DNA of 64,000 nucleotides, taken from a virus. A program made the position numbers and the translations under genes. Under the pieces are notes generated by a model. The model had not been told where the DNA came from, did no database searches, and worked only from the letters and a program-made list of their open reading frames with translations. Each line of letters begins with the position of its first letter. Position 1 is the first letter of the stretch. This document shows positions 1 to 64,000 of this stretch, piece by piece. The DNA lies in IMG/VR virus record IMGVR_UViG_3300037504_001427, positions 23,640 to 87,639 of that record. One strand, 5' to 3'.

Positions 1-45
1 GCAGGGTGAAATAGGCATCCACCCAATAGCGCATGGACTGGGCCT

Positions 46-501
46 TCATATGGAAAGCTCCTCGACGCGCTCGGCATCAACCTCGATGGGTTTCTCCTGT
101 CCCGAGGAAGGAGGGCCGTCGTCGTCCTCGCCTCCATCATCGCCCTCGTCATCTCCGAACTCATCGAAGAACCCGATACACTGCACCACCACCATGTGGC
201 CGGGAGTGAACACGGTGTCGACGACGGTCGATTCATCATCCTCGGAGAGTCCGGAAACGATGGTGTCCAGCGACTCTTCCAGACGGGCATCCTGGGGATC
301 CAACTGGACGACGTGCGGGCACAGCACCGGGAAGGCGGCCACTTGAGGGGCATCGTCCACCAGCGTGAGGGCCAATACGACCTTGTTGCCGACCTCATGG
401 GCCCCGACACTGATGATATCGGCGGTATCGGCGAATCTCGCCACCCGCTTATTGAAGTCGGAGAGGCTTTCTCGCTTCGGATTGAATACCATGATGTTCA
501 T
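46..501 (-). CDS. hypothetical protein with acidic C-terminus
   Basis: 151-aa ORF; ATGA overlap with the upstream gene; AAGGA SD-like sequence. Confidence 0.7.
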   Translation of the reverse strand: MNIMVFNPKRESLSDFNKRVARFADTADIISVGAHEVGNKVVLALTLVDDAPQVAAFPVLCPHVVQLDPQDARLEESLDTIVSGLSEDDESTVVDTVFTPGHMVVVQCIGFFDEFGDDEGDDGGEDDDGPPSSGQEKPIEVDAERVEELSI

Positions 502-1193
502 TGGCGCTGTTCCTTTCGGGCATCGAGTAGTGCCCGCTCATAGGCTGGGCCGAGTTTGCGGAACATCTGCTCCTCGGGAGAGAGGTTCTCTCCGTCGGCG
601 GCAACGGCAAGCCCTTCAAGCTGCGGCTCTTCGGACTCCTCCGCAATGATGATATCAGGACCATATTTCTCTTGTCGTGCCAATTGGCGCGATATGCGGA
701 CGAAGGACGTCTGCTCTGCCCACGAGAGATCCCGCAACTCATCGCCGTGCTCAGTATCCGGCGACGCAAGGAGTATGGCGCCGCAGGTGGTCTCAACACC
801 ATCCCTGCTGACGGTGTTCCGACACAGGATCGCCTCATTCGTGGCGCCATCGGGGAACACGGCAGGACGCACGGCTCGGTAGTCGGCCCGCGTCGCGGCC
901 TCTTGATTACAGCGAGGACACTTCAGGCCGCACTCGGCAATATCGTGCCGGCTGACAAAGTAGGCATCGTGCTCGCAAGGCACAGCGCCCAAAGGATCGC
1001 ACGGAAGATAGATCGGCCCTCCGGCTGCGGCAGGTAGATCCGCTGATTCAGCGCGCTGGCTTCGATGAGACTGAGGGGACAGGCCTCGGACTTCGGCCTC
1101 ACTCTTCGCCTGCAGACCAAGCCTGCGCCTGCCATAGACGACCAGCGCGATAAACTGCAGGATCACAACGATGAGAAGGATCAGTTCGGTCAT
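498..1193 (-). CDS. membrane-anchored putative Zn-binding protein
   Basis: Start ATG at 1193 overlaps the stop of 1190..1549; N-terminal TM (LILLIVVILQFIALVVY); CPRC and further Cys; contains a 70-bp copy of the glycosyltransferase gene. Confidence 0.65.
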   Translation of the reverse strand: MTELILLIVVILQFIALVVYGRRRLGLQAKSEAEVRGLSPQSHRSQRAESADLPAAAGGPIYLPCDPLGAVPCEHDAYFVSRHDIAECGLKCPRCNQEAATRADYRAVRPAVFPDGATNEAILCRNTVSRDGVETTCGAILLASPDTEHGDELRDLSWAEQTSFVRISRQLARQEKYGPDIIIAEESEEPQLEGLAVAADGENLSPEEQMFRKLGPAYERALLDARKEQRQ

Positions 1194-1549
1194 CCGAGCA
1201 CGGCCTTCCAGAACTCGGACTCGTTTGGGCCCCAGGAGCCCAGGCGGGTCCACCCTGTTCCGTCGGCGAGGGCAACGTGCGCGACAACGCCCTCCCGCGT
1301 CACGAGCACCACGCGGAACCCGCACCGCGCGGCGAGTTGCTGACAGACGTGATTCTGCAGTGGTGCGAGGGAGTAATTCTCGGTTTTCACCTCGATCCAT
1401 GCGTGCTTGCCGCGGTTGCCGCAAAGCACATCCGGCAACCCGGCCGTTTGGCCGAAACTGCCAGAAATGGGAGTCCAGAACCCGTGCGGGGCGAACCGAT
1501 CAAACCAGCGGCGGAGGGCAGCCTTGAAAGCGGTCTCAGGAGTCGGCAT
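1190..1549 (-). CDS. VRR-NUC / PD-(D/E)XK nuclease (resolvase-like)
   Basis: E..F, GLPD, WIEVK and L..LQ motifs in 119 aa. Confidence 0.8.
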   Translation of the reverse strand: MPTPETAFKAALRRWFDRFAPHGFWTPISGSFGQTAGLPDVLCGNRGKHAWIEVKTENYSLAPLQNHVCQQLAARCGFRVVLVTREGVVAHVALADGTGWTRLGSWGPNESEFWKAVLG

Positions 1550-1590
1550 GCCGCTATTCTACAGCCATCGGGGTCCGTTACGAACGCATA

Positions 1591-1899
1591 TTATTGGTTA
1601 CTCAAGGTCTCGTCAGCATTGGACTTACGCCCAAACCGCGGTGCAAGCGGCAGATTGACTTCCATGGTGCCTCCCAGCGAATGGAGGACACGCAAGAGAG
1701 AATCCACGGTGACAGAGGTCGGATCCTTGAGCACCCGCCGGGTCGTGGTCAACGAGACTCCGGCCATGACGGAAATCTGCGCGACCGGGATGTGCATCCC
1801 AGCCGCTCTGAGCTGCTGCCGGAACTCGCGGAACGTCTCGCGCACCTCGCTAAGCAGTTGGCGATTCTTCTTCTTAGGAATAGGAAACCGACGGGCCAT
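1591..1899 (-). CDS. XRE-type HTH transcriptional regulator
   Basis: QISVMAGVSLTTTRRVL...VTVDSLLRVLHSLG; AGGAG SD. Confidence 0.7.
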   Translation of the reverse strand: MARRFPIPKKKNRQLLSEVRETFREFRQQLRAAGMHIPVAQISVMAGVSLTTTRRVLKDPTSVTVDSLLRVLHSLGGTMEVNLPLAPRFGRKSNADETLSNQ

Positions 1900-1981
1900 G
1901 GCCGCTCCTACTTGCGTATCATAAAAGAGCGTCCGTGAATTACAAGATCACGCACCGCTCGGGTCATCGGCAAGGCGATGA

Positions 1982-2433
1982 TCATGCAGTGCTCCGAGGG
2001 TCCACCACCATGATCTTGTTGATCCGTTCCGCCAGATCGGGGTGAATGATGGCCACCACGATCTCCTGGTCCTCGATGGCAACCTTGGTCGAAACCATAG
2101 GGGTCTGGGCCGTCTGCCTAGCCGTCTCATAGGCGTCCAGGAGCGGCCCCAGGTCAGTCATCATACCGTGTGTCCTCGGAGCGGCATCATCACGCGCGCA
2201 CTTCCGCAGAGACGCTAGGTCGAAACGGGATACGGAGACGCCTTCCACGAATCCGCACCCGGCGACCCAGACGGTGCAGCACTGGTCACTCGCCGGCTGG
2301 TCCATAATGCGGACCTCGCGTCCGATCAGCGGGGCCCAGAAGGAATTGGCTCGATTCTGCTCGGTATCGGCCACGGGCGCACGCAAGATTTCTTTCCCGT
2401 GTGCGAAGCCGCAGCCGTAGTCGTTGCCACCGC

Positions 2434-2449
<16 letters not shown>
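1982..2449 (-). CDS. hypothetical protein beginning with an MRYPVG array head
   Basis: MRYPVGGGNDYGCGF followed by non-repetitive sequence; coupled to the array. Confidence 0.5.
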
Positions 2450-5200
<2,751 letters not shown>

Positions 5201-5201
5201 G

Positions 5202-5468
5202 TCATTCTTCCAGTGCCTGAAGCTCTCTCATCTCATGGATCAGCTTGGCTCGGGCTTCCGTGGCCTCTCTTACCGAGTGGAAATTGATCTTCTGCCAACC
5301 GTTGAGATCTGGCACGCCGCAATGTGTACACGGCACGCCCAGCATACGGAGACGAAAGAACGCGCTGCCATAATCGCCGTCTCGGTATCCAGGCTTGGTG
5401 TTGACCACGCTGACCATGGAGACGTGATCCAGATTAACGGCCACATTGCCTACTTCGACAACGTACAT
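5202..5468 (-). CDS. hypothetical protein (cargo within array)
   Basis: ATG at 5468 (MYVVEVGN) with GAAAGGAAG upstream, just downstream of the tRNA. Confidence 0.6.
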   Translation of the reverse strand: MYVVEVGNVAVNLDHVSMVSVVNTKPGYRDGDYGSAFFRLRMLGVPCTHCGVPDLNGWQKINFHSVREATEARAKLIHEMRELQALEE

Positions 5469-5485
5469 GCACGACTTCCTTTCTA

Positions 5486-5558
5486 TGGCGGGGGAGGGAC
5501 TCGAACCCTCGACCTTCGGATTATGAATCCGACGCGCTACCGCCTGCGCCACCCCGCA
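5486..5558 (-). tRNA. tRNA-Met(CAU), initiator (fMet)-like
   Basis: TGCGGGGTGGCGCAGGCGGTAGCGCGTCGGATTCATAATCCGAAGGTCGAGGGTTCGAGTCCCTCCCCCGCCA folds as a cloverleaf; CAT anticodon; unpaired 1:72; no encoded CCA. Confidence 0.9.
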
Positions 5559-5590
5559 TTGTGTGTGTGTGTGTGTGAATCTGATAATGC

Positions 5591-6620
5591 TCATCGCCTG
5601 CCTGCCACTGTGCCGAGCCCGTAGCCGTAGCCGTCGCCGTAGCCGAAGCCGCAGCCGTAGCCGTTGCCGTAGCCGTTGCCGTAGCCGTAGCCGGTGCCGT
5701 CGCCGTCGCCGTAGCCGTCGCCGCCACCGAAGCCGTAGCCATTGCCGCGGCTGTCGCCGTTGCCGTAGCCGTTGCCGTAGCCGTTGCCGTAGCCGAAGCC
5801 GAAGCCGCCGTCGCCTACTGGATATCTCATCGCCTGCCCGCCACTGTGCCGATCCCGTAGCCGTAGCCGTAGCCGTAGCCGAAGCCGCAGCCGTAGCCGT
5901 TGCCGTAGCCGTTGCCGTAGCCGTAGCCGGTGCCGTTGCCGTTGCCGTTGCCGTAGCCGTTGCCGAAACCGTAGCCGTTGCCGTAGCCGTTGCCGTAGCC
6001 GAAGCCGTAGCCGTTGCCGTAACCGAAGCCGAAGCCGCCGTCGCCTACTGGATATCTCATCGCCTGTCCGCCACTGTGCCGTAGCCGTAGCCGAAACCGA
6101 AACCGAAGCCGTTGCCGGTGCCGGTGCCGTAGCCGTCGCCGAAACCGTAGCCGTCGCCGAAACCGTAGCAGTTGCCGTAGCCGTTGCCGTAGCCGTAGCC
6201 GCAGCCGTAGCCGAAGCCGTCGCCAAAGCTGTAGCCGTAGCCGTAGCCGTCGCCGTTGCCGTTGCCGTAGCCGTTGCCGTCGCCGTTGCCGGTGCCGTAG
6301 CCGTTGTCGCGGTCGTCGCCGAAGCCGTGGCCGAAGCCGTAGCCGCCGTCGCCTACTGGATATCTCATCGCCTGCCCGCTACTGTGCCGAGCCCGTAGCC
6401 GTAGCCGTCGCCGTAGCCGAAGCCGCAGCCGTAGCCGTTGCCGTAGCCGTTGCCGAAGCCGTCGCCAAAGCTGTAGCCGTAGCCGTAGCCGTAGCCGTCG
6501 CCGTTGCCGTAGCCGTCGCCGTCGCCAAAGCTGTAGCCGTAGCCGTTGTCGCGGTCGTCGCCGAAGCCGTGGCCGTAGCCGTAGCCGTAGCCGCCGTCGC
6601 CTACTGGATATCTCATCGCC
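5591..6620 (-). repeat. MxYPVG Gly-rich mini-ORF array, block B
   Basis: Coupled units 5591-5830, 5827-6060, 6057-6368, 6365-6616. Confidence 0.95.
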
Positions 6621-7171
6621 TGACGACGAACCCGGCGGTCCTCGGCGACGACACCGGCGGACAAAACGTCTCGGAGGCACGTCCACTGCGGCCAGGTTGC
6701 TCGTCCCAAGTAACTGCTCAAGTAATCAGGCTGGCCGAGATAGCCATCCTCACCGCCGTCGTCAGGGAGGTCTCGGATCTTGTCCTCGATGGACAGGGTG
6801 CCGGTTGCGACGGGCTCGGCAAAGCCGTCCAAACAGGGCGCCAGGTCCGCCAAGATAGTAGCCGGAATCGGATTGTTCTCGAGATCCAGATCATCGGGAT
6901 GCAAGGCAGGACCATCGTCAACAGCGACGTCTTTCTGCAAGATACCATCCAAGGCTCGGGCAAAGAGCGCTGGATGTTGAATGGAGCCATCAGCGTTCAG
7001 GTAAACGTCCGATAGAGCGGTCTGTCGTTTGTCCAGGTCATGAGCGGCAACTCGGAACTTGAGTATCCAGCGCGCTAGGCATATCCGCGTACTGGCAGAA
7101 AAAACATAGGGCTCACGCATCTGGCCCAGAGCTGCGAGCGTCCGTCGTACAGTATGTCCACTTAGTTTCAT
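6365..7171 (-). CDS. hypothetical phage protein fused in frame to an MRYPVG Gly-rich unit
   Basis: MKLSGHTVRR... reads through VRRQA-MRYPVG without a stop. Confidence 0.55.
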   Translation of the reverse strand: MKLSGHTVRRTLAALGQMREPYVFSASTRICLARWILKFRVAAHDLDKRQTALSDVYLNADGSIQHPALFARALDGILQKDVAVDDGPALHPDDLDLENNPIPATILADLAPCLDGFAEPVATGTLSIEDKIRDLPDDGGEDGYLGQPDYLSSYLGRATWPQWTCLRDVLSAGVVAEDRRVRRQAMRYPVGDGGYGYGYGHGFGDDRDNGYGYSFGDGDGYGNGDGYGYGYGYSFGDGFGNGYGNGYGCGFGYGDGYGYGLGTVAGRR

Positions 7172-7202
7172 AAGGCCCAAGCTATTGGATCCGGCAATCG
7201 TG

Positions 7203-7271
7203 TCAAGCGTCGCGGTAGCCGAGGCCGTAGCCGTCGCTGAAGCCGTAGACGTCACCTACTGGATATCTCAT
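7203..7271 (-). CDS. short MRYPVG unit (22 aa)
   Basis: MRYPVGDVYGFSDGYGLGYRDA with an intact junction. Confidence 0.5.
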   Translation of the reverse strand: MRYPVGDVYGFSDGYGLGYRDA

Positions 7272-8343
7272 CGCGGCCCTCCACTGTGTGGTAACCGACG
7301 CCGTCTGGGACATAAGGTATTCCAGCAATGTCGAGAGCATCTTTGTAGCCCCAATCAAATATAGCGGCATGCCACATTTTCGGGTTGTCATGATAAAGAG
7401 ACTGAAGCGGTGTGGGGCCGGGGCGCACATGGGAGCCGAACATGCAACAGACACAGCCAGACGCCCCTCCTTTGGGCAGGATTGGGTAGATATTGTGTTG
7501 TTTTAGGTATCCGGCGATTTCGTCTTTAGTCCAAAAGCTCAGTGGATGGCAAAGCCACTCACGGTGCGCAGTGGAGTAATAGAGTGCTCCGCGTTGGAGC
7601 CACATCATTTCGCGCGAACGCGATTCCTGTACGCGAACGCCTGTGAAATGGCCCAATATTCCTAGCTTCTTGTTTAAGCGGTGCATTGGCTTTTTCTTCA
7701 GTTCATCACAACAACGGCTTCCCGCTAAACCAATCCCGGCTTGGCGAAGCAGTTCAGCCGCCGCATGTAACTCCTGCGGAACGCGGAGTAAATGTGCGCG
7801 ATTCCCAGTGGCCACATATTTGTCCACTTTTTGCCCTATGACCTTGGACCATAACGGAACGCCGACTTTTTGCCAAACCTCACGCGGACGAAGAGCCGGG
7901 TATGCGACGTGCAACGAAACGCCCCTCTCCCTCAGCCATTGCTTCCAATGTTTTATCTGCGCCTTGGTCTCTGGATATTCCAGGCGGGTATCGCTCGTGA
8001 TGTGCGGGATCGCGAGCTTCAGTCGCTCGACCATAAGATGTGACAGCACGGTGCTGTCTTTCCCGCCGCTATAACTCAGCGCCCAGCAGTGCGGCAAGCG
8101 ATTAAACGCCGAGTCAATTATTTTCTCGGAGAGCGCTAGCTTCTTTTCAAACGAGAGTTTCAAGCCCGCGTTGCGCATCTCCCCACGAACGGACAGCACA
8201 TCACGCTGGTCCTGCGTCTTGTGCTTGCTTTGCCAGCCGCTCGGAAGATCCATCTCAATCCACGCGCAATCGGCTGGATCACCGGCTTCATAGGCGGCTA
8301 TCTGGTCAAGCGTTAGTCCGCGCCCGTCACCTGGATATCTCAT
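7252..8343 (-). CDS. PAPS reductase / PP-loop family protein
   Basis: SYSGGKDSTVL, CCDELKKKP, GVRVQESRSR, HPLSFW and GCVCCMFG motifs; starts MRYPGDG and ends in the array junction. Confidence 0.85.
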   Translation of the reverse strand: MRYPGDGRGLTLDQIAAYEAGDPADCAWIEMDLPSGWQSKHKTQDQRDVLSVRGEMRNAGLKLSFEKKLALSEKIIDSAFNRLPHCWALSYSGGKDSTVLSHLMVERLKLAIPHITSDTRLEYPETKAQIKHWKQWLRERGVSLHVAYPALRPREVWQKVGVPLWSKVIGQKVDKYVATGNRAHLLRVPQELHAAAELLRQAGIGLAGSRCCDELKKKPMHRLNKKLGILGHFTGVRVQESRSREMMWLQRGALYYSTAHREWLCHPLSFWTKDEIAGYLKQHNIYPILPKGGASGCVCCMFGSHVRPGPTPLQSLYHDNPKMWHAAIFDWGYKDALDIAGIPYVPDGVGYHTVEGRDEISSR

Positions 8344-10340
8344 CGCGGCCACTCATCTATCCACGAAAAGCGATCACCACGCAAGAGGCGTCCGATAACC
8401 TCATAAAACACATGGGTGTTATGGAATCCACGGCGGCGATTGCGATTATTGCCGCGGAAGATAACCACCTGTATTCCGCATTGTTTGCAAATGTCGCACC
8501 CACAGGAATCCCAGGGGCGCTCCTCCAGCACTCGGCGAATGCGGTCTTCCGTTCCGGGGCGTTTACCAGCAAGGAGCGTATCGTATTCGACCAGATGTCG
8601 AACCAGTGTTGGGGGCGGCGATGTTTTATTGAATGTACCATAGGCGGCCAGTCCGGTCAAACAATCATGCTCGAGCTTGACGAGGGCATTTTGGGTTATT
8701 GCCCCATCTTCGAGTAGGCGTTTTATCCGGAAACTACTGGGGCACATCTTGCTAGGATTCTTGGGATCTTCCTTGACAGCTTGGGGAACACGGATCGCCG
8801 GGTACCAACCATTTTCCGTGAGATAATTGAGGTTATTGCCTAACCATGCTTTGCGCAGCGCGGATGTACTGTCGATACTGGTAACGCCCAGATCGGCAAA
8901 GGCGCGAATAGCAGCGAGGCGTGCCAATCCGAAGAGGTGGATGCGCAGCGACGTTGGCACCACTGCACGAACGGCCTTGACGATTTCGATCACTTCCCTC
9001 GTCGTTCTGCGCACCAAGCCGCCAAGGCCAATGTAGTCGTATCCCATTTCAACATATTGCACCGCAGCTTTGGCGTAGGACTGCGGGTCCCATCCCTGAA
9101 CAGCGCCGATAGGCGTCCAACTCAACCCGCGCTTGCGGTGCAGAGCAAGAAAGTCGCGCGCGTTTCTTATTGTCAGATCGTAGCGATATTTGTTTTGATC
9201 CTCAAAGGCAGGCACCACGAGGTGGTCCACCGAGACCCCCATGTCGAACCCGAGGCGCGTATAGTAATCAGCCACGTCCTCTGTGGTGTAGGGTGGATCC
9301 TTCTCGGTGATATAATCGAATGCGCCGCAATCGCCCATGACCGTGTAGTCGCGGGGGACGCGCAGGTAGCGATGGATGCCCAGGGCGTTAACGGCCTTGG
9401 CCTTTTTTTTGCCCTTTTCGGCCACTACGCGCGAAACCAGAATTCCATCGTAGCGGGGCCCTGCACCGTACATCTGGTGCGCGTAGACTTGGTTGCCCCA
9501 ATGACCACGCCCCCCGGAATGAGTGTCGTGTTCGAAATCGTAATTCAGGTCGACCTGATCATCCCATTCTGGAATGAAGTAGCGGAGGCTGCGCGATGCG
9601 GACTCTTTGTGCCAGGCCTCGGAGATCGCTATCACGCGATCTAGCTCCCGCCGACCGTCTTCAAGTGATGGCAGAAGATCATCAATCCGCTGCCAGTATG
9701 CTGGTCCCTTTTCGGCATCCATGGTCATCAACATCCGCCTCACCAGTTCACCCTTCAAGCCCACCAGGGCGCAAGAGAACCGTTTCGCCTCAGGATTGGA
9801 GAGGGTGACATAGCGCATGCCAGCGATTTCGGGAAGGCGTTTGCGGATGGCGGCGCCGCAGAAAGCGATCACCGGACCAGCGCAGATGACCGATGCATCC
9901 AGGGCGCAGGCCTCCAGGTACGGGTCGCCCAGCAGCAGCAGGGTCAGATCCGCCTTGTGGGCTAGGAGTTTGCGTATGGCCTGCGGTACCTGCAGAAAAT
10001 CGGCCCACTCGCGCAGGGCGGGTTTTCCCATGCCCTGGAAAGTGACCTCGTAAGGCGCGATGATCTGATCGCCGGGGATCAGTCCGTAGCCTGCGGAGAG
10101 GATATGCAGATCGACCCAATAATCGCCTTTGGCCCGCAGGGCCTGCACGCCACGCATCAGACGCCGGTGTTGCTGTCCGGTGTACATCTCCTCGGCCGGC
10201 AACAGATAATCCTTCAGTCCTGCTTCCAACTTTTCGAATTTCTTGGTACCCAGCAGTCGGAAATCGTCCTGGATGAGCTGCGCGTCCGGCTTGTGGGCCT
10301 TTTGGCCGGTGCAGGAGGTAATGATGAGAATGCGTTTCAT
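8340..10340 (-). CDS. dpdA: DpdA-type deazaguanine DNA transglycosylase with an N-terminal DUF6884/YaaA-like domain
   Basis: TGT-like motifs GDCGAFDY, VSVDH, GAVQGW, IGLGG, IHLFG, SIDSTS; CxCxxC...RRGFHN Zn site; N-terminal ITSCTGQK...MYTG...ILSAGYGLI; adjacent to folE2 and queC. Confidence 0.85.
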   Translation of the reverse strand: MKRILIITSCTGQKAHKPDAQLIQDDFRLLGTKKFEKLEAGLKDYLLPAEEMYTGQQHRRLMRGVQALRAKGDYWVDLHILSAGYGLIPGDQIIAPYEVTFQGMGKPALREWADFLQVPQAIRKLLAHKADLTLLLLGDPYLEACALDASVICAGPVIAFCGAAIRKRLPEIAGMRYVTLSNPEAKRFSCALVGLKGELVRRMLMTMDAEKGPAYWQRIDDLLPSLEDGRRELDRVIAISEAWHKESASRSLRYFIPEWDDQVDLNYDFEHDTHSGGRGHWGNQVYAHQMYGAGPRYDGILVSRVVAEKGKKKAKAVNALGIHRYLRVPRDYTVMGDCGAFDYITEKDPPYTTEDVADYYTRLGFDMGVSVDHLVVPAFEDQNKYRYDLTIRNARDFLALHRKRGLSWTPIGAVQGWDPQSYAKAAVQYVEMGYDYIGLGGLVRRTTREVIEIVKAVRAVVPTSLRIHLFGLARLAAIRAFADLGVTSIDSTSALRKAWLGNNLNYLTENGWYPAIRVPQAVKEDPKNPSKMCPSSFRIKRLLEDGAITQNALVKLEHDCLTGLAAYGTFNKTSPPPTLVRHLVEYDTLLAGKRPGTEDRIRRVLEERPWDSCGCDICKQCGIQVVIFRGNNRNRRRGFHNTHVFYEVIGRLLRGDRFSWIDEWPR

Positions 10341-11119
10341 CCGGAGCGCTCCCATTCGATAATGGCGAAAGCGTCGTGGTTGTGGATCGATTCGTGGTTG
10401 TCGGCTTCGACTCGAAACCAGGTCGTGCGCGGGTCGTCCATCAAGTGGGCGGCAATGTCCCGTACCACATCCTCGACGAACCGCGGGTTGTCGTAGGCCT
10501 GCATCGTGACGTGACGTTCGTCTGCGCGCTTGAGGATCGGATAGACCGGAGCCGAGGCACAGGCGCCGACCAGCCCTACGACCTCTTCGATCCAGATGAT
10601 CTGGGGGCTGCGAATCTCAACCACGACGTCACCGCGTTGGTTGTGCGCGCCGTAATCACTGATGGCCTTGGAGCAGGGGCACAAGTTGGTCACCGGAATG
10701 CGAACGCCGAGGACGAAGTCGAAGGCCGACCTGTCTACGGTCGCATCGAACCAGCAGTCGTAATCCATCAGGCCGGTCATGCCGGTGGCGGGGGCGGCGC
10801 GTTCGATGAAGTACGGGAAATCGACACGAACCTGGGCCCGCTCAGCGCCAAGCCGTTGTTGGAGGTCCGCCAGCAGCGCGGGAATGGTACGCATGGTCAG
10901 CTCGCCCCGATGCTCCTCGAGCGCCTGCAGGAACCGACTCATGTGAGTGCCTTTAAACCGATGCGGCAGAGCCACCGAGAGCGAGACCTGGGCCACGGTG
11001 TGCTGAGGATCACCGCCCTGGGTCATCACTGTGATGGGGTAGCGCAGGTCCCGCACGCCAACCCGGTCGATGGCGATGCCACGCTGATCTTCACTGGCTT
11101 GAGTATCGGCAAGATTCAC
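10337..11119 (-). CDS. folE2: GTP cyclohydrolase IB (FolE2)
   Basis: IDRVGV, KGTHMSRF, LCPCSKAIS, HNQRG, NPRFVED and ESIHNHDAFA motifs. Confidence 0.95.
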   Translation of the reverse strand: MNLADTQASEDQRGIAIDRVGVRDLRYPITVMTQGGDPQHTVAQVSLSVALPHRFKGTHMSRFLQALEEHRGELTMRTIPALLADLQQRLGAERAQVRVDFPYFIERAAPATGMTGLMDYDCWFDATVDRSAFDFVLGVRIPVTNLCPCSKAISDYGAHNQRGDVVVEIRSPQIIWIEEVVGLVGACASAPVYPILKRADERHVTMQAYDNPRFVEDVVRDIAAHLMDDPRTTWFRVEADNHESIHNHDAFAIIEWERSG

Positions 11120-11796
11120 GAGGTGCCTCCTAGGCGAACCAAGAGTGGGTCAGGAATACCGGCCTCGGCAAAGCCCTTCGCCCGCAGTTGGCAGGCTGGG
11201 CACTGCCCGCAGGGCGGCACCTGGCCGTTATAGCAGGTGTGGCTGTGGGCCAGCAGATCCAGCGCGCCAACCTCTTGAGCCAGTCGCACCGAGTCGGCCT
11301 TGCTCAAGTGCATGAGCGGGGTGTGGATGGTGATGCCATGCTCCATCCCTGCACGGATGGTGCCTTGGAGCGACTGCATGGTGGTTTCCCGGCAATCCGG
11401 ATAACCCGAGTAGTCGGTCTGACAGACGCCGGTAACCAGCTCGGTCACCTTAAGTTGGTAGGCCCAGGCAGCAGCAAGGGTCAAGAATACCAGGTTGCGG
11501 CCGGGGACGAAGGTGTTGGGCAGACCACGTTCAGATTCGTCACCCACCGATTGACCCTCAACAGGATCGGAGTCGGCCAGCATGGCTGTTCCGCCGAGGG
11601 CAGCTAAGCTGCTGACGGGGACGATGCGGTGTTGAGTGACGCCTGCCTTTTCGGCAATGATCTTGGCAGACTCTAGTTCGGCCCGATGACGCTGACCATA
11701 GTCGAAGGTGATAGCGTGCAGATTCTGGTAGCGGGAGCGCGCCCAGCCCAGACAAGTGGTCGAGTCCTGTCCGCCAGATAATACCACCACGATCAT
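11116..11796 (-). CDS. queC: 7-cyano-7-deazaguanine synthase QueC
   Basis: SGGQDS, FDYGQRH, VPGRN, YPDCR and TCY...CGQCPAC motifs. Confidence 0.95.
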   Translation of the reverse strand: MIVVVLSGGQDSTTCLGWARSRYQNLHAITFDYGQRHRAELESAKIIAEKAGVTQHRIVPVSSLAALGGTAMLADSDPVEGQSVGDESERGLPNTFVPGRNLVFLTLAAAWAYQLKVTELVTGVCQTDYSGYPDCRETTMQSLQGTIRAGMEHGITIHTPLMHLSKADSVRLAQEVGALDLLAHSHTCYNGQVPPCGQCPACQLRAKGFAEAGIPDPLLVRLGGTS

Positions 11797-12295
11797 CTAT
11801 CTTCCCTCCACCGTGCTAATGCCGCCGCCGTGGCCGAAGCCAAAGCCGTGGCCGAAGCCGTAGCCGAAGCCGTGGCCGTCACCTACTGGATATCTCATCG
11901 CATCATCTCCAGGCCTCCACTGTGCCGTAGCCGTTGCCGTGGCCGTAGCCGTTGCCGTAGCCGTTGCCATAGCCGTCGCCGTAGCCGTAGCCGTAGCCGT
12001 TGCCGTAGCCGTCGCCGTAGCCGTAGCCGTCGCCGAAGCCGTCGCCGAAGCCGTAACCGTAACCGTAGCCGTAGCCGTAGCCGTCGCCGAAGCCGTAGCC
12101 GTCGCCGAAGCCACCGCCGAAGCCGAAGCCGTAGCCGAAGCCGTGGCCGAAGCCGAAGCCGTCACCTACTGGATAGTTCATCGCCCACCTCCCACTGTGC
12201 CGAAGCCGTCACCTTCATCGCCCACCTCCCACTGTGCCGTAGCCATCGCCGTGGCCGTGGCCGTAGCCGTTGCCATGTCCTGCTGGATATCTCAC
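11797..12295 (-). repeat. MxYPVG array, block C
   Basis: Units 11797-11898 and 11903-12181, a deleted unit at ~12178-12218, and 12215-12295 (GTG start). Confidence 0.9.
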
Positions 12296-12762
12296 CGCCT
12301 GCCGCCGGCCTCCTGATGTGGCTCAAAGAGGTAGACCTGCACCTCTGGTTCGCGCTCGAAGGCTGTCACGATCAGGGGTTTGACCTGCTGCCAGTTCAGC
12401 CCACCAAGGCCGCAGCCGAGTGGCGGAATGGCAATCGACTGAATCTGGAAGGTCTGCACGACGGCAATCAGGTCATCCAGTCCGGTGGCGATGTCGTCCA
12501 GTTGGCTGCGCTGTCGCCAGTGGTCCTTGGTCGGGAAATTGATGATCAGCGGCGACTTGGCGCTGGTGTGCACGAACATCTTGCCCAGCTTGACCTGCCT
12601 CCGGTTGCAGGCGTCGCGGTAAGCAACGAAGTTGTCGGGCCAGGCATTCTTGAACTGGAGCGCCAGGCCCTTGCCCATCACGCCAACGGTGTTCACTGGG
12701 TTGACCAGCGCCTGAACCCGTGGTGCCCACGCCAAGATGTCGCCAGAGCAGGACTCGATCAC
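12292..12762 (-). CDS. macrodomain protein, DarG-like ADP-ribosyl glycohydrolase
   Basis: GDIL, LVNPVNTVGVMGKGLALQFK, IINFPTK.HWR and SIAIPPLGCGLGGLNW motifs; GTG start overlaps an MRYP-stop mini-ORF. Confidence 0.88.
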   Translation of the reverse strand: MIESCSGDILAWAPRVQALVNPVNTVGVMGKGLALQFKNAWPDNFVAYRDACNRRQVKLGKMFVHTSAKSPLIINFPTKDHWRQRSQLDDIATGLDDLIAVVQTFQIQSIAIPPLGCGLGGLNWQQVKPLIVTAFEREPEVQVYLFEPHQEAGGRR

Positions 12763-12769
12763 GGATACC

Positions 12770-14905
12770 TCATCGCCTGCCTGCCGCTGTGCCGAGCCCG
12801 TAGCCGTAGCCGTCGCCGGTGCCGTAGCCGGTGCCGTAGCCGGTGCCGTAGTCGGAGCCGGTGCCGGTGCTGTCGCCGTCGCCGTCGCCGTAGCCGTCGC
12901 CGAAGCCGTCGCCGAAGCCGTAGTCGGAGCCGTGGCCGTAGCCGTAGCCGTCGCCGAAGCCACCGCCGAAGCCGAAGCCGTAGCCGAAGCCATAGCCGAA
13001 GCCGAAGCCGGCACCTACTGGGTATCTCATCGCCTGCCCGCCACTGTGCCGAGCCCGAAGCCGAAGCCGTATCCGTTGCCGAAGCCGTCGCCGTAGCCGT
13101 CGCCGCTGCTGTTGCCGTTGCCGTTGCCGTTGCCACCACCGAAGCCGTCGCCGTTGCCGAAGCCGTCGCCGAAGCCGTCGCCACTGCTGTTACCGCGACT
13201 GTCGCCGTTGCCGTTGCCGTTGCCGCAGCCGTAGCCGAAGCCGAAGCCGTCACCTACTGGATATCTCATCGCATCATCTCCAGGCCTCCACTGTGCCGTG
13301 GCCGTGGCCGTAGCCGTTGCCGAAGCCGTCGCCGTCGCCGTAGCCGTCGCCGTTGCCGTTGCCGTAGCCGTCGCCGTCGCCGTAGCTGTCGCCGAAGCCG
13401 TATCCGTTGCCGAAGCCGTCGCCGTTGCCGTTGCCGTAGCCGTCGCCGTCGCCGTAGCCGTCGCCGTAGCTGTAGCCGTAGCTGTCGCCGTGGCCGTAAC
13501 CGTAGCTGTCGCCGCTGCCGTCACCTACTGGATAGTTCATTGCCCACCTCCCATCCGTAGCCGTCACCTACTGGGTATCTCATCGCCTGCTCGCCGCTGT
13601 ACCGAGCCCGAAGCCGAAGCCGTATCCGTTGCCGAAGCCGTCGCCGTAGCTGTCGCCGTAGCCGTTGCCGTTGCCGCGACTGTCGCCGTTGCCGTTATCG
13701 TTGCCGCAGCCGTAGCCGAAGCCGTAGCCGCCACCTACTGGATATCTCATCACCCACCTCCCACTGTGCCGTGGCCGTTGCCGTTGCCGTCGATGTCGCC
13801 GTAGCCGTTGCCGTAGCCGGCGCCGAAGCCGTAGCCGTAGCCGAAGCCGGCGCCGTCGCCGGAACCGTCGCCGAAACCGTCGCCGAAGCCGGAGCCTTCG
13901 CCGTCGCCGTCGCCGTCGCCGTAGCCGTAGCCGTCGCCGTAGCCGTCGCTGTCACCGAAGCCGTCGCCGAAGCCGAAGCCGCAGCCGTCACCTACTGGAT
14001 ATCTCATCGCATCATCTCCAGGCCTCCACTGTGCCGTGGCCGTAGCCGTTGCCGTTGCCGAAGCCGTAGCCGAAGCCGTAGCCGAAGCCGTGGCCGTAGT
14101 CGGAGCCGTAGCCGGTGCCGTAGCCGTAGCCGTAGTCGTCGCCGAAGCCGCCAAATCCGTCGCCGAAGCCGCCGCCGCCGTAACTGTCGCCGAAGTCGGA
14201 GCCGTCGCCGAAGCCGTAGCCGTCGCCGAAGCCACCGCCGAAGCCGAAGCCGTAGCCGAAGCCGTAGCCGAAACCGAAGCCGTCACCTACTGGATAGTTC
14301 ATCGCCCACCTCCCACTGTGCCGTGACCGTTGCCGTTGCCGTCGATGTCGTCGTAGCCGTGGCCGAAGCCGAAGCCGTAACCGTAGCACGCCGGCAGGCG
14401 CATCGCAAAAACGGTGAATGATGCGTCGCCGAAGTCGTAGCCGAAGCCGCAGCCGTAGCCGAAGCCGTCGCCAAAGCTGTAGCCGTAGCCGTAGCCGTCG
14501 CCGAAGCCGAAGCCGCAGCCGTCACCTACTGGATATCTCACCACCTGCCCTCCACCGTGTCGTAGCCGCAGCCGTCGCCGTCGCCGAAGCCGCAGCCGTA
14601 ACTGTCGCCGTAGCCGAAGCCGTGGCCGTTGCCGTCGCCGTTGCCACCACCTACTGGATATCTCATCGCCCACTTCCAACTGTGCCGTGGCCGCGGCCGT
14701 TGCTGTTGCCGCAGCCGTAGCCATCGCCGTCGCCGTCGCCGTAGCCGTAGCCGTCGCCGTAGCCGTCGCTGTCACCGAAGCCGTAGCCGTAGCCGTAGCC
14801 GTCGCCGTAGCCATCGCCGTCACCGAAGCCGTCGCCGTAGCCGTCGCCGTCACCGAAGCCGTAGCCGAAGCCGCCACCTACTGGATATCTCATCGCCCAC
14901 CTTTC
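12770..14905 (-). repeat. MxYPVG array, block D
   Basis: Units 12770-13030, 13027-13269, 13274-13540, degenerate ~13537-13583, 13580-13750, 13750-14007, 14012-14302, 14299-14541, 14538-14666, 14663-14893. Confidence 0.95.
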
Positions 14906-15014
14906 GCTGCTGGCGCCGGCTTGAGCCACCATCCACGCTATTGACCGTGACGGCTGAGTCAAGCCGCTCTGGCGCTCGTGTTTCAGCGGATTTCACCGAT
15001 CACGCTTCTTACTG

Positions 15015-15500
15015 AATCGGCGACATTTCCATTGTTAACTCTTACTAAGAAGACTAAACAAACCTTCTCCAAAGAAGTTACTGTTCTAAGGGCGAATTTG
15101 ATCTCATTCGGTTCTGCATGAGGGTCTCCTTCAGTTTAGAATGAGATCAAACCCCTTCTGTATACCCAGCTTTTAGAAAAATAATCAGTGATTATACTCT
15201 GTAGAAGATGTAACCTACCTTGGGGAATGTGGTTATAATTTACTATGGCATACATAAAGCTGTGATTACGGGCTGCTTAGGGCGTGATTCTGGCCAAATT
15301 CCAGTGATTATTAAGCTCTCTTTAACAGTTTTGTGAGCTATTAGCGCTTTTGCATGAGATCGACTATTTTTAACAGATCCGTTAAATTTGGTTTTTATGT
15401 AGGAGTAATCATGTGTAGCAACACCTGATTTGGTAGCGTTTTTTTTACTGAACTGTTAAAAAGAAGGGGCCGTTTTTCCTTGCAGTTAAGAAAACCAGTG
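15015..15500. promoter_or_regulatory. AT-rich divergent intergenic region, candidate replication origin or promoters
   Basis: No long ORF; clearly AT-rich; inverted repeats at 15097-15109/15139-15151, 15181-15195 and 15321-15330/15451-15460; next to the primase-helicase. Confidence 0.55.
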
Positions 15501-15553
15501 GACACTGCTGGGGATCCCTCCTACGGTCTTCCTCTTCCGTCGGGGTACTGCCT

Positions 15554-18328
15554 ATGCGCGATCTCGCAGCCGCGGTCTTTCCTGACCGCGAACCACTCGT
15601 GTTGACCTTCAAGGACAAGCATGACGATCCGGCCCTCCTTGTAGACCTTCGTGCTCCCCCGAGCCATCCGTATCAGTACCTGACGTGGGGACTTCCGGGG
15701 TGGCTCCGGTATGAGGCGGAGCGCGGGGCCGTCGCTCCGGGCACGCAGTGGGCTCGTGCGGCCCACTTGCGACGCAAGCGACAGTACCCTGCAGGAACAG
15801 CAGAGGAGGTGCGGCATACCCGAACAGGCCTAGCTGCCTCCGGTCCGCGGGAAGAGTATGGCGAGGGGATACCCTATCCTATCATGGTGGCCGAGGTTGA
15901 TTATCTGCTCGTACAGCCTGGGCAGGATGATCCTGAGTTGCGCCGACTGCAGCGAAACGCACTGGCTTACGCGCTCCAGGCTGCCAACTTCCCTTTCACA
16001 GCCCTGATCGACTCCGGAGGCAAGTCGATCCATGTCGTTATTCGCCTCCTACCTGAGTCCGGCCAGCAGTTGAGTGCGGCAGAATCAGACAAACAGATAG
16101 CCGAACAACGGGCCGGTCCCCGAGGGCGTCTTTTGGCCTATTTAATGGGGATTTTGCTTGGTAAATTGGATGTCGGGGTGTTCAAAATGTCAGGGAAGTG
16201 TACAAAACTTTGTCGTATGCCGAACGGATGGCGAGGCAGAATTAGACAAGATGTGCTTGCTGTTGGACGAGCCTACACGCTCAATGAAGTGCTGACCTAT
16301 TGCTGGGAGCGGGTAGTCCCTGAGGTGCGACAGGAAGCGCAGCAGCGCGGCACATGGGAGCCTGAGAACGACCTTATCCTTTCTGATTTGCGGCGCGACC
16401 TCCTGCGCCCCCATCGGCCCGGCGAACGGGGCACGCACTGGATGCACGTTGCCAAGAAGCTATCTGCCACCGGGATCGTGGGACCAGTGTTCCATCGTCG
16501 TCCCAGTCCGAATTTGGGACCGGCGCACAACTGGACTGCCCCGCCTCTTTGGTGGGTGGCTGCTTATGCCTTTCACCACTACAGCGACGGATGGTTCTTT
16601 TCTTTCAACGACACGGACTGGACAGACGAGGCCGAGCGTAATCGGTGGTTCACATATGCGGAAGCAACTGAGGCAGTGGAAGAAGGCCGGTACAGCGGTC
16701 GCCCAGGACACGATCGTCAGCGAGAGCAGGAAGCCGACGCCATTTATGCTCGAATGCGTGCGAATGCTGCCCAGACTGCGATGGAGGCCGATAGTGACGC
16801 AGCGGCTGAGAAGGCGATCAAGAAGCAAGCCAGCGCTCTGGAGAAGGCCCTTAAGTCTGGGGAGGATGAAAACCCCATCGAGGTGGCCGTTGTCCGTTTC
16901 TTCCAGAATTACGAGGGCGGAATTCTCCAACAGCCTGAGGGAACTCCATTACCGCTGGCGTATTCGGTGACAGAGGGGCAGTGGAAGCGCTTTACCGGCC
17001 GATGCTGGGAGGTCATTCCGCACGAGCCGTTTGAGGCCATTTTGCGGCACCATGCTTTCAGCACAGCCCCAACGACGCGCCAATTCAATGATGTTCTGCG
17101 GGAGGTCCAGCGCGACAAGCGCCTGCGATATGAGCAGCCATGGATACCCAATCTGCACGCTACGGTGTTCTCTAACGGGACGCTGTACTTCTCCGAACGC
17201 TTCGATGTCGTGCATTGGTATGAGGGAGTGTTCCGCCTCGAGGATCGTGTCATGAGTGTGTTGCCTCACCCGTATGTCGAGGGGGCCGAGGTCCCGAAGA
17301 TATGGACCGATTGGGTGGATTACTTCGTCGGCGGTGACAACGCGAAGGCGGCGTGCTTGCAGGAGTTCGCCGGGTATTGTCTGGTGAATGGAATGCCGAA
17401 GCACAAGTTCTTAATGATCGTCGGTGATGGAGGCAACGGCAAAGGCACGTTCAAGCACGTCCTCGCCACAGCCCTCGGCGAACACAATTGTACCTCCGTG
17501 GTTCTCGCAGAGTTGGCGAAGGACTTCAACCGGGCAATGCTGCCTGGGAAGATGCTTGCTGTGGACGATGAGGGCGAGGTGTTTTCTGAGGGGACATCAC
17601 GCACCGCTGGATCTGGAACAGTCAGTTATCTGAAACGCTGGATAGGCGGTGATTCAGTACAGATCAATCAGAAATACAAGGACGTCACGTCTTCTATCCT
17701 GACAGCCAAGCTGTTGGTGACCACGAATACATACCCCCGCCTCGTGGATCGCTCGGAAGGGCTCTGGCGCCGGCTTATCATGTTCAGGGTGGATGCCAAG
17801 CCGGCCAACGAGATGCCGGATGTTTATAAACTCTTGGTCCCGCACATGGTTGGGGTGGTCAAGTGGATGGTTATCGGCCTGCAGCGACTGCTCGCGAATG
17901 GACAATTCACGGTGTCGGAGCAGATGTTGGAGGAGATCAATGAGTACCGCACTGAACAGGATTCGATTGCTCTATTCCGCTCTGAGTGCATAGTGCCGCT
18001 AGATAATAGTGGGCACAGTTCAGATGTGCGAACGGCATATGCTGTCTACAAGGAATTTTGCGCCACTAATGGTATACATCCTGTTAGAAGAGTCGAGTTC
18101 AGCAAACACATGGGCGCTGTACGGGGACCTACTGTGCGGAGAAGTGTTTATTGTGTCTGGCAAGTTCCTGTAGAGAATGCTACTGCCGCCCATCCTAATT
18201 ATGTACTTAGGGGGGTCAAGTGTTTGGACTCTCTTGTTCGTCATCCACATACCCTTGTCACATATAAACCAACTATCGCTAGCGATACTATTCCCTTTCG
18301 TCCCGACTTAAAGAAAGCGCAGGTTTGA
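15554..18328 (+). CDS. primase-helicase (AEP/RepB-like primase + D5/P4-type SF3 helicase)
   Basis: IDSGGKSIHV and LCRMPN primase motifs; GDGGNGKGT Walker A, VDDE Walker B, TTNTYP, GLWRRL. Confidence 0.88.
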   Translation: MRDLAAAVFPDREPLVLTFKDKHDDPALLVDLRAPPSHPYQYLTWGLPGWLRYEAERGAVAPGTQWARAAHLRRKRQYPAGTAEEVRHTRTGLAASGPREEYGEGIPYPIMVAEVDYLLVQPGQDDPELRRLQRNALAYALQAANFPFTALIDSGGKSIHVVIRLLPESGQQLSAAESDKQIAEQRAGPRGRLLAYLMGILLGKLDVGVFKMSGKCTKLCRMPNGWRGRIRQDVLAVGRAYTLNEVLTYCWERVVPEVRQEAQQRGTWEPENDLILSDLRRDLLRPHRPGERGTHWMHVAKKLSATGIVGPVFHRRPSPNLGPAHNWTAPPLWWVAAYAFHHYSDGWFFSFNDTDWTDEAERNRWFTYAEATEAVEEGRYSGRPGHDRQREQEADAIYARMRANAAQTAMEADSDAAAEKAIKKQASALEKALKSGEDENPIEVAVVRFFQNYEGGILQQPEGTPLPLAYSVTEGQWKRFTGRCWEVIPHEPFEAILRHHAFSTAPTTRQFNDVLREVQRDKRLRYEQPWIPNLHATVFSNGTLYFSERFDVVHWYEGVFRLEDRVMSVLPHPYVEGAEVPKIWTDWVDYFVGGDNAKAACLQEFAGYCLVNGMPKHKFLMIVGDGGNGKGTFKHVLATALGEHNCTSVVLAELAKDFNRAMLPGKMLAVDDEGEVFSEGTSRTAGSGTVSYLKRWIGGDSVQINQKYKDVTSSILTAKLLVTTNTYPRLVDRSEGLWRRLIMFRVDAKPANEMPDVYKLLVPHMVGVVKWMVIGLQRLLANGQFTVSEQMLEEINEYRTEQDSIALFRSECIVPLDNSGHSSDVRTAYAVYKEFCATNGIHPVRRVEFSKHMGAVRGPTVRRSVYCVWQVPVENATAAHPNYVLRGVKCLDSLVRHPHTLVTYKPTIASDTIPFRPDLKKAQV

Positions 18329-18329
18329 T

Positions 18330-19205
18330 ATGCCAACGCCTATTTCTCATTCGCAAATAGAAGAGTTCAACCGATGCCAGCGCCGATGGGCGTACAGGAA
18401 GGTTCTTGGGCTTTCTCCAGATGGCGAAGACGAAACCGCCTTGCACTATGGCGACGCAGTTCACCTCGGCTTGGAGGACATCGGTCGTTCGTATCTCGAG
18501 GGCACGACGTCGACGCAGCCGCAAGCCGCACTCCTGAAGGTCCGCGAACGACTGGCGCAGCTTGGCGAACACTCATTGGTCGATCTCGCCGAGAGTCATC
18601 TCCAGGGCTTCGTACAGCACTTCCTGCCAGGGTTCCTCAGCGAGTGGCGGATCACCGCGGTGGAGCGGGAGGTCGAGCACGTCGTCGGAGAGATGCACTG
18701 GCGCGGCAAGATCGACCTGGAAGCCATCAATCAGCGCACCGGGGTGCATGCTGTCTTCGACTACAAGACGTCCAGTGCGCAGTATGCCCGCGAGTTGACG
18801 CGCTCGATCACGTCTTCGCACCAGTTCGCCAATTACTGCATCAGCCACTGGCGCCGGAATGGGAGCTGGCCAGGCGCTGTCGGTTACATCTTCTTGGGGA
18901 AGCCCAGAACCAAGACGCCACAGAACATGTGCCGACCCGAGAATTTCTTCATGGAAGTGCGGGATGTGTCTCCGCAGATTGCTCAATTCGCCATCAGTGT
19001 GGAGCAGGCAGACAGGGCAGTGACGACTATTATGGCCCAGATCCGCTCTGGCGTCGGGTACTATGGCGCCGGGTTCCTCGATCATGTGCCGGCTGACTTC
19101 GGCGCCTGTTCAAAGTTCGGTTCCACCTGCGGGTTCAGCGCTGGGTGCCATGCAGGAAATCCCTTGCATCAGCAGATCGCTGAGAGACAACGGCGCAGGA
19201 CATGA
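18330..19205 (+). CDS. PD-(D/E)XK (RecB/Cas4-like) exonuclease
   Basis: ISHSQI...CQRRW, G..VH, GKIDL, FDYKT, C-terminal Cys cluster. Confidence 0.85.
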   Translation: MPTPISHSQIEEFNRCQRRWAYRKVLGLSPDGEDETALHYGDAVHLGLEDIGRSYLEGTTSTQPQAALLKVRERLAQLGEHSLVDLAESHLQGFVQHFLPGFLSEWRITAVEREVEHVVGEMHWRGKIDLEAINQRTGVHAVFDYKTSSAQYARELTRSITSSHQFANYCISHWRRNGSWPGAVGYIFLGKPRTKTPQNMCRPENFFMEVRDVSPQIAQFAISVEQADRAVTTIMAQIRSGVGYYGAGFLDHVPADFGACSKFGSTCGFSAGCHAGNPLHQQIAERQRRRT

Positions 19206-20296
19206 ACTTGGAAGAACAACGGGCCGCCGAGCAGGCGAGATACGAGCACATCTACAGCGGCAAGGACAAACGCTTTGTCCGCTACGGCACCTCCAACCAC
19301 GGCAAGAATGCCATTCCCCAGATGCGCCAGCTAGGCCTTCTTCAGGACCGCCTGGCTGATATCGGCGGTGGGCGAGGGCAGTTTGCGCAACAGGCTCTGG
19401 CGTCTGGGGTGAAGGAGGCCTGGTCCATTGATTTCGCTTCGTCGGTAGACAAGCACGAGGGAGGCTTCCATTCAGTGAAGGCCCCAGCGCACGACCTGCC
19501 TTTGCAGGACGGGCAAGTCAGCGTTGTCACGTCTTTTGATATGATGGAGCACCTCATTCCTGAGGAGGTGCCCGCCGTGCTGCGCGAGATGCGCCGTGTG
19601 GCCACCACAGCCGCGGTGTTCTCGATCAGTTACAGCCGGAGCAGCCACACACTCCATGATCGGGGACTGCATCTGACGATACGCCCCGAACGGTGGTGGG
19701 TGCAGCAGATCGAGAAGTACATGGACCCGGTGGAGAAGGTGTTTGTTTCCGGCGGGTATATTTTCGCGATCTTCTCTTCCGTCTCCCGACTGAATGATGA
19801 GAACTTCGCTGGAAAGGACGTGATCGTCGTCGGAAACGGCCGAGCAAGAAGGCCGTGGCACCCGAAGGAGGTCGTGCTCCGCTTCAATCTCTTCCAGCCT
19901 GGGCCGTGCACGTTCTGTTGGTGCGCCGGCGTGGCTCACGTCGTGCGTTCAAATGCAGGCAGGGATATCTACATCGCCGAGGACCCGCGGCCCAAGAGCA
20001 TCAAGTTGCGACAGCACTACAGAGAGGCTCTGGCAGAGGCGGCGAAGGTTGCGCGGAGCGTGACATTGGTCCCCTCGTTTTTTGCATCGTCACTGCAGAA
20101 GCAGCTCGGTTCTTTTCCTTCCTCTGGCCTTCAGGCGCTCCACTATCTTATGGAGAACGAGGCCGCTTCTATTTCCATATGTGGGTTCGATCTGCTCTAT
20201 TCACCCTCCGTCGAGGTATGCAAAGCACATAATCCGGCGAAGGAGCACTATCTGCTCAACACATGGGTGCAGGAGAAGAGGATCCAGGCCTTATGA
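19202..20296 (+). CDS. class I SAM methyltransferase fused to a GT29-like domain
   Basis: DIGGGRG, FDMMEHL, HLTI; C-terminal VIVVGNG, PSSG, ICGFD, H...E. Confidence 0.7.
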   Translation: MNLEEQRAAEQARYEHIYSGKDKRFVRYGTSNHGKNAIPQMRQLGLLQDRLADIGGGRGQFAQQALASGVKEAWSIDFASSVDKHEGGFHSVKAPAHDLPLQDGQVSVVTSFDMMEHLIPEEVPAVLREMRRVATTAAVFSISYSRSSHTLHDRGLHLTIRPERWWVQQIEKYMDPVEKVFVSGGYIFAIFSSVSRLNDENFAGKDVIVVGNGRARRPWHPKEVVLRFNLFQPGPCTFCWCAGVAHVVRSNAGRDIYIAEDPRPKSIKLRQHYREALAEAAKVARSVTLVPSFFASSLQKQLGSFPSSGLQALHYLMENEAASISICGFDLLYSPSVEVCKAHNPAKEHYLLNTWVQEKRIQAL

Positions 20297-20988
20297 CTTT
20301 TGTAAGATCCTATTTGCGCCAGCATCCTGTGAAAACACGGCGGATAATCGTGCTCGGTAATGGAAGGTCGAGGCTTTACCTCCATCTGCCGAATCTGCTC
20401 CGTTGGTGTGATAAGCGAGGACACCTCCTGGTCGGGTGCAATGCGCTCTACCGTGATGTTATCCCGCACATGCTGGTGGCGGTGGACTCCAAGATGCAAA
20501 AGGAAATAGCGCTCGCCCAGATTCAGCATCCGGGCCAATTCAAGCGCTGTTCTTTCGTGCAGGTCGACAAACGTATTGGTCGGCGCAATATCCACATTGC
20601 AGGCAGTCGGTTCATGGAGTGGCGCCCTGATTGGCAGTCGGGCCATTCCGCGGTGCACTCAGCACTTTATTGGGTGCGCAATGAAGGGAAGCAGGAGCGG
20701 ATCATTGTTCACCTTGTCGGGATGGACATGTACTCGTTCCCTGGCGAGGCAAAGAAGATCAACAATGTTTATGTCGGCACGCAAAACTATCCCAGCACAG
20801 TGGACTCTCCTGTGTGGAATGATACTTTCGGCAAAGCGTGGGCGCGCATGTTCAACTTCAACCCGGAAATCGAGTTTGTTTATCGTATTCCGATGACCCC
20901 TTGGAACGCACCGCCGGGGTGGGACGCAAAGAACTTGACATGTTCACGGGCGGATTACCCTTGGCAATCTGACGATTCAGCCACATAG
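20293..20988 (+). CDS. MptE/DUF115-like (GT29-related fold) protein
   Basis: VLGNGRSR, GCNALYRD, LVAVD, SG.SA and LVGMD motifs; ATGA-coupled. Confidence 0.55.
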   Translation: MTFVRSYLRQHPVKTRRIIVLGNGRSRLYLHLPNLLRWCDKRGHLLVGCNALYRDVIPHMLVAVDSKMQKEIALAQIQHPGQFKRCSFVQVDKRIGRRNIHIAGSRFMEWRPDWQSGHSAVHSALYWVRNEGKQERIIVHLVGMDMYSFPGEAKKINNVYVGTQNYPSTVDSPVWNDTFGKAWARMFNFNPEIEFVYRIPMTPWNAPPGWDAKNLTCSRADYPWQSDDSAT

Positions 20989-21012
20989 CCACTTACCTTT
21001 TTGGGAATACCT

Positions 21013-22596
21013 ATGCACCTCACAGCCCTGAAGCCCACGCGGGCTTATGCGGCCCCAGAGACCGTCTCACACGACGATCTCATGGGCCTTCTCTCCACCC
21101 AGGTACCGAACCTGTTTCCTCACGATGCTCGGCTCCCCTTGCAGGCGGTGCTCTCTGCTTTGCAGAACACGCTCCTCTCGGTGGACGGCGTGAGCGCATC
21201 CAATGTCGCCGCCCAGGCCTATGCGTGGGTGCGCGATCTGGCAGCGCGCAAGGACGCCGGCGAGTTTGTCGGGCCCATTATCATCGATGTCAGGATCGAT
21301 GCCCCTCGTTTCGTCGACTCCCCGCTGCTTCCGTTGCCTCCCAAGAAGGAGCTGCGGCTTCCGGAAGGGTATCGGTACCAGCATGCGTTGCTGGCCAGGG
21401 ACACGGTCTGTTATCAGGGGACGTTCCCCACCGATGATCAATCGGCCGCCACGCTGGCCCAGTGGGCAATCTACCTCTTCACCGCCCTGGGCGCCGACCA
21501 AGAAGACGCTCTGGCATATGCCTACGACTGGCTGCTTTGCCTGCGAAGCCGCGGACAAGCCCTGGATGTTGCGCGGGTGTCTTCGCAGCCAGGAGCTGAT
21601 TCTACGGCCGATGGTACTCCGCCGGACAATCCTTTGTCCAATGAGAGCGAGAAGCCCGTGCCCGAGCCGACTCCAGAGGAGGCGCCGCGGGCCACCGAGA
21701 AGCTGCCCGATACCAAGGCGCCCCCGGAGGACCCTGACAAGCGGGCCGCGTTCAACCGCCTCTCGGGAAAACAGTGTGCCTCCGTCGCAGGCTTGAAGCG
21801 ATCACTGACGCGGACGCACAATATGCCGTGGGAGGAGTATTGTTCGCGCTTCGGCCTGGATCCTGACTCCGGCCTGGACTCGAGCGCTGCCCCACGGCAG
21901 CCGACCCTGACTGATGCGATACCCGCTGAGGATCCACCGCAGGGCCCTGGAGCCCCCGCGCTGCAGCAGCCTTCGGCAGAAGGCGATGGTCAGCAAATGA
22001 CCCTGGCTGATGCGGGATGCGAACTCCCGCCTCCGGAGCAGCAGATGCCCACCACGTCATCACCCACGCCCGACCTGCCTCCGCAGTGGTTCCAGCAGCC
22101 GCAGGCTCAACCGCAGCCGCAGGCGCAGCAGCCGCAACAGCAGCAGGCTCAACCGCAGTCGCAGGCGCAGCAGCCGCAACAGCAGCAGGCTCAACCGCAG
22201 GCGCAGGCTCAACCGCAGTCGCCACGACTGGTGCGGGCACAGCAGCTTGGTGGGCCAGTCACCCTCTGGATCATGCCGCTCAATCGGCTCCCTACTATGA
22301 GTCCTGATGACCTACGACAGTGGGCTGACGCAGGCCAGATGGCCAAGCTCGCAGAACAGGAGGCGCTGAACCAACTGAGCGTACAGGACATCGCCGATGC
22401 CAAAGGGTTCCAGAAGGGCGAGCAGACGGTCCAACGGCTGTTTGGCGAGATGCTCACACAGAACCCCTACGTCATGGTGCTCGCCAACGGCTACGATTGG
22501 GTCCTCGACAAACACAGCATCGCTACCATTCTCTCTCGTGCTGTTCAGATCGTTCAGTTTGACCGCTCCGGCACACCAGTCACCACCGTCCTTTGA
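21013..22596 (+). CDS. hypothetical protein with a MucR/Ros-like motif and Gln-rich repeat
   Basis: LKRSLTRTHNMPWEEYCSRFGL; QPQAQ repeats. Confidence 0.65.
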   Translation: MHLTALKPTRAYAAPETVSHDDLMGLLSTQVPNLFPHDARLPLQAVLSALQNTLLSVDGVSASNVAAQAYAWVRDLAARKDAGEFVGPIIIDVRIDAPRFVDSPLLPLPPKKELRLPEGYRYQHALLARDTVCYQGTFPTDDQSAATLAQWAIYLFTALGADQEDALAYAYDWLLCLRSRGQALDVARVSSQPGADSTADGTPPDNPLSNESEKPVPEPTPEEAPRATEKLPDTKAPPEDPDKRAAFNRLSGKQCASVAGLKRSLTRTHNMPWEEYCSRFGLDPDSGLDSSAAPRQPTLTDAIPAEDPPQGPGAPALQQPSAEGDGQQMTLADAGCELPPPEQQMPTTSSPTPDLPPQWFQQPQAQPQPQAQQPQQQQAQPQSQAQQPQQQQAQPQAQAQPQSPRLVRAQQLGGPVTLWIMPLNRLPTMSPDDLRQWADAGQMAKLAEQEALNQLSVQDIADAKGFQKGEQTVQRLFGEMLTQNPYVMVLANGYDWVLDKHSIATILSRAVQIVQFDRSGTPVTTVL

Positions 22597-22610
22597 TAGG
22601 AAGGGAAAGC

Positions 22611-23687
22611 ATGTACAATCAGGCGCACATGGCAGCCCAAGCAAACTTGGTGCAAGCCTATGCCAATTCACCGAATGGACCGTCCGGGGCCGACCGCCCA
22701 AAGATCCCGGATGGGACGTTTTGTGGGGAGATCACGGAGGTGGCCCTCCGGACCAGCGAGGACCCCAAGAAGAGGGGTACCTATTACCTGTTGGCCGAGT
22801 TCCGGGTCCATTCGGGGTCTGATCCCACGGCCATTGGCCAGACCTACGGACACCCGCACCTGCTCGGGAACGAGATGGCCGAGAAGAACTTGGTGCACCT
22901 CGCTATCGCCCTGTTTGGGCCGGAGTGGGTGAGCAATTTCCAGCAGGTCCCCGATTTGGCCACCGCCCTGGCCAATTATCGTGCCGAGGCCATCGGAAGG
23001 TATGTGCTGATCGAGGCCAAGCGGAGCAGCAAGAAGGTCCAGGAGGTGGGGTACCATGAGGCTTACCCCAATGTGTACTGGAAGGAAGGCCTGCAGGGAC
23101 CCATCGATATCCCAGTCGTGACCTCGATATCTCCCCCCGCAATGCCGGCACCGCAGCAGCAGATGCAGCCTCCGCTGCCTCCTCAGCAGCAGATGCCTCC
23201 GCAGCAGCAGATGCAGCCTCCGCCGCCTCCTCAGCAGCAGCAGATGCAGCCGCAGATGCAGCCTCCGCCGCCTCCTCAGCAGCAGCAGCAGATGCAGCCG
23301 CAGATGCAGCCTCCGCCGCCACCGCAGCAGCAGATGCAGCCGCCGGCTCCTCCTCAGCAGCAGATGCAGCCGCCGGCTCCTCAGCAGCAGATGCAGATGC
23401 AGCCGCCGGCGCCTCCTCAACAGCAGATGCAGCCTCCGCCACCGCAGCAGCAGCAGCAGATGCAGCCTCCGCCGCCTCAGCAGCAGATGCAGCCTCCAGC
23501 ACCGCCGCAGCCACCGGCACCGCCTCAGCAGCAGATGCAGCCTCCAGCACCGCCGCAGCCACCGGCACCGCCGCAGCAGCAGATGCAGCCGCCGGCGCCT
23601 CCTCAGCAGCAGCAGATGCAGCCGCCGGCGCCTCCTCAGCAGCAGCAGATGCAGTCTCCAGCACCACCGCCTTTTCCCGTCCCGTGA
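22611..23687 (+). CDS. putative ssDNA-binding (DUF669-like) protein with a long PQ-rich tail
   Basis: IPDGTF.GEITEV N-terminal domain; directly upstream of the polymerase; QQQMQPPAPP repeats. Confidence 0.55.
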   Translation: MYNQAHMAAQANLVQAYANSPNGPSGADRPKIPDGTFCGEITEVALRTSEDPKKRGTYYLLAEFRVHSGSDPTAIGQTYGHPHLLGNEMAEKNLVHLAIALFGPEWVSNFQQVPDLATALANYRAEAIGRYVLIEAKRSSKKVQEVGYHEAYPNVYWKEGLQGPIDIPVVTSISPPAMPAPQQQMQPPLPPQQQMPPQQQMQPPPPPQQQQMQPQMQPPPPPQQQQQMQPQMQPPPPPQQQMQPPAPPQQQMQPPAPQQQMQMQPPAPPQQQMQPPPPQQQQQMQPPPPQQQMQPPAPPQPPAPPQQQMQPPAPPQPPAPPQQQMQPPAPPQQQQMQPPAPPQQQQMQSPAPPPFPVP

Positions 23688-25609
23688 CCACTATATGCGG
23701 GTTTGACACCGAGACGTATCTCATCACAGAGCGCACGCAGGCCCCTAAGCCGGTCTGCGTGACGCTCTGCTGGGACTCTTCGCAACCGTGTATTGTCTCT
23801 ACCGATGATCCGTGGCTGAGACAGTTCTTGTGGACGGATATAGTACTGGTCGGGGTCAATATAGCTTTCGACCTTTGTGTTATGATGCGCTGGCAGCCAG
23901 ATTTGATCCCCGCCTTCATTCGATTGCTGGATGAGGGGCGCATTATTGATCTTGGGATACGCGAACAGTTGCGCCACTTGGAGACTATCGGGAGGAAAGA
24001 CTACCCGATGTTCGTGAGCATGGCGAGGCTTGCCGATAAATACATGGGCAAGGATCTTTCGTCCGCCAAGGAGGGAGGATGGCGTCTGCGGTACGGCACC
24101 CTCGATGGAACACCGTTTTCACAGTGGCCGCAGGCAGCGTTGGAGTATGCTTTGGAGGATGCGCGGCTATCCTTCGAGTTGTTTTTTGCTCAAGCGCAGT
24201 CGGAGAAGTATCCGACCGAGGACATCCAGGTCCGAGCGGCTGTCGTATTGGCCGTCGTGCGAATCAACGGGCTGCGGGTAGATCCTGAGGTCAATGCCCA
24301 GTATAGGGCAGACCTGGAGGAGGTTGTCGCTTCTCGTCAGGCGGCCATCGCCCACCGGACATGGGTAGGTAAAGGAAGCCAAGAGAAACTGCGTGCCGAT
24401 GTGCTTGCTGCGGTGCGCTATCAGCAGGCAACGAAGCTCGCCACACACGGCCTGGATTTCGGCCGCATAAAAGAGGCCCTTGGAGAGCGGGAGTGCCTGG
24501 TAGAACTGTCTCGCCGCGAACCAGCATTGTTTTTTGGGGCAGAGAAAACCCTGGAATTTTTGCCTCCCATAGACAAGACTCCGAAGGGGGCTATCCAGAC
24601 GGGAAAGGAACAACTGGAGAGACTGTACGATGTGGTGCCCGAGTTCAGGTCCTTGGTCGAATTGGAACACGCAGAGAAGATGCTTTCTACATATGTAAAA
24701 CCTTACGCAAAACCCGAGGTTCATTCGACGTTCATACCGATGGTCACCACAGGCCGGACCTCCTCTACCAAGCCCAACATACAAAACATCCCCGACCATT
24801 ATCGAGGCCAGTTCATTCCACGGGATGGGTATTTGTATGGCACTGTCGATTATTCCGCTGTGGAGTTACGCACGCTTGCCGCAACCATCCGTACATGGTT
24901 TCCGGATATTCCATGCAAACTCGGGGAGATGCTGGACCGACCAGCGGATGATGCGCACTGTTATGTTGCGTCTTTCCTTGCAGGCATCCCATACGAAGAG
25001 ATCCTTCAGAATAAAAAGCAAGAGCCCTATAAGAAGTACCGCCAGGGAGCAAAAGCTACCAACTTTGGAAAACCCGGAGGTCTCGGCCATAAAGCGTTTA
25101 TGCGCTACGCCTCTGATTCGTATGGCGTTGAGTTCACCCTTGATCAAGCGAAGCAGGCCGACCAGGCTTGGAGGAGCGCCTTCCCAGAAATTGCAGGCCA
25201 TTATCTGAAGAGAAGCGCATCTCTCACAGGGAAGTTCGGCGGAAGAGGCTTGGCTCAGAATATCCTTGGCAGGAAAAAAGCACAGTGCACCTTTACTGAG
25301 ATCAGCAACTTCCCCTTCCAGTCCCTTGCTGCGGACGGAGTGAAGATAGCCCTGTATTGGATCTTCCGCGAAATGGTGTTGGCCTGGTGCCGCCGCAAGT
25401 ATGGTGTGAACCAGCCCGATTCTCCACTGGCGTACAGTGGCCTGGCCAATTTCGTGCACGACGAGGTACTCATGGAACACAGGAAGGAAGAGGCCGACGA
25501 GGCGTTCTCTCGACAGCAGGAATTGATGATCGCTGGCATGGAGTGTGCTTGTGAACACAAGGTACCCATCCTTGTGGAGGGGGAACTCAGCACGAGATGG
25601 TCACACTGA
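23684..25609 (+). CDS. polA: DNA polymerase family A with 3'-5' exonuclease
   Basis: FDTET, NIAFD, YALEDA, TGRTSS..PNIQN, DYSAVELR, R..AKATNFG and FVHDE motifs. Confidence 0.93.
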   Translation: MTTICGFDTETYLITERTQAPKPVCVTLCWDSSQPCIVSTDDPWLRQFLWTDIVLVGVNIAFDLCVMMRWQPDLIPAFIRLLDEGRIIDLGIREQLRHLETIGRKDYPMFVSMARLADKYMGKDLSSAKEGGWRLRYGTLDGTPFSQWPQAALEYALEDARLSFELFFAQAQSEKYPTEDIQVRAAVVLAVVRINGLRVDPEVNAQYRADLEEVVASRQAAIAHRTWVGKGSQEKLRADVLAAVRYQQATKLATHGLDFGRIKEALGERECLVELSRREPALFFGAEKTLEFLPPIDKTPKGAIQTGKEQLERLYDVVPEFRSLVELEHAEKMLSTYVKPYAKPEVHSTFIPMVTTGRTSSTKPNIQNIPDHYRGQFIPRDGYLYGTVDYSAVELRTLAATIRTWFPDIPCKLGEMLDRPADDAHCYVASFLAGIPYEEILQNKKQEPYKKYRQGAKATNFGKPGGLGHKAFMRYASDSYGVEFTLDQAKQADQAWRSAFPEIAGHYLKRSASLTGKFGGRGLAQNILGRKKAQCTFTEISNFPFQSLAADGVKIALYWIFREMVLAWCRRKYGVNQPDSPLAYSGLANFVHDEVLMEHRKEEADEAFSRQQELMIAGMECACEHKVPILVEGELSTRWSH

Positions 25610-27405
25610 AGGCGAGAATCTACTGGGCGCAATCTAGTGGCGCGGCGCACCTTCGGGTATATCAGACCGAAACGACTGCCGAGTTGTCCAACGAGCTGCG
25701 TCAAGTCGGCACACCGGCCAATTTTGATCATGCTACGAGCGAGTGGGATTACCCCCTCACAGCAGCGGCCGTACGCACTCTGGTGGCCATCGCCGACCGC
25801 ATGGGCCTGCAGGTGGAGTGGTCAGCGGAACTGAGCTCGTTTGCTGTTGAGCAGGAGCGCCTGGAGCGGTACGAGCAGCAGGTGTTCCGCTGGATCGCAC
25901 CGATGATCCAGCAGTCGAACGCCCCCTTGGAGGGCTATGTTACGCAGACCTTCGGCGGGCAGATGCCACCGATGCGACACCAACAACTCGCCTACCATTG
26001 GTCCCTGCGAACAACGGGACTGCTACTGGCCCATGACCCAGGACTGGGCAAGACCCGGTCTGCGATCGATGCTGCCGCAGGATGGTACCGCCATGGCATC
26101 ATCCGCCCCATGTCCCAATTCTGGAACACCGCCACCCAGAGGTGGTGTGTGGAGGGAGGCGTCCTCGTCGTGTGCCCAAAGGCGGTGATCCGGACGTGGT
26201 CCAGCCAGGCAGCTCAATGGCAATCTATGACATCGGTGGAAATCACGGGGCCGGCGGACAGGAAGCGAAAACGCGCAGGGATGGTCTCACACATACACGC
26301 CGTCAATTATCAGAGTCTACATTCGGTGGTGGGCAATCGCTATGACGGTCTTATTATAGACGAGTCACATCGTTGTGCCAACAAGACTAAGCAGACGGAT
26401 GCCGTGCAGTCCTTGTCTTTGCCGACTAAACGACGACTGCTGCTTACTGGCTCTCCGGTTTCCAATTCTCTTGAGAGCGTCTTCTTTCAGATGCTGATCG
26501 CCGATGGCGGCAGGACGCTCGGTTGCAGCAGGGCGGCGTTTCTCAACGAGTATTTCACCGAGGAGGTGGGCAACAAAGGCAGACGCAAGCATATCCCCAA
26601 GGAGGACAGCGCGCGGCGGATAGCACAGCGGATGGCTCAGAGCACCTACTTTTTACGCAAAGAAGAGGCGATTGATCTTCCGCATAAGTTGTTTACTCCC
26701 ATCTATCTGGATATGACCGTAGACCAGAGGCGGTACTATGAAGAATTGCGTAAGGAAGCCATCACCTATATCCAGGATAAGACTGTATCAGTGCCCGAGG
26801 CGCTGAGCAAGATGCATAAGCTCCTGCAGGTCTGCCAGGGAGTGGTGCGTGAGGAGGGCGGCGAATGGCTCTCTTTCACCAACATCAAGCAGGAAACCCT
26901 CCTCGAGAGCCTCACAAACGAACTCTACGGCCGCAAGGTGGTGGTGTGGTGTCGTTTCACGCACGAAATAGACAGCCTCCTTGCCCGCCTCAGCGAGCTG
27001 GGTATCTGGGCCTTGCGGTTTGACGGACAAGTGTCGCATAAGAACCGCAACCAGATCATCACTGCTTGGAACACAGATTCTCGGTACACCGTTTTCGTCG
27101 CCCAACTCAGCATGTCTGAGGGCATTGAACTCCTAGCGAAGGACATCGAGGTGCCGTGTTATGACTGTGAGTATCTCGGAGTGGATTACTCCTTCGTCAA
27201 TTGGCTGCAGAGCCAGGATCGGATCCATCGCATTGGGCAGCGGTACCCCTGTCACTACAAGGTTTACTTGACTTCTGACGGCATCGATCGAGGGGTCTAT
27301 GAGTCGCTGAGGGCCAAGCAGCAAACCAGCGATCTGGTCTACACCACGGGCAAGGAGTACCTCTTGCAGTTGCTGCGCGGAGAAAGCACGGTCGGTAGCT
27401 TGTAG
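25597..27405 (+). CDS. SNF2-family SF2 helicase
   Basis: DPGLGKT, VVCPK, IIDESH, LTGSP and QSQDRIHRIGQ motifs. Confidence 0.9.
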   Translation: MVTLKARIYWAQSSGAAHLRVYQTETTAELSNELRQVGTPANFDHATSEWDYPLTAAAVRTLVAIADRMGLQVEWSAELSSFAVEQERLERYEQQVFRWIAPMIQQSNAPLEGYVTQTFGGQMPPMRHQQLAYHWSLRTTGLLLAHDPGLGKTRSAIDAAAGWYRHGIIRPMSQFWNTATQRWCVEGGVLVVCPKAVIRTWSSQAAQWQSMTSVEITGPADRKRKRAGMVSHIHAVNYQSLHSVVGNRYDGLIIDESHRCANKTKQTDAVQSLSLPTKRRLLLTGSPVSNSLESVFFQMLIADGGRTLGCSRAAFLNEYFTEEVGNKGRRKHIPKEDSARRIAQRMAQSTYFLRKEEAIDLPHKLFTPIYLDMTVDQRRYYEELRKEAITYIQDKTVSVPEALSKMHKLLQVCQGVVREEGGEWLSFTNIKQETLLESLTNELYGRKVVVWCRFTHEIDSLLARLSELGIWALRFDGQVSHKNRNQIITAWNTDSRYTVFVAQLSMSEGIELLAKDIEVPCYDCEYLGVDYSFVNWLQSQDRIHRIGQRYPCHYKVYLTSDGIDRGVYESLRAKQQTSDLVYTTGKEYLLQLLRGESTVGSL

Positions 27406-27436
27406 TTTGGGCGGCGGGGCGTATACTGCGTCCGCT

Positions 27437-28582
27437 ATGCCTACTTCCGCCCTTCCCGTCGTAGACTTCAATCGCCTGGCGGCCTTCTTGCGCCAAGCGC
27501 CGTTCGCCAACAACCCGAGATCCCCTCGTTTACCGCCTGAGCTGCGGGCCGTCTATGACGAGATCGGCTCATGGTTCTCCAGGCCCTTGACCGCCAATGA
27601 CAAGCTGGACAAGCCGCCCCGTGGACGCCCGTGGCTGGTGCGAGGTATCGCGTTTATCCCCGCCCGTAATATCAGGTCGTTCTTCCGCACGAAGGCCGGA
27701 AGGTGGGATCAGGAGCGACTGGAGGACTTTGGCGTCACCAAAGAGCAGGTCCTTGCGGTCCCCGACGTGTGTCCGGGAGCGACTGAAGGGTGCGCCGCTG
27801 TGTGCTTGTCTGATGCCGGCCGGCAGGGACAGAGCGCCTCTGTCCGCGCCCAAGTGAATCGCTTGCTGTCATTCACACACAAGAGGAAGGCCTATCTTAC
27901 CGTGGTGGCTATCGCTATCGCCAAGCTGCATGCCGAAGCGGCGGAGAAAGGAGCTAGGACCGGAGTGCGCCTGAATATACTGAGCGACGTGTCTTGGGAG
28001 CGAATCCCCATCGAGGTTGATCCGTATTTGGCCAAGTACCTCAATCTCGTGTTGCCCAAGCGTACGCGCCGAATCAAGGCCGGCACCTACCCCAATTTCA
28101 TGGCCATGTTTCCGAAGATTCAATTCTACGATTACACCAAGATAGGGGGGAGGATGCAGGCTTTCTTGGACGGCCGCTTCCCTCCCAACTACTTTTTGAC
28201 GTGGTCTTTGGCGGAAACGCGCGCCAATCGTCGGAAAGCCATGCAGGTCTTGCGCCACCCCAAGGGCGTGGTGGCCGTTGCTTTCGCTGTGCCCAGCGAA
28301 CGCAAAGGGGGCCCGACTCGCCCTCTGCCGAAGGTGTTGGCGATAACAGACCGACAGCGCGGTACCCTTATTACACGCCTGGTGGTCGACGCGGACAAGC
28401 ATGATGTGCGTCCGCTCGATTTGCGGACGGCCGGAGGGCCCTGCTTCGCAGGACTCCGCTTCAAGATCCCCTTGCATAAGTTGAAGGGGATGTCCACGGA
28501 ACAGAAGATGGAGGCGGCTGGCGCGTTTGTTGTCGATCCTGACAAGAAGTCCATCGAGGTGATGGACGGGAAGCGAAAATGA
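27437..28582 (+). CDS. GP88-like phage protein
   Basis: VCPGATEGCAAVCL, VRLN..SD..WE, FYDYTK and YFLTWS motifs. Confidence 0.7.
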   Translation: MPTSALPVVDFNRLAAFLRQAPFANNPRSPRLPPELRAVYDEIGSWFSRPLTANDKLDKPPRGRPWLVRGIAFIPARNIRSFFRTKAGRWDQERLEDFGVTKEQVLAVPDVCPGATEGCAAVCLSDAGRQGQSASVRAQVNRLLSFTHKRKAYLTVVAIAIAKLHAEAAEKGARTGVRLNILSDVSWERIPIEVDPYLAKYLNLVLPKRTRRIKAGTYPNFMAMFPKIQFYDYTKIGGRMQAFLDGRFPPNYFLTWSLAETRANRRKAMQVLRHPKGVVAVAFAVPSERKGGPTRPLPKVLAITDRQRGTLITRLVVDADKHDVRPLDLRTAGGPCFAGLRFKIPLHKLKGMSTEQKMEAAGAFVVDPDKKSIEVMDGKRK

Positions 28583-28794
28583 GCCGACGACCCACTGTTC
28601 GCGCCGATCTCGCGGAAGCTGTTGACCGCTTGGATGAACTCCTGCGGCGCGACTTCGGGCAGGTTGGCTTCGAGTACCATATCGTCGCTCTCGGACGCAC
28701 GCTCGCCGCGGCCAATACTGAGCGCTGCGCGCATCGCCCCAACCATCGTATACTCCCCAAGTGCCGTGAAGCCATAGGGTTGCGACGCCAATAA
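28579..28794 (+). CDS. hypothetical protein
   Basis: ATGA-coupled 71-aa ORF. Confidence 0.5.
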   Translation: MSRRPTVRADLAEAVDRLDELLRRDFGQVGFEYHIVALGRTLAAANTERCAHRPNHRILPKCREAIGLRRQ

Positions 28795-28835
28795 TCGAGT
28801 GTCGCACAGGGGTCCCGCAGGCTATAATGCACCCC

Positions 28836-30767
28836 ATGGACAATTCTCCGCAGAATGCCGGCCTTCCGCCTCCGACCACCATGCCGCCACCCATGGGGGC
28901 CCCGCCACCACCTGGGGGCGCTCCTGCAGGGTTCGAGCGGCCTCGAGGACGCCCGAGCGGCGATCCCGACAAGGACGAAGCGCGCCTGCGGCGCCAGAAG
29001 GAACGGGAACGGCTGGGCAAGTTTGTTCCGCCTTCTGCCCGAGACCATCGATTCCTGCTCTACGAGCGGAAGAAGGGCAAGGCCCGAGGTAAACTCGTTA
29101 CCGAGGTCTTGCTCTCCGACGTGGAGGATGTACTCGGAGACGAACCGGCCCATTCTGAGATCCTGTCGTTTCTGGCCACTCGGCTGACGGAAAAGGGCTA
29201 CAATCAGGGCCACTTCGAGGCTGTGGTTGCTGACCGAAAGCGAGTCCCTGACCGCGATTACTCTGCGTTCCCCGTGGTTGTCGGCGAGACTGAAGAGGGC
29301 TTCGACGAAGATAACTCTGACGATGATGAGGATACCTACATGCCGCCGTTCCCGTATGTTCAGCAGCCCATGCAGCAGTACCCGCCCCCACCACCACAGG
29401 ACAACATGGCACTCACCCTGGTCGAGCGACTGATGGACCGGCTCGACCGGCAGCCGCAGCAGGATTCCGGCACGGGCCTGATGCAGGTTCTGCTGCAGCA
29501 ACAGCAGCAGGCCGCAGAGGAGCGACGCAGGGAGGACGAGCGTCGGCGCGAGGAGGAACGCAAGGCCGAGGAGCGCCGTGAGGAACAGCGCCGTGAGGAA
29601 CAGCGGTATCGGGAGGAGCAGGAGCGCAAGCGTGAGGAGGAGCGCCGCCGATCTGACCATCGGTGGATGGAGATGATGCTCGGCCTCGGCACCACCGCAA
29701 TCCCAGCCGTGGCGGAACTCTTCAAGCCGAAGAGCAACGAGATGCTGCCGTTCCTGGTGGATGTGATCAAATCCCACAACGCTCGGGACAACAGCACGAC
29801 GGCCTTGGAGGTCATGCAGCAGAGCGCCAAGGAGCAGGTGTCCCTCCAGGGCGAGATGATGCGGTCCATGGTGGCCTCGCAGTCCGAGGCACAGTCGGGT
29901 GTTCTCAAGGCCATTTTGCCCCTGATGGCACAGACCTTCCAGGATCTGTCCACTGTCAAGGAAGAGGAAGGCGACACGATCAGTCGCGTCCTCAAATTCG
30001 CCAACAAGATGCAGCCTATGCTCGAGCGCATGCTCAAGCCGCAGGCGACACCTATGCCGCAAACGCCGGCCCTTGCCCTTCCGCACCAGCAGCAGACGCA
30101 GTCGGCGGAGGAGACGGAAAGCGAAGGCGAGGGTGAGACTGAGGAGGCGGTGACCGAAGACAGCCAGGCCCTCATCAGCCAGGTGCTTTATATCACAAAG
30201 GACCTGCAGCAGAATGCAGTCGGAGTGGATGAGGCTGTGCCCAAGGTCATGGAGGCGGCCAATCTGATTCCGCAGGACATGCGGCCCGCCATTGCCGTCG
30301 GTGATACCCAAGCACTGCTCCAAGCCGCATGGCCAGTCATCGAGGAAGATACAGTACTCCGCACATGGCTGACGGGCAGTGCCGATGTGGTACCCTATCT
30401 GGAATTCTGTCTGCAGGCCGTGCAGAAGATCTATCGTTCCGAGTGGTCGGAGAAGGTTCCGCAGACGTGGCTGGTCGACCACATCAAGCACCTCCTGGCC
30501 CAAGAGAAGGAACCGTGGGTCAAGGATTCGGCACAGCAGCCGCATCTGGAGAACACGCTCGCTGCTCTCCGCGGAGGGCCGATCAAGGAGCAGCCGCAGA
30601 CGACAGAGGACCAAGCGCCGGCGGACCAACCCCCGGCGGCCCAAGCGCCGGCGAGGAAGCGCAAGTCCCCACCGCCGGCTCCTCCGGAGCAAGACGACGA
30701 GGCCACCCAAGACCAAAACCAAGATCAAGACCAAGGCCAGAACCAGACCGCGGGCTCGTCGCAGTGA
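28836..30767 (+). CDS. acidic coiled-coil hypothetical protein
   Basis: Long ORF with an EERRREE coiled coil; TATAAT 7 nt before ATG 28836 (alternative ATG at 28827). Confidence 0.75.
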   Translation: MDNSPQNAGLPPPTTMPPPMGAPPPPGGAPAGFERPRGRPSGDPDKDEARLRRQKERERLGKFVPPSARDHRFLLYERKKGKARGKLVTEVLLSDVEDVLGDEPAHSEILSFLATRLTEKGYNQGHFEAVVADRKRVPDRDYSAFPVVVGETEEGFDEDNSDDDEDTYMPPFPYVQQPMQQYPPPPPQDNMALTLVERLMDRLDRQPQQDSGTGLMQVLLQQQQQAAEERRREDERRREEERKAEERREEQRREEQRYREEQERKREEERRRSDHRWMEMMLGLGTTAIPAVAELFKPKSNEMLPFLVDVIKSHNARDNSTTALEVMQQSAKEQVSLQGEMMRSMVASQSEAQSGVLKAILPLMAQTFQDLSTVKEEEGDTISRVLKFANKMQPMLERMLKPQATPMPQTPALALPHQQQTQSAEETESEGEGETEEAVTEDSQALISQVLYITKDLQQNAVGVDEAVPKVMEAANLIPQDMRPAIAVGDTQALLQAAWPVIEEDTVLRTWLTGSADVVPYLEFCLQAVQKIYRSEWSEKVPQTWLVDHIKHLLAQEKEPWVKDSAQQPHLENTLAALRGGPIKEQPQTTEDQAPADQPPAAQAPARKRKSPPPAPPEQDDEATQDQNQDQDQGQNQTAGSSQ

Positions 30768-31267
30768 TTATTGTGATCACCAACAAGCGAGGCTTGTTGG
30801 TACACCCTCTGCAGCAGACTTCCAGGCTGGAGATCCTTCCTCGGGCAGCACCGGGTCCGGGGGAGGATTTCGCATTGGGCCTACGTTACTTCACGGCGCC
30901 CACACACAACACACCTGACGGCTGGGCCTTCAATTTTGTGCATGGGGTATCACTACCGTTCTTGTCGGCCACACAGCCACCGCTGGAGGGGTTGAGAAAA
31001 GTCGCGGATGCCCTGCTCCAGATCGGCCCTGATGGCAAGGTCCTCGGGGAGGCGGAGCGCGTCTTCGGACTGCTGCGCAATCAAGAGCAGTCGGTAGAGC
31101 AATCGGTTTTTGACCAGGCGTGGAAGGACCTATCTCGTCTCTTCCGGCTTTATAGGCTGCTCTGCCAGCGCATTCTGGAGCAGGCCGAGGGCACGGTCCC
31201 CTTGGAGGAACCATTGAAGTATGTTCTCCGGATCGACCTTCTCACCGGCGGAGGAAGAGCAGGATGA
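30764..31267 (+). CDS. hypothetical protein
   Basis: GTGA-coupled start (VIIVITNKRG). Confidence 0.55.
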   Translation: MIIVITNKRGLLVHPLQQTSRLEILPRAAPGPGEDFALGLRYFTAPTHNTPDGWAFNFVHGVSLPFLSATQPPLEGLRKVADALLQIGPDGKVLGEAERVFGLLRNQEQSVEQSVFDQAWKDLSRLFRLYRLLCQRILEQAEGTVPLEEPLKYVLRIDLLTGGGRAG

Positions 31268-31571
31268 AGCCGAGGGCTGCCGCGACACCGAGGGCAGCAC
31301 CAGCGGCGGATCCGCCAGCCTCGATGTAGTTGACCTCGGAGAAGTCCTCCGCCAGTCCAACTTGCTTGGGATCTTGGTTTCCCGAACGCAGGATCAGGTC
31401 TGCGGGACGCCCACCGAGCGAGGAGTCTTCTCTCCGGTGCGCCCCCGCCCGGAGTTTCTGCATCGAACGCAGCGTCTGCGTATGGACGGCGCCGCCGCTT
31501 CGGATGCCGTTGTTGATCTCTTCCAGCGTCGCTTGGCCGAATTCCTGCGGGATGTTCCTGGTGGGGGTCAT
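31242..31571 (-). CDS. small protein with a C-terminal TM anchor
   Basis: Ends ALGVAAALGFILLFLRR. Confidence 0.65.
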   Translation of the reverse strand: MTPTRNIPQEFGQATLEEINNGIRSGGAVHTQTLRSMQKLRAGAHRREDSSLGGRPADLILRSGNQDPKQVGLAEDFSEVNYIEAGGSAAGAALGVAAALGFILLFLRR

Positions 31572-31888
31572 TGGCTCACCTCGTATTCGGCGTCTTTGAC
31601 GACGGGTTGGTCGCGTTTTTCTTGTCGCTGAGAGAATTCACTCAGGAGGACCAGCGTCATGACTGGGCCCAGGATCTCGGAAGCCGAGGAGAGGATGTGG
31701 TGCAGCCGGAGGTCTTTGACTTCCTCTTTCTTCTCTGCGATCTTTCCCCACAGTGCCAGGCCGATGAATCCGGTCACCACCCAATAGCGTGCGGCCAAGC
31801 GCGCGAGGGGGCTACGGATAACCCCTTCTGCGCCGAGGTTGCCGAGCAGGCCGAGCAGGCGGTCCATGTTTTTGTCACTGAGGTTCAT
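31568..31888 (-). CDS. small membrane protein
   Basis: Hydrophobic segments; coupled to its neighbours. Confidence 0.6.
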   Translation of the reverse strand: MNLSDKNMDRLLGLLGNLGAEGVIRSPLARLAARYWVVTGFIGLALWGKIAEKKEEVKDLRLHHILSSASEILGPVMTLVLLSEFSQRQEKRDQPVVKDAEYEVSQ

Positions 31889-32648
31889 CCAGCTCCTGCG
31901 CCGCTTTCAGAAGTCGCGTGTTGTCTGTAGTATATACACGCTTCCACGGACCAGCAAGCGAGTTGGCGGTGTGCTGATAGACGACGGTACCCAGCAGCAC
32001 AGTGTCTCTGGAGTACCACACCTGCCCGCCCTTTTTCACCTGTTGGTAGCGGCGTAGGAGACCGCTCTCTGTCGCCTCTTCGCGTATGGCAGAGATCTCG
32101 GCCTTGTCTTCGTCCACCATCCTGGTCAGTCCGTCATCGCGAACATACGGCGCCTGGTCGGCGAGCTGCTGCATGAAGCCCACAGCCTCTTGTTCGTCCA
32201 TCGCGAGTGCCTTCGCGATCTCTCCGTGGACCATCCTTATCCGGTGCCGCTCTTTTCTTTTCTTCCCGTCTTGAGTGCCCGAGCCCTTTATCTCCAGCAC
32301 CACATCCTCCGGAAAAGTAAGGCGCACTTTTCCGGTCAGGATTGCGGCCACCACCGCAGGAGAGAGGGAGACCATCTTGCCCGATTGCATGGCCTCCAGG
32401 TCGAACTCTGCGTGCTCCTCGTCGTACAGTGCGCCGACGTCTCTGAACCGCTGTACTTCCGCCAGGTTTTCTTGGCAGAGTGCATGCACGCAGTCTCTGA
32501 GTGCCGCAGGCGGCCCGCGGAAGCGAAACTTCTTCGGCAGGTGGTTGAACGCCCGGATTGTCGGCCGCTCACAGGTCCAGTGCCAGGGCGGGTTGCGCCT
32601 TTTCCAGCAGCGGTAGATGAGTTCTTTTGCGACGACGCCGCTCATCAA
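31875..32648 (-). CDS. hypothetical protein
   Basis: 257-aa ORF within the operon. Confidence 0.6.
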   Translation of the reverse strand: MMSGVVAKELIYRCWKRRNPPWHWTCERPTIRAFNHLPKKFRFRGPPAALRDCVHALCQENLAEVQRFRDVGALYDEEHAEFDLEAMQSGKMVSLSPAVVAAILTGKVRLTFPEDVVLEIKGSGTQDGKKRKERHRIRMVHGEIAKALAMDEQEAVGFMQQLADQAPYVRDDGLTRMVDEDKAEISAIREEATESGLLRRYQQVKKGGQVWYSRDTVLLGTVVYQHTANSLAGPWKRVYTTDNTRLLKAAQELDEPQ

Positions 32649-32658
32649 TCACTCACCG

Positions 32659-32910
32659 TCAGGAGGTGTAAAGCAGAAAGGCGGTGATCGCCGCGCCGGC
32701 AAAGAGCACCTTCCATGGGACCGTGCCACGCGCGGTTTCTTCCACTGTGGCAGGCGCAGCATCCGATGCCAGAACGGAGCGTGTGGCGGAGGTCGAGAGA
32801 GGGCGCGGGGCCGGCATTTCCACACCGTGCGTCGCCCGCTCTGCGACCTGCGTGGTCACCCGAGTGGGCATGGGGGTCAGCATGAATTGGTCGGCGTGGT
32901 TGCTCAGCAT
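32659..32910 (-). CDS. small protein with a C-terminal TM anchor
   Basis: GGAGG SD; ends WKVLFAGAAITAFLLYTS. Confidence 0.65.
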   Translation of the reverse strand: MLSNHADQFMLTPMPTRVTTQVAERATHGVEMPAPRPLSTSATRSVLASDAAPATVEETARGTVPWKVLFAGAAITAFLLYTS

Positions 32911-32938
32911 GGTGCCTCCATGGTACGAGGTCGATCGG

Positions 32939-33460
32939 CTAGATCAACAGTTCCTTGGCGAAGCGTGGAGCCATGCGCCAAGTGGGTTTTACGGCTGGCG
33001 TATTGACCAGCCGCGTGAGGGCCGCATCAGCGAAGTCGGGGTCTTGCGCCTTGAGCTTGGCCACTTCTTCGTCCACCCAAGCCGTGAGCGGCTCTTGGTC
33101 CTGCGCGTCTGTCGGCTGAGCCGCGGGGTCGAACCACTGCTCGATCCCTCTCGGGCGAGTGAGGTAGGCGCTTACAGCGGCGAGCGTGAAGCTGCCCGGA
33201 TAGACGGCGTTCGCCTCCACGGACTTGGTGTTGCGTTTGAACCAGGCGTAGCTCGACGCGGCCATGGTGGCCAGGGATGCGACGAAAAGCACGGGACGCC
33301 ATTTGACGTAGAAATCCCATGCATCGAATCCCTTTCGAACGAACAGTGCTCCGCGCTCTCTGTTTTGCTCGTAGTAGGGGATCTTCTTGCGCACATAGCG
33401 CATTTGCCCGGCCGGAATGCCGGCCTCTACTATCTTGATGATGCTGCTCACGCTCGTCAT
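32939..33460 (-). CDS. membrane protein
   Basis: Two hydrophobic segments; GAGG SD. Confidence 0.65.
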   Translation of the reverse strand: MTSVSSIIKIVEAGIPAGQMRYVRKKIPYYEQNRERGALFVRKGFDAWDFYVKWRPVLFVASLATMAASSYAWFKRNTKSVEANAVYPGSFTLAAVSAYLTRPRGIEQWFDPAAQPTDAQDQEPLTAWVDEEVAKLKAQDPDFADAALTRLVNTPAVKPTWRMAPRFAKELLI

Positions 33461-33996
33461 GGTGATTCCTCGGTTTTCTGTTCCTGGTCGTCGGTATGGG
33501 TTTCCCCACCGAAAGCGGACTTGCCGAGCAACACGGCACTCAGGACCGCGATGACCAGCCAGGTGAGGATGTTCGTCACGAGGGCGGTGCGGGAGGTGCT
33601 CATGTCCTCGACCTTTTTTGCGAGGTTGTTGACCGCCTCCTGGTTTGCTTTGTCTCCTACTTCGCGGCCGATGAACTCTTTGAAGTTCTCCATGCGCTCA
33701 CGGAGAAGAGCGGTGTCGCCGCGTTGCGCGTAGACGAGGGAGTAGATCTGACGAGTGAGCTTGTCCAATTGGAGGTGACGGCGCTCATTGCTGGAGGCAA
33801 TGGCCTGCAGGTTGTCGCGCGTTGCGCGGCTCATCTGCGCCAAGTCGTCCTGCGTTTTGGCGACGAGCGCGAGCGCCAGACGCCCGCTGGAGTCATTATC
33901 CCCTCCCATCGCTTCCGGCGGTACCGGGATGTTTCCACTCCTGGTACGCTGGTACGGCTGTATTTCTGGCCAAGTGCGTAGTTCGTCGTTACTCAT
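33457..33996 (-). CDS. coiled-coil protein with a C-terminal TM segment
   Basis: Helical region then ILTWLVIAVLSAVLLG. Confidence 0.65.
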   Translation of the reverse strand: MSNDELRTWPEIQPYQRTRSGNIPVPPEAMGGDNDSSGRLALALVAKTQDDLAQMSRATRDNLQAIASSNERRHLQLDKLTRQIYSLVYAQRGDTALLRERMENFKEFIGREVGDKANQEAVNNLAKKVEDMSTSRTALVTNILTWLVIAVLSAVLLGKSAFGGETHTDDQEQKTEESP

Positions 33997-34065
33997 GGCG
34001 CGGCTCCCAAGGCTGCCCGACGCCTCGCGTGGTATCTTCGATGCACCTGCGAGCCGCGGAGATCA

Positions 34066-34638
34066 TCATGAGTCCTTTGAGATCAGTCCCTCTGACCCGA
34101 GGGAGTTCCTTTTGTAGTGCAGGCCGATTGTGCTGACGATTGCGTCGCCAGTCATGGTATCTGCGGCATTATTTGCGTCACGAATAAGATCAAAGACAAT
34201 TTGGTCTCCGATTTTGATGTTCGTGCCGGTGATCGTGCCGAGTTCGTGCGTCTTCAGGTCCCATTGGGCCGTTGGAGTTGCCGCAGTCAGTCCGACAGTC
34301 GTTTCAGAGATGACCGTAGTGTTTGTTCCGTCTGGATGACGAATCTGGTAAACGAAATTCCACCTGACATCCCCAGATGGTGCGGCAGCCGCGCTCCCCC
34401 AATGGATATGGATGCTCAGGTCCGTCCCTTCCGCATAGTCGTGCGGAATCTCTTTCCAAGTTCCGACATATTCGTCGGAACTATCGTCAAATGCTGCAAT
34501 TTCTGCGTAGGAAGAACCAGCATAAGCGATGATGTCTGGAGAACTGCTAGAACCCGGACCAGTCGCTCGCACTAAGTCGAGCGGATTGTAATCAATATCC
34601 CCATATTCCGCTTCGGCGTCTGTTAGTCTGAATGACAT
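34066..34638 (-). CDS. putative virion structural protein
   Basis: Beta-rich; IPHDYAEGTDLSIHIHW...VRW pattern resembling phage structural proteins. Confidence 0.55.
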   Translation of the reverse strand: MSFRLTDAEAEYGDIDYNPLDLVRATGPGSSSSPDIIAYAGSSYAEIAAFDDSSDEYVGTWKEIPHDYAEGTDLSIHIHWGSAAAAPSGDVRWNFVYQIRHPDGTNTTVISETTVGLTAATPTAQWDLKTHELGTITGTNIKIGDQIVFDLIRDANNAADTMTGDAIVSTIGLHYKRNSLGSEGLISKDS

Positions 34639-34646
34639 GGTGTATC

Positions 34647-35006
34647 CTAATCTGTTATCCTGTACTTCTCAGTCCAGGCGCTGCTTTCTCTGCGCTCAAA
34701 CACAAGGTCATTGCCATCGCGTTTGATGCGCCACGAGCCGTCGGTTGTTGTGTCCCCGAAGTAGAACACGCTTGTTGAGGTAGCTTCGATGTCGCTATTA
34801 GGCCGCAGTGCTCCACTGACGGCCCAATTGCCCGTGAGCGTTTGTGCGTTCCAGGTCGCGCTGCCGAGCACCAGGTTATCTGAGCCATCCGCCTGGAGCA
34901 GATTGAGGGCAGTGCCCGCGGCGTTACGCTGGAGCATCTGGATGTTGTTCAACAGCTCAAGTTGCGTGCCCGTGAGCAGGCCTTCCGGGAAGTCAGTCAA
35001 GCTCAT
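34647..35006 (-). CDS. putative fibre-associated protein
   Basis: YFGD..TDGSWRI...L.FER motif. Confidence 0.55.
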   Translation of the reverse strand: MSLTDFPEGLLTGTQLELLNNIQMLQRNAAGTALNLLQADGSDNLVLGSATWNAQTLTGNWAVSGALRPNSDIEATSTSVFYFGDTTTDGSWRIKRDGNDLVFERRESSAWTEKYRITD

Positions 35007-36244
35007 TGTGGACCTCCGGCAGTCCGCTCAAAGCTGACCGTCCATGTTCCTGTGGCGGGCGGAGTCACCAGCAGGCGCAGGATCTGGTTTGCACCAGCAC
35101 CCGAAACGTCGGCAGAGACGGTGAAGCCCTCGGCAACCAGGCTCGTGCCCGCGGCGCTTCCCGAGGCTGCTGTCGCGTCTGTGGACGGGTCACCATCGTG
35201 GATATACCGGGCATCGAATTCGGCGTAGGCACCGTTGGTGGTATCCTCGAGGTAGGCCTGCCAGCGAGCGCCCCGGAAGTCATCGACGGAGAAGGAGTCG
35301 ATTACGTTGGCGACACTGTTGGTGAGCGCGATCTGGTTGCCGAACTGGTAGGCGGGGTCCCCGTCTGCGGCCACCCATGTGAGATAGAAGGTTGATCCCG
35401 AGCGGGTGATATAGGCCACGTCCACCGAGTCGGCATCCGGCGAAAGATCCGGCTGGATACCGCCGACATAGGCCCAGTTCGTGCCGCTGAAACTCAGCGT
35501 GTGACCACCACCCTGGGTGAACTCAATGCGGATGGTTGCGCCGTCTGGCATATTGGACGGTTCATTCAGGGTCACATTACCCGCGGTCGTCCGTCGGTAG
35601 ACGGTGCCGAGTGTCGCCCCCAGCGTCTGGCCGTCCATATCGATGGATATGGTGTCACTATCCAAGACCACTATCGTTGGATCCAGTGTGGTCGGACTCC
35701 ACGCGGTGCTCGTGCCGTCGTAAATCAGCGCCTGCTGGTTTGTGGGGGCGGTGGCGCTGACGTCTACGTTGCGGATCTTTTCGACAGTGTTTGCCCCCGC
35801 CGGGCCTGTGGCATCACCAGCAAGTGAGGCGCCAGCGCCCCCTCCACCATCGCCGACCCAGTTGCTCCGGCCTTCACTGAGTGAGGCATTGGTCACAGCG
35901 AGGGCAGCGTAAGTGCTGAGCTGGCGGCTCTGCAGTAGGTAGCCCGGCTGCAGGAGCGTCCAGAAGGCACCGGGAGCAGCGGTGATTGCCTCCTGGTAGA
36001 GGCCCTCGATGAGCACGCCCGTCCCGGAGTAGATCTCTATTTGATAGGGATTCGCGATAGAGGCCCCAGAATCATCGTAGAGCAGACTGACCGCGAATTC
36101 CAGCCCAGAGCGGGAGAGTCGGTCTCCAGGAACAAGCGTCAGCCCGAGGATCCGATGGCTGAGCAATGGCGCGAGGACACCGTTGACCGCGGTTTTCAGA
36201 GCAGAGAGGTTTGCTGCTGTGATGAGCTTTGTCGTCGTGGTCAT
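35003..36244 (-). CDS. putative fibre/spike protein 1
   Basis: N-terminal ~137 aa shared with 36573..38087; LAGDATG...APTNQQALIYDG..W fibre-like linker. Confidence 0.6.
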   Translation of the reverse strand: MTTTTKLITAANLSALKTAVNGVLAPLLSHRILGLTLVPGDRLSRSGLEFAVSLLYDDSGASIANPYQIEIYSGTGVLIEGLYQEAITAAPGAFWTLLQPGYLLQSRQLSTYAALAVTNASLSEGRSNWVGDGGGGAGASLAGDATGPAGANTVEKIRNVDVSATAPTNQQALIYDGTSTAWSPTTLDPTIVVLDSDTISIDMDGQTLGATLGTVYRRTTAGNVTLNEPSNMPDGATIRIEFTQGGGHTLSFSGTNWAYVGGIQPDLSPDADSVDVAYITRSGSTFYLTWVAADGDPAYQFGNQIALTNSVANVIDSFSVDDFRGARWQAYLEDTTNGAYAEFDARYIHDGDPSTDATAASGSAAGTSLVAEGFTVSADVSGAGANQILRLLVTPPATGTWTVSFERTAGGPQ

Positions 36245-36572
36245 TTGCGCTGTTGCTCCAGCGCTTTCATGCGGCGCTCGAGGTCAGCCAAGCGCTCCTC
36301 AATGGATGCCGGCCCCTGCACCGACGGCTCTGGTCGATAGACGCGTTCCTTGCCGTATCCCTTCGGACCCGTCCGCGCACAGAGCATTTTGTCATGTTCA
36401 ACAAGGACGATGTCTTGTTGCGTCGCTTTTGCGATCACTGTCTGTGCTGCTTCGTCGGAAGTCTTGCACAACGGCACCAGCGTGGCGCCGTCCTTGCGAG
36501 CGGTTTCGATTTGACTTGGTATGTCGCGCAGAAAGTTTCTGGCTCGGCGGAGGATCTTTTCAGTGCTCATCA

Positions 36573-36573
<1 letters not shown>
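36241..36573 (-). CDS. hypothetical protein (possible fibre chaperone)
   Basis: C-terminal coiled coil IEERLADLERRMKALE; lies between the two fibre paralogues. Confidence 0.55.
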
Positions 36574-38087
<1,514 letters not shown>

Positions 38088-38120
38088 CTGCTCTCATTGT
38101 CCTTTTTTCAGAGGTTCGTG

Positions 38121-38630
38121 CTATCGGTTTTTTGCCGCTATCGCCAACCCCAAATCTGCCAGTTCGTCTTTCCCGAAGGTGAAGAGGCAAGGCAGGAACT
38201 TGTGATTGATTCGCGAAGCAGTTTTGGGGGGATTTCTGCACACCTTCAGGGGCAGGCCCCCCTGACGTGCGACCACACCGAAGAGCGGGGGAGGGAGATT
38301 CTCGCGCCAAGGCAGTGTATTGCCAAGCGCATGACGAAGGCGGCGCCGATAACTCGCAGCCGCCTCTGGCTTGGTGGAACTCACCTGGATGATGCCGCCT
38401 GGCGCCAGATGCTTGAGCCACGGCTCTGGATCCTGTTCCGTACTGAGGAGAATAGCATCCGCTCCGTTGATGGGGATGGATGTATCGACGGACACATCCT
38501 TCCATTTGGACACCTCTTCCTGCATCACTTCACGCTGTGGTCCAGCCACCAGTACACGGCTGTTGGGAGGCAAGTACAGCACAGGCAGCAGCCCCAAGCA
38601 TTCCCGGAGACGGTGCGGACAGACCTGCAT
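38121..38630 (-). CDS. degenerate spermidine-synthase-like (Rossmann) protein
   Basis: ECL..LP...RVLVAG, D.ILL and HLAPGGII resemble the SpeE core, but the GxG motif is missing. Confidence 0.35.
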   Translation of the reverse strand: MQVCPHRLRECLGLLPVLYLPPNSRVLVAGPQREVMQEEVSKWKDVSVDTSIPINGADAILLSTEQDPEPWLKHLAPGGIIQVSSTKPEAAASYRRRLRHALGNTLPWRENLPPPLFGVVARQGGLPLKVCRNPPKTASRINHKFLPCLFTFGKDELADLGLAIAAKNR

Positions 38631-39982
38631 TACTTCAGGAGGAGAAAGGCCAAGAGCCCGCCTGCCGCAACTGCGGCAGTCGTGGGAATCCCGAGGTCGA
38701 AGAGCCCGCCGGCCTCTGGCATGGAGTTGCTGACCGTTTCTTGCGCCTGCTGGATCCCTGTCCGGTATTCGGTCTCCAGTTCAAGGAGCTGCTGATCGAT
38801 GGTATCGATCTCACGAAGCAGCGCTGGATCGTTCGGTCGGCTGACCAGAAGCGTCTGTATTTCAGCCTTTTTCGCTGTGAGTAAGGCACGTTGGCGCGCA
38901 TAGGAGTCTTTGATGTCGGCCACGGTGCTGTCGAAGACGTTCTTGGCCGTGCCGATGTGGGCAATCCAGGCGGCCACCAACAAAGCCACCGCGGCGAGCC
39001 CCATGCCGCCGAGGGCGAGGGAGACTGCTTGTGCCGATATTCCCAGGCCCGGCGCATTCTGCTGCCACAGGCCAAGGGGGCTAAGCAGTTGCTTGCACTG
39101 ATTGTCCGTCTTCTGCATCTCCACGCGCAGCCGACCGGCCGCTTTGGGATTCAGTGCATCAATGCCGCGCAGGAGGGCAACGGCTTCGGTGCGCCGCTTG
39201 AAGAGCTGGTCGACTTTGGTCTGCAGTTGGCGCAGGATGGCCTGTCCGGAGGCGTAGCTCAGCGTTTGCTGCACCCCACCAAGGATGTAGTCGGCTTGTT
39301 GGTAGGCACGTTTTTGCTGCTGCCAGACGTCGGAGGCGATGCCGAGCACCTCATGGAGCACCGCATTCCATCCGATGCCTTTCAGGAAGGCGTCGAAACT
39401 GGCGCGCAGGGTCTCGTCGCCCTGCGCATAGGCACCGAATTCTGGCGGAATCGTCCAGAGAGGCACGCGGAAGGCTTCTGCCTTGTCTGTGACGACTGCC
39501 TCGACGGCGGCGAAGAGGTATGCCGGCGGCAGCACGTCTTTTCTCAGGCAGTCGTGCACCCACTTCAGAACGCCGAAGGAGACGGCTCCGTAGGCGCCGG
39601 GAGTGAGGCCCTCGACCCGAATGGGGCGGTATGAGGCGACTCCAGTGGCGCCCCGGTCTTGCAGCAGGAATTGCTGCACTGTCGGGCCGTAGTTCTCGAC
39701 GAAGCGCCAGAAACCCTCCAGCATTCGTTGCTTCGTCTGCCCCTGCATGGCGGCTTCTATGGCCAAGTATCTGGCCTGTGCCTCCGGCGGCAGACGATTC
39801 TGGCGTCCCTGCTTCAGCAGGGAGTGTGCTTCACCGAGAGCGAAGGTGACCCCGACCGTGTTGGGAATTTGGCGGATCGGGACGATGATGTGCTGGTTCA
39901 GTGCGTTGAGGAGGATGCCACTCCGAGCATCGGAGACATCGCCATTCAAAGCACTGGGGGTGTAAGGTACTGGATAGGACAT
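38630..39982 (-). CDS. helical membrane-anchored protein
   Basis: 450 aa; internal TM after GLG; C-terminal anchor AAGGLLAFLLLK; AGGAG SD. Confidence 0.7.
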   Translation of the reverse strand: MSYPVPYTPSALNGDVSDARSGILLNALNQHIIVPIRQIPNTVGVTFALGEAHSLLKQGRQNRLPPEAQARYLAIEAAMQGQTKQRMLEGFWRFVENYGPTVQQFLLQDRGATGVASYRPIRVEGLTPGAYGAVSFGVLKWVHDCLRKDVLPPAYLFAAVEAVVTDKAEAFRVPLWTIPPEFGAYAQGDETLRASFDAFLKGIGWNAVLHEVLGIASDVWQQQKRAYQQADYILGGVQQTLSYASGQAILRQLQTKVDQLFKRRTEAVALLRGIDALNPKAAGRLRVEMQKTDNQCKQLLSPLGLWQQNAPGLGISAQAVSLALGGMGLAAVALLVAAWIAHIGTAKNVFDSTVADIKDSYARQRALLTAKKAEIQTLLVSRPNDPALLREIDTIDQQLLELETEYRTGIQQAQETVSNSMPEAGGLFDLGIPTTAAVAAGGLLAFLLLK

Positions 39983-40101
39983 GCACGGACTCCTGCGGGG
40001 GCATTTATACCTGCAGAAGGGCTCCGTACAAGGCGGCTAGTGGTCTTTCATGACGACGTGCGCGACGGCTCGCCACAGACGGCGAACTCAATGAGGAACG
40101 G

Positions 40102-40353
40102 TCAATTGTCTATTTTCGACTCGATGGCCTTGTTGTGGGCAGTCGCTTCTTCATTGTAGGCGTTTACCGCTGCCTCCAGGTGCAGGATGTAGCCCATGAG
40201 CAACTGCTCGTTTTCAGTAGGAGGCGCGCCGGTATCGAGTTCCTCACGAGGGTCAGCCTCTGTGTCGATCTTGATGAGTGGCCATTTGCCGACATCGTGT
40301 CCCTCCCGGACGCAGCCGACCAAGAGGACACAACAGATCAGAATTCGGACCAT
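40102..40353 (-). CDS. lipoprotein, o-spanin-like
   Basis: Lipobox LLVGC after a short hydrophobic leader; overlaps the end of the upstream TM/coiled-coil gene. Confidence 0.5.
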   Translation of the reverse strand: MVRILICCVLLVGCVREGHDVGKWPLIKIDTEADPREELDTGAPPTENEQLLMGYILHLEAAVNAYNEEATAHNKAIESKIDN

Positions 40354-40568
40354 GATTCGACCTTCCGGGCTTTCTGCGCTGCCGCTGCGATGCGCTTCTC
40401 GGCCTGTTCTGCGGCATCACTCCCTTCCAGGTAGGCCTCCAGCGTGGTCGCACGCGCTTGGGCTTGGTCCAGTTGGTAGTCGCGCCACCAATCTGTCACG
40501 AGTTCGCCCACAGACCGGAAGAATGCCGACGCGACTTCGGCAACGAGTTGGACGAGGAGCTTGCTCAT
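40338..40568 (-). CDS. small N-anchored coiled-coil protein, i-spanin-like
   Basis: Apolar N-terminus followed by a helical segment. Confidence 0.4.
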   Translation of the reverse strand: MSKLLVQLVAEVASAFFRSVGELVTDWWRDYQLDQAQARATTLEAYLEGSDAAEQAEKRIAAAAQKARKVESWSEF

Positions 40569-41239
40569 GACTTCGTGGCGGTCGCCACCAGCGCCTCGGA
40601 AGTCTCACTGCCGGTGTACGGATTGATCGTGTCCGCGGCCCAGCGGATGGCACGACGGAGCTGCTCTTCGCCGAACTCTGCCGCGGCATCCACGCCCTGC
40701 GATTCCAGTTGTTCTTGGACCAACTTGAATGCATCGTTACCTAGGCCTCGCAGATAGGCCTTGGCGATGCCCTTGAGTTCTGTCGTACTCTTCTCGGCAG
40801 CCTGCTCGGATAGCATGCGCTGCAGGATAGGCAGATGTTTCTCGCTCAGCGTGAGAGCGGCATCCAAGGCGGCATCTTTCACCATGCCCCACTTGGTCTG
40901 CTTTTCCTTCGTCTTGGCGTTGTCGGTGAGCTTCTTCAGGTAAGGAATCAGCACCGTGTTGGCCAAGGCAATCAAGCCCGCCATGATGGCGAGGACGACT
41001 TGCAGCCAGGTGGGCATCCCTTCTTCTGTCTCGGCTGCCACCGCAACAGCGTCGACCGCGGCGTCCTCCTCTTCCACTGCGGGAGCGGCGGCGGGCGCTT
41101 CTTCCTCCGCTGCCGCCGAAACCGGAGGCGCCGAGGAGTCGGATGAGAGCACCAGCGGGGATACTGTGGTGGTCGTCGTGGCACCAGAGAGGGCCGGAGC
41201 GAAAAGCAGGCAGAGTGACAGGAGGATGAAGCGGGTCAT
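40565..41239 (-). CDS. signal-peptide and TM protein, holin-like
   Basis: MTRFILLSLCLLFAP leader; TM WLQVVLAIMAGLIALANTVLIPYLKK. Confidence 0.45.
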   Translation of the reverse strand: MTRFILLSLCLLFAPALSGATTTTTVSPLVLSSDSSAPPVSAAAEEEAPAAAPAVEEEDAAVDAVAVAAETEEGMPTWLQVVLAIMAGLIALANTVLIPYLKKLTDNAKTKEKQTKWGMVKDAALDAALTLSEKHLPILQRMLSEQAAEKSTTELKGIAKAYLRGLGNDAFKLVQEQLESQGVDAAAEFGEEQLRRAIRWAADTINPYTGSETSEALVATATKS

Positions 41240-42840
41240 GCGGACTCCACGAGACGGCGGTGGGACGGGAAGGTGTCGATGATGTGGCACAAGCGTGTGC
41301 GCACGGCTGCGTAGTTGGTACGCTGTCGGTAGTGGTTGGCAAGCGCCATCTTTTGCCGGATGCGCGTAGCAAGCTGTTCGGGGGTCTCATCCTGGCCGAT
41401 CCAATGCACGCCACCATCGATGGAATTTGCCCAGTCCTGCTGCGGCAGGTAGATCCGCTGATTCAGCGCGCTGGCTTCGATGAGACTGAGGGGACAGGCC
41501 TCGGACTTGCTGGGGAACACGAATAGATTGGCCAGGCGCATGAGTTGGGCCACCTGCTTCCTGCCCAAGCCTTTATGTGAGGTGGCAGGCATTTCTTCGC
41601 TGGTTGCGAAGACGGCTTCCTCGTCGGTGAGTGCGCTGATCTCCGCACGGACCTTGGCGTCCCCCGCGCTGGAGAGAACGAGGACGAGCTTGGCCGCCGC
41701 TCCCTGCTGGTGGAGCTGCTTGAAGACCTGCGCCACGAAGAACACACCTTTGGCTTGTAGGCGTGTGGCATCCAGCGGATAGACCTGCACGATCGAGGCG
41801 TCAAACAGCCCCCACTTCTCAGCGTAGGAGATGATTTCAGGCGAGAGATCCAGCCAGCCTGCATAATCGAATGCATTCGGGCAGTAGGCCACCCTGTTCT
41901 GCTGGACGGCAAAGTGGTCCGCAAATCGTTCCACATCGGCGTTACTCAGAGAGAGCACATAGTGTTCGCCGTCCGGCAAGGAGTAACGGTGGCGTTCCGC
42001 TTTCCGCCGCTCGTCCGAGATGTGCGCCGGCTCTTGGGGCCGGGAATGGCAGGTGTGGTACCATGTGAATCCGCGTAGATCACCGATCAGATCGATGGCC
42101 TTGGCGAAGATGGCGTAGCCCTCCACGAACTTCAGATCGTGCGTGATGACGACGGCGTTCCCCAGTCGGACCAGGTTCTTCCGGATGGAGTCGGCGATGT
42201 TCTGCGGATCATGCTCAAGGGACCGAGGAAGCACTGGACGGAAGACCACGCGATCCTCTTTGGCAAAGGGGTCCGGGCATTTGCCACGCGCCCAAAATTC
42301 CACATAGTTGGCCTCATCTTGCGCCAACGCCTTGGCCTGCGCTATGCTGGCCGTTGCTACACTGTACCCAGGGTAGATGTCGTGCAGGCCGGTCATGATC
42401 ACGATGCGGCGCTTGAAGGAAAGCAGGCGCGTGTGCTCGGCCCGAAGAGCCTGTTCTTTCTGTTGGCAGGAGGAGCATCCGCCCTCCTTTTTCCGGCCAA
42501 CCGCCTTGGGCTCAGGGAGATCCTCGCGCGCAGGAGTTGTCCGCCAACTCTTGGTGAAGTCCAATCCCCAGAGCCACACTCCGATCCTGAGGAAAGGGTA
42601 TGCAGCGAGCGCCCAATAGATTTGCTGGATGACCGGCCATGCGATAAGCGGTTGCATGCAGGCCCAGAATAACGCCACCCAGAAGGCGCTGCAGGGTGGA
42701 CACAGCAGCGGCTTGGAGAGGAGGTAGGTCGCGTAGAAGTTGCTCCGTATCCAGTGGTGTACTGGACGGAAGATCTCTTCCTTCATCCATAGACGATGCG
42801 ACCCGAGGCAGACGAGAACGAAGAGGAGGAGGTCCATCAT
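41236..42840 (-). CDS. GT-B (GT4-like) glycosyltransferase with an N-terminal TM/CxxC domain
   Basis: VITHD, PNAFD, KG and LFVFPSKSEACPLSLIEA (EX7E) motifs; N-terminal CPPC..FW. Confidence 0.8.
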   Translation of the reverse strand: MMDLLLFVLVCLGSHRLWMKEEIFRPVHHWIRSNFYATYLLSKPLLCPPCSAFWVALFWACMQPLIAWPVIQQIYWALAAYPFLRIGVWLWGLDFTKSWRTTPAREDLPEPKAVGRKKEGGCSSCQQKEQALRAEHTRLLSFKRRIVIMTGLHDIYPGYSVATASIAQAKALAQDEANYVEFWARGKCPDPFAKEDRVVFRPVLPRSLEHDPQNIADSIRKNLVRLGNAVVITHDLKFVEGYAIFAKAIDLIGDLRGFTWYHTCHSRPQEPAHISDERRKAERHRYSLPDGEHYVLSLSNADVERFADHFAVQQNRVAYCPNAFDYAGWLDLSPEIISYAEKWGLFDASIVQVYPLDATRLQAKGVFFVAQVFKQLHQQGAAAKLVLVLSSAGDAKVRAEISALTDEEAVFATSEEMPATSHKGLGRKQVAQLMRLANLFVFPSKSEACPLSLIEASALNQRIYLPQQDWANSIDGGVHWIGQDETPEQLATRIRQKMALANHYRQRTNYAAVRTRLCHIIDTFPSHRRLVESA

Positions 42841-42965
42841 GCGCGCCTGAGGTGTCGGGCGAGGTTATCGCGCACCGCATAGAGGTATTCGATGTTGGAG
42901 GCACTGACGCCAGAGCGTTCGCGCTCGAAGATGTGATCACATACGCTGAGGTAGAGGACTATCAT
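42837..42965 (-). CDS. 42-aa hypothetical protein
   Basis: MIVLYLSVCDHIFERE...; ATGA overlaps at both ends. Confidence 0.45.
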   Translation of the reverse strand: MIVLYLSVCDHIFERERSGVSASNIEYLYAVRDNLARHLRRA

Positions 42966-43537
42966 AGGGGGAAAGCCAATGCATTTGCTGTGCGGGAACT
43001 GAAGATGACCAGCGCGTATCCGTCGGTGGCCAGCGCCACATTCCCACGGTTGGTGGCGGTGATGTCACGGTAGCGACCATTGGCGGCGAGCAAGCGAATC
43101 GTGCCGCTGGCGCCGGCGGCTATGCCGGCCCCGAGATGGCGCCCCAAGTGGCCACGTTTGTGGGGCCATGTCGTGTCGCCGACCGGGTAGCTGTTCGCCC
43201 CGCTCGCGGAGACCTGTTCGGAGACGTAGAGCATCTCGCGTGCGTCGAGGGCGTCGCGACTCCGATCATCGGTCACGTCAAAAGCAGCTCGGGGGAAGAG
43301 CGTGCTCGCACTGCTCGTCCAGAATGTTTGTGAGTCTGCGTCGTCGGTGTAGGTACTGCGGTTGATCGTGTAGGTGGCGAGCCCTGCGCTCCAGAGCAGC
43401 AAGGCCTCGATCTGACCGGACGTGTGCTGTATGTCAGCGGCCACCAGGCTGCAGGGGCTGATGGCTGCCAGTACAGACCGCAGTCCGTTTTCTGCGGTCA
43501 CGAGGTTCTGGAACCGGAAGTAGGCGGATTGGATCAT
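42962..43537 (-). CDS. hypothetical (virion?) protein
   Basis: Coupled 191-aa ORF. Confidence 0.6.
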   Translation of the reverse strand: MIQSAYFRFQNLVTAENGLRSVLAAISPCSLVAADIQHTSGQIEALLLWSAGLATYTINRSTYTDDADSQTFWTSSASTLFPRAAFDVTDDRSRDALDAREMLYVSEQVSASGANSYPVGDTTWPHKRGHLGRHLGAGIAAGASGTIRLLAANGRYRDITATNRGNVALATDGYALVIFSSRTANALAFPL

Positions 43538-46272
43538 GGCACGTTGTCGTAGATGTCGACGGTGGTGAAAGTGCGCGCAGTCCCTTGGGTGCGTGAGCCG
43601 AAGATGTCGGAGGCGCCAGAGGCGTCTGTGGTCTCCCAGAGGAAGTCATATTCGTGTGATAGCACGTCCGATAGAAGAACCTCGCCAGCATTGACTGTGC
43701 AAGTAGGTCCGAAGCAGGTTCCATTGATGTTGGCACGCGCCCCTTGTCTATACTCACCGATCACCGACAGAGACAAGGAGGGAGATGCTTCATCCGCGGT
43801 GTCCGCCCATGTTTGGCTCTCGTTTCTGGTTTGGGTGAAGTCTGTGCCGAAGTTACACGACCGGACCAAGTCGAAGTCATTATGCTCTTCCGGACCATCG
43901 GCGGTGGTCAGGCGCAGCCCCGCCGTCAGCTCGCTGAAATCATACGAGGATGAATAGTTGTAGGAGCGCCAATCCCCGTCAGTGCAGGTGTAGCCGAGGG
44001 ACAATTCCTTGATCGTAGGAGGGAAGTTAAAGTTGGTTTGCTCTAGAATATAGTGCACCACGTCGAAGGACTCTTCGGTGAAAGAGTCCACAAGGGCTGC
44101 CGAGGCCCTGAACTGCACCGTGATACCACGCATGGCGGCGTTGAGGGCCGCAAGATCAGCATAAACTTCATCAGTGGATGCTGATCCATTGTATTGGGCA
44201 TAGGAACCATCACTCCGCGAGTATATCTGTGGACTCAAGCCGATACGCCCACCATAAACCTGCCACACACCGGACTGGCCTGCGCCAATGCTAAACGAGG
44301 TCCACGCTGAATCGGAGATGCCAGTAGTTCCGGCGACCCTATCGTGCGAACTGACATCTGTGCTTCCGGTCGAATAGATCGTGCCGTCGGGGGCTTGTAG
44401 GAGGAGCGCTACTCGCGGAGAGGCAGTGGAGCCGGAGGCCAATTTGAATTGCAGCGTCGTCCCGATGGCCGAAGGCGGGACGGTGATAGATCCGATGCCA
44501 TGCATGGTCGCATAGACTGCGCCTGTGCCGGTGTTCCACCAGCCCCACCCCAGCATGCCACCGATGTACCAATTCATCTCGGGAAAGGCCGGCTCACACG
44601 AGGGATCACAGTTCTGCGGGTACCCGGCTGGGATGTCCGATGCGTCGACACTGCTTTCGCAGACACAACTGTTGGGCACAGTCAGTACATACTGCTCGTC
44701 GGAACAGGAGGTTTGTAGTTGGTCTGAGCAGAGGTTGTTGTCGATACACTCGACTGAGGTCAGGGACCATTCGCTGCCGAATTTGGTGTAGGTACAGTCC
44801 CAGGTGACGCTCAAACAGCAGTTGGTTGCACAACTGGGCGTGCAGTCCTGCGGCTCTCCGGGCAACTCCGCATCGACGTCGTCTTCGCTTGGAGAGTCTC
44901 CGCAGGTGCACCCATCTTCTTTGGTCACAGTGAAGAGGGTGTCGGTGCAGGTCCGAACCGTGCCGGCCGAGCAGTCCGCGTTGTCGATGCAGGTCGCATC
45001 CAGGAACTGCCATGTGCTCACCCCGTTGATGTTCTCGCAGAACCAGCGGGCCTTGAGACAACAGCTTTCGCAGCATTCGGGATCCGTCTTGGGCTCACCG
45101 TTTTCGAATTTATCGGCGGGCAGCAGGGCCTTGAGGACGGCTTCATCGGTTGTGCCGCAGTCGCAGGCGTTGGTCTCGGAGAACACCACGCGGTCGATCC
45201 GCCCATCGTTGTCCTGGTCAGATTCCTCATAGACCACACCGTCCGAGCAACTCCCGTTGGCCACGCAGTCGATGGAGGTGAGTTCCCAGCGCTCCTCGAG
45301 CGCGCCTTCCTCGTTTTCCGAGCACACACAATCCCATTGGGCTTCCAGGCAGCAGTCTTCATCAGCCGGCGTCGTCGTGGTCTGGCCGGGACAGCAGAAC
45401 GGCACGCAAGGAGGCTCTGGAGGAGGGTCCACGAAGACAGGGGCCTGGCCGCAGCGGCAGGCGTTTTGCGCTTCGAAGTGGTAGTTGGTGTCGTCGCAGG
45501 TCTCCTCAAACGGCACGCACAGGGCGTTGTTGACGCACTCCACGTTGGTCAGCGACCACTGCGGTGTGGTGCCGTCAGGGCAGATGCACTCATAATCGTA
45601 GCGAAGGCAGCACGAGAAGTCCGGGGGAGGATCGAACGGCGGAGGCGTCTGGGTTCCGGTTGTGCTGAACTCCTGGCAATCCTCACACGGAAGCGGAGCG
45701 GGTGTCGTCGTGGTCGATTCGACCGAGGCGTCTTCCCCTCCGGCTCCGCCATCCGAGAAGAACCCCTGCGCTCCCGAGCCGTCATTGAGTAGCGAGGCCC
45801 AACTGCCGGCTGTCGCCGCTGTATCGCCTATGTTCGTGGCGTCAAATCGTGCGTAACGCAGGAATTGACCGTCTGTCCCCGCAGCGATGGCTTCTTGGGC
45901 AATGCCACTGAGGTGATCGAATTGCGCGAGTTGGTGTTGTCTGCTGATGTCGACGTAGAACAGCACAGAACGAGGCGTGATTATTCCGCTCCGAACGGCC
46001 GAGACCAAGCTGACGTGCGCTACGCGCAGTGCACTGTTGGCGGCCAGGAGCGCCTGGATATCAAAGCCCATGTTGGCACCGGAGAACACGGCGGCCTTGT
46101 ACTCGACTCCCTCGGTATCGCTGTAGCTGATGGCCACAGCGATGTCATTCCCGACGCTCTTCGCGGCCACTGACCGGATGGTGATACGCGGGTGCAGGGA
46201 CAACCACTGAGAGAGTCCCGAGAGCGGGATGTTCCCGCTTGGGAGAACGAAGGTTTGCAGCAACTCAGCCAT
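43534..46272 (-). CDS. 912-aa protein with four tandem Cys-rich modules
   Basis: Repeats of CCL...W.C...W.L...C..N..C...C.C. Confidence 0.8.
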   Translation of the reverse strand: MAELLQTFVLPSGNIPLSGLSQWLSLHPRITIRSVAAKSVGNDIAVAISYSDTEGVEYKAAVFSGANMGFDIQALLAANSALRVAHVSLVSAVRSGIITPRSVLFYVDISRQHQLAQFDHLSGIAQEAIAAGTDGQFLRYARFDATNIGDTAATAGSWASLLNDGSGAQGFFSDGGAGGEDASVESTTTTPAPLPCEDCQEFSTTGTQTPPPFDPPPDFSCCLRYDYECICPDGTTPQWSLTNVECVNNALCVPFEETCDDTNYHFEAQNACRCGQAPVFVDPPPEPPCVPFCCPGQTTTTPADEDCCLEAQWDCVCSENEEGALEERWELTSIDCVANGSCSDGVVYEESDQDNDGRIDRVVFSETNACDCGTTDEAVLKALLPADKFENGEPKTDPECCESCCLKARWFCENINGVSTWQFLDATCIDNADCSAGTVRTCTDTLFTVTKEDGCTCGDSPSEDDVDAELPGEPQDCTPSCATNCCLSVTWDCTYTKFGSEWSLTSVECIDNNLCSDQLQTSCSDEQYVLTVPNSCVCESSVDASDIPAGYPQNCDPSCEPAFPEMNWYIGGMLGWGWWNTGTGAVYATMHGIGSITVPPSAIGTTLQFKLASGSTASPRVALLLQAPDGTIYSTGSTDVSSHDRVAGTTGISDSAWTSFSIGAGQSGVWQVYGGRIGLSPQIYSRSDGSYAQYNGSASTDEVYADLAALNAAMRGITVQFRASAALVDSFTEESFDVVHYILEQTNFNFPPTIKELSLGYTCTDGDWRSYNYSSSYDFSELTAGLRLTTADGPEEHNDFDLVRSCNFGTDFTQTRNESQTWADTADEASPSLSLSVIGEYRQGARANINGTCFGPTCTVNAGEVLLSDVLSHEYDFLWETTDASGASDIFGSRTQGTARTFTTVDIYDNVP

Positions 46273-46311
46273 GGCTGACCACAGTATGGTGACGAGGCAA
46301 GGTATGCAAGC

Positions 46312-46851
46312 CTATGAGAGCGGCGCCCCGATCACCTCGTTGTCTGCGACCGAAGGGACAGCGATGCCTTTGGTCGTAGTGGCCCATGCTGGGACAGCCC
46401 TGACGTCGGCCTGGCCGACAGTGCTTCCGGCAGAATCGAGATAGTCGACTTCCCCGGTGCCTCCTCCGGCGATGTTCTCGTTGGTCTCTGCAACGACGAC
46501 GCAGCCGGCGGCCGGATGGTAATCGTTGATGGCTGAGGAGGCGTTGTTGTAGACGACGATCAGCGACTCGCCCGCATAGGTTGTGTGCAGTACGCGATAC
46601 GAGCTCCCGGAGAAGAAGGCGGCATAGGCCGTGGGCCCGCGCAGTATGGTCATCTGCGGAAGATCGCCAAAGATTGTGCTTCCTGCCACAGCTTCGGTGA
46701 GGACCGTGAGGCGCCACGTCCCCCCGGAGAGCTTGGCTGCACGCAGGCCGTAGAGCCTCCAGCGCGCTGTTCCGAACTGCGTGTTGAAGTCGGAGGCAAT
46801 GGCGGCGAGGCTGCCGCTGAATTCATAGACACGCACAACGCCAGCGGCCAT
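46312..46851 (-). CDS. hypothetical (virion?) protein
   Basis: ATG at 46851 with a TGATG overlap. Confidence 0.6.
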   Translation of the reverse strand: MAAGVVRVYEFSGSLAAIASDFNTQFGTARWRLYGLRAAKLSGGTWRLTVLTEAVAGSTIFGDLPQMTILRGPTAYAAFFSGSSYRVLHTTYAGESLIVVYNNASSAINDYHPAAGCVVVAETNENIAGGGTGEVDYLDSAGSTVGQADVRAVPAWATTTKGIAVPSVADNEVIGAPLS

Positions 46852-47675
46852 CAGGCTTCGCGCCCCCAGAGCGCCATGGCTCGCTCTACAGCACTCGGGA
46901 AATCTGACAAAACAGGCCACAAGGCACTGCCGGGGCCTATGCTGTACATACCCAAGCCGTGAGTGGAAAGGCTGGCGGCTACACCATCGTCATTGAATCC
47001 GTGCACGAACACATTGAGGGGGAAGGATTCTGTCCCTCCTGTTTCTGATGCGCGGAGCGTCGTTCCTTCATACAATAGCCCGGTGCCAGACGGAAACCCC
47101 GGCTGGTTCACACCAGTGATGAGGCCCGTACTGAGCGGAGAGTACGCAGGAGGGACGCCCCCTCCGACGAAGCACTGGTAGAAGGTGGTGTTTGGTGCCG
47201 TGATGCCGATATACCAGGGATTTGTGTCGGCCGCTGCGCCTATGTCCGCGGAGTCGCTGCCCGGAGCACTTGTACGGTAGACGCTGAGCGCGCGAGAGTC
47301 CGGCGGGAAGGCCTGCACCTGCACCCCTGTGTCCAGGTAGCTGCTGCCGTCACCAGTGATCCCTGTCGGCCGACTGTAATCGCCGGCCACAAAGCCATTG
47401 TTCGTGTCGACGTCGGGGCCGCCGCCACGGAATAGTGGCACGAGCGCTGCGGACAGGTCTCGCCCGGCGAATGGATTCAGGCGGACGGCGGCGTCGGTCA
47501 GGCCGGCGCCGAGAACAGCTTCGGCGAGAACGCGGACGCCCAAGAGGTCGACAGAGTCGTATGTGCCGCCGTTGGCTTCCACGCGGGCGACCCAGTTGTC
47601 GATGGCATCTTGGGTGGCGATGCGGAATGCGTTTTGTAGCCGCGGAGCTGTTCGGGCCAGGGCATTGAGTGTCAT
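46851..47675 (-). CDS. putative lectin/LamG-like virion protein
   Basis: WVARVEANGG, TNNGFVAGDY and GDGSSYLDTG pattern. Confidence 0.5.
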   Translation of the reverse strand: MTLNALARTAPRLQNAFRIATQDAIDNWVARVEANGGTYDSVDLLGVRVLAEAVLGAGLTDAAVRLNPFAGRDLSAALVPLFRGGGPDVDTNNGFVAGDYSRPTGITGDGSSYLDTGVQVQAFPPDSRALSVYRTSAPGSDSADIGAAADTNPWYIGITAPNTTFYQCFVGGGVPPAYSPLSTGLITGVNQPGFPSGTGLLYEGTTLRASETGGTESFPLNVFVHGFNDDGVAASLSTHGLGMYSIGPGSALWPVLSDFPSAVERAMALWGREA

Positions 47676-48436
47676 GAGCGCTCCAGGGTGTCCAGGAGTG
47701 CCTGCCCGGTGCGCAGCGCCCGCATCGAGGTCAGTATATCGCCGAAGGAGTCGAGGCTCAGGCCGGTATCCACCGGGCGCGGCACGCCTTGGCTGCGCCG
47801 CATCATGGAGGCCTCCCACCCGATCAGGTTGACGGTCATCTCGGCTGGCGCCAGCAGATCACTCGCGGTCTTCGCGAACACCCCGAGCGGACTTTCCGGG
47901 CCCAGTGCGCGCGCACGGACGCTGAGTTTCGAGGACTGGTCCACGATGACCACCAGAGGCAGGGGACGCACATGGCCGGACAACCCGTGCCACTCGGCTG
48001 GGTTCCCCGTGACCTGCACTTGGATGTCCTCCCACTTCGCGATGGGGGCGCCGTCCTTGAGCAACTGGATCTCGAACACTTCCCACTGCGGGTAGGAGAT
48101 CATATGGTAGGAGATCCCCGTGATCCGCAGCATGGTCGTTGCCGATGCTTCGGTCTCGAAGATCGTGTACCAGGTCTTATAGTTGGTCAGGCAGTTGACC
48201 TGCTTCTGGTCGAATGGTTTGGCGTAGTAGTTGGGCGAGACATATTGCGGCTCATGTCCATCGAGCACGAGGCGGCGGTTGGGATCGGCCCCCTGCGGGG
48301 TTTTCCGGCCCCGCTGCTCCGGCCCTTCCTTCGGTGGATCATAGATCTCGACGGCATCCGGACTGGTCTCAGTCCAGAAGCGGAAGAGTTCTCTGTCGAG
48401 ATCGGTGAAATCGGCTGGAGGCAGGGGCCGCGGCAT
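47672..48436 (-). CDS. beta-rich putative jelly-roll virion protein
   Basis: Alternating beta-strand pattern; weak similarity to 48596..49114; TATCAT 6 nt before ATG 48436. Confidence 0.5.
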   Translation of the reverse strand: MPRPLPPADFTDLDRELFRFWTETSPDAVEIYDPPKEGPEQRGRKTPQGADPNRRLVLDGHEPQYVSPNYYAKPFDQKQVNCLTNYKTWYTIFETEASATTMLRITGISYHMISYPQWEVFEIQLLKDGAPIAKWEDIQVQVTGNPAEWHGLSGHVRPLPLVVIVDQSSKLSVRARALGPESPLGVFAKTASDLLAPAEMTVNLIGWEASMMRRSQGVPRPVDTGLSLDSFGDILTSMRALRTGQALLDTLERS

Positions 48437-48595
48437 GGGAGTATGATAGGCGTCGTCTGCGGAACTCAAGACGCCTTGCCGATTTCTTTTTTGCAGAAAC
48501 AACAGAGCCGCCGCGACCCAGGCGGCAGCGCAGTGTTGCAGCGGTAGCAGCGAACCGTTGTGGAGAAGGATCTGCGTGGTCGTCTTTTTCTCATT

Positions 48596-49114
48596 TTACC
48601 CTCGACGTTGGATTTCTCGTGGCGTGAAGCCTGAGTCGTCGGCGTCCGGGTAATAGTACCCAAACAGCCCGGTGATGGCGAAGGGTTGCTGAACGCCCAG
48701 ATTGCGTACCTGGAGTTCCAGAGTGTCGACGGCTTGAAGCACTAGGAAGAGTGAGCGCCGCCGGGCGGGCCATTCGCTGACAGTCTCGCGACACAAGTCC
48801 ACGCCGTCGACGAAGTCCACACCCGCGAGCAAGGCCTGGTTCCGGAGCAATCGGAAGCGGACGCCGTTTCCGGAGAGGTCTGTCGATGTGGTAGCGATGA
48901 ACGACGTGACAGCAGCAGGGTAGCCCAGCGTTCCGCTGACGCTCAGCAGGGTTGTCCACCCAGCGAGCGCAGGAACGCGGCGTGTCGAGGTCTCGACCAG
49001 AGGGCGCGAGTAGAACGGCGGCGCGTTGAATGACGGCTGACGCACCGCAGCAGAGCCGGTACGCAGATGGAGCAGCGCCGCAGACGCGGCCATCACCGCA
49101 GGATTGTCAGGCAT
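48596..49114 (-). CDS. beta-rich putative jelly-roll virion protein
   Basis: PFYSRP...VRFRL...LELQVRN...GLFGYYYP. Confidence 0.5.
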   Translation of the reverse strand: MPDNPAVMAASAALLHLRTGSAAVRQPSFNAPPFYSRPLVETSTRRVPALAGWTTLLSVSGTLGYPAAVTSFIATTSTDLSGNGVRFRLLRNQALLAGVDFVDGVDLCRETVSEWPARRRSLFLVLQAVDTLELQVRNLGVQQPFAITGLFGYYYPDADDSGFTPREIQRRG

Positions 49115-49171
49115 GGGAGGAGTATACGAAGGGCGCTGCCGGTGTCCATCTGCAGCCGTGGCCGTTGCCGC

Positions 49172-49492
49172 TCATCGTCTGCCCTCCACTGTGCCGAACC
49201 CGTAGCCGTAGCCGTAGCCGCGGCCGTTGCCGTTGCCGTAGCCGTAGCCGTCGCCGTCGCCGTCGCCGAAGCCGTGGCCGCCGCCGTAGCCGCCGCTGTC
49301 ACCGAAGCCGTAGCCGTAGCCGTCGCCGTAGCCGTCGCCGTAGCTGTCGCTGTCACCGAAGCCGTAGCCGTAGCCGTTGCCGTCGCCATCGCCGTCACCG
49401 AGGCCGTCGCCGTAGCCGTCGCCGTTGCCGTCGCCGTAGCCGTCACCGAAGCCGAAACCGTAGCCGTCGCCGAAGCCTACTGGATATCTCAT
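49172..49492 (-). repeat. MRYPVG Gly-rich unit
   Basis: MRYPVGFGDG...GTVEGRR. Confidence 0.9.
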
Positions 49493-50044
49493 CGCGCCAT
49501 TCCTTTGTTTTCTCGGTTGAGGTTGTGCACCAGACTCACGGGCCACCGAGAAGCTTCCATGCCGCCGCCGCTTGGAGCGGCACCCATGCGTCGCCGAGTG
49601 CAGCGATGCGCTTGCCCCTATCGGCCATCCCATCCACCATTCGCAAAAGTCCGGTGTCAGTCGGATTCCAATGGTGTGCTTCGCAGTATCGCGCAGCGGC
49701 TTTGATCGCCTCGCAGCCTGCTTCTGATAGCCCTCCTGGCTGTACGGGTTCTTGTGGTCGCTGGCGTAGAGCGTCGGCATCAATTTCTTGCACCACGTCG
49801 CCAACCCGTCGCCGCTGTTCGCACTTGCTCCTTTGCGGTTGTGATTCCCGCACCGCGTCAGCGTCGGCCCGACGCGCGAGCATAAACCAACGCCGCCTTT
49901 TGTGCGGCGCTCCGACATCGCAGGCATCAAGTGTACCATCTCGGGGATCGTATCCTCTGTCTCGCAATGTTCGCCAGATTGTTGGCCTGTAGGGTTTGAT
50001 CCGTGGGGTGTTTTCGAAGAAAATCCATGCTGGTCGAAAAGCAT
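49172..50044 (-). CDS. overlapping-frame methyltransferase beta subunit fused to a Gly-rich unit
   Basis: RLTPDFCEWWMGWP (motif IX-like) and PTL repeats in an alternative frame inside the MTase gene; start uncertain. Confidence 0.55.
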   Translation of the reverse strand: MLFDQHGFSSKTPHGSNPTGQQSGEHCETEDTIPEMVHLMPAMSERRTKGGVGLCSRVGPTLTRCGNHNRKGASANSGDGLATWCKKLMPTLYASDHKNPYSQEGYQKQAARRSKPLRDTAKHTIGIRLTPDFCEWWMGWPIGASASLHSATHGCRSKRRRHGSFSVARESGAQPQPRKQRNGAMRYPVGFGDGYGFGFGDGYGDGNGDGYGDGLGDGDGDGNGYGYGFGDSDSYGDGYGDGYGYGFGDSGGYGGGHGFGDGDGDGYGYGNGNGRGYGYGYGFGTVEGRR

Positions 50045-50354
50045 CGATTGCCTGCAGACATCCTCGCCACGTTGGTCCTGTTGATTGCCCGTCCAGTCCT
50101 GCGCGCGTTCCAGCGCAGCTAATATCGCGACAAGAGAAGCCCGCTGCGACACAATCCACGTTTGTGATTCCACAAGTATGCCATGGGTATCCATCGATGT
50201 CTCCGCATATTGTTGTGAGTCCTGGCCATCCATCTGAGGCAACAGCCTGGCACCTCCATTCGTCGTTGTCGAATGCCAGAATGCTATGCCATCCGAGGAT
50301 TGCGCCGGTCCAGAGGCTGCCGCCACGACCGCAGCAAAGGTGCGCTACTCGCAT
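49536..50354 (-). CDS. C5-cytosine DNA methyltransferase, alpha-type subunit
   Basis: LCCGRGG (I), AGFSC (IV, SC instead of PC), FENT (VI), PHKRRRW (VIII), LGDAWVP (X); motif IX absent. Confidence 0.8.
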   Translation of the reverse strand: MRVAHLCCGRGGSLWTGAILGWHSILAFDNDEWRCQAVASDGWPGLTTICGDIDGYPWHTCGITNVDCVAAGFSCRDISCAGTRAGLDGQSTGPTWRGCLQAIDAFRPAWIFFENTPRIKPYRPTIWRTLRDRGYDPRDGTLDACDVGAPHKRRRWFMLARRADADAVRESQPQRSKCEQRRRVGDVVQEIDADALRQRPQEPVQPGGLSEAGCEAIKAAARYCEAHHWNPTDTGLLRMVDGMADRGKRIAALGDAWVPLQAAAAWKLLGGP

Positions 50355-50530
50355 CGCCGATCGCTCAGTGCCGCCGTTGCGCCCATCAGCAAAAACGCGA
50401 TGCTGACAAGTATAGAGCACTGTGCATAATACAGTGCATCGACATGATGTGCGTGTGCTAGGATGTTGGCGCACACAGCGGCCGTAGCCGCGCCGCAAGT
50501 GCTGATGATTATTGCCAGTGGCCTGATCAT
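50345..50530 (-). CDS. small membrane protein
   Basis: Starts at an array-tail ATGA; hydrophobic. Confidence 0.5.
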   Translation of the reverse strand: MIRPLAIIISTCGAATAAVCANILAHAHHVDALYYAQCSILVSIAFLLMGATAALSDRRCE

Positions 50531-51396
50531 CGCCGGCCCTCCGCCGTGCCATAGCCGTAGCCATAGCCGTAGCCATAGCCATTGCCGTCACCATAGCCGA
50601 AGCCGAAACTATAACCGTCGCCGTATTCGCGGCCGAAGCCGAAGCCGCGGCCGAAGACGGCGCCGTTGTCGTCGCTGTAGCCGAAGCCGTCGCCGTTGCC
50701 GAATCCGTGGCCGAAGCCGAAGCCGTAGCCGACACCGCAGCCGACTGGATATCTCACCGCCTGCCCTCCACCGTGTCGTAGCCGTAGCCGTGGCCGTAGC
50801 CGTGGCCGTAGCCTCTGCCGTAGCCGTAGCCGTAGCCGTAGTCGTAGCCGGCGCCGTCGCCATATCCGTAGCCGTTGCCGTCGCCGTAGCCGTAGCCGTC
50901 GCCGTAGCCGCCGCCGTAGCCGGAGCCGCATCCGTAGCCGTCGCCGTCGCCGTAGCCGACCGGATACCTCACCGCCTGCCCACCGTGTGGTAGCCGAAGC
51001 CGGCGCCGTCGCCGTCGCCGTCGCCGAAGCCGTCGCCGAAACCGTCGCCGAAACCGAAGCCGTAGCCTCTGCCGTAGCCGTAGCCGTCGTCACGGTCGTC
51101 ACCGTAGCCGTAGTGACCGAAGCCGTAGCCGTATCCGTAGCCGTCGCCGTCGCCGTAGCCCACTGGATATCTCACCGCCTGCCCTCCACCGTGTCGTAGC
51201 CGAAGCCGGTGCCGTCGCCGAAGCCGTCGCCGAGACCGCCGCCGAAGCCGAAGCCGTAGCCTCTGCCGTAGCCGTAGCCGTCGTCACGGTCGTCGCCGTA
51301 GCCGTAGTGACCGTAGCCTCTGCCGCATCCGTAGCCGCCGTCACGGTCGTCGCCGTAGCCGTAGCCGCATCCGTAGCCCACTGGATACCTCATCAT
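50527..51396 (-). repeat. MRYPVG array, block E
   Basis: Units 50527-50757, 50754-50972, 50969-51175, 51172-51396; three have GTG starts. Confidence 0.95.
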
Positions 51397-51403
51397 CTGT
51401 CCT

Positions 51404-52993
51404 TCACCGTGCCAAGACCGAAGCCGAAGCTGCCTGCTTTCCTAAATGTGGCGACTTGTGGAAGTGGCGATTGATGGTAACGAGCTTTGAACTCGGGTCG
51501 GCGGGGAGCGCTGGAGCCCCTGCTAATGGATACTGCTCTGCGAGTTCTTTCGACAAACGGCCGACTTTATCGATTTCAGAGAGCGCGGATTCGATTGTCT
51601 GCGCGATCCCAAGTGCGAGACGCGGAGGCACGGCGTTGGCAACTTGTGTATACTGTGGGACGAATCGACCTTCTCTTCTGTGACGGAAACCTGTGGTGCG
51701 GACCCCTCGGAATGAGAACCAATCAGGGAAGCTCTGCAAACGGGCGTACTCTCGAACCGTCAGGATGCGTGGCTCGTCATAGTGAAGCAGATCGTCTGGC
51801 AGAGAAGTTATTGTTATGTCTGGGTGACAGTCCTTGACGAGCACCCTCTGTGCGGCCTTGGCAGACTTAAACAGGGCCGGGTCTGACTTGGCGGCTGTCT
51901 CGCGCAGATGTGCAGAGTGGCAGCGTCGTTCCGGTTCGCGCTTCGCGACCCGCTGGAGGAGGCTGAAGCGGTTGGCAATCTTGCTAGTATGGACGGTTGC
52001 TTCGTGGTTGTAGTAGCCTCGGGGATCGCAATCGCGAGATTCCAGCGCAGCGTTTCGCAGGTAGTCCTCCCGCTTTGATCTCAGTTCACGGGCGAATTCG
52101 GAAAGTTCATCATAGCTCCGGCCTTGTCGATAGGCGCAGGGCTTGGTCACCGTTGCGAAAGCGGGTGGGTGCTTCTTGAGGTCACCCAACGCATCATGGG
52201 CAGAGATGTCTCCGCAAAGCGGAATCGGCGCTCCGTCTCTGCGGGTGTACGCAAAGGTAGGCAGAACCCGCTTGGCAAGCCAATCCCAACTCAATGCGGA
52301 GTCGGTGAGGTCTTCGTGGTTGACAAGGTCTTGCCTGACGGAGACCACGAGCAGCCTTCTTCTGCTTTGCGGTACCCCAAAATCATTTGCTCGCACCAGA
52401 TGGACGCGAGGAATGTAGCCGATTTGGCTCATCATTTCGACAACGGCCTCAAGCACGTTGTAGTGTCGTTCCAGCAGGCCGGGCACGTTCTCCATTACGA
52501 CCATGCGCGGCTGGAGAGACTTCGCTACTCTACAGAACTCTTTGACCAGTTGATTGCGTTCGTCGTTGACGAGCCGACCTCGCGCAGTTGAGAAGCCTTG
52601 GCAGGGAGGACCGCCAACCAGTACGTCGATCTGTTCCGGATTCTGGGTTTTCCATTCTTCGAGGCGATCATCGGAGAGGGTGCTGCGGATATCTCCACCC
52701 AACATTACGCCATCGTAGCCTTCATCCTCTCGGAGGGCCATTAGCCGGTCACGGATCTGCTGACGGTGGAGCCTCTCAGGCCCGATCCCAGATTCTTCTG
52801 GGAATGGAGAAAGGTCTCCTAGGATTTCCGAGAAGGAATCTGGCTCGAGGTTGTGGCGATAGGTCCACTCTGCGTCTACACTGAACTCATTCGCCAATAC
52901 GGTCGAGAAGCCTGCTCTCCTGAAGCCAAGCGACATACCGCCTGCTCCAGAGAATAGGTCCACCATCCTGTAGTTATGCTGATTAATCGTCAT
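51404..52993 (-). CDS. dcm: C5-cytosine DNA methyltransferase
   Basis: DLFSGAGG, GGPPCQGFS, ENVPG, PQSRRR, TVREYARLQSFPD and VANAVPP motifs. Confidence 0.95.
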   Translation of the reverse strand: MTINQHNYRMVDLFSGAGGMSLGFRRAGFSTVLANEFSVDAEWTYRHNLEPDSFSEILGDLSPFPEESGIGPERLHRQQIRDRLMALREDEGYDGVMLGGDIRSTLSDDRLEEWKTQNPEQIDVLVGGPPCQGFSTARGRLVNDERNQLVKEFCRVAKSLQPRMVVMENVPGLLERHYNVLEAVVEMMSQIGYIPRVHLVRANDFGVPQSRRRLLVVSVRQDLVNHEDLTDSALSWDWLAKRVLPTFAYTRRDGAPIPLCGDISAHDALGDLKKHPPAFATVTKPCAYRQGRSYDELSEFARELRSKREDYLRNAALESRDCDPRGYYNHEATVHTSKIANRFSLLQRVAKREPERRCHSAHLRETAAKSDPALFKSAKAAQRVLVKDCHPDITITSLPDDLLHYDEPRILTVREYARLQSFPDWFSFRGVRTTGFRHRREGRFVPQYTQVANAVPPRLALGIAQTIESALSEIDKVGRLSKELAEQYPLAGAPALPADPSSKLVTINRHFHKSPHLGKQAASASVLAR

Positions 52994-53001
52994 CGTTTCC
53001 T

Positions 53002-53105
53002 AAAAAGGCCCCTGCGCACATGTAGGAGATGCGTTGATGCTCGGCGTCGAGCACCGGAGCCATGCACGCAGGGGCGATGAAACATCAGTCAGTCAGTCAG
53101 TCAGT
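53002..53105 (-). ncRNA. candidate structured leader RNA or terminator carrying an anti-repeat of the array junction
   Basis: 15-bp stem 53008-53022/53061-53075 with two G-U pairs, an inner 8-bp hairpin and a following U tract; 16/17 inverted match to the junction at 53070-53086. Confidence 0.45.
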
Positions 53106-53364
53106 CGGCATACACATGCATGCCCCAGTCGTCGTTGACTGACACCCGGAAGATCACCGAGCGCTTCGGCACGATGAAGCCGTTCGGGAATTTGCGGATA
53201 TCGGCCTTCGTCGGGTCCGCGATGACCCCATCGAAGCCGATCCGCTCCCAACGGAAAACCCACACCGCGCGGTCGAGCACGATGTGATCGCCGTCTTCGC
53301 GGACGTCGCCGGCGGCGATCCACCCACGGTCGATGACGACGACGGCACGGTTCTTGTTGCTCAT
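53101..53364 (-). CDS. small DUF6948-like phage protein
   Basis: VVVIDRGWI.AG...L..A..V.RW...G pattern; GAGG SD. Confidence 0.5.
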   Translation of the reverse strand: MSNKNRAVVVIDRGWIAAGDVREDGDHIVLDRAVWVFRWERIGFDGVIADPTKADIRKFPNGFIVPKRSVIFRVSVNDDWGMHVYAD

Positions 53365-53384
53365 GGTTTGTCCTCTCTGGACGC

Positions 53385-53436
53385 TGTGCCGCGTTTACTT
53401 GCGGCGGTTGTGCCGCGTTTACTTGCGGCGGTGATT
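53385..53436. repeat. tandem 24-bp dyad repeat, third copy at 56787-56811
   Basis: tgtgccgcgtttacttgcggcggt occurs twice in tandem. Confidence 0.8.
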
Positions 53437-53470
53437 AGTGACCAGAAGCCTGCCCTCTTCGGCGGCGGTG

Positions 53471-54487
53471 TCAAGTGTGAGTGTCATCGCCTGCCAGTTC
53501 TGCCACGAATTTGTAGGCGACCTGGGCCGCCAGTGGGGGAGGCACGCTGTTGCCGATGATGTGGATGGCGTGGCTGCGCTGTTTCGGCCACTTGTAATCG
53601 GGCGTGAAGCCCTGCAGGCGACCAAGGGCCGGGACGGTCAACTGCCGAACCACACCTCTACTGTCGATCACGCGGTTTCCGCTGCTGTTTTTCGACAACT
53701 GGATCGTCCAACCAGGCTCGTCTGCACCTTTGCCGACGCGGTAAACCTGGTACATGCGGCCTTTGAATTTCACTTTACCGCCGCAGCGCGTCGGGTTGCC
53801 ACCGGCGATGAATAGCGGAAGAGGAGGGTGAGGACAGTAGCGAAGCCCCACTTCTTGCCAGGTGGCCAAATCCGCTCTTGGCATTTCGGGAATGAGATCG
53901 GCGATGGCCGGAAACCACGGCGTCGGCGGTTGGGGAAGTGGCCACGACGGGAGCGGATGGCGACCGGCCCGGAAGATCAGCCGGCGGCGCATTGTCGGGG
54001 AGCCGTACTGGGCGGCCTGCAGCACTTGCGCGTCCTGGTGCTTGAAGCCGGCGCGTGCCAGTCCGGTTTTGATCTGTTGGAACACCGGGGCATTCTGGAA
54101 ATCGGGCACCTCCTCCAGCAGGACCACTTTGGCCCTGCAGAGACGTGCGACACGGACGGTGTTTATGCCCACATCAATCTTGCAGACGACCGCCTTGCCC
54201 GTGCCGGCGCCGTGCCTAGTTGCCGCCGCTTTGCCGCTACGGCTGTGGCGTTGGCAGGGAGGTGAAGACACCAGCATGTCCACCGGGTGCCGGCGGAAGA
54301 AGCTGTCGGGGATGGCATCGATGTCACCAACCACGACGTGGTCACCGAAGTTCTGGGCGTAGTTGGCCGCGATCCACGGCTCGTACTCAGCGCCGAAGAC
54401 CGGCTTGAAGATGCCAGGGTGAATGATGCGGGTGAGACCTTCCTCCCAGCCACCACCGCCGGTGAATAGGCTTCCTAGACGAATCAT
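53471..54487 (-). CDS. C5-cytosine DNA methyltransferase
   Basis: SLFTGGGG, SPPCQ, EEVP (instead of ENV), RRRL, GRLQGF and IGNSVPP motifs. Confidence 0.88.
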   Translation of the reverse strand: MIRLGSLFTGGGGWEEGLTRIIHPGIFKPVFGAEYEPWIAANYAQNFGDHVVVGDIDAIPDSFFRRHPVDMLVSSPPCQRHSRSGKAAATRHGAGTGKAVVCKIDVGINTVRVARLCRAKVVLLEEVPDFQNAPVFQQIKTGLARAGFKHQDAQVLQAAQYGSPTMRRRLIFRAGRHPLPSWPLPQPPTPWFPAIADLIPEMPRADLATWQEVGLRYCPHPPLPLFIAGGNPTRCGGKVKFKGRMYQVYRVGKGADEPGWTIQLSKNSSGNRVIDSRGVVRQLTVPALGRLQGFTPDYKWPKQRSHAIHIIGNSVPPPLAAQVAYKFVAELAGDDTHT

Positions 54488-54516
54488 CGCTCACTCCCGA
54501 AATCTTGGTCCCGAAG

Positions 54517-55050
54517 TCATCGCCTACCCTCTACCGAGCCGAGGCCGAAGCCGAAGCCACTGCCGCTGGCGTCGTAGCCACTGCCGAAGCCGAAGCCTTC
54601 ACCGTCGCCGTAGCCGAAGCTGTAGCCATGGCCGGAGCCGCGGCCGTCGCCGTAGCCGACGCCGTTGCCGAGGCCGTAGCCGTAGCCGTAGCCGCGGCCG
54701 TCGCCGTAGCCGGTGCCGCCACTGGAGCTGTAGCCGCGGCCGTCGTTGTAGCCGCGGCCGAAGCCTTCACCGTCGCCGTAGCCTGCTGGATATCTCACTG
54801 TCTGTCCTCCGCTGTGCCGTAGCCGTAGCCATAGCCGTCGCCGTCGCCGTAGCCGTAGCCATAGCCGCGGCCATAACCGCGGCCATAACCGTCACCGTAG
54901 CCGGTGCCGTAGCCGGTGCCGTAGCCGGTGCCGAAGTTGTAACCGTCACCGTAGCCGCTGCCGTCGCCGCTGCCGCTGCCGCTGCCGTTGCCGGCACCTA
55001 CTGGATATCTCATCGCCTGCCCTCCGCCGTGCCGAGCCCGTAGCCGTCAC
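54517..55050 (-). repeat. MRYPVG array, block F
   Basis: Units 54517-54798 and 54795-55013, plus tail remnants. Confidence 0.9.
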
Positions 55051-55706
55051 CGTCGCCTGTTGGTACTGTCTGCTCTCCGCCGTGCCGAGCCCGTAGCCGC
55101 ACTGACTTCGCTCGGCGAGAATCGACGGTCGATCAGGACCTTGACCAGCGGTTTCATCGTCAGTGGCTTCTGGCCTTCGACCCGCGCCTCGAACTCCTCG
55201 CGGGCACGACGAACGGTCTTCTTGCCGCGCTGAACCGCGCGGTGCAGCCGGACCAGAACCGACTGCAGGGCGAACGCTTCGCGCTCCCAGGGGCGCTGTC
55301 TGTATGGGATTTCGTTCCAGTTGCCGACAACTTCGCCGTACCAGCGGCACATCAGCCCGCCGGTGGTCTTCCAGTACCGACGCTGATAGCGACCGCTCAC
55401 AGCCTGCTGGACGTGGATCAGCTCGTGGGCCAAGGTCCCCAGGATGCCGTCCCGGCCCAGCTTGCCATCCAGTTCGATGGTGTAGTTGCGCTTGGGCTTG
55501 GAGCCGGCCGCACCGACGCCGCAGGTACCCCAGGTGCTCTTGCCCAGCTTGGTCTTCCTGATCTCGATGCGGATCGAGAGGGTGTTCAGCATGCGGGTGC
55601 TGAAGAGGATCGAGAGCATCCGACGAGCCGCGTCCTCGACATGGTCGCGGTGCGATCCCATGCGTTCGAGGACGGTCAGCTTCAGGGTCTTTTGTCGTTT
55701 GCTCAT
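55047..55706 (-). CDS. zinc metallopeptidase (HExxH)
   Basis: TLAHELIHVQQ...YRQRPWEREA. Confidence 0.8.
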   Translation of the reverse strand: MSKRQKTLKLTVLERMGSHRDHVEDAARRMLSILFSTRMLNTLSIRIEIRKTKLGKSTWGTCGVGAAGSKPKRNYTIELDGKLGRDGILGTLAHELIHVQQAVSGRYQRRYWKTTGGLMCRWYGEVVGNWNEIPYRQRPWEREAFALQSVLVRLHRAVQRGKKTVRRAREEFEARVEGQKPLTMKPLVKVLIDRRFSPSEVSAATGSARRRADSTNRRR

Positions 55707-55773
55707 GCGGGACTTATAGCGACACAAGTGGCGCTATCAATAGCACCTTGAGAACAATGCTTGGCATGATTGG

Positions 55774-56514
55774 CTAAACTCCTAGTCCTGTAGTGTCAAT
55801 GGTAGCACGGCCGTAGCCGACACCTACTGGATATCTTATCGCCTGCCCGCCACTGTGCCGGTGCCGTAGCCGTAGCCGTCGTCGTCGCCGTCGCCGTCGC
55901 CGTAGCTGTAGCCGTAGCCGTAGCCGTAGCCGTAGCCGTTGCCGTTGCCGTAGCCGTCGCCGTTGCCGTAGCCGTCGCCGTCGCCGTAGCCGTCGCCGTT
56001 GCCGGCACCTACTGGATAGTTCATCGCCTGCCCGCCACTGTGCCGGTGCCGTAGCCGTAGCCGCCGCCGTCGCCGTAGCCGTCGCCACCGCCGAAGCCGA
56101 AGCCGTAGCCGTGGCCGTAGCCGTGGCCGTAGCCGTGGCCGTAGCCGTTGCCGTTGCCGTTGCCGTTGCCGTAGCCGTTGCCGTTGCCGTTGCCGTAGCC
56201 GTTGCCGTTGCCGTTGCCGTAGCCGAAGTTGTAACCGTCGCCGTTGCCGTCGCCGTTGCCGGTGCCGTAGCCGTTGTCGCGGTCGTCGCCGAAGCCGGCA
56301 CCTACTGGATAGTTCATCGCCTGCCCGCCACTGTGCCGGTGCCGTAGCCGTAGCCGCGGCCGTCGCCGTCGCCGTCGCCGTAGCCGTAGCCGTCGCCACC
56401 ACCGAAGCCGTAGCCGTTGCCGCGGCTGTCGCCGTTGCCGTTGCCGTTCCCGCGGCTGTCGCCGTTGCCGTAGCCGTAGCCGGTGCCGTAGCCGTCACCT
56501 ACTGGATATCTCAT
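55774..56514 (-). repeat. MxYPVG array, block G
   Basis: Units 55836-56024, 56021-56317, 56314-56514; remnant at 55839 with ATG changed to ATA. Confidence 0.92.
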
Positions 56515-57104
56515 CGCCTGCCCACCACTGTGCCGAGCCCGTAGCCGTAGCCGTCGCCGGTGCCGTAGCCGGTGCCGTAGCCGGTGCCGTAGTCGGAGCC
56601 GGTGCCGGTGCTGTCGCCGTCGCCGTCGCCGTAGCCGTCGCCGAAGCCGTCGCCGTCTCCGCCGCCGCAGCCATAATAGCCGTAGCCGTAGCCGTAGCCG
56701 TAGCCGTTGCCGTAGCCGTTGCCGTTGCCGTTGCCGTCGCCGTTGCCGACTGGCCGGCAGTAGTGAATTTCGGCCCCGAAGACGAAGCCGCGTTTACTTG
56801 CGGCGGTGATTGTAGCGGGCGGATCATATCGCCCAGCCCATATATCACGCATAATGGGAGGACACGCAGCGAGCACGAGTTCGCGGAGGAACGCGAAGCG
56901 CTCCTCCGCGGAGCGCACGCCCAAGACCTCGCACCATTGCTCTATGCGATCGATATCCTGCTGTTTTGGCTTGCTTCGGCCGCACATGAGATCATGCATC
57001 CTGCTATGCGAGAGACCTAAAGATTTCGCCGCGTATCTGGCACTGATACCGCAGCATCTCAATTGTCGCTCGATGACTCGCCCAAGTTCTGTGTACTTGC
57101 TCAT
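56511..57104 (-). CDS. XRE-like HTH protein fused to a Gly-rich array unit
   Basis: ISARYAAKSLGLSHSRMHDLMCGRSKP; junction YCR-PVG then (GX)n-GTVVGRR. Confidence 0.65.
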   Translation of the reverse strand: MSKYTELGRVIERQLRCCGISARYAAKSLGLSHSRMHDLMCGRSKPKQQDIDRIEQWCEVLGVRSAEERFAFLRELVLAACPPIMRDIWAGRYDPPATITAASKRGFVFGAEIHYCRPVGNGDGNGNGNGYGNGYGYGYGYGYYGCGGGDGDGFGDGYGDGDGDSTGTGSDYGTGYGTGYGTGDGYGYGLGTVVGRR

Positions 57105-57121
57105 TCGTGGTCTCCAAGGGT

Positions 57122-57580
57122 TCATCGTATGGCACACTCAGCGAGTTCCCGCAGATGTCGCCGAATCCACTGTCGTCCTGCGCGCACCTCACGCAAGGCC
57201 GGCAACCGCGTAAGCCGCTTCCCTCTGATGGCCTGCGCCTGCGGAGACCAGACGCGCTCCCCCGCGGGAGTGTAGTACTCAGTGTCTCGATCGAGGACGA
57301 CGCACTCGTCTCCGCAGTCGAGACAGACCGTGAAGTTTCTCGGTACCTGCTGGTGCAGGCGCAAGGCACGGGCGAGCGATGTCGGAATAAGACCCTGCGT
57401 CAAGGCCGTGCTCCACTCGCTGCGCAAGCGCTTGCGCTTCTGTGCTATCCTCTCACCCTTGCGTTTCAGAGCAGCACGGTGTTTTTTCGCTTCCTTACGC
57501 AGTGCGGCCTGCAGCGCGCGACGCACAGCAGGGAGGGGGTTTTGGTTCAGTGCAGCCTGCAGGTCCTCGTAGTCACTCAT
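57122..57580 (-). CDS. hypothetical protein
   Basis: CLDC motif; GGAGG SD. Confidence 0.55.
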   Translation of the reverse strand: MSDYEDLQAALNQNPLPAVRRALQAALRKEAKKHRAALKRKGERIAQKRKRLRSEWSTALTQGLIPTSLARALRLHQQVPRNFTVCLDCGDECVVLDRDTEYYTPAGERVWSPQAQAIRGKRLTRLPALREVRAGRQWIRRHLRELAECAIR

Positions 57581-57818
57581 GATCGCCTCCGCGGTGGTTT
57601 TTCACTTCCTTGCGCAGCGCGGCCTGCAGCGCTCGGTGCACAGTGGGGTGGCATGCTATTGCTACTGCTGCTGCCACTGCTGCTGCAGTTGTGGCCGCTG
57701 TTGCGTTTGCTGCGGTTGCTACTGCTGCCGTGGCCGCGGCTGCGCCTGCTGGAACCACTGCGGCGGCAAGTCGAGGGTTTTGGTCCAGTGCGGCCTGTAG
57801 CTCCTCGTGGTCACTCAT
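57573..57818 (-). CDS. partial duplicate of 57122..57580 with an Ala-rich insert
   Basis: MSDHEELQAALDQNP versus MSDYEDLQAALNQNP. Confidence 0.45.
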   Translation of the reverse strand: MSDHEELQAALDQNPRLAAAVVPAGAAAATAAVATAANATAATTAAAVAAAVAIACHPTVHRALQAALRKEVKNHRGGDHE

Positions 57819-59379
57819 GATGCTTCTTATGTTTCTCTAACGTCAATCGGCATTTGCTGCGCGTCAACGCAACGTACAGGAGGTTGTGCTCCTGCGTGAG
57901 CGCGGTAGCCGGGTCGGCAGCACGCTTGTGTAGTGGATGAGGAATGAGGTCCGGAGCAAGCAAAATCACATGCTCGGCCTCGAGGCCCTTGCTGCGGTGT
58001 ACCGAAGAGAACACCAGGCCTGCGGCCTCGTCTGAGAAGAGGTGCGCCAAGCGTGTGAGGACCTCTTGCACACTGTCGAATTCATCGGCCATAGCCCGCA
58101 ATACAGCCGCTTGGTCCCGGATATGTTCGAGCGCTGCGAGATTGTCCCCGGCCTTCTCTTCCTCGCGCGCAACCCATTGGTTTATTCGCGTGCTGAACGC
58201 CTCGATGGATGGCGCTCGCCTGGCGAATTTCTCCGCGAGTCGCAGCAGGGCGCCTCCGATATCCCGTCCCCGGATGGTAGCTTTGATGCCCTTCCGGAGC
58301 AGCCCCAGTGCTGGCTTGATCAGTGGCGCATTGGTGCGACACAACACCAGGGTGTCAGGGCCGGCCTCGCGCAAGAGGGATACCACGTCGGCGGGCGATA
58401 CCTCGTCCACGACGCCATCGTCCGCATCGTCGCGGGCTTTGAGGTGCGCTGCGCCGGGGACGACCATGTGCACGAGGGAGACCACTGCTCGGGGGCAGCG
58501 GTATGTGATCGGCAGTGAGAGTTCGCGCATAGCGAATCGCTCACGCAGATGGTCCATGCTCCCAGGATCCGCCCCGCGGAACTGATAGATCGATTGCCGG
58601 CGATCCCCGACAGCTACGACCACGGCGTTCGCGGCGCGGGCGCTTGCGATCAAGGCCTGCTGCGATTCGTTCAGGTCTTGGGCCTCATCCACCAAGATCA
58701 AATCGTAGCGATAGCCCTGCCACCCATACCGCAGGGGCAGGTAGATCATCTCGTCATAGCAGAGACGCGCTGAATCTTGGTTGAGCGCATTCATGTAAGC
58801 CGGCACCAGCGGGAGTATCTCCTGCAGCAGATCTTCGTCGGCGACCATGCCGATGCGGTGCATGCCGCGCACGATACTGGCCGGCTTTTCTGGATCGCAC
58901 AGGAGCTGCATGACCAGCGATCCGAGTTTGACCAGCAGGTCTTTGCCTTCCTTCAGCGCTGAGACGTGGTGGGGCACCTCTTCGACCCGGACACAGACTC
59001 CTGCATCATCATAGATCGGGCGGGGGAAGGTCGAGGCGGCGAGGAGCTGCTCCGCGTGCTGGAACGCCTTTTTGCTGTCGAGCTGGCATCCGCCCCAATG
59101 TCGTCTGACGATGCTCATGCCGTGGCCGTGCAACGTCTTGATGTCGAGGGTACGGAGCGCGCCGAATCGCCGACCGCATTTCTGGCGCAGCACATCACAG
59201 ATATCCCGATTGAACGCGAGGTTGAGCACCGCGGCGCGTGGCCACGCCTGCAGGTGGGCCGCGAGCGCCTCGAGCAGCGTGGTCGTCTTGCCGCTGCCCG
59301 CTACGGCCTGCACCAGCAAGTTGCTCTCGCGGCTGACGACCGCATCGATGATATCACGCTGATAGGGACTGAGAATCAT
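57811..59379 (-). CDS. UvrD/Rep-like SF1 helicase
   Basis: AVAGSGKTT, VDEAQD, VGD..QSIYQFRGA, YRCP, SVHRSKGLE and LYVALTR motifs. Confidence 0.92.
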   Translation of the reverse strand: MILSPYQRDIIDAVVSRESNLLVQAVAGSGKTTTLLEALAAHLQAWPRAAVLNLAFNRDICDVLRQKCGRRFGALRTLDIKTLHGHGMSIVRRHWGGCQLDSKKAFQHAEQLLAASTFPRPIYDDAGVCVRVEEVPHHVSALKEGKDLLVKLGSLVMQLLCDPEKPASIVRGMHRIGMVADEDLLQEILPLVPAYMNALNQDSARLCYDEMIYLPLRYGWQGYRYDLILVDEAQDLNESQQALIASARAANAVVVAVGDRRQSIYQFRGADPGSMDHLRERFAMRELSLPITYRCPRAVVSLVHMVVPGAAHLKARDDADDGVVDEVSPADVVSLLREAGPDTLVLCRTNAPLIKPALGLLRKGIKATIRGRDIGGALLRLAEKFARRAPSIEAFSTRINQWVAREEEKAGDNLAALEHIRDQAAVLRAMADEFDSVQEVLTRLAHLFSDEAAGLVFSSVHRSKGLEAEHVILLAPDLIPHPLHKRAADPATALTQEHNLLYVALTRSKCRLTLEKHKKHHE

Positions 59380-59388
59380 TGGGGGATC

Positions 59389-59796
59389 CTAGTGCTGCGG
59401 TGCAGGCGCCCGGCCTACTCGGTAGAGGGTGCCATCGATCTTGAGCCAGGTCATCGTGTCAAAGGGGATGCTCCGATAGCCATTCACACGCTGTGCCCGG
59501 CCGGCGTACCGACGACTGAATACGAAGGCGCAAAACACGTTCTTTGCGTGGCGGTCATAGGCGGCGCGCGTCTTGATCGGCGCCGCTCCCTCGATCTCAG
59601 GAGCGTTCCGGCTCGCCAAGCGCGAGCGCACTCCGAAGCGCGCAACCACGGCCTCTTGCGCGCCCGACATGCGCTCGCCATCGGCACTGTCGGTGCGCCG
59701 CAGAAATGCGGCCTGAAACATGCGCCCGCCGCCCGCGAGGCGGTGTGCGAGGATGAGTTCGCGGGCAGCAGCATGCGAGATGGGTTTGGGCGTCAT
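59389..59796 (-). CDS. hypothetical protein
   Basis: Coupled ORF; GYRSIP...LKIDG. Confidence 0.6.
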   Translation of the reverse strand: MTPKPISHAAARELILAHRLAGGGRMFQAAFLRRTDSADGERMSGAQEAVVARFGVRSRLASRNAPEIEGAAPIKTRAAYDRHAKNVFCAFVFSRRYAGRAQRVNGYRSIPFDTMTWLKIDGTLYRVGRAPAPQH

Positions 59797-60041
59797 GGCT
59801 GAGGCTGGCTGTCGTAGTGCTCGACGTAGATGAGGTCGTCGTCCCGGACATGGATCACATTCTGCAGTGCCGGGAAATTGAACAGCACCGCAGGATCGGT
59901 GAACCGCGCGACGATGTGCTCGTCGGTGTGGTCGTAGATGGCCCAGCCATCGCCGTCTTTCTCGGCGATAATGCCGCCAGGGATGCGGGCCACTTCGGCG
60001 AGCGCTTCGTCGAGCGCGGGTCGGTTATAGATCGTCAACAT
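59793..60041 (-). CDS. hypothetical protein
   Basis: ATG at 60041 with an AAGGGG SD. Confidence 0.55.
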   Translation of the reverse strand: MLTIYNRPALDEALAEVARIPGGIIAEKDGDGWAIYDHTDEHIVARFTDPAVLFNFPALQNVIHVRDDDLIYVEHYDSQPQP

Positions 60042-60085
60042 GGAAAGCCCCTTCGGGCGTTGGGCCGCGTTTGCGGCTGGGTGAA

Positions 60086-60159
60086 TGGACCGTACAGGAC
60101 TCGAACCTGTGACCAAGAGATTATGAGTCTCCTGCTCTAACCGACTGAGCTAACGGTCC
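60086..60159 (-). tRNA. tRNA with CAU anticodon, probably Ile2 (lysidine-type)
   Basis: GGACCGTTAGCTCAGTCGGTTAGAGCAGGAGACTCATAATCTCTTGGTCACAGGTTCGAGTCCTGTACGGTCCA; C4:G69 and C5:G68 pairs. Confidence 0.88.
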
Positions 60160-60164
60160 TACTA

Positions 60165-60236
60165 CACACCCGGTAGGATTCGAACCTACGGCCTACCGCT
60201 TAGAAGGCGGTTGCTCTTCCGCTGAGCTACGGGTGC
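60165..60236 (-). tRNA. tRNA-Arg(UCU)
   Basis: GCACCCGTAGCTCAGCGGAAGAGCAACCGCCTTCTAAGCGGTAGGCCGTAGGTTCGAATCCTACCGGGTGTG. Confidence 0.92.
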
Positions 60237-60285
60237 ATCGGTTTGTGCCTTTCTTGGCGTTGTGGGACTCGGAGCAGCGGACCTT

Positions 60286-60639
60286 CTACCCGGCGTAGAA
60301 CACGCCGGGTACAGAGGGCGCTTCATCAAATACGGCGCCGAACTCATCCGGCGGCCGAGGAAGACCCGAGGGTTTGAAAAAGCACGACTTGGCTCGGGCG
60401 AACTTGACTCCCTCTTTGTCAAATACTCGCTCCACTCCACCGCGAAACCTGAAGGTCGCGCAGGCCTTGTGCCCACAGAGCTTGAGGGCCTCGTCGAAAC
60501 TGAGCTTTGAGTCCGCCTTGATGATGATCTCAGGCGGGTCGTCATCGTCGTAGCAGACGAACCAGTCAGGGCCTCGCCACACGGGGTCTTTGTACCACTT
60601 GCTGTCTGAGCAGCAGACGTAAGGGGAGTTGAGGCTCAT
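60286..60639 (-). CDS. hypothetical protein
   Basis: AAGGA SD; 117 aa. Confidence 0.6.
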   Translation of the reverse strand: MSLNSPYVCCSDSKWYKDPVWRGPDWFVCYDDDDPPEIIIKADSKLSFDEALKLCGHKACATFRFRGGVERVFDKEGVKFARAKSCFFKPSGLPRPPDEFGAVFDEAPSVPGVFYAG

Positions 60640-60669
60640 GGTTTCCTTTCGGCTGGTGTGACGGTGCAG

Positions 60670-60861
60670 TTAGATGACGCCCATATCAAACATAATAGAC
60701 GGCATGCCATGTGGGCACCAGCCGTCTGGTTCGACCTCGCAGCCATGCTCGCAACACGCGGGCACGACACTGTCGAAGACCAGAACCTCGGCAGTGGCTT
60801 CATCGAGGTCGATGACCTCTTGCCACGGAACGTAGTTCTCTGACTCTTTGTAAGTGCTCAT
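60670..60861 (-). CDS. small Zn-ribbon protein
   Basis: CEHGCEVEPDGWCPHG. Confidence 0.65.
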   Translation of the reverse strand: MSTYKESENYVPWQEVIDLDEATAEVLVFDSVVPACCEHGCEVEPDGWCPHGMPSIMFDMGVI

Positions 60862-61244
60862 AGTGTCCTTTCTAGTATTTGCCCTGCGTCTCCGAGGGCG
60901 GTTATGTCAGCGACAGTGACGGTGCCTCCGTCGCCTGTTCGCAGTGTGTCCGTCGGGGGCCTAGCCTCCAGTGTGGCTGTCCGCTCCCCGCGGACAGTGT
61001 GTAATACGGCTTTCTCGATGGCGATGGCGACGGAGGCAAGGTCTCCAGCGTCGTATCCGTCCTCAAACCTATCTCGGAAATACTCCAGTATAGATTGACA
61101 CGTCGTGCAAGTGTAGCCATGGACGAACTCGCCCTCAAAAAACCCAGCGTACTTTTCCATGTTGGTCCCAGGCGGGAATTCCCGTATGCATCCTGTGCAG
61201 CGGTGTTTCTTCCGCGTGGTTACTTTTTTGCTGGAATAGAACAT
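60858..61244 (-). CDS. Zn-finger phage protein
   Basis: RKKHRCTGC...CTTC. Confidence 0.65.
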   Translation of the reverse strand: MFYSSKKVTTRKKHRCTGCIREFPPGTNMEKYAGFFEGEFVHGYTCTTCQSILEYFRDRFEDGYDAGDLASVAIAIEKAVLHTVRGERTATLEARPPTDTLRTGDGGTVTVADITALGDAGQILERTL

Positions 61245-61248
61245 GGTT

Positions 61249-62064
61249 TCATTTTCCCTTCTTGCGCCCGGACAACAAGTAATACACGCGCTGCGCCGAA
61301 ACCCCGAGCCGCACGGCGGCCTCTGCCCTGCTGCAGCCATCCTTAAGCAGGGCAAAAAGTTTTTCCTCGTCTATCGGTGGAAGATTCTCACGGACGCCTT
61401 TGCGCCCGCTAGCCTTAAGAATACGGCAGATGTTTGACCCCGCGCAATTTGCCTTTTTTGCAATCTCCGTAATGGTGTGTCCAGAGTCGTACAGGACAAA
61501 GATCTCTGCTTTGGTCAGGGTTCTTCCTCGCATAATTTCGGTGCCGCCCTTATTCTTATTTGGGTACTTTCTGCAGTCCCGCTCGAACTTGCGGCCAGAC
61601 GCTGCCACCAAGTCATACACGCGATGTACCGAAACTCCAAGCCGCCGTGCGGCCTCGGATCGGCTGCAGCCGTCCTCAAGCAGGGCAAAGAGTTTTTCCT
61701 CGTCTATCGGCGGAAGATCCACTCGTGTACATTTGCGTCCGCTTGAATTGATTATCAGCCAGATGTTTTGTCGCGTGCAGCCTGCCTTTTTTGCAATCTC
61801 TTTTACGGGGCACCCAGAGTCGTACAGATCAAGGATCTCCTCTCTGGTCAGATTTCCGCGCGTAGTGCCTTTGTTCGCGGACGGATATTTAACGCAGTCC
61901 CGCTTAAACTTGCGACCAGACGCTGCCGCCAAGTTATACACGCGATGTACCGAAACTCCAAGCCGTCGTGCGGCCTCTGCCTTGCTGCAGCCATCCTCTA
62001 GCAGCGCAAAAAGTTTTTCCTTGTCCATGTTTGCTCCTTTCATGTGGTTGTTCTCTTCGTTCAT
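61249..62064 (-). CDS. multi-HTH DNA-binding protein with internal repeats
   Basis: Three EKLFALL.DGCS..EAA.RLGVS..RVY units alternating with two LYDSG...EIAKKA.C units. Confidence 0.75.
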   Translation of the reverse strand: MNEENNHMKGANMDKEKLFALLEDGCSKAEAARRLGVSVHRVYNLAAASGRKFKRDCVKYPSANKGTTRGNLTREEILDLYDSGCPVKEIAKKAGCTRQNIWLIINSSGRKCTRVDLPPIDEEKLFALLEDGCSRSEAARRLGVSVHRVYDLVAASGRKFERDCRKYPNKNKGGTEIMRGRTLTKAEIFVLYDSGHTITEIAKKANCAGSNICRILKASGRKGVRENLPPIDEEKLFALLKDGCSRAEAAVRLGVSAQRVYYLLSGRKKGK

Positions 62065-62066
62065 GA

Positions 62067-62384
62067 CTATTCTCTCTCGTCTTCGGCAACGCGATAGAGG
62101 AGACTGAATTTGCCGAGCACGATGCGATCATTGTGCTTCAATTGCTTCTCAAACACCCGCTCACCATTCACGAAGGTGCCGCTGCTCGGGACTTGGTCGA
62201 CGATCTTCCAACCATCTCCGTCCTGCACAAAGATGGCGTGGAGTCGACTGACACCAAGATCGTTGATCAAGATGTCAGCCCACAACGAGCGACCGACAGT
62301 ATGCTCCGGCTTGTCGAGGGTGTAGTCGCCTTGCGGATCATTGCCGAGCATGAGGGTGACCTTGGCCATGTTTATTCCTTTCAT
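62067..62384 (-). CDS. FHA domain protein
   Basis: VGR, VSRLHA, SGTFVNG and L..NDRI.LG motifs. Confidence 0.88.
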   Translation of the reverse strand: MKGINMAKVTLMLGNDPQGDYTLDKPEHTVGRSLWADILINDLGVSRLHAIFVQDGDGWKIVDQVPSSGTFVNGERVFEKQLKHNDRIVLGKFSLLYRVAEDERE

Positions 62385-62402
62385 TAGCCCTTCCCTGCGA
62401 TA

Positions 62403-62828
62403 TCACCAAGGGGTTCGGCGGCGCACTACCCATTCCGGTCGCAGTCGATTTGTCCAGCGGGGTGTTCCCCGCATGTTGTCCAGACGATCCAGGATACGCT
62501 CCTGAAGGATGTACCTAGCACGTGTCGCTTCGGATGTCTGCCAACACATCCAGCCGAGTGCAAAAATCATGTCATCACCCGGCATCGACAATTCGATATT
62601 GGTCGCAAATCCACGACGGGTCATCTCTTCCACCAGTTGTTGGTGACGTGTCCACAGACTCTGCTGGTGCTGAGCGCACCAGACAACGTGGCCGGTGCCA
62701 AGGCAGAAATGCTTGGGCGGTCGGGCTTTGTACCGTTTGCCGTAAGCTCTTGGCAGTTCTTTATACTCTGCGATCAAATGCTGATCGCAAAGCTCCCATG
62801 GTTTAATTCCTACATTTATGCGGGTCAT
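62403..62828 (-). CDS. denV: pyrimidine-dimer DNA glycosylase (T4 endonuclease V family)
   Basis: MTRINV, L.DQHLIAEYKELPR, F.LGTGHV and EMTRRG motifs. Confidence 0.88.
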   Translation of the reverse strand: MTRINVGIKPWELCDQHLIAEYKELPRAYGKRYKARPPKHFCLGTGHVVWCAQHQQSLWTRHQQLVEEMTRRGFATNIELSMPGDDMIFALGWMCWQTSEATRARYILQERILDRLDNMRGTPRWTNRLRPEWVVRRRTPW

Positions 62829-63136
62829 TATAGCTCCTTCCCTGAAAAGATTATTGTTGCTAAGTACGCATTGAAAGTTCTGACTTCCGCGCGACGTTGT
62901 TCAATTTCCTGATGGTTTGGTTGTTCAATTTCCCAGCCCTCAGGATGACAGACATTATATTCCCCATTATGCGGCAGCAACACGCGCAACATCTGTAAAT
63001 GATACCGTATTCGCTTACGGTCATTCTGCTTTTTCTTCTCCTGACGGTTTTTAAACTGCGCCTTCTTGCGCAGTCTGCCCAACTCGCGCAAGTGAAATAA
63101 AACACGCGCGGCATCGCAAGGCTTTATTTTTCTCAT
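62828..63136 (-). CDS. hypothetical basic protein
   Basis: Coupled at both ends. Confidence 0.5.
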   Translation of the reverse strand: MRKIKPCDAARVLFHLRELGRLRKKAQFKNRQEKKKQNDRKRIRYHLQMLRVLLPHNGEYNVCHPEGWEIEQPNHQEIEQRRAEVRTFNAYLATIIFSGKEL

Positions 63137-63828
63137 GGAAGATACCCTCCAGCAAACCCGCGCGCCGGGTCGGGCAGCTCCGGTATTGGCTCGTCGCGCC
63201 GCATGTCCGCGACGGTAATGGAGGACGACGGTCCGTCGCTAGTCTCTACTCGCCACGTCGTGGCTGCGTCATAGTCGAAGATGTCGATGTTGGTGGGGAA
63301 CGACAGCCGTTGTGCGACCCCCTTAGAGCGATCCAGGTAGGCCTGCGGGACCTTTCGGTCCTCCTCCAGGTCCCTGACCCTGTCGCCTAGACGCCACAGT
63401 TCGGCGCCAGCAGAGTTGGCGCGGGCGCCCGCCCAGTACGGGTCGCTCTTCCATTTGCTGGTGGCTAAGATGTTCGTGCCTTCTTTGATCAAGTCAGCCC
63501 AGCCGTCGCGGATGGCGTTGCGGGTCTCGATGATCAGGTTGTCGATGCGATGGCGCTGAACGAAGGCAATCAGGACCAGCAAGCCGAGGCTTGTCGGCGT
63601 CGACGGTCCGATCGGCAGCCAGTGGTCGAGATGCGCCAGCTTGCCGCCGGCCTTGCTCTCCATCTCATCCGGCCGAGGCTGTCGCCAGGGGCCGATGTAG
63701 AGTTCGAATCGCCCGGCGCTGGTAATCAGGTGGCCGTTGAGGCCCTCGGCCAACACGAACCACCGTTTGTTGGCGGCGGGTAGGATGATCCAGCGGCCGA
63801 CTTCTGGCATTTCTGTCGCTCCCGTCAT
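63133..63828 (-). CDS. hypothetical protein
   Basis: AGGAGG SD before ATG 63828. Confidence 0.6.
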   Translation of the reverse strand: MTGATEMPEVGRWIILPAANKRWFVLAEGLNGHLITSAGRFELYIGPWRQPRPDEMESKAGGKLAHLDHWLPIGPSTPTSLGLLVLIAFVQRHRIDNLIIETRNAIRDGWADLIKEGTNILATSKWKSDPYWAGARANSAGAELWRLGDRVRDLEEDRKVPQAYLDRSKGVAQRLSFPTNIDIFDYDAATTWRVETSDGPSSSITVADMRRDEPIPELPDPARGFAGGYLP

Positions 63829-64000
63829 GAGTGTGGCCCTCCTGTCGATACGCCCAGGCGCATCAGCTCGTCGGGATCGACACCGGGGCACTCGCCTCGG
63901 TATGCCGCACCCAGGCAGTGATCGGCTGCGGCGATCATGAGGATGGAGCAGAACTCGTCAGGCGGGATCTCCAATGACTGATACACGCCCTCTTTACTGG

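Follow-up and report, generated by a model that had tools for sequence, protein, structure and literature searches.

Arrays of (Gly-X)n Micro-Genes and Their Junction

The virus analyzed here is a tidal-flat phage with a record of 87.6 kb, which has direct terminal repeats, and the window examined comprises 64,000 nucleotides of it (positions 23,640 to 87,639 of IMG/VR record IMGVR_UViG_3300037504_001427). Our analyses have identified ~44 copies of a short junction in this virus, which are grouped in four blocks and are all found on the minus strand. Each junction consists of the tail of a (Gly-X)n micro-gene with a GGAGG-like Shine-Dalgarno sequence, an ATGA overlap of stop and start, and the A/T-ending head of the next unit. 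The sequence ATGAGATATCCAGTAGG has 42 matches at no more than 3 mismatches, all on the minus strand, vs. 0.12 expected, and a looser scan recovered 44 heads, 26 of which are reached from the preceding unit by a -4 (ATGA) overlap. The blocks, and one short insertion within them, are as follows.

1982 to 14893, minus strand: block A, ~30 chained (Gly-X)n micro-genes (MRYPVGDG...GTVEGRR) with embedded cargo
14388 to 14423, minus strand: inserted 36-nt piece, an exact copy of part of a distant gene (genome positions 13075-13110), in frame in a unit core
49172 to 51396, minus strand: blocks B and C, with one unit (49492-49172), four units (51396-50527) and a truncated C5-methylase gene
54517 to 57137, minus strand: block D, a helix-turn-helix (HTH) fusion, then units, an HExxH protein and two more units

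Block A reads leftward from a gap of 660 bp, beyond which lies the divergent primase gene at 15554. Positions 1-16000 showed no enrichment in intrinsic terminators or in promoters of the sigma-70-like type; the promoters used by the host may be of a different type.

The head is conserved at the nucleotide level, and its near-invariant codons are rare ones: TAT is present in 30 of 31 heads, CCA in all 31 and GTA in 29 of 31, while TAC and TAT stand at 331:16 in the unit cores and the genome-wide shares of CCA, GTA, and AGA are 16, 9, and 5%, respectively. Tails and heads have been reassorted across the start codon: a derived N-type head (ATGAAC, which differs by 2 nt) is found behind three types of tail, each of which also precedes the common head. 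The units form local subfamilies and higher-order tandem duplications, one example of which is a module of an N-unit and a WR-tail that occurs three times (at 14302, 13540, and 12181). The unit cores are only 72-88% alike, no near-identical tracts (at least 70 nt at 93% or more) were found between units, and no identical tract between them is longer than the junction; hence, there is no sign of recent exchange. The presence of the 36-nt piece of a distant gene within one core indicates that the cores accept foreign DNA.

Genes Embedded in the Arrays

The arrays contain a macrodomain gene, a queC-folE2-dpdA operon, a PAPS-reductase gene, three C5-methylase genes and several unknown ORFs. A preliminary description of this DNA had proposed that the cargo is biased toward DNA modification and counter-defence, and in agreement with this 8 of ~15 embedded ORFs (viz. 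those for the macrodomain protein, QueC, FolE2, the DpdA-like TGT, the PAPS reductase and the three C5-methylases) are of these kinds; the cargo includes probable anti-defence genes. The embedded genes and the features that accompany them are listed below.

1982 to 2449, minus strand: last gene of block A, a head and ~17 Gly-X codons fused to a unique 137-aa domain
5202 to 5594, minus strand: unknown 130-aa ORF, starting on a tail ATGA with 5 nt of head kept; behind it come 16 nt of a tail and then the next head (5185)
7171-6617, minus strand: unknown ORF, its frame continuing across a junction and on into a complete unit (6616-6365)
7271-7203, minus strand: truncated 22-codon unit preceding the ORF at 7171-6617
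7250 to 7281, minus strand: private junction variant downstream of the PAPS-reductase gene, the second copy, on its other flank
7252 to 8343, minus strand: PAPS-reductase-family gene (Pfam PAPS_reduct, 4.6e-15; phrog_424)
8325 to 8354, minus strand: private junction variant upstream of the PAPS-reductase gene, GAG(T)GGCCGCGATGAGATATCCAG(-)GTGACG
10355-8340, minus strand: gene for a DUF6884::TGT/DpdA-like protein (Pfam DUF6884 and TGT), ending ...WPR on a junction TGA
11119-10337, minus strand: folE2 (Pfam GCHY-1, 1.5e-91)
11796-11116, minus strand: queC (Pfam QueC, 9.5e-74)
12292 to 12762, minus strand: macrodomain gene in a core slot (Pfam Macro, 1.4e-21)
50354-49536, minus strand: third dcm, a truncated C5-methylase gene, its start overlapped by a 61-codon leader ORF
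51404 to 52993, minus strand: dcm1, C5-cytosine methylase gene (Pfam DNA_methylase, 3.4e-56)
54487-53471, minus strand: dcm2, C5-methylase gene, preceded at 8 nt by a GGGAG of its own; a 9-codon mini-ORF (54520-54491) links it to a tail ATGA
55727-55047, minus strand: gene for the HExxH protein of block D, ending inside degenerate units
57137-56511, minus strand: block D, gene for a fusion of an HTH-domain protein with the core and tail of a Gly-X unit

Most of the cargo sits at the position of a repeat core, in the order head fragment, cargo and tail fragment, so that its layout is that of a unit-shaped slot. The cargo genes reuse the Shine-Dalgarno sequence and ATGA of the junction, and 6 of 10 start at the junction ATG or no more than 25 nt from it. 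The GC3 of the cargo (0.59-0.82) is more varied than that of replication genes (0.705 +/- 0.039; 15 reference genes in the contrast). The region of the ORF at 7171-6617 (6365-7271) has no Pfam or PHROG match.

The macrodomain gene lies within the junction motif at both ends, as had been described from its reading frames. It follows ATG AGG TAT CCG TGA (MRYP-stop) at 12773-12759 with its GTG start at 12762, so that 11 nt of head are kept upstream, and it ends in ...EAGGRR at 12292, of which GGRR and the stop derive from a tail; its TGA lies within GTGAGATATCC of the next head, which is GTGAGATATCCAGCAGG, and is coupled to it. Phage homologues cover residues 1-150 of the 156 residues of the protein, and the last ~6 residues are beyond all alignments.

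The PAPS-reductase gene likewise starts and ends in the motif (MRYPGDG and GYHTVEGRDEISSR) and is an in-frame chimera of head, cargo and tail, with 7 head codons and ~11 tail codons. Its start is the head minus one codon, and its tail piece (DGVGYHTVEGR) is 1 nt shorter than the usual tail, as a result of which the frame runs past the ATGA to DEISSR-stop. Both end pieces are absent from the homologues in L086 and L088 in the alignment (44-45% identity). A private junction variant stands on both sides of the gene as a direct repeat of ~30 nt, and the sequence GGCCGCGATGAG is found genome-wide only at the upstream flank (8325-8354) and at 7278. PAPS-reductase homologues in other phages adjoin helicase or primase genes and not dpdA; the position of this gene next to dpdA is a new adjacency. 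An origin in which it was torn from a helicase neighbour as in L086 was considered and rejected, the UvrD-like helicase at 57811-59379 not being orthologous to the L086 helicase.

The ATG of queC (11796) abuts a unit ending in ...STVEGR-TAG, with GGAGGG 7 nt upstream, in line with the previous claim that the gene uses the signal of that unit. Ordinary overlaps, none of them containing the junction motif, link queC, folE2, and dpdA, and virus L009 has the same gene order without units (QueD-QueC-FolE2-x-DpdA; 57% identity in DpdA). This largest piece of cargo is thus a conserved block, unit-free in L009, that did not arise by the successive capture of single genes at junctions. The 7-deazaguanine DNA-modification module of phages comprises a DpdA-type transglycosylase with FolE, QueD, QueE, and QueC (Hutinet et al., 2019; PMC6884629). 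In comparison, the present genome has QueC, FolE2, and the DUF6884::TGT protein, and shows no match to QueD (PF01242) or to radical-SAM QueE (PF04055).

The last ~8 codons and the stop of dcm1 are a remnant of a unit tail, which is read out of frame. The distance from its stop (51404) to the next head, which had been given as 8 bp, is actually 7 nt (ATG at 51396) or 10 nt (ATG at 51393). The ORFs at 5594, 49175, 50530, and 54520 do begin at the ATGA of a tail as reported, but those at 49175 and 54520 have only 22 and 9 codons and are mini-ORFs that bridge to the next real genes (the one at 49114 and dcm2 at 54487, respectively); the ORF at 50530 is the 61-codon leader.

Position of the Cargo Boundaries

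The preliminary description regarded the arrays as an integrase-free, integron-like cassette platform, the breakpoints of which were to be mapped relative to a GATATC core. The breakpoints do not map to this core: only 3 of the 10 cargo boundaries on the upstream side retain GATATC, and no fixed base is found. The length of head kept on the 5' side of the cargo is 4, 5, 11, ~20, ~54, or ~66 nt, and that of the tail kept on the 3' side is 6, 7-10, 11, 16, 33, or more than 38 nt. The boundaries are nevertheless clustered, as 12 of 19 cargo/array boundaries, scored partly by eye, lie within -35 to +25 nt of a junction ATG vs. 26% expected (binomial p ~6e-4); the other 7 fall in cores, away from junctions.

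In regard to recombinases, a tyrosine recombinase is indeed absent (no match to PF00589 in the 87.6-kb genome, with control matches in 14 of 14 genomes), but a gene for a 293-aa serine recombinase with a Resolvase catalytic domain is located outside the window, ~3.6 kb downstream of the last unit and on the same strand. Six junctions folded as single-stranded DNA gave z-scores of -1.87 to +1.41 with no shared hairpin. The proposal of a cassette platform is supported by the reuse of a ready-made Shine-Dalgarno sequence and overlapping stop and start and by the unit-shaped slots, and is not supported in regard to a fixed crossover or an attC-like fold.

Integrons consist of the integrase IntI, the site attI and cassettes bearing attC sites. 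The arrays resemble them in having same-strand and apparently promoterless genes, a recurrent separating element and an enrichment in adaptive functions. They differ from integrons in having no tyrosine recombinase, no folded attC-like site, no fixed crossover base and no single insertion point beside a promoter, and most of the "cassettes" are paralogues of one micro-gene.

Assembly Support and Comparison with Other Phages

Independent contigs from a tidal-flat metagenome run, which is the only run containing this DNA and the probable source of the record, bridge the cargo ends into their junctions with no differences and an even depth of ~70x. These contigs (5135-5634, 6593-10513, 10484-11904, and 12173-12816) confirm the joins from cargo to first junction only, and the order of the units is that of one metagenome assembly. 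No alternative joints with more than 24 nt on the short side were found in this run, the contigs of which drop rare variants, and those of its loose ends that were checked map elsewhere in the same genome.

The junction appears to be restricted to this phage among the sequences searched. In other viral contigs an exact 21-mer of it has 0 matches and a codon-degenerate 24-mer has 1 chance match; a 17-mer gives only single chance matches per contig, in 69 metagenome contigs and 23 genome contigs. No relatives were found with the primase as the query, a search with the protein of one unit yielded nothing but generic low-complexity Gly-Tyr proteins that lack the head and the tail, and we found no account of Gly-X micro-gene arrays in the literature.

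Two unrelated phage contigs (L079 and L080) show the same slot layout, with cargo or inserts bracketed by their own junction copies. Their arrays are alike in consisting of small genes in tandem whose products have a glycine at every other position, with a conserved junction of ~35 nt and a coupled stop and start. The junction sequences are unrelated to the present one, and each is private to its own contig. Both arrays adjoin a DUF6948 gene, and that of L079 also a MoxR-like AAA+ gene, whereas the present genome has neither; for DUF6948 (Sm-like) the lack of a match in this genome is a weak negative, as the control matched nowhere. The present genome has far more units and cargo than either contig.

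The closest published system is that of the promoter-early stem-loop (PeSL) elements, mobile regulatory cassettes in the hyperplastic regions of T4-type phages (Arbiol et al., 2010, PMC2839356; Comeau et al., 2014, PMC4122927). A PeSL is an intergenic sequence of ~100 bp with a sigma-70 promoter and a terminator hairpin, which has been proposed to serve both as preferred recombination homology and as an expression signal wherever the flanked gene lands (PMC2839356; PMC4122927), and its shuffling was shown by the comparison of close relatives and by PCR of mini-circles (the latter in PMC2839356). The present arrays are similar in that non-essential genes of an accessory kind in a plastic region have a repeated signal on their flanks, one that also supplies the Shine-Dalgarno sequence and start of the downstream gene. 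In contrast to a PeSL, the junction is coding, as it encodes the C-terminal end of one micro-protein together with the N-terminal end of its successor; it carries no promoter, terminator or hairpin signal, its proposed action being translational coupling.

Origin of the Embedded Genes

We consider, with moderate confidence, that the arrays are probably recombination-prone and dispensable accessory regions built from one family of micro-genes. On this account the junction would drive translation from one gene to the next, and the accessory genes would have arrived by ordinary recombination (homologous, homology-assisted or illegitimate) without a dedicated cassette enzyme. The copies that survived would mostly be those with ends no more than ~35 nt from a junction, where the cargo would find a ribosome-binding site and a start codon at its one end and pass ribosomes on to the next head at its other. 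We infer that this coupling does drive the translation of the cargo, that the homology of the junction (35-45 nt) guided some of the insertions and that the insertions are rare, old events rather than the work of a running cassette system. Either selection alone or homology-guided crossover can suffice for the clustering of boundaries at junctions, and the final structure at each site can be reconciled with the unit or the cargo having come first. The layout is well documented; the mechanism, including any movement of the genes, is a proposal.

A different account, which is possible though we hold it only tentatively, is that of an active platform comparable to the PeSLs but acting on translation, in which homologous recombination at junctions excises, inserts and swaps cassettes of head, cargo and tail, the Gly-X cores being the default filler. 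Swapping of this kind would occur both within the genome and between co-infecting relatives. The ~30-nt private direct repeat around the PAPS-reductase gene is what the single-crossover insertion of a circle would leave, and the other neighbours of its homologues elsewhere and the reassortment of tails and heads across the ATG point in the same direction. Junctions adjacent to cargo also share rare variants with junctions 7-42 kb away: private variants are common to the junctions before the macrodomain gene and before the ORF at 5594, and another to the junction after the macrodomain gene and that at 54798. The recurrence of the slot layout in L079 and L080, a gene for a PD-(D/E)XK exonuclease at 18330-19205, and the PeSL precedent with its mini-circles (PMC2839356) are likewise consistent with this account. 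It is opposed by the non-uniform breakpoints and by the deazaguanine block, which is without internal junctions and syntenic with L009; no single-strand annealing protein was identified, and the 72-88% likeness of the cores, with no identical tract beyond the length of the junction, argues that exchange was not recent or frequent. It is rather doubtful that the junction, acting on translation, is a true connector for recombination, with cassettes of head, cargo and tail, including those for DNA modification and anti-defence, exchanged within and between phage genomes, the Gly-X cores being disposable and the Gly-X arrays of phages doubling as landing pads that express what they receive.

The opposite order of events, in which an older accessory operon (the deazaguanine module, methylases and the macrodomain gene) was colonized by a duplicating micro-gene that spread between its genes, is unlikely. 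The queC-folE2-dpdA module is older and unit-free in L009, and the local subfamilies and tandem duplications of units are as such spreading would produce them. However, insertion of a whole unit would leave a head after the resident gene and a tail before the next one, and what lies before the cargo is actually a tail with a head fragment, while what lies after it is a fragment of a tail; in addition, cargo proteins bear unit codons in frame, and the adjacency of the PAPS reductase and dpdA is new.

It is quite improbable that the unit-derived ends of the cargo are functional peptide tags, which would send the cargo where the Gly-X proteins go (e.g., assembly or the virion). In-frame residues of head, core or tail are found in the PAPS reductase, the macrodomain protein, the ORF at 2449, the HTH fusion and the ORF at 7171-6617, but the unit remnant is out of frame in dcm1 and the HExxH protein and there is none on queC, the ORF at 5594 or dcm2. 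The stop of a cargo gene can lie on the ATGA only if the gene runs into the tail in frame, and this requirement is enough to explain most of the in-frame ends.

Site-specific, integron-like recombination at the junction by the serine recombinase downstream of block A is highly improbable: its Resolvase-domain protein does lie on the same strand just past the array operon and the junction does contain the GATATC palindrome, but the crossover is not fixed, the dyad symmetry of the junction is almost nil beyond 6 bp and it has no fold, and the neighbour of the recombinase is an HTH regulator, a setting expected of a phage integrase or resolvase. A misjoining of cargo and units in a repeat-rich metagenome assembly, for which the junction being longer than short k-mers and the single assembly behind the unit order could speak, is equally implausible, in view of the independent bridging of every cargo end into the adjoining junction at even depth and the direct terminal repeats of the record.

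Significance of the Junction

To our knowledge, the acquisition and reshuffling of counter-defence and DNA-modification genes by phages without the enzymes of mobile elements is for the most part still accounted for by an old idea of "linkers," of which the PeSLs are the one worked example. In the present case the linker would be a coding junction of stop and start, and the captured enzyme wears the first and last residues of the micro-gene that it replaced. If exchange at the junction is true, connector-mediated mosaicism would extend from transcription signals to translational coupling, and the (Gly-X)n arrays would gain at least one role.

Repeat Units and Their Junctions

The 87,639-bp IMG/VR virus record bears direct terminal repeats and encodes a family A DNA polymerase, primase-helicase, SNF2 helicase, PD-(D/E)XK exonuclease, and UvrD-like helicase; it is a double-stranded DNA phage, and the only public run that holds its DNA is a tidal-flat metagenome. 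The window corresponds to bases 23640–87639. A 74-nt stretch at 1020–1093 is repeated at 41435–41508 with 98.6% identity, the two places being far from each other and outside the arrays described here.

Our analyses have identified 42 copies of the 17-mer ATGAGATATCCAGTAGG at ≤3 mismatches, exclusively on the minus strand (0.12 expected), and a looser scan yields 44 heads, i.e. starts of (Gly-X)n micro-genes (units), in four blocks (14893–1982, or block A; 49492–49172; 51396–50527; and 57137–54517). Each head opens an ORF of 40–110 codons of the form MRYPVGDG-(Gly-X)n-GTVEGRR, in which Gly occupies every second residue (47% Gly, then Tyr, Asp, Phe, and Asn). An ATGA overlap from the preceding unit reaches 26 of the 44 heads, and the Shine-Dalgarno sequence is supplied by tail codons GTG GAG GG, 7–10 nt upstream. 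The head codons are invariant and rare (TAT 30/31, CCA 31/31, GTA 29/31, and AGA 22/31) when compared with the Gly-X cores, where TAC is favoured over TAT by 331 to 16, and with the whole genome, where CCA, GTA, and AGA make up 16, 9, and 5% of their codon families. Hence, the junction (tail, overlap, and next head) is conserved at the nucleotide level. Core-to-core likeness is just 72–88%, and no tracts of ≥70 nt at ≥93% were found between unit cores. One module is present in three copies within 11797–14302 (heads 14302, 13540, and 12181; 85–88% identity over ~365 nt): a type-III tail leads into an MNYPVG unit that ends in a GTVEAWR tail, and an MRYPVG unit follows after a gap of 4 nt. The truncated unit preceding each later copy indicates segmental duplications with breakpoints in the cores.

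Cargo Genes and Their Boundaries

The non-unit genes embedded in the arrays (cargo) and the recombinase considered below are as follows.

Cargo genes and serine recombinase (window coordinates unless stated)
12762–12292, minus: macrodomain gene (Pfam)
11796–11116, minus: QueC (Pfam)
11119–10337, minus: FolE2 (Pfam)
10355–8340, minus: DUF6884::TGT DpdA-like protein (Pfam)
8343–7252, minus: PAPS-reductase-family protein (Pfam)
7171–6617, minus: ORF without family, fused in frame to unit 6616–6365
5594–5202, minus: ORF 5594, without family
2449–1982, minus: ORF 2449, without family
50354–49536, minus: third C5-methylase (dcm3), apparently truncated (Pfam)
52993–51404, minus: C5-methylase dcm1, full (Pfam)
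54487–53471, minus: C5-methylase dcm2, full (Pfam)
55727–55047, minus: HExxH protein (weak Pfam matches)
57137–56511, minus: HTH domain fused to Gly-X core and tail (Pfam)
Genome 21986–22867 (L081:1171–2052, a piece of the same genome), minus, 773–1654 nt before window start: serine recombinase, 293 aa (Resolvase domain, 4.9e-22)

The dcm3 product (271 aa) matches the 324-position profile solely over positions 1–195, so that it is possibly truncated or split; overlapping its start is a hydrophobic leader ORF of 61 codons (50530–50345). The GC3 of the cargo (0.59–0.82 vs. 0.705 ± 0.039 in 15 reference genes, replication and other) has a spread consistent with mixed origins. An exact 21–25-nt repeat is shared by 56787–56811, in the region of the HTH-fusion gene, and 53388–53436, where it stands as a tandem duplicate in the spacer that follows dcm2.

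We mapped 19 array/cargo boundaries, of which 12 lie within −35 to +25 nt of a junction ATG (26% expected; p ~6e-4). The head retained 5′ of cargo measures 4 nt (queC, 50530, and 54520), 5 nt (5594), 11 nt (macrodomain gene), or ~20 nt (PAPS reductase), and in four cases the upstream break lies inside a core. The tail retained 3′ of cargo measures 6 nt (ORF 7171–6617 and dcm3), 7–10 nt (dpdA), 11 nt (macrodomain gene), 16 nt (ORF 5594), or 33 nt (PAPS reductase), and three cases retain a longer stretch of core plus tail. The layout is constant (tail, head fragment, cargo, tail fragment, and next head), with cargo in place of the core. Independently assembled contigs of the run join each cargo end to its adjoining junction at ~70x, although such contigs cannot show rare excision products. 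The sequence details listed in the preliminary description are all present with small corrections: ORFs 49175 and 54520 start as described but are mini-ORFs, 22 and 9 codons long, that bridge to the next genes, and the head following dcm1 lies after a gap of 7 or 10 nt.

Cargo in a unit slot is most clearly seen in the PAPS reductase. Its homologues from three viral contigs (44–45% identity) start after MRYPGDG and stop 18 residues before its C-terminus, and the extra C-terminal residues DGVGYHTVEGR are a unit tail in frame. The variant GGCCGCGATGAG is limited to the two flanks of this gene, where its copies form a ~30-nt direct repeat containing two small indels. The macrodomain protein gives a similar picture, its phage homologues ending ~6 residues short of the GGRR terminus.

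Signs of Recombination at the Junctions

Two further variants are each confined to a pair of sites: GGCAGGCAGGCGATGAG to those preceding the macrodomain gene and ORF 5594, and GTGAGATATCCAGCAGG to the one following the macrodomain gene and another at 54798, 42 kb away. The N-type head (ATGAAC, with a linked 2-nt change) occurs behind three tail types, all of which are also found ahead of the common head; hence, tails and heads have been reassorted within ~10 nt of the ATG. In addition, a 36-nt exact copy of genome 13075–13110, part of a distant plus-strand gene, lies in frame at window 14388–14423 in the core of unit 14541–14299, with no obvious microhomology at its ends.

That the junctions constitute a connector system actively shuffling genes is conceivable, but we consider it rather unlikely. 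QueC-FolE2-DpdA contains no internal junction, and a viral contig without any units (L009) carries QueD-QueC-FolE2-x-DpdA, its DpdA being 57% identical. Judging from this gene order, the three genes are a single inherited block, and its recurrence counts against a gene-by-gene platform. QueD and the radical-SAM QueE are absent from the whole genome, so preQ0 synthesis would require host enzymes.

The preliminary description also proposed an integron-like, integrase-free cassette platform with cargo boundaries inside the junction motif. The boundaries share no single base, GATATC is usually lost on the upstream side of cargo, and the scattered breakpoints, the deazaguanine block inherited whole, and the lack of an attC-like fold in six junctions folded as single-stranded DNA speak against the integron analogy. 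No tyrosine recombinase was found in the genome, in agreement with that description, but a serine recombinase gene is present outside the window, downstream of block A on the same strand and ~3.6 kb past the last unit. The scattered breakpoints argue against its action at the junction. An XRE-type HTH regulator gene adjoins it, and the phage may be temperate. Promoter-like or terminator-like sites show no excess in 1–16000.

Comparable Arrays and a Probable Interpretation

None of the other viral, metagenome, and genome contigs searched carries this junction. However, two unrelated viral contigs contain (Gly-X)n arrays (L079:3642–5414 and L080:9191–11497) with private junctions of ~35 nt each, in which stop and start are coupled. 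In L079, a three-ORF insert begins with TTG precisely at the unit ATG position, and behind it come a tail fragment of 26 nt and then the next junction; in L080, two junction copies bracket a 115-nt insert. Hence, the slot layout is a recurrent property of (Gly-X)n arrays rather than an accident of one genome. A DUF6948 gene adjoins both arrays, with a MoxR-like AAA+ gene present in L079 as well.

In the PeSL cassettes of T4-type phages, a repeated expression signal doubles as a preferred recombination site (PMC2839356; PMC4122927). The logic considered for the present arrays is already in print for those cassettes; new here are a connector formed by the coding seam of an amplified family of micro-genes, and captured enzymes that bear its terminal residues. 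In the best-supported interpretation, the arrays are dispensable and plastic parts of the phage genome, into which general recombination, aided by 35–45 nt of junction homology, would bring accessory genes, and in which recombination and selection for intact translational coupling would jointly leave these genes in core slots.

Follow-up and report, generated by a model that had tools for sequence, protein, structure and literature searches.

A putatively translated, structured spacer that may hide the dcm start codon behind an Sm-like gene in an uncultivated phage

The 107-nt stretch between a gene with a predicted Sm-like fold and dcm, a C5 cytosine DNA methyltransferase gene, in the genome of an uncultivated phage is best explained as a cis-acting, translated and structured spacer that would hide the dcm start, i.e., as a translational-coupling or attenuator hairpin, a reading to which we assign a probability of about 0.5. 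Judging from its modeled fold, the spacer very likely affects dcm expression. A first-pass annotation had described the stretch as a structured RNA leader harboring a single inverted copy of the junction sequence of the surrounding gene arrays; the structured part of that description holds, but in place of a non-coding leader a 31-codon ORF spans the stretch exactly. The window, i.e., the whole stretch of DNA that was analyzed, corresponds to bases 23640-87639 of an 87,639-bp IMG/VR virus record and thus to its right-hand 64 kb. Direct terminal repeats are present in the record, and the runs that contain the stretch are tidal-flat and marine-sediment metagenomes, with no RNA run among those listed. 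The features discussed below are collected in Table 1.

Table 1. Positions in the window of the spacer, its predicted structures and the flanking genes.
Feature	Position	Strand	Remarks
Head gene with predicted Sm-like fold, 87 aa (P0001)	53101..53364	-	own SD GAGAGGA
Perfect tetranucleotide repeat, (CTGA)5 on the minus strand / (TCAG)5.5	53085..53106		TRF, 5.5 copies, 100%
'Anti-repeat' AGGGGCGATGAAACATC	53070-53086	+	16/17 inverted match to the array junction (SD + ATG + 2 codons)
31-codon mini-ORF	52990..53085	-	from ORF walk; starts at TGATG, ends at ATGA
Main hairpin (predicted)	53008..53075	-	5' arm 53075-53059, 3' arm 53022-53008, two G-U pairs
Inner 8-bp hairpin (predicted)	53036-53055	-	enclosed by the main stem
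dcm initiation region	52990..53007	-	C + U5 (53007-53002), SD AGGAAA (53001-52996), CGAUGA (52995-52990)
dcm, C5 cytosine DNA methyltransferase, 529 aa	51404..52993	-	PF00145, E 3.4e-56

The minus strand carries approximately 45 small Gly-X ORFs with the pattern M-[RKN]-YPVG-(Gly-X)n-GTVEGR(R), which are chained via a conserved junction where the stop codon, the SD and the next start overlap, and cargo genes are scattered among these units. Many genes of the phage begin with CG-ATG-A on the stop codon of the preceding ORF (an 'Arg-stop/ATG' overlap), and all the genes that adjoin the spacer are on the minus strand. The ORFs scanned between 49 and 57 kb code for methyltransferases, one HTH protein and unknowns. 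Three tRNAs are the only Rfam matches in the window at gathering score. A tRNA-Met gene is found at 5486-5578 within a Gly-X array block, adjoining a (TG)9 dinucleotide repeat at 5560.

The gene upstream of the spacer codes for an 87-residue protein whose AlphaFold2 model has a pLDDT of 89.9 and whose top Foldseek matches are archaeal and spliceosomal Sm/LSm proteins (TM 0.56-0.73, E ~1e-3). Its relatives number 63 in IMG/VR viral contigs and 15 in MAGs, and the family alignment (A3) displays 22 invariant columns. In 56 of the 63 IMG/VR relatives, the start of a Gly-X ORF overlaps the stop of the head gene. The 87-aa gene, with its predicted Sm-like fold, thus belongs to a cassette found in phages, Sm-like + Gly-X, of which it is the conserved head gene. 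P0001 has no match in Pfam or PHROG. It did not match DUF6948 (PF22253) either, and only two of 30 family members did so, weakly (best E 0.014), so that membership of P0001 in DUF6948 is not supported. No relative of P0001 was found in GenBank phages, a distant DNA search with 51000-55000 matched only low-complexity Gly-repeat genes, and a literature search found no paper on the Sm-like + Gly-X pair and likewise 0 matches for DUF6948. The phage shares with the cassette both the 87-aa gene with its predicted Sm-like fold and the Gly-X units. In contrast, the position of the partner ORF is occupied here by a putative 31-codon remnant plus the dcm gene: after the head gene there is only the 31-codon ORF, with its head, GSG and basic tail, and full Gly-X units resume past dcm, at 51396.

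As read from the sequence, the mini-ORF fills the gap between the head gene and dcm exactly and terminates with a TGA that overlaps the start codon of dcm. No SD precedes the mini-ORF, whose AUG is located 15 nt past the upstream stop. The encoded peptide has a head of the form MF.RP.V.GSG, including the in-frame codons GGC TCC GGT, and a basic tail, ..STHLLHVRRGLFRKR; the Gly-X ORFs of the relatives have heads of the form MF[RK]P[VI]G or ..F[RK]P[VI]G.G.G and basic tails of the form ..SPHRLRRK. The mini-ORF may therefore be the Gly-X partner ORF of the cassette, with its repeat core collapsed or lost. Its alignment with the Gly-X heads requires three one-codon gaps, and its likeness to the relatives' Gly-X ORFs is not significant at the DNA level (p 0.26). 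The 31-residue peptide has no homologue at E <= 0.001 in 1.84 billion proteins (representatives), as expected for a sequence of that length.

The boundary between the head gene and the spacer has been remodeled. Thus, P0001 ends with DWG-MHVYAD-stop, while nearly all its relatives end with DWGL-stop, being at most one to three residues longer, and the extra P0001 codons (53101-53125) extend into the (CTGA) tract. This tract is the sole tetranucleotide repeat of at least four copies in the genome. It is perfect and places a TGA in each of the three minus-strand frames, as the first-pass annotation had observed; its first TGA (53103-53101) is the stop codon of the head gene, and its last one abuts the ATG of the mini-ORF as TGATG. 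If the tract is reduced to a single copy, the resulting sequence, GACTGATGTTT, is identical to the head-gene/Gly-X boundary of two relatives (L040 and L043). Tetranucleotide-repeat contingency loci are known for methyltransferases (phasevarions). The arrangement of the phage shares with them a perfect tetranucleotide tract directly upstream of a DNA methyltransferase gene, and it differs from them in that the tract is between ORFs, so that its copy number would alter the stop-to-start spacing and not the frame of the methyltransferase. No copy-number variant of the tract was seen in the contigs of the source run, and a different length is hinted at only by a single contig of low depth from another run, X2 (see below).

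Downstream of the tract lies the predicted hairpin. The first-pass annotation had proposed a 15-bp stem with two G-U pairs that encloses an 8-bp hairpin and is followed by CUUUUU and the dcm RBS, and folding reproduces this architecture, with an outer stem of 15-17 bp. The minus-strand RNA of 53000-53090 has a minimum free energy of -44 kcal/mol (z = -5.94), and none of 200 shuffled sequences folds as well; in a context of 126 nt, the z score is -2.96. After adjustment for GC content, the hairpin ranks among the top 0.4-1.2% most structured 100-nt minus-strand windows genome-wide. It is similar to a terminator in that its GC-rich stem is followed by C + U5, with a loop region of 38 nt. A consensus terminator scan did not call it, because this 'loop' is so long and contains the inner hairpin. 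A search of Rfam with 52900-53500 yielded no family at E <= 5.

The fold, which is a thermodynamic prediction on one sequence, would mask the initiation region of dcm. The hexamer CGAUGA, which contains the dcm AUG, is predicted to pair with UCAUCG (53080-53075), near the beginning of the mini-ORF, while CCCCU and the next bases would pair with the 3' arm. In three sequence contexts, the dcm AUG has an unpaired probability of 0.00-0.01, and the AGG within the SD one of 0.07-0.16. The dcm initiation region and the array junctions have a common GGGG...CGAUGA grammar.

The masked AUG is likely to be the genuine start of dcm, since a basic residue that precedes MVDLF is conserved in the homologues (alignment A1). 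The homologue alignment thus favors the ATG at 52993 over a shorter call of 510 aa. In the public databases, an identical dcm (P0002, 510 aa) has been called with a start 19 codons downstream, which would lose motif I (DLFSGAGG). Beyond this identical protein (100%), the homologues include P0003, with 78% identity, which is encoded on a JGI contig of 1,970 nt with ~950 nt upstream of the gene. In IMG/VR, neither the dcm protein nor P0003 nor an exact 24-nt pattern taken from the spacer gave a match, and a metagenome search (alignment A2) returned only distant methyltransferases, with 25-40% identity. Three genes for C5 cytosine methyltransferases (PF00145; 399, 529, and 338 aa) are found within 5 kb, at 49536-54487, where they are interleaved with Gly-X units.

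Among the inspected relatives of the head gene, only three have a spacer in front of the Gly-X ORF (L021:3256-3330, L033:3244-3318 and L044:3238-3305). Each of these spacers contains an unrelated GC-rich hairpin, with stems of 8-12 bp, and that of L021 lies within the Gly-X ORF and is followed by UUUU. As all three gap-bearing relatives carry unrelated hairpins, a hairpin at this position might be a recurrent solution.

The scenario that we infer for the origin, translation, coupling, and termination of the spacer is as follows. In the ancestral cassette, the head gene would have been succeeded by a Gly-X ORF whose start overlapped the stop of the head gene. This ORF would now be reduced to 31 codons, having kept its head, its basic tail and a CGATGA overlap with the dcm cargo. 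The 5' part of the mini-ORF, UCAUCG-CCCCUGCGUGCAUGG, is predicted to fold back on CAUGUGCGCAGGGG and CGAUGA, so that the dcm AUG, together with a portion of the SD, would be locked in a hairpin of -44 to -46 kcal/mol that resembles an intrinsic terminator. Ribosomes that finish the head gene would re-initiate at the nearby start of the mini-ORF, unwind the hairpin and end translation at the dcm AUG, and dcm would be made only then, by 'RNA-unfolding' coupling. Untranslated transcripts, on the other hand, may terminate at the U tract. The likeness of the spacer to the array junctions would be a by-product with several local causes, namely the GAUG stop/start overlap, the UUU codon for Phe2, as in the relatives (MF..), the CAUCG 'anti-start' for dcm, and the CCCCU of the stem arm.

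Translational coupling by RNA unfolding, where a long hairpin is present just upstream of the downstream gene, is an established mechanism, as reviewed in (PMC12548453), with genes VII/IX of phage f1 and the coat, lysis and replicase genes of MS2 as examples. The spacer has in common with these systems its setting in a phage operon and a hairpin partly contained in the upstream ORF that buries the RBS and the AUG (PMC12548453). Here, the stop and start codons overlap as ATGA, the mini-ORF contains both arms of the hairpin, and the downstream start and SD are sequestered in the prediction. It differs from them in that its upstream ORF has only 31 codons and would be re-initiated past the preceding stop across (CTGA)5, and in that its hairpin also carries a U tract. 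The spacer can similarly be compared with attenuators that combine a leader ORF and a terminator, with which it shares a GC-rich stem and then a U run between co-oriented genes, as well as a short ORF that runs through the 5' arm, whose translation could prevent formation of the terminator. In contrast with attenuators, it lacks both an alternative anti-terminator pairing and regulatory codons within the mini-ORF, and in contrast with intrinsic terminators it has a 38-nt loop region with an inner hairpin and only five U, and went uncalled by the consensus scan. The proposal of the first-pass annotation that the element is an attenuator or an array-linked regulator is thus retained in its first part, since what lies immediately ahead of dcm is a terminator-like element with strong predicted structure. 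Its second part, an action on the arrays, fares poorly, as the putative seed is buried and is not conserved (see below).

The rival explanation that survives best is a plain one, in which the hairpin is a partial intrinsic terminator or a 3'-end stabilizing hairpin after the Sm-like gene, lowering read-through into dcm or protecting the head-gene mRNA, while the 31-codon frame is accidental and untranslated and the junction likeness is due to chance. We consider this to be possible though unlikely. The GC-rich stem with U5 one base later fits it well, as do the unrelated hairpins at the same place in the three relatives, one of them with UUUU. In addition, an open and correctly phased frame of 31 codons in DNA of ~60% GC has a chance of roughly 0.1 by our own estimate, and the look-elsewhere expectation for the junction match (0.11-0.19) and its nhmmer E value (2.4), both detailed below, are compatible with coincidence. 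On the other hand, the 38-nt 'loop' with its inner hairpin is unusual enough that the consensus scan did not call it, and full termination would silence dcm, because only five U are present and are immediately followed by the dcm SD and AUG. Moreover, the pairing of the predicted outer helix falls exactly on the dcm AUG, which is unnecessary for a mere terminator.

How much weight the junction likeness can bear depends on the statistics of the match. The minus-strand RNA of the anti-repeat, GAUGUUUCAUCGCCCCU, comprises the start of the mini-ORF (AUG UUU CAU CGC CCC), and then the 5' strand of the hairpin. Whether the window or the complete record of 87,639 bp is searched, AGGGGCGATGAAACATC is the only + strand occurrence of the junction 17-mer at <=3 mismatches, the other 16 copies all being on the minus strand, which agrees with the claim of the first-pass annotation that the 16/17 inverted copy is the sole one in opposite orientation. 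Analytic k-mer expectations for a match at <=1 mismatch amount to 0.003-0.006 in the register chosen by that annotation, with 17 junction variants, and to 0.11-0.19 over all registers of the 35-nt junction. Smith-Waterman comparison of the spacer with the antisense junctions gave p values of 0.005-0.015 against dinucleotide shuffles, and the gapped alignment extends over 20/21 positions with one gap. With blastn-short, the junction match has an E value of 0.18, and an nhmmer profile built from 33 junction copies scored the inverted match at 4.9 bits (E 2.4). The match is thus only marginally better than shuffled sequence; in terms of sequence similarity it is borderline and only moderately above chance, i.e., suggestive but not compelling. 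To regard it as a by-product of local causes is an argument, not a demonstration, because the antisense junction match is the statistically best-supported similarity of the spacer.

The same alignment might reflect the origin of the spacer rather than its function. In this scenario, a fold-back or template-switch event would have produced an inverted duplication of the junction, or an inverted fragment of the 5' end of a unit would have been left behind, upon insertion of dcm downstream of the head gene; later expansion of the CAGT in the junction's ATCCAGTAGG would have given the tetranucleotide repeat, and the whole would be a non-functional scar. The best alignment of the spacer is indeed with the antisense junction (ACT-GATGTTTCATCGCCCCT vs. 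ACTGGATATTTCATCGCCCCT, 20/21 with one gap), the stem arms form an inverted repeat with two transitions, and the arrangement is lineage-specific. In contrast, the profile HMM extends the match no further than 15 nt, and the best-matching junction variant comes from the distant block 1 and not from neighboring units. As a scar would also leave the exact stop/start overlaps at both ends and the pairing with the dcm AUG unexplained, we regard it as improbable.

A regulatory link with the arrays was part of the first-pass annotation, which had invoked a toehold-type antisense regulator. According to this hypothesis, the 3' end of the Sm-like transcript would act in trans, with a 17-nt seed on the SD and AUG of the Gly-X units, to repress or to process them. 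Its targets would chiefly be the 12 units of the block at 2440-4708, the Sm-like protein might be a chaperone, and pairing would free the dcm start. The annotated 17-nt pairing with the array SD and start, in which differences become G-U pairs, was recovered for three junction variants of block 1, found in 12 units: the anti-repeat RNA makes 17 contiguous pairs with all three, G-U pairs included, with energies of -27 to -29 kcal/mol, while with the other junction variants tested it makes 13-15. In addition, the match beats shuffles in a narrow test, and the succession of seed, hairpin, and U tract is found directly 3' of a gene with a confidently predicted Sm-like fold. Opening of the 17-mer would cost approximately 18.7 kcal/mol, which leaves a favorable net pairing energy, and its first three nucleotides (GAU), predicted to be mostly free, together with the next 3-4, predicted to be partly free, might serve as a toehold.

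The accessibility of this seed and its distribution argue against such a role. In the predicted structure, cis pairing takes up 11 of the 17 bases of the anti-repeat, of which six bind the region of the dcm start codon and five the 3' arm, and 10 of the 17, with unpaired probabilities <=0.07, lie hidden within a very stable local stem. Across 78 related loci (405 kb, with 161 Gly-X-like starts), no Gly-X start has an inverted copy in its own locus at <=1 mismatch. The one near relative is represented by a 323-nt contig of run X2, which comes from another tidal-flat sample and has a depth of 3.7. This contig shares 96% identity with our sequence over the head gene region, 53094-53341, and departs from it inside the (CTGA) tract, aligning to at most three copies of the repeat, without continuation into the anti-repeat. 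Thirty letters of this single low-depth contig, which may not abut the break, consist of GGC-NNC codons on the array strand and not of the anti-repeat; coverage of the stretch by runs X2 and X3 is limited to small portions. Finally, the element matches no Rfam family, the profile test is not significant, only five U follow the stem, and the target block belongs to a different transcription unit, at a distance of 48 kb. We therefore hold antisense action in trans to be quite doubtful. An even bolder combination, in which the 3' end of the mRNA, together with an Sm-like chaperone, invades, from a toehold, the SD and AUG of a dozen or more Gly-X units and thereby unlocks dcm, such that translation of the micro-genes and production of the methyltransferase are opposed, with (CTGA)n as a spacer tunable by slippage, appears to us highly speculative and scarcely probable.

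The other suggestion of the first-pass annotation, a tracr-like processing guide, has nothing to rest on, because the arrays are not repeat-spacer arrays but chains of translationally coupled ORFs whose junction holds the stop, SD, and start. The spacer does resemble tracrRNA anti-repeats and Hfq-dependent 3'UTR sRNAs, in that a repeat-complementary stretch, a hairpin and a U tract adjoin one another next to a gene for a protein with a predicted Sm fold. In contrast with both, its seed is mostly paired in cis and is not conserved, and the targets would be the starts of coding micro-genes rather than CRISPR repeats.

A phase-variable small gene on the + strand, with AGGGG-CG-ATG (53070-53079) as RBS and start and with (CAGT)5 after its third codon slipping the frame, has an SD-like AGGGG 2 nt before the ATG, the classical contingency-locus layout of a tetranucleotide repeat just inside the ORF, and frames that 4 or 7 repeat copies would extend to 68-72 aa, but it is barely credible, given that its present frame has only 21 aa, that all its frames are antisense to the conserved Sm-like gene, without family match or conservation, and that the neighboring genes are all on the minus strand. 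The ORF MKHQSV... and its repeat-number variants were rejected, as they look like noise antisense to a conserved gene.

If the spacer does act in cis as a coupling element, a cargo enzyme, the third C5 methyltransferase and potentially a harmful one, would be kept dependent on the translation of the preceding gene. Such control of dcm would be set in the context of a phage that chains dozens of genes by stop/start overlaps, and a gene of the cassette could decay into a purely regulatory mini-ORF. The analysis also anchors the 87-aa gene as the head gene of a still unexplained Sm-like + Gly-X cassette, indicates that cargo such as dcm can be inserted between a head gene and its array, and removes the tracr-like reading, appealing as it is, for want of support. 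The Sm-like + Gly-X system in which the spacer is embedded is more remarkable than the spacer itself.

Two further observations were made in the vicinity. In the source run (X1), one short contig joins 54573 to 51378 and thereby omits 3,194 nt, namely the gene for the 338-aa methyltransferase (dcm338), the Sm-like gene, the spacer, and the gene for the 529-aa enzyme (depth 60 vs. 80). One side of this joint consists of just 25 nt within Gly-X repeats, so that a repeat path is more probable than a deletion variant. In addition, a perfect 24-nt tandem duplication is present at 53385-53432, where 106 nt separate the stop of dcm338 from the start of the Sm-like gene (fold z -2.75), and each copy contains a minus-strand hairpin, GCCGCAAGTAAACGCGGC. 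A third exact copy is found 3.4 kb upstream, at 56787-56804, with an identical left flank, AATCACC, and this hairpin motif may be a candidate operator or a protein- or RNA-binding motif.
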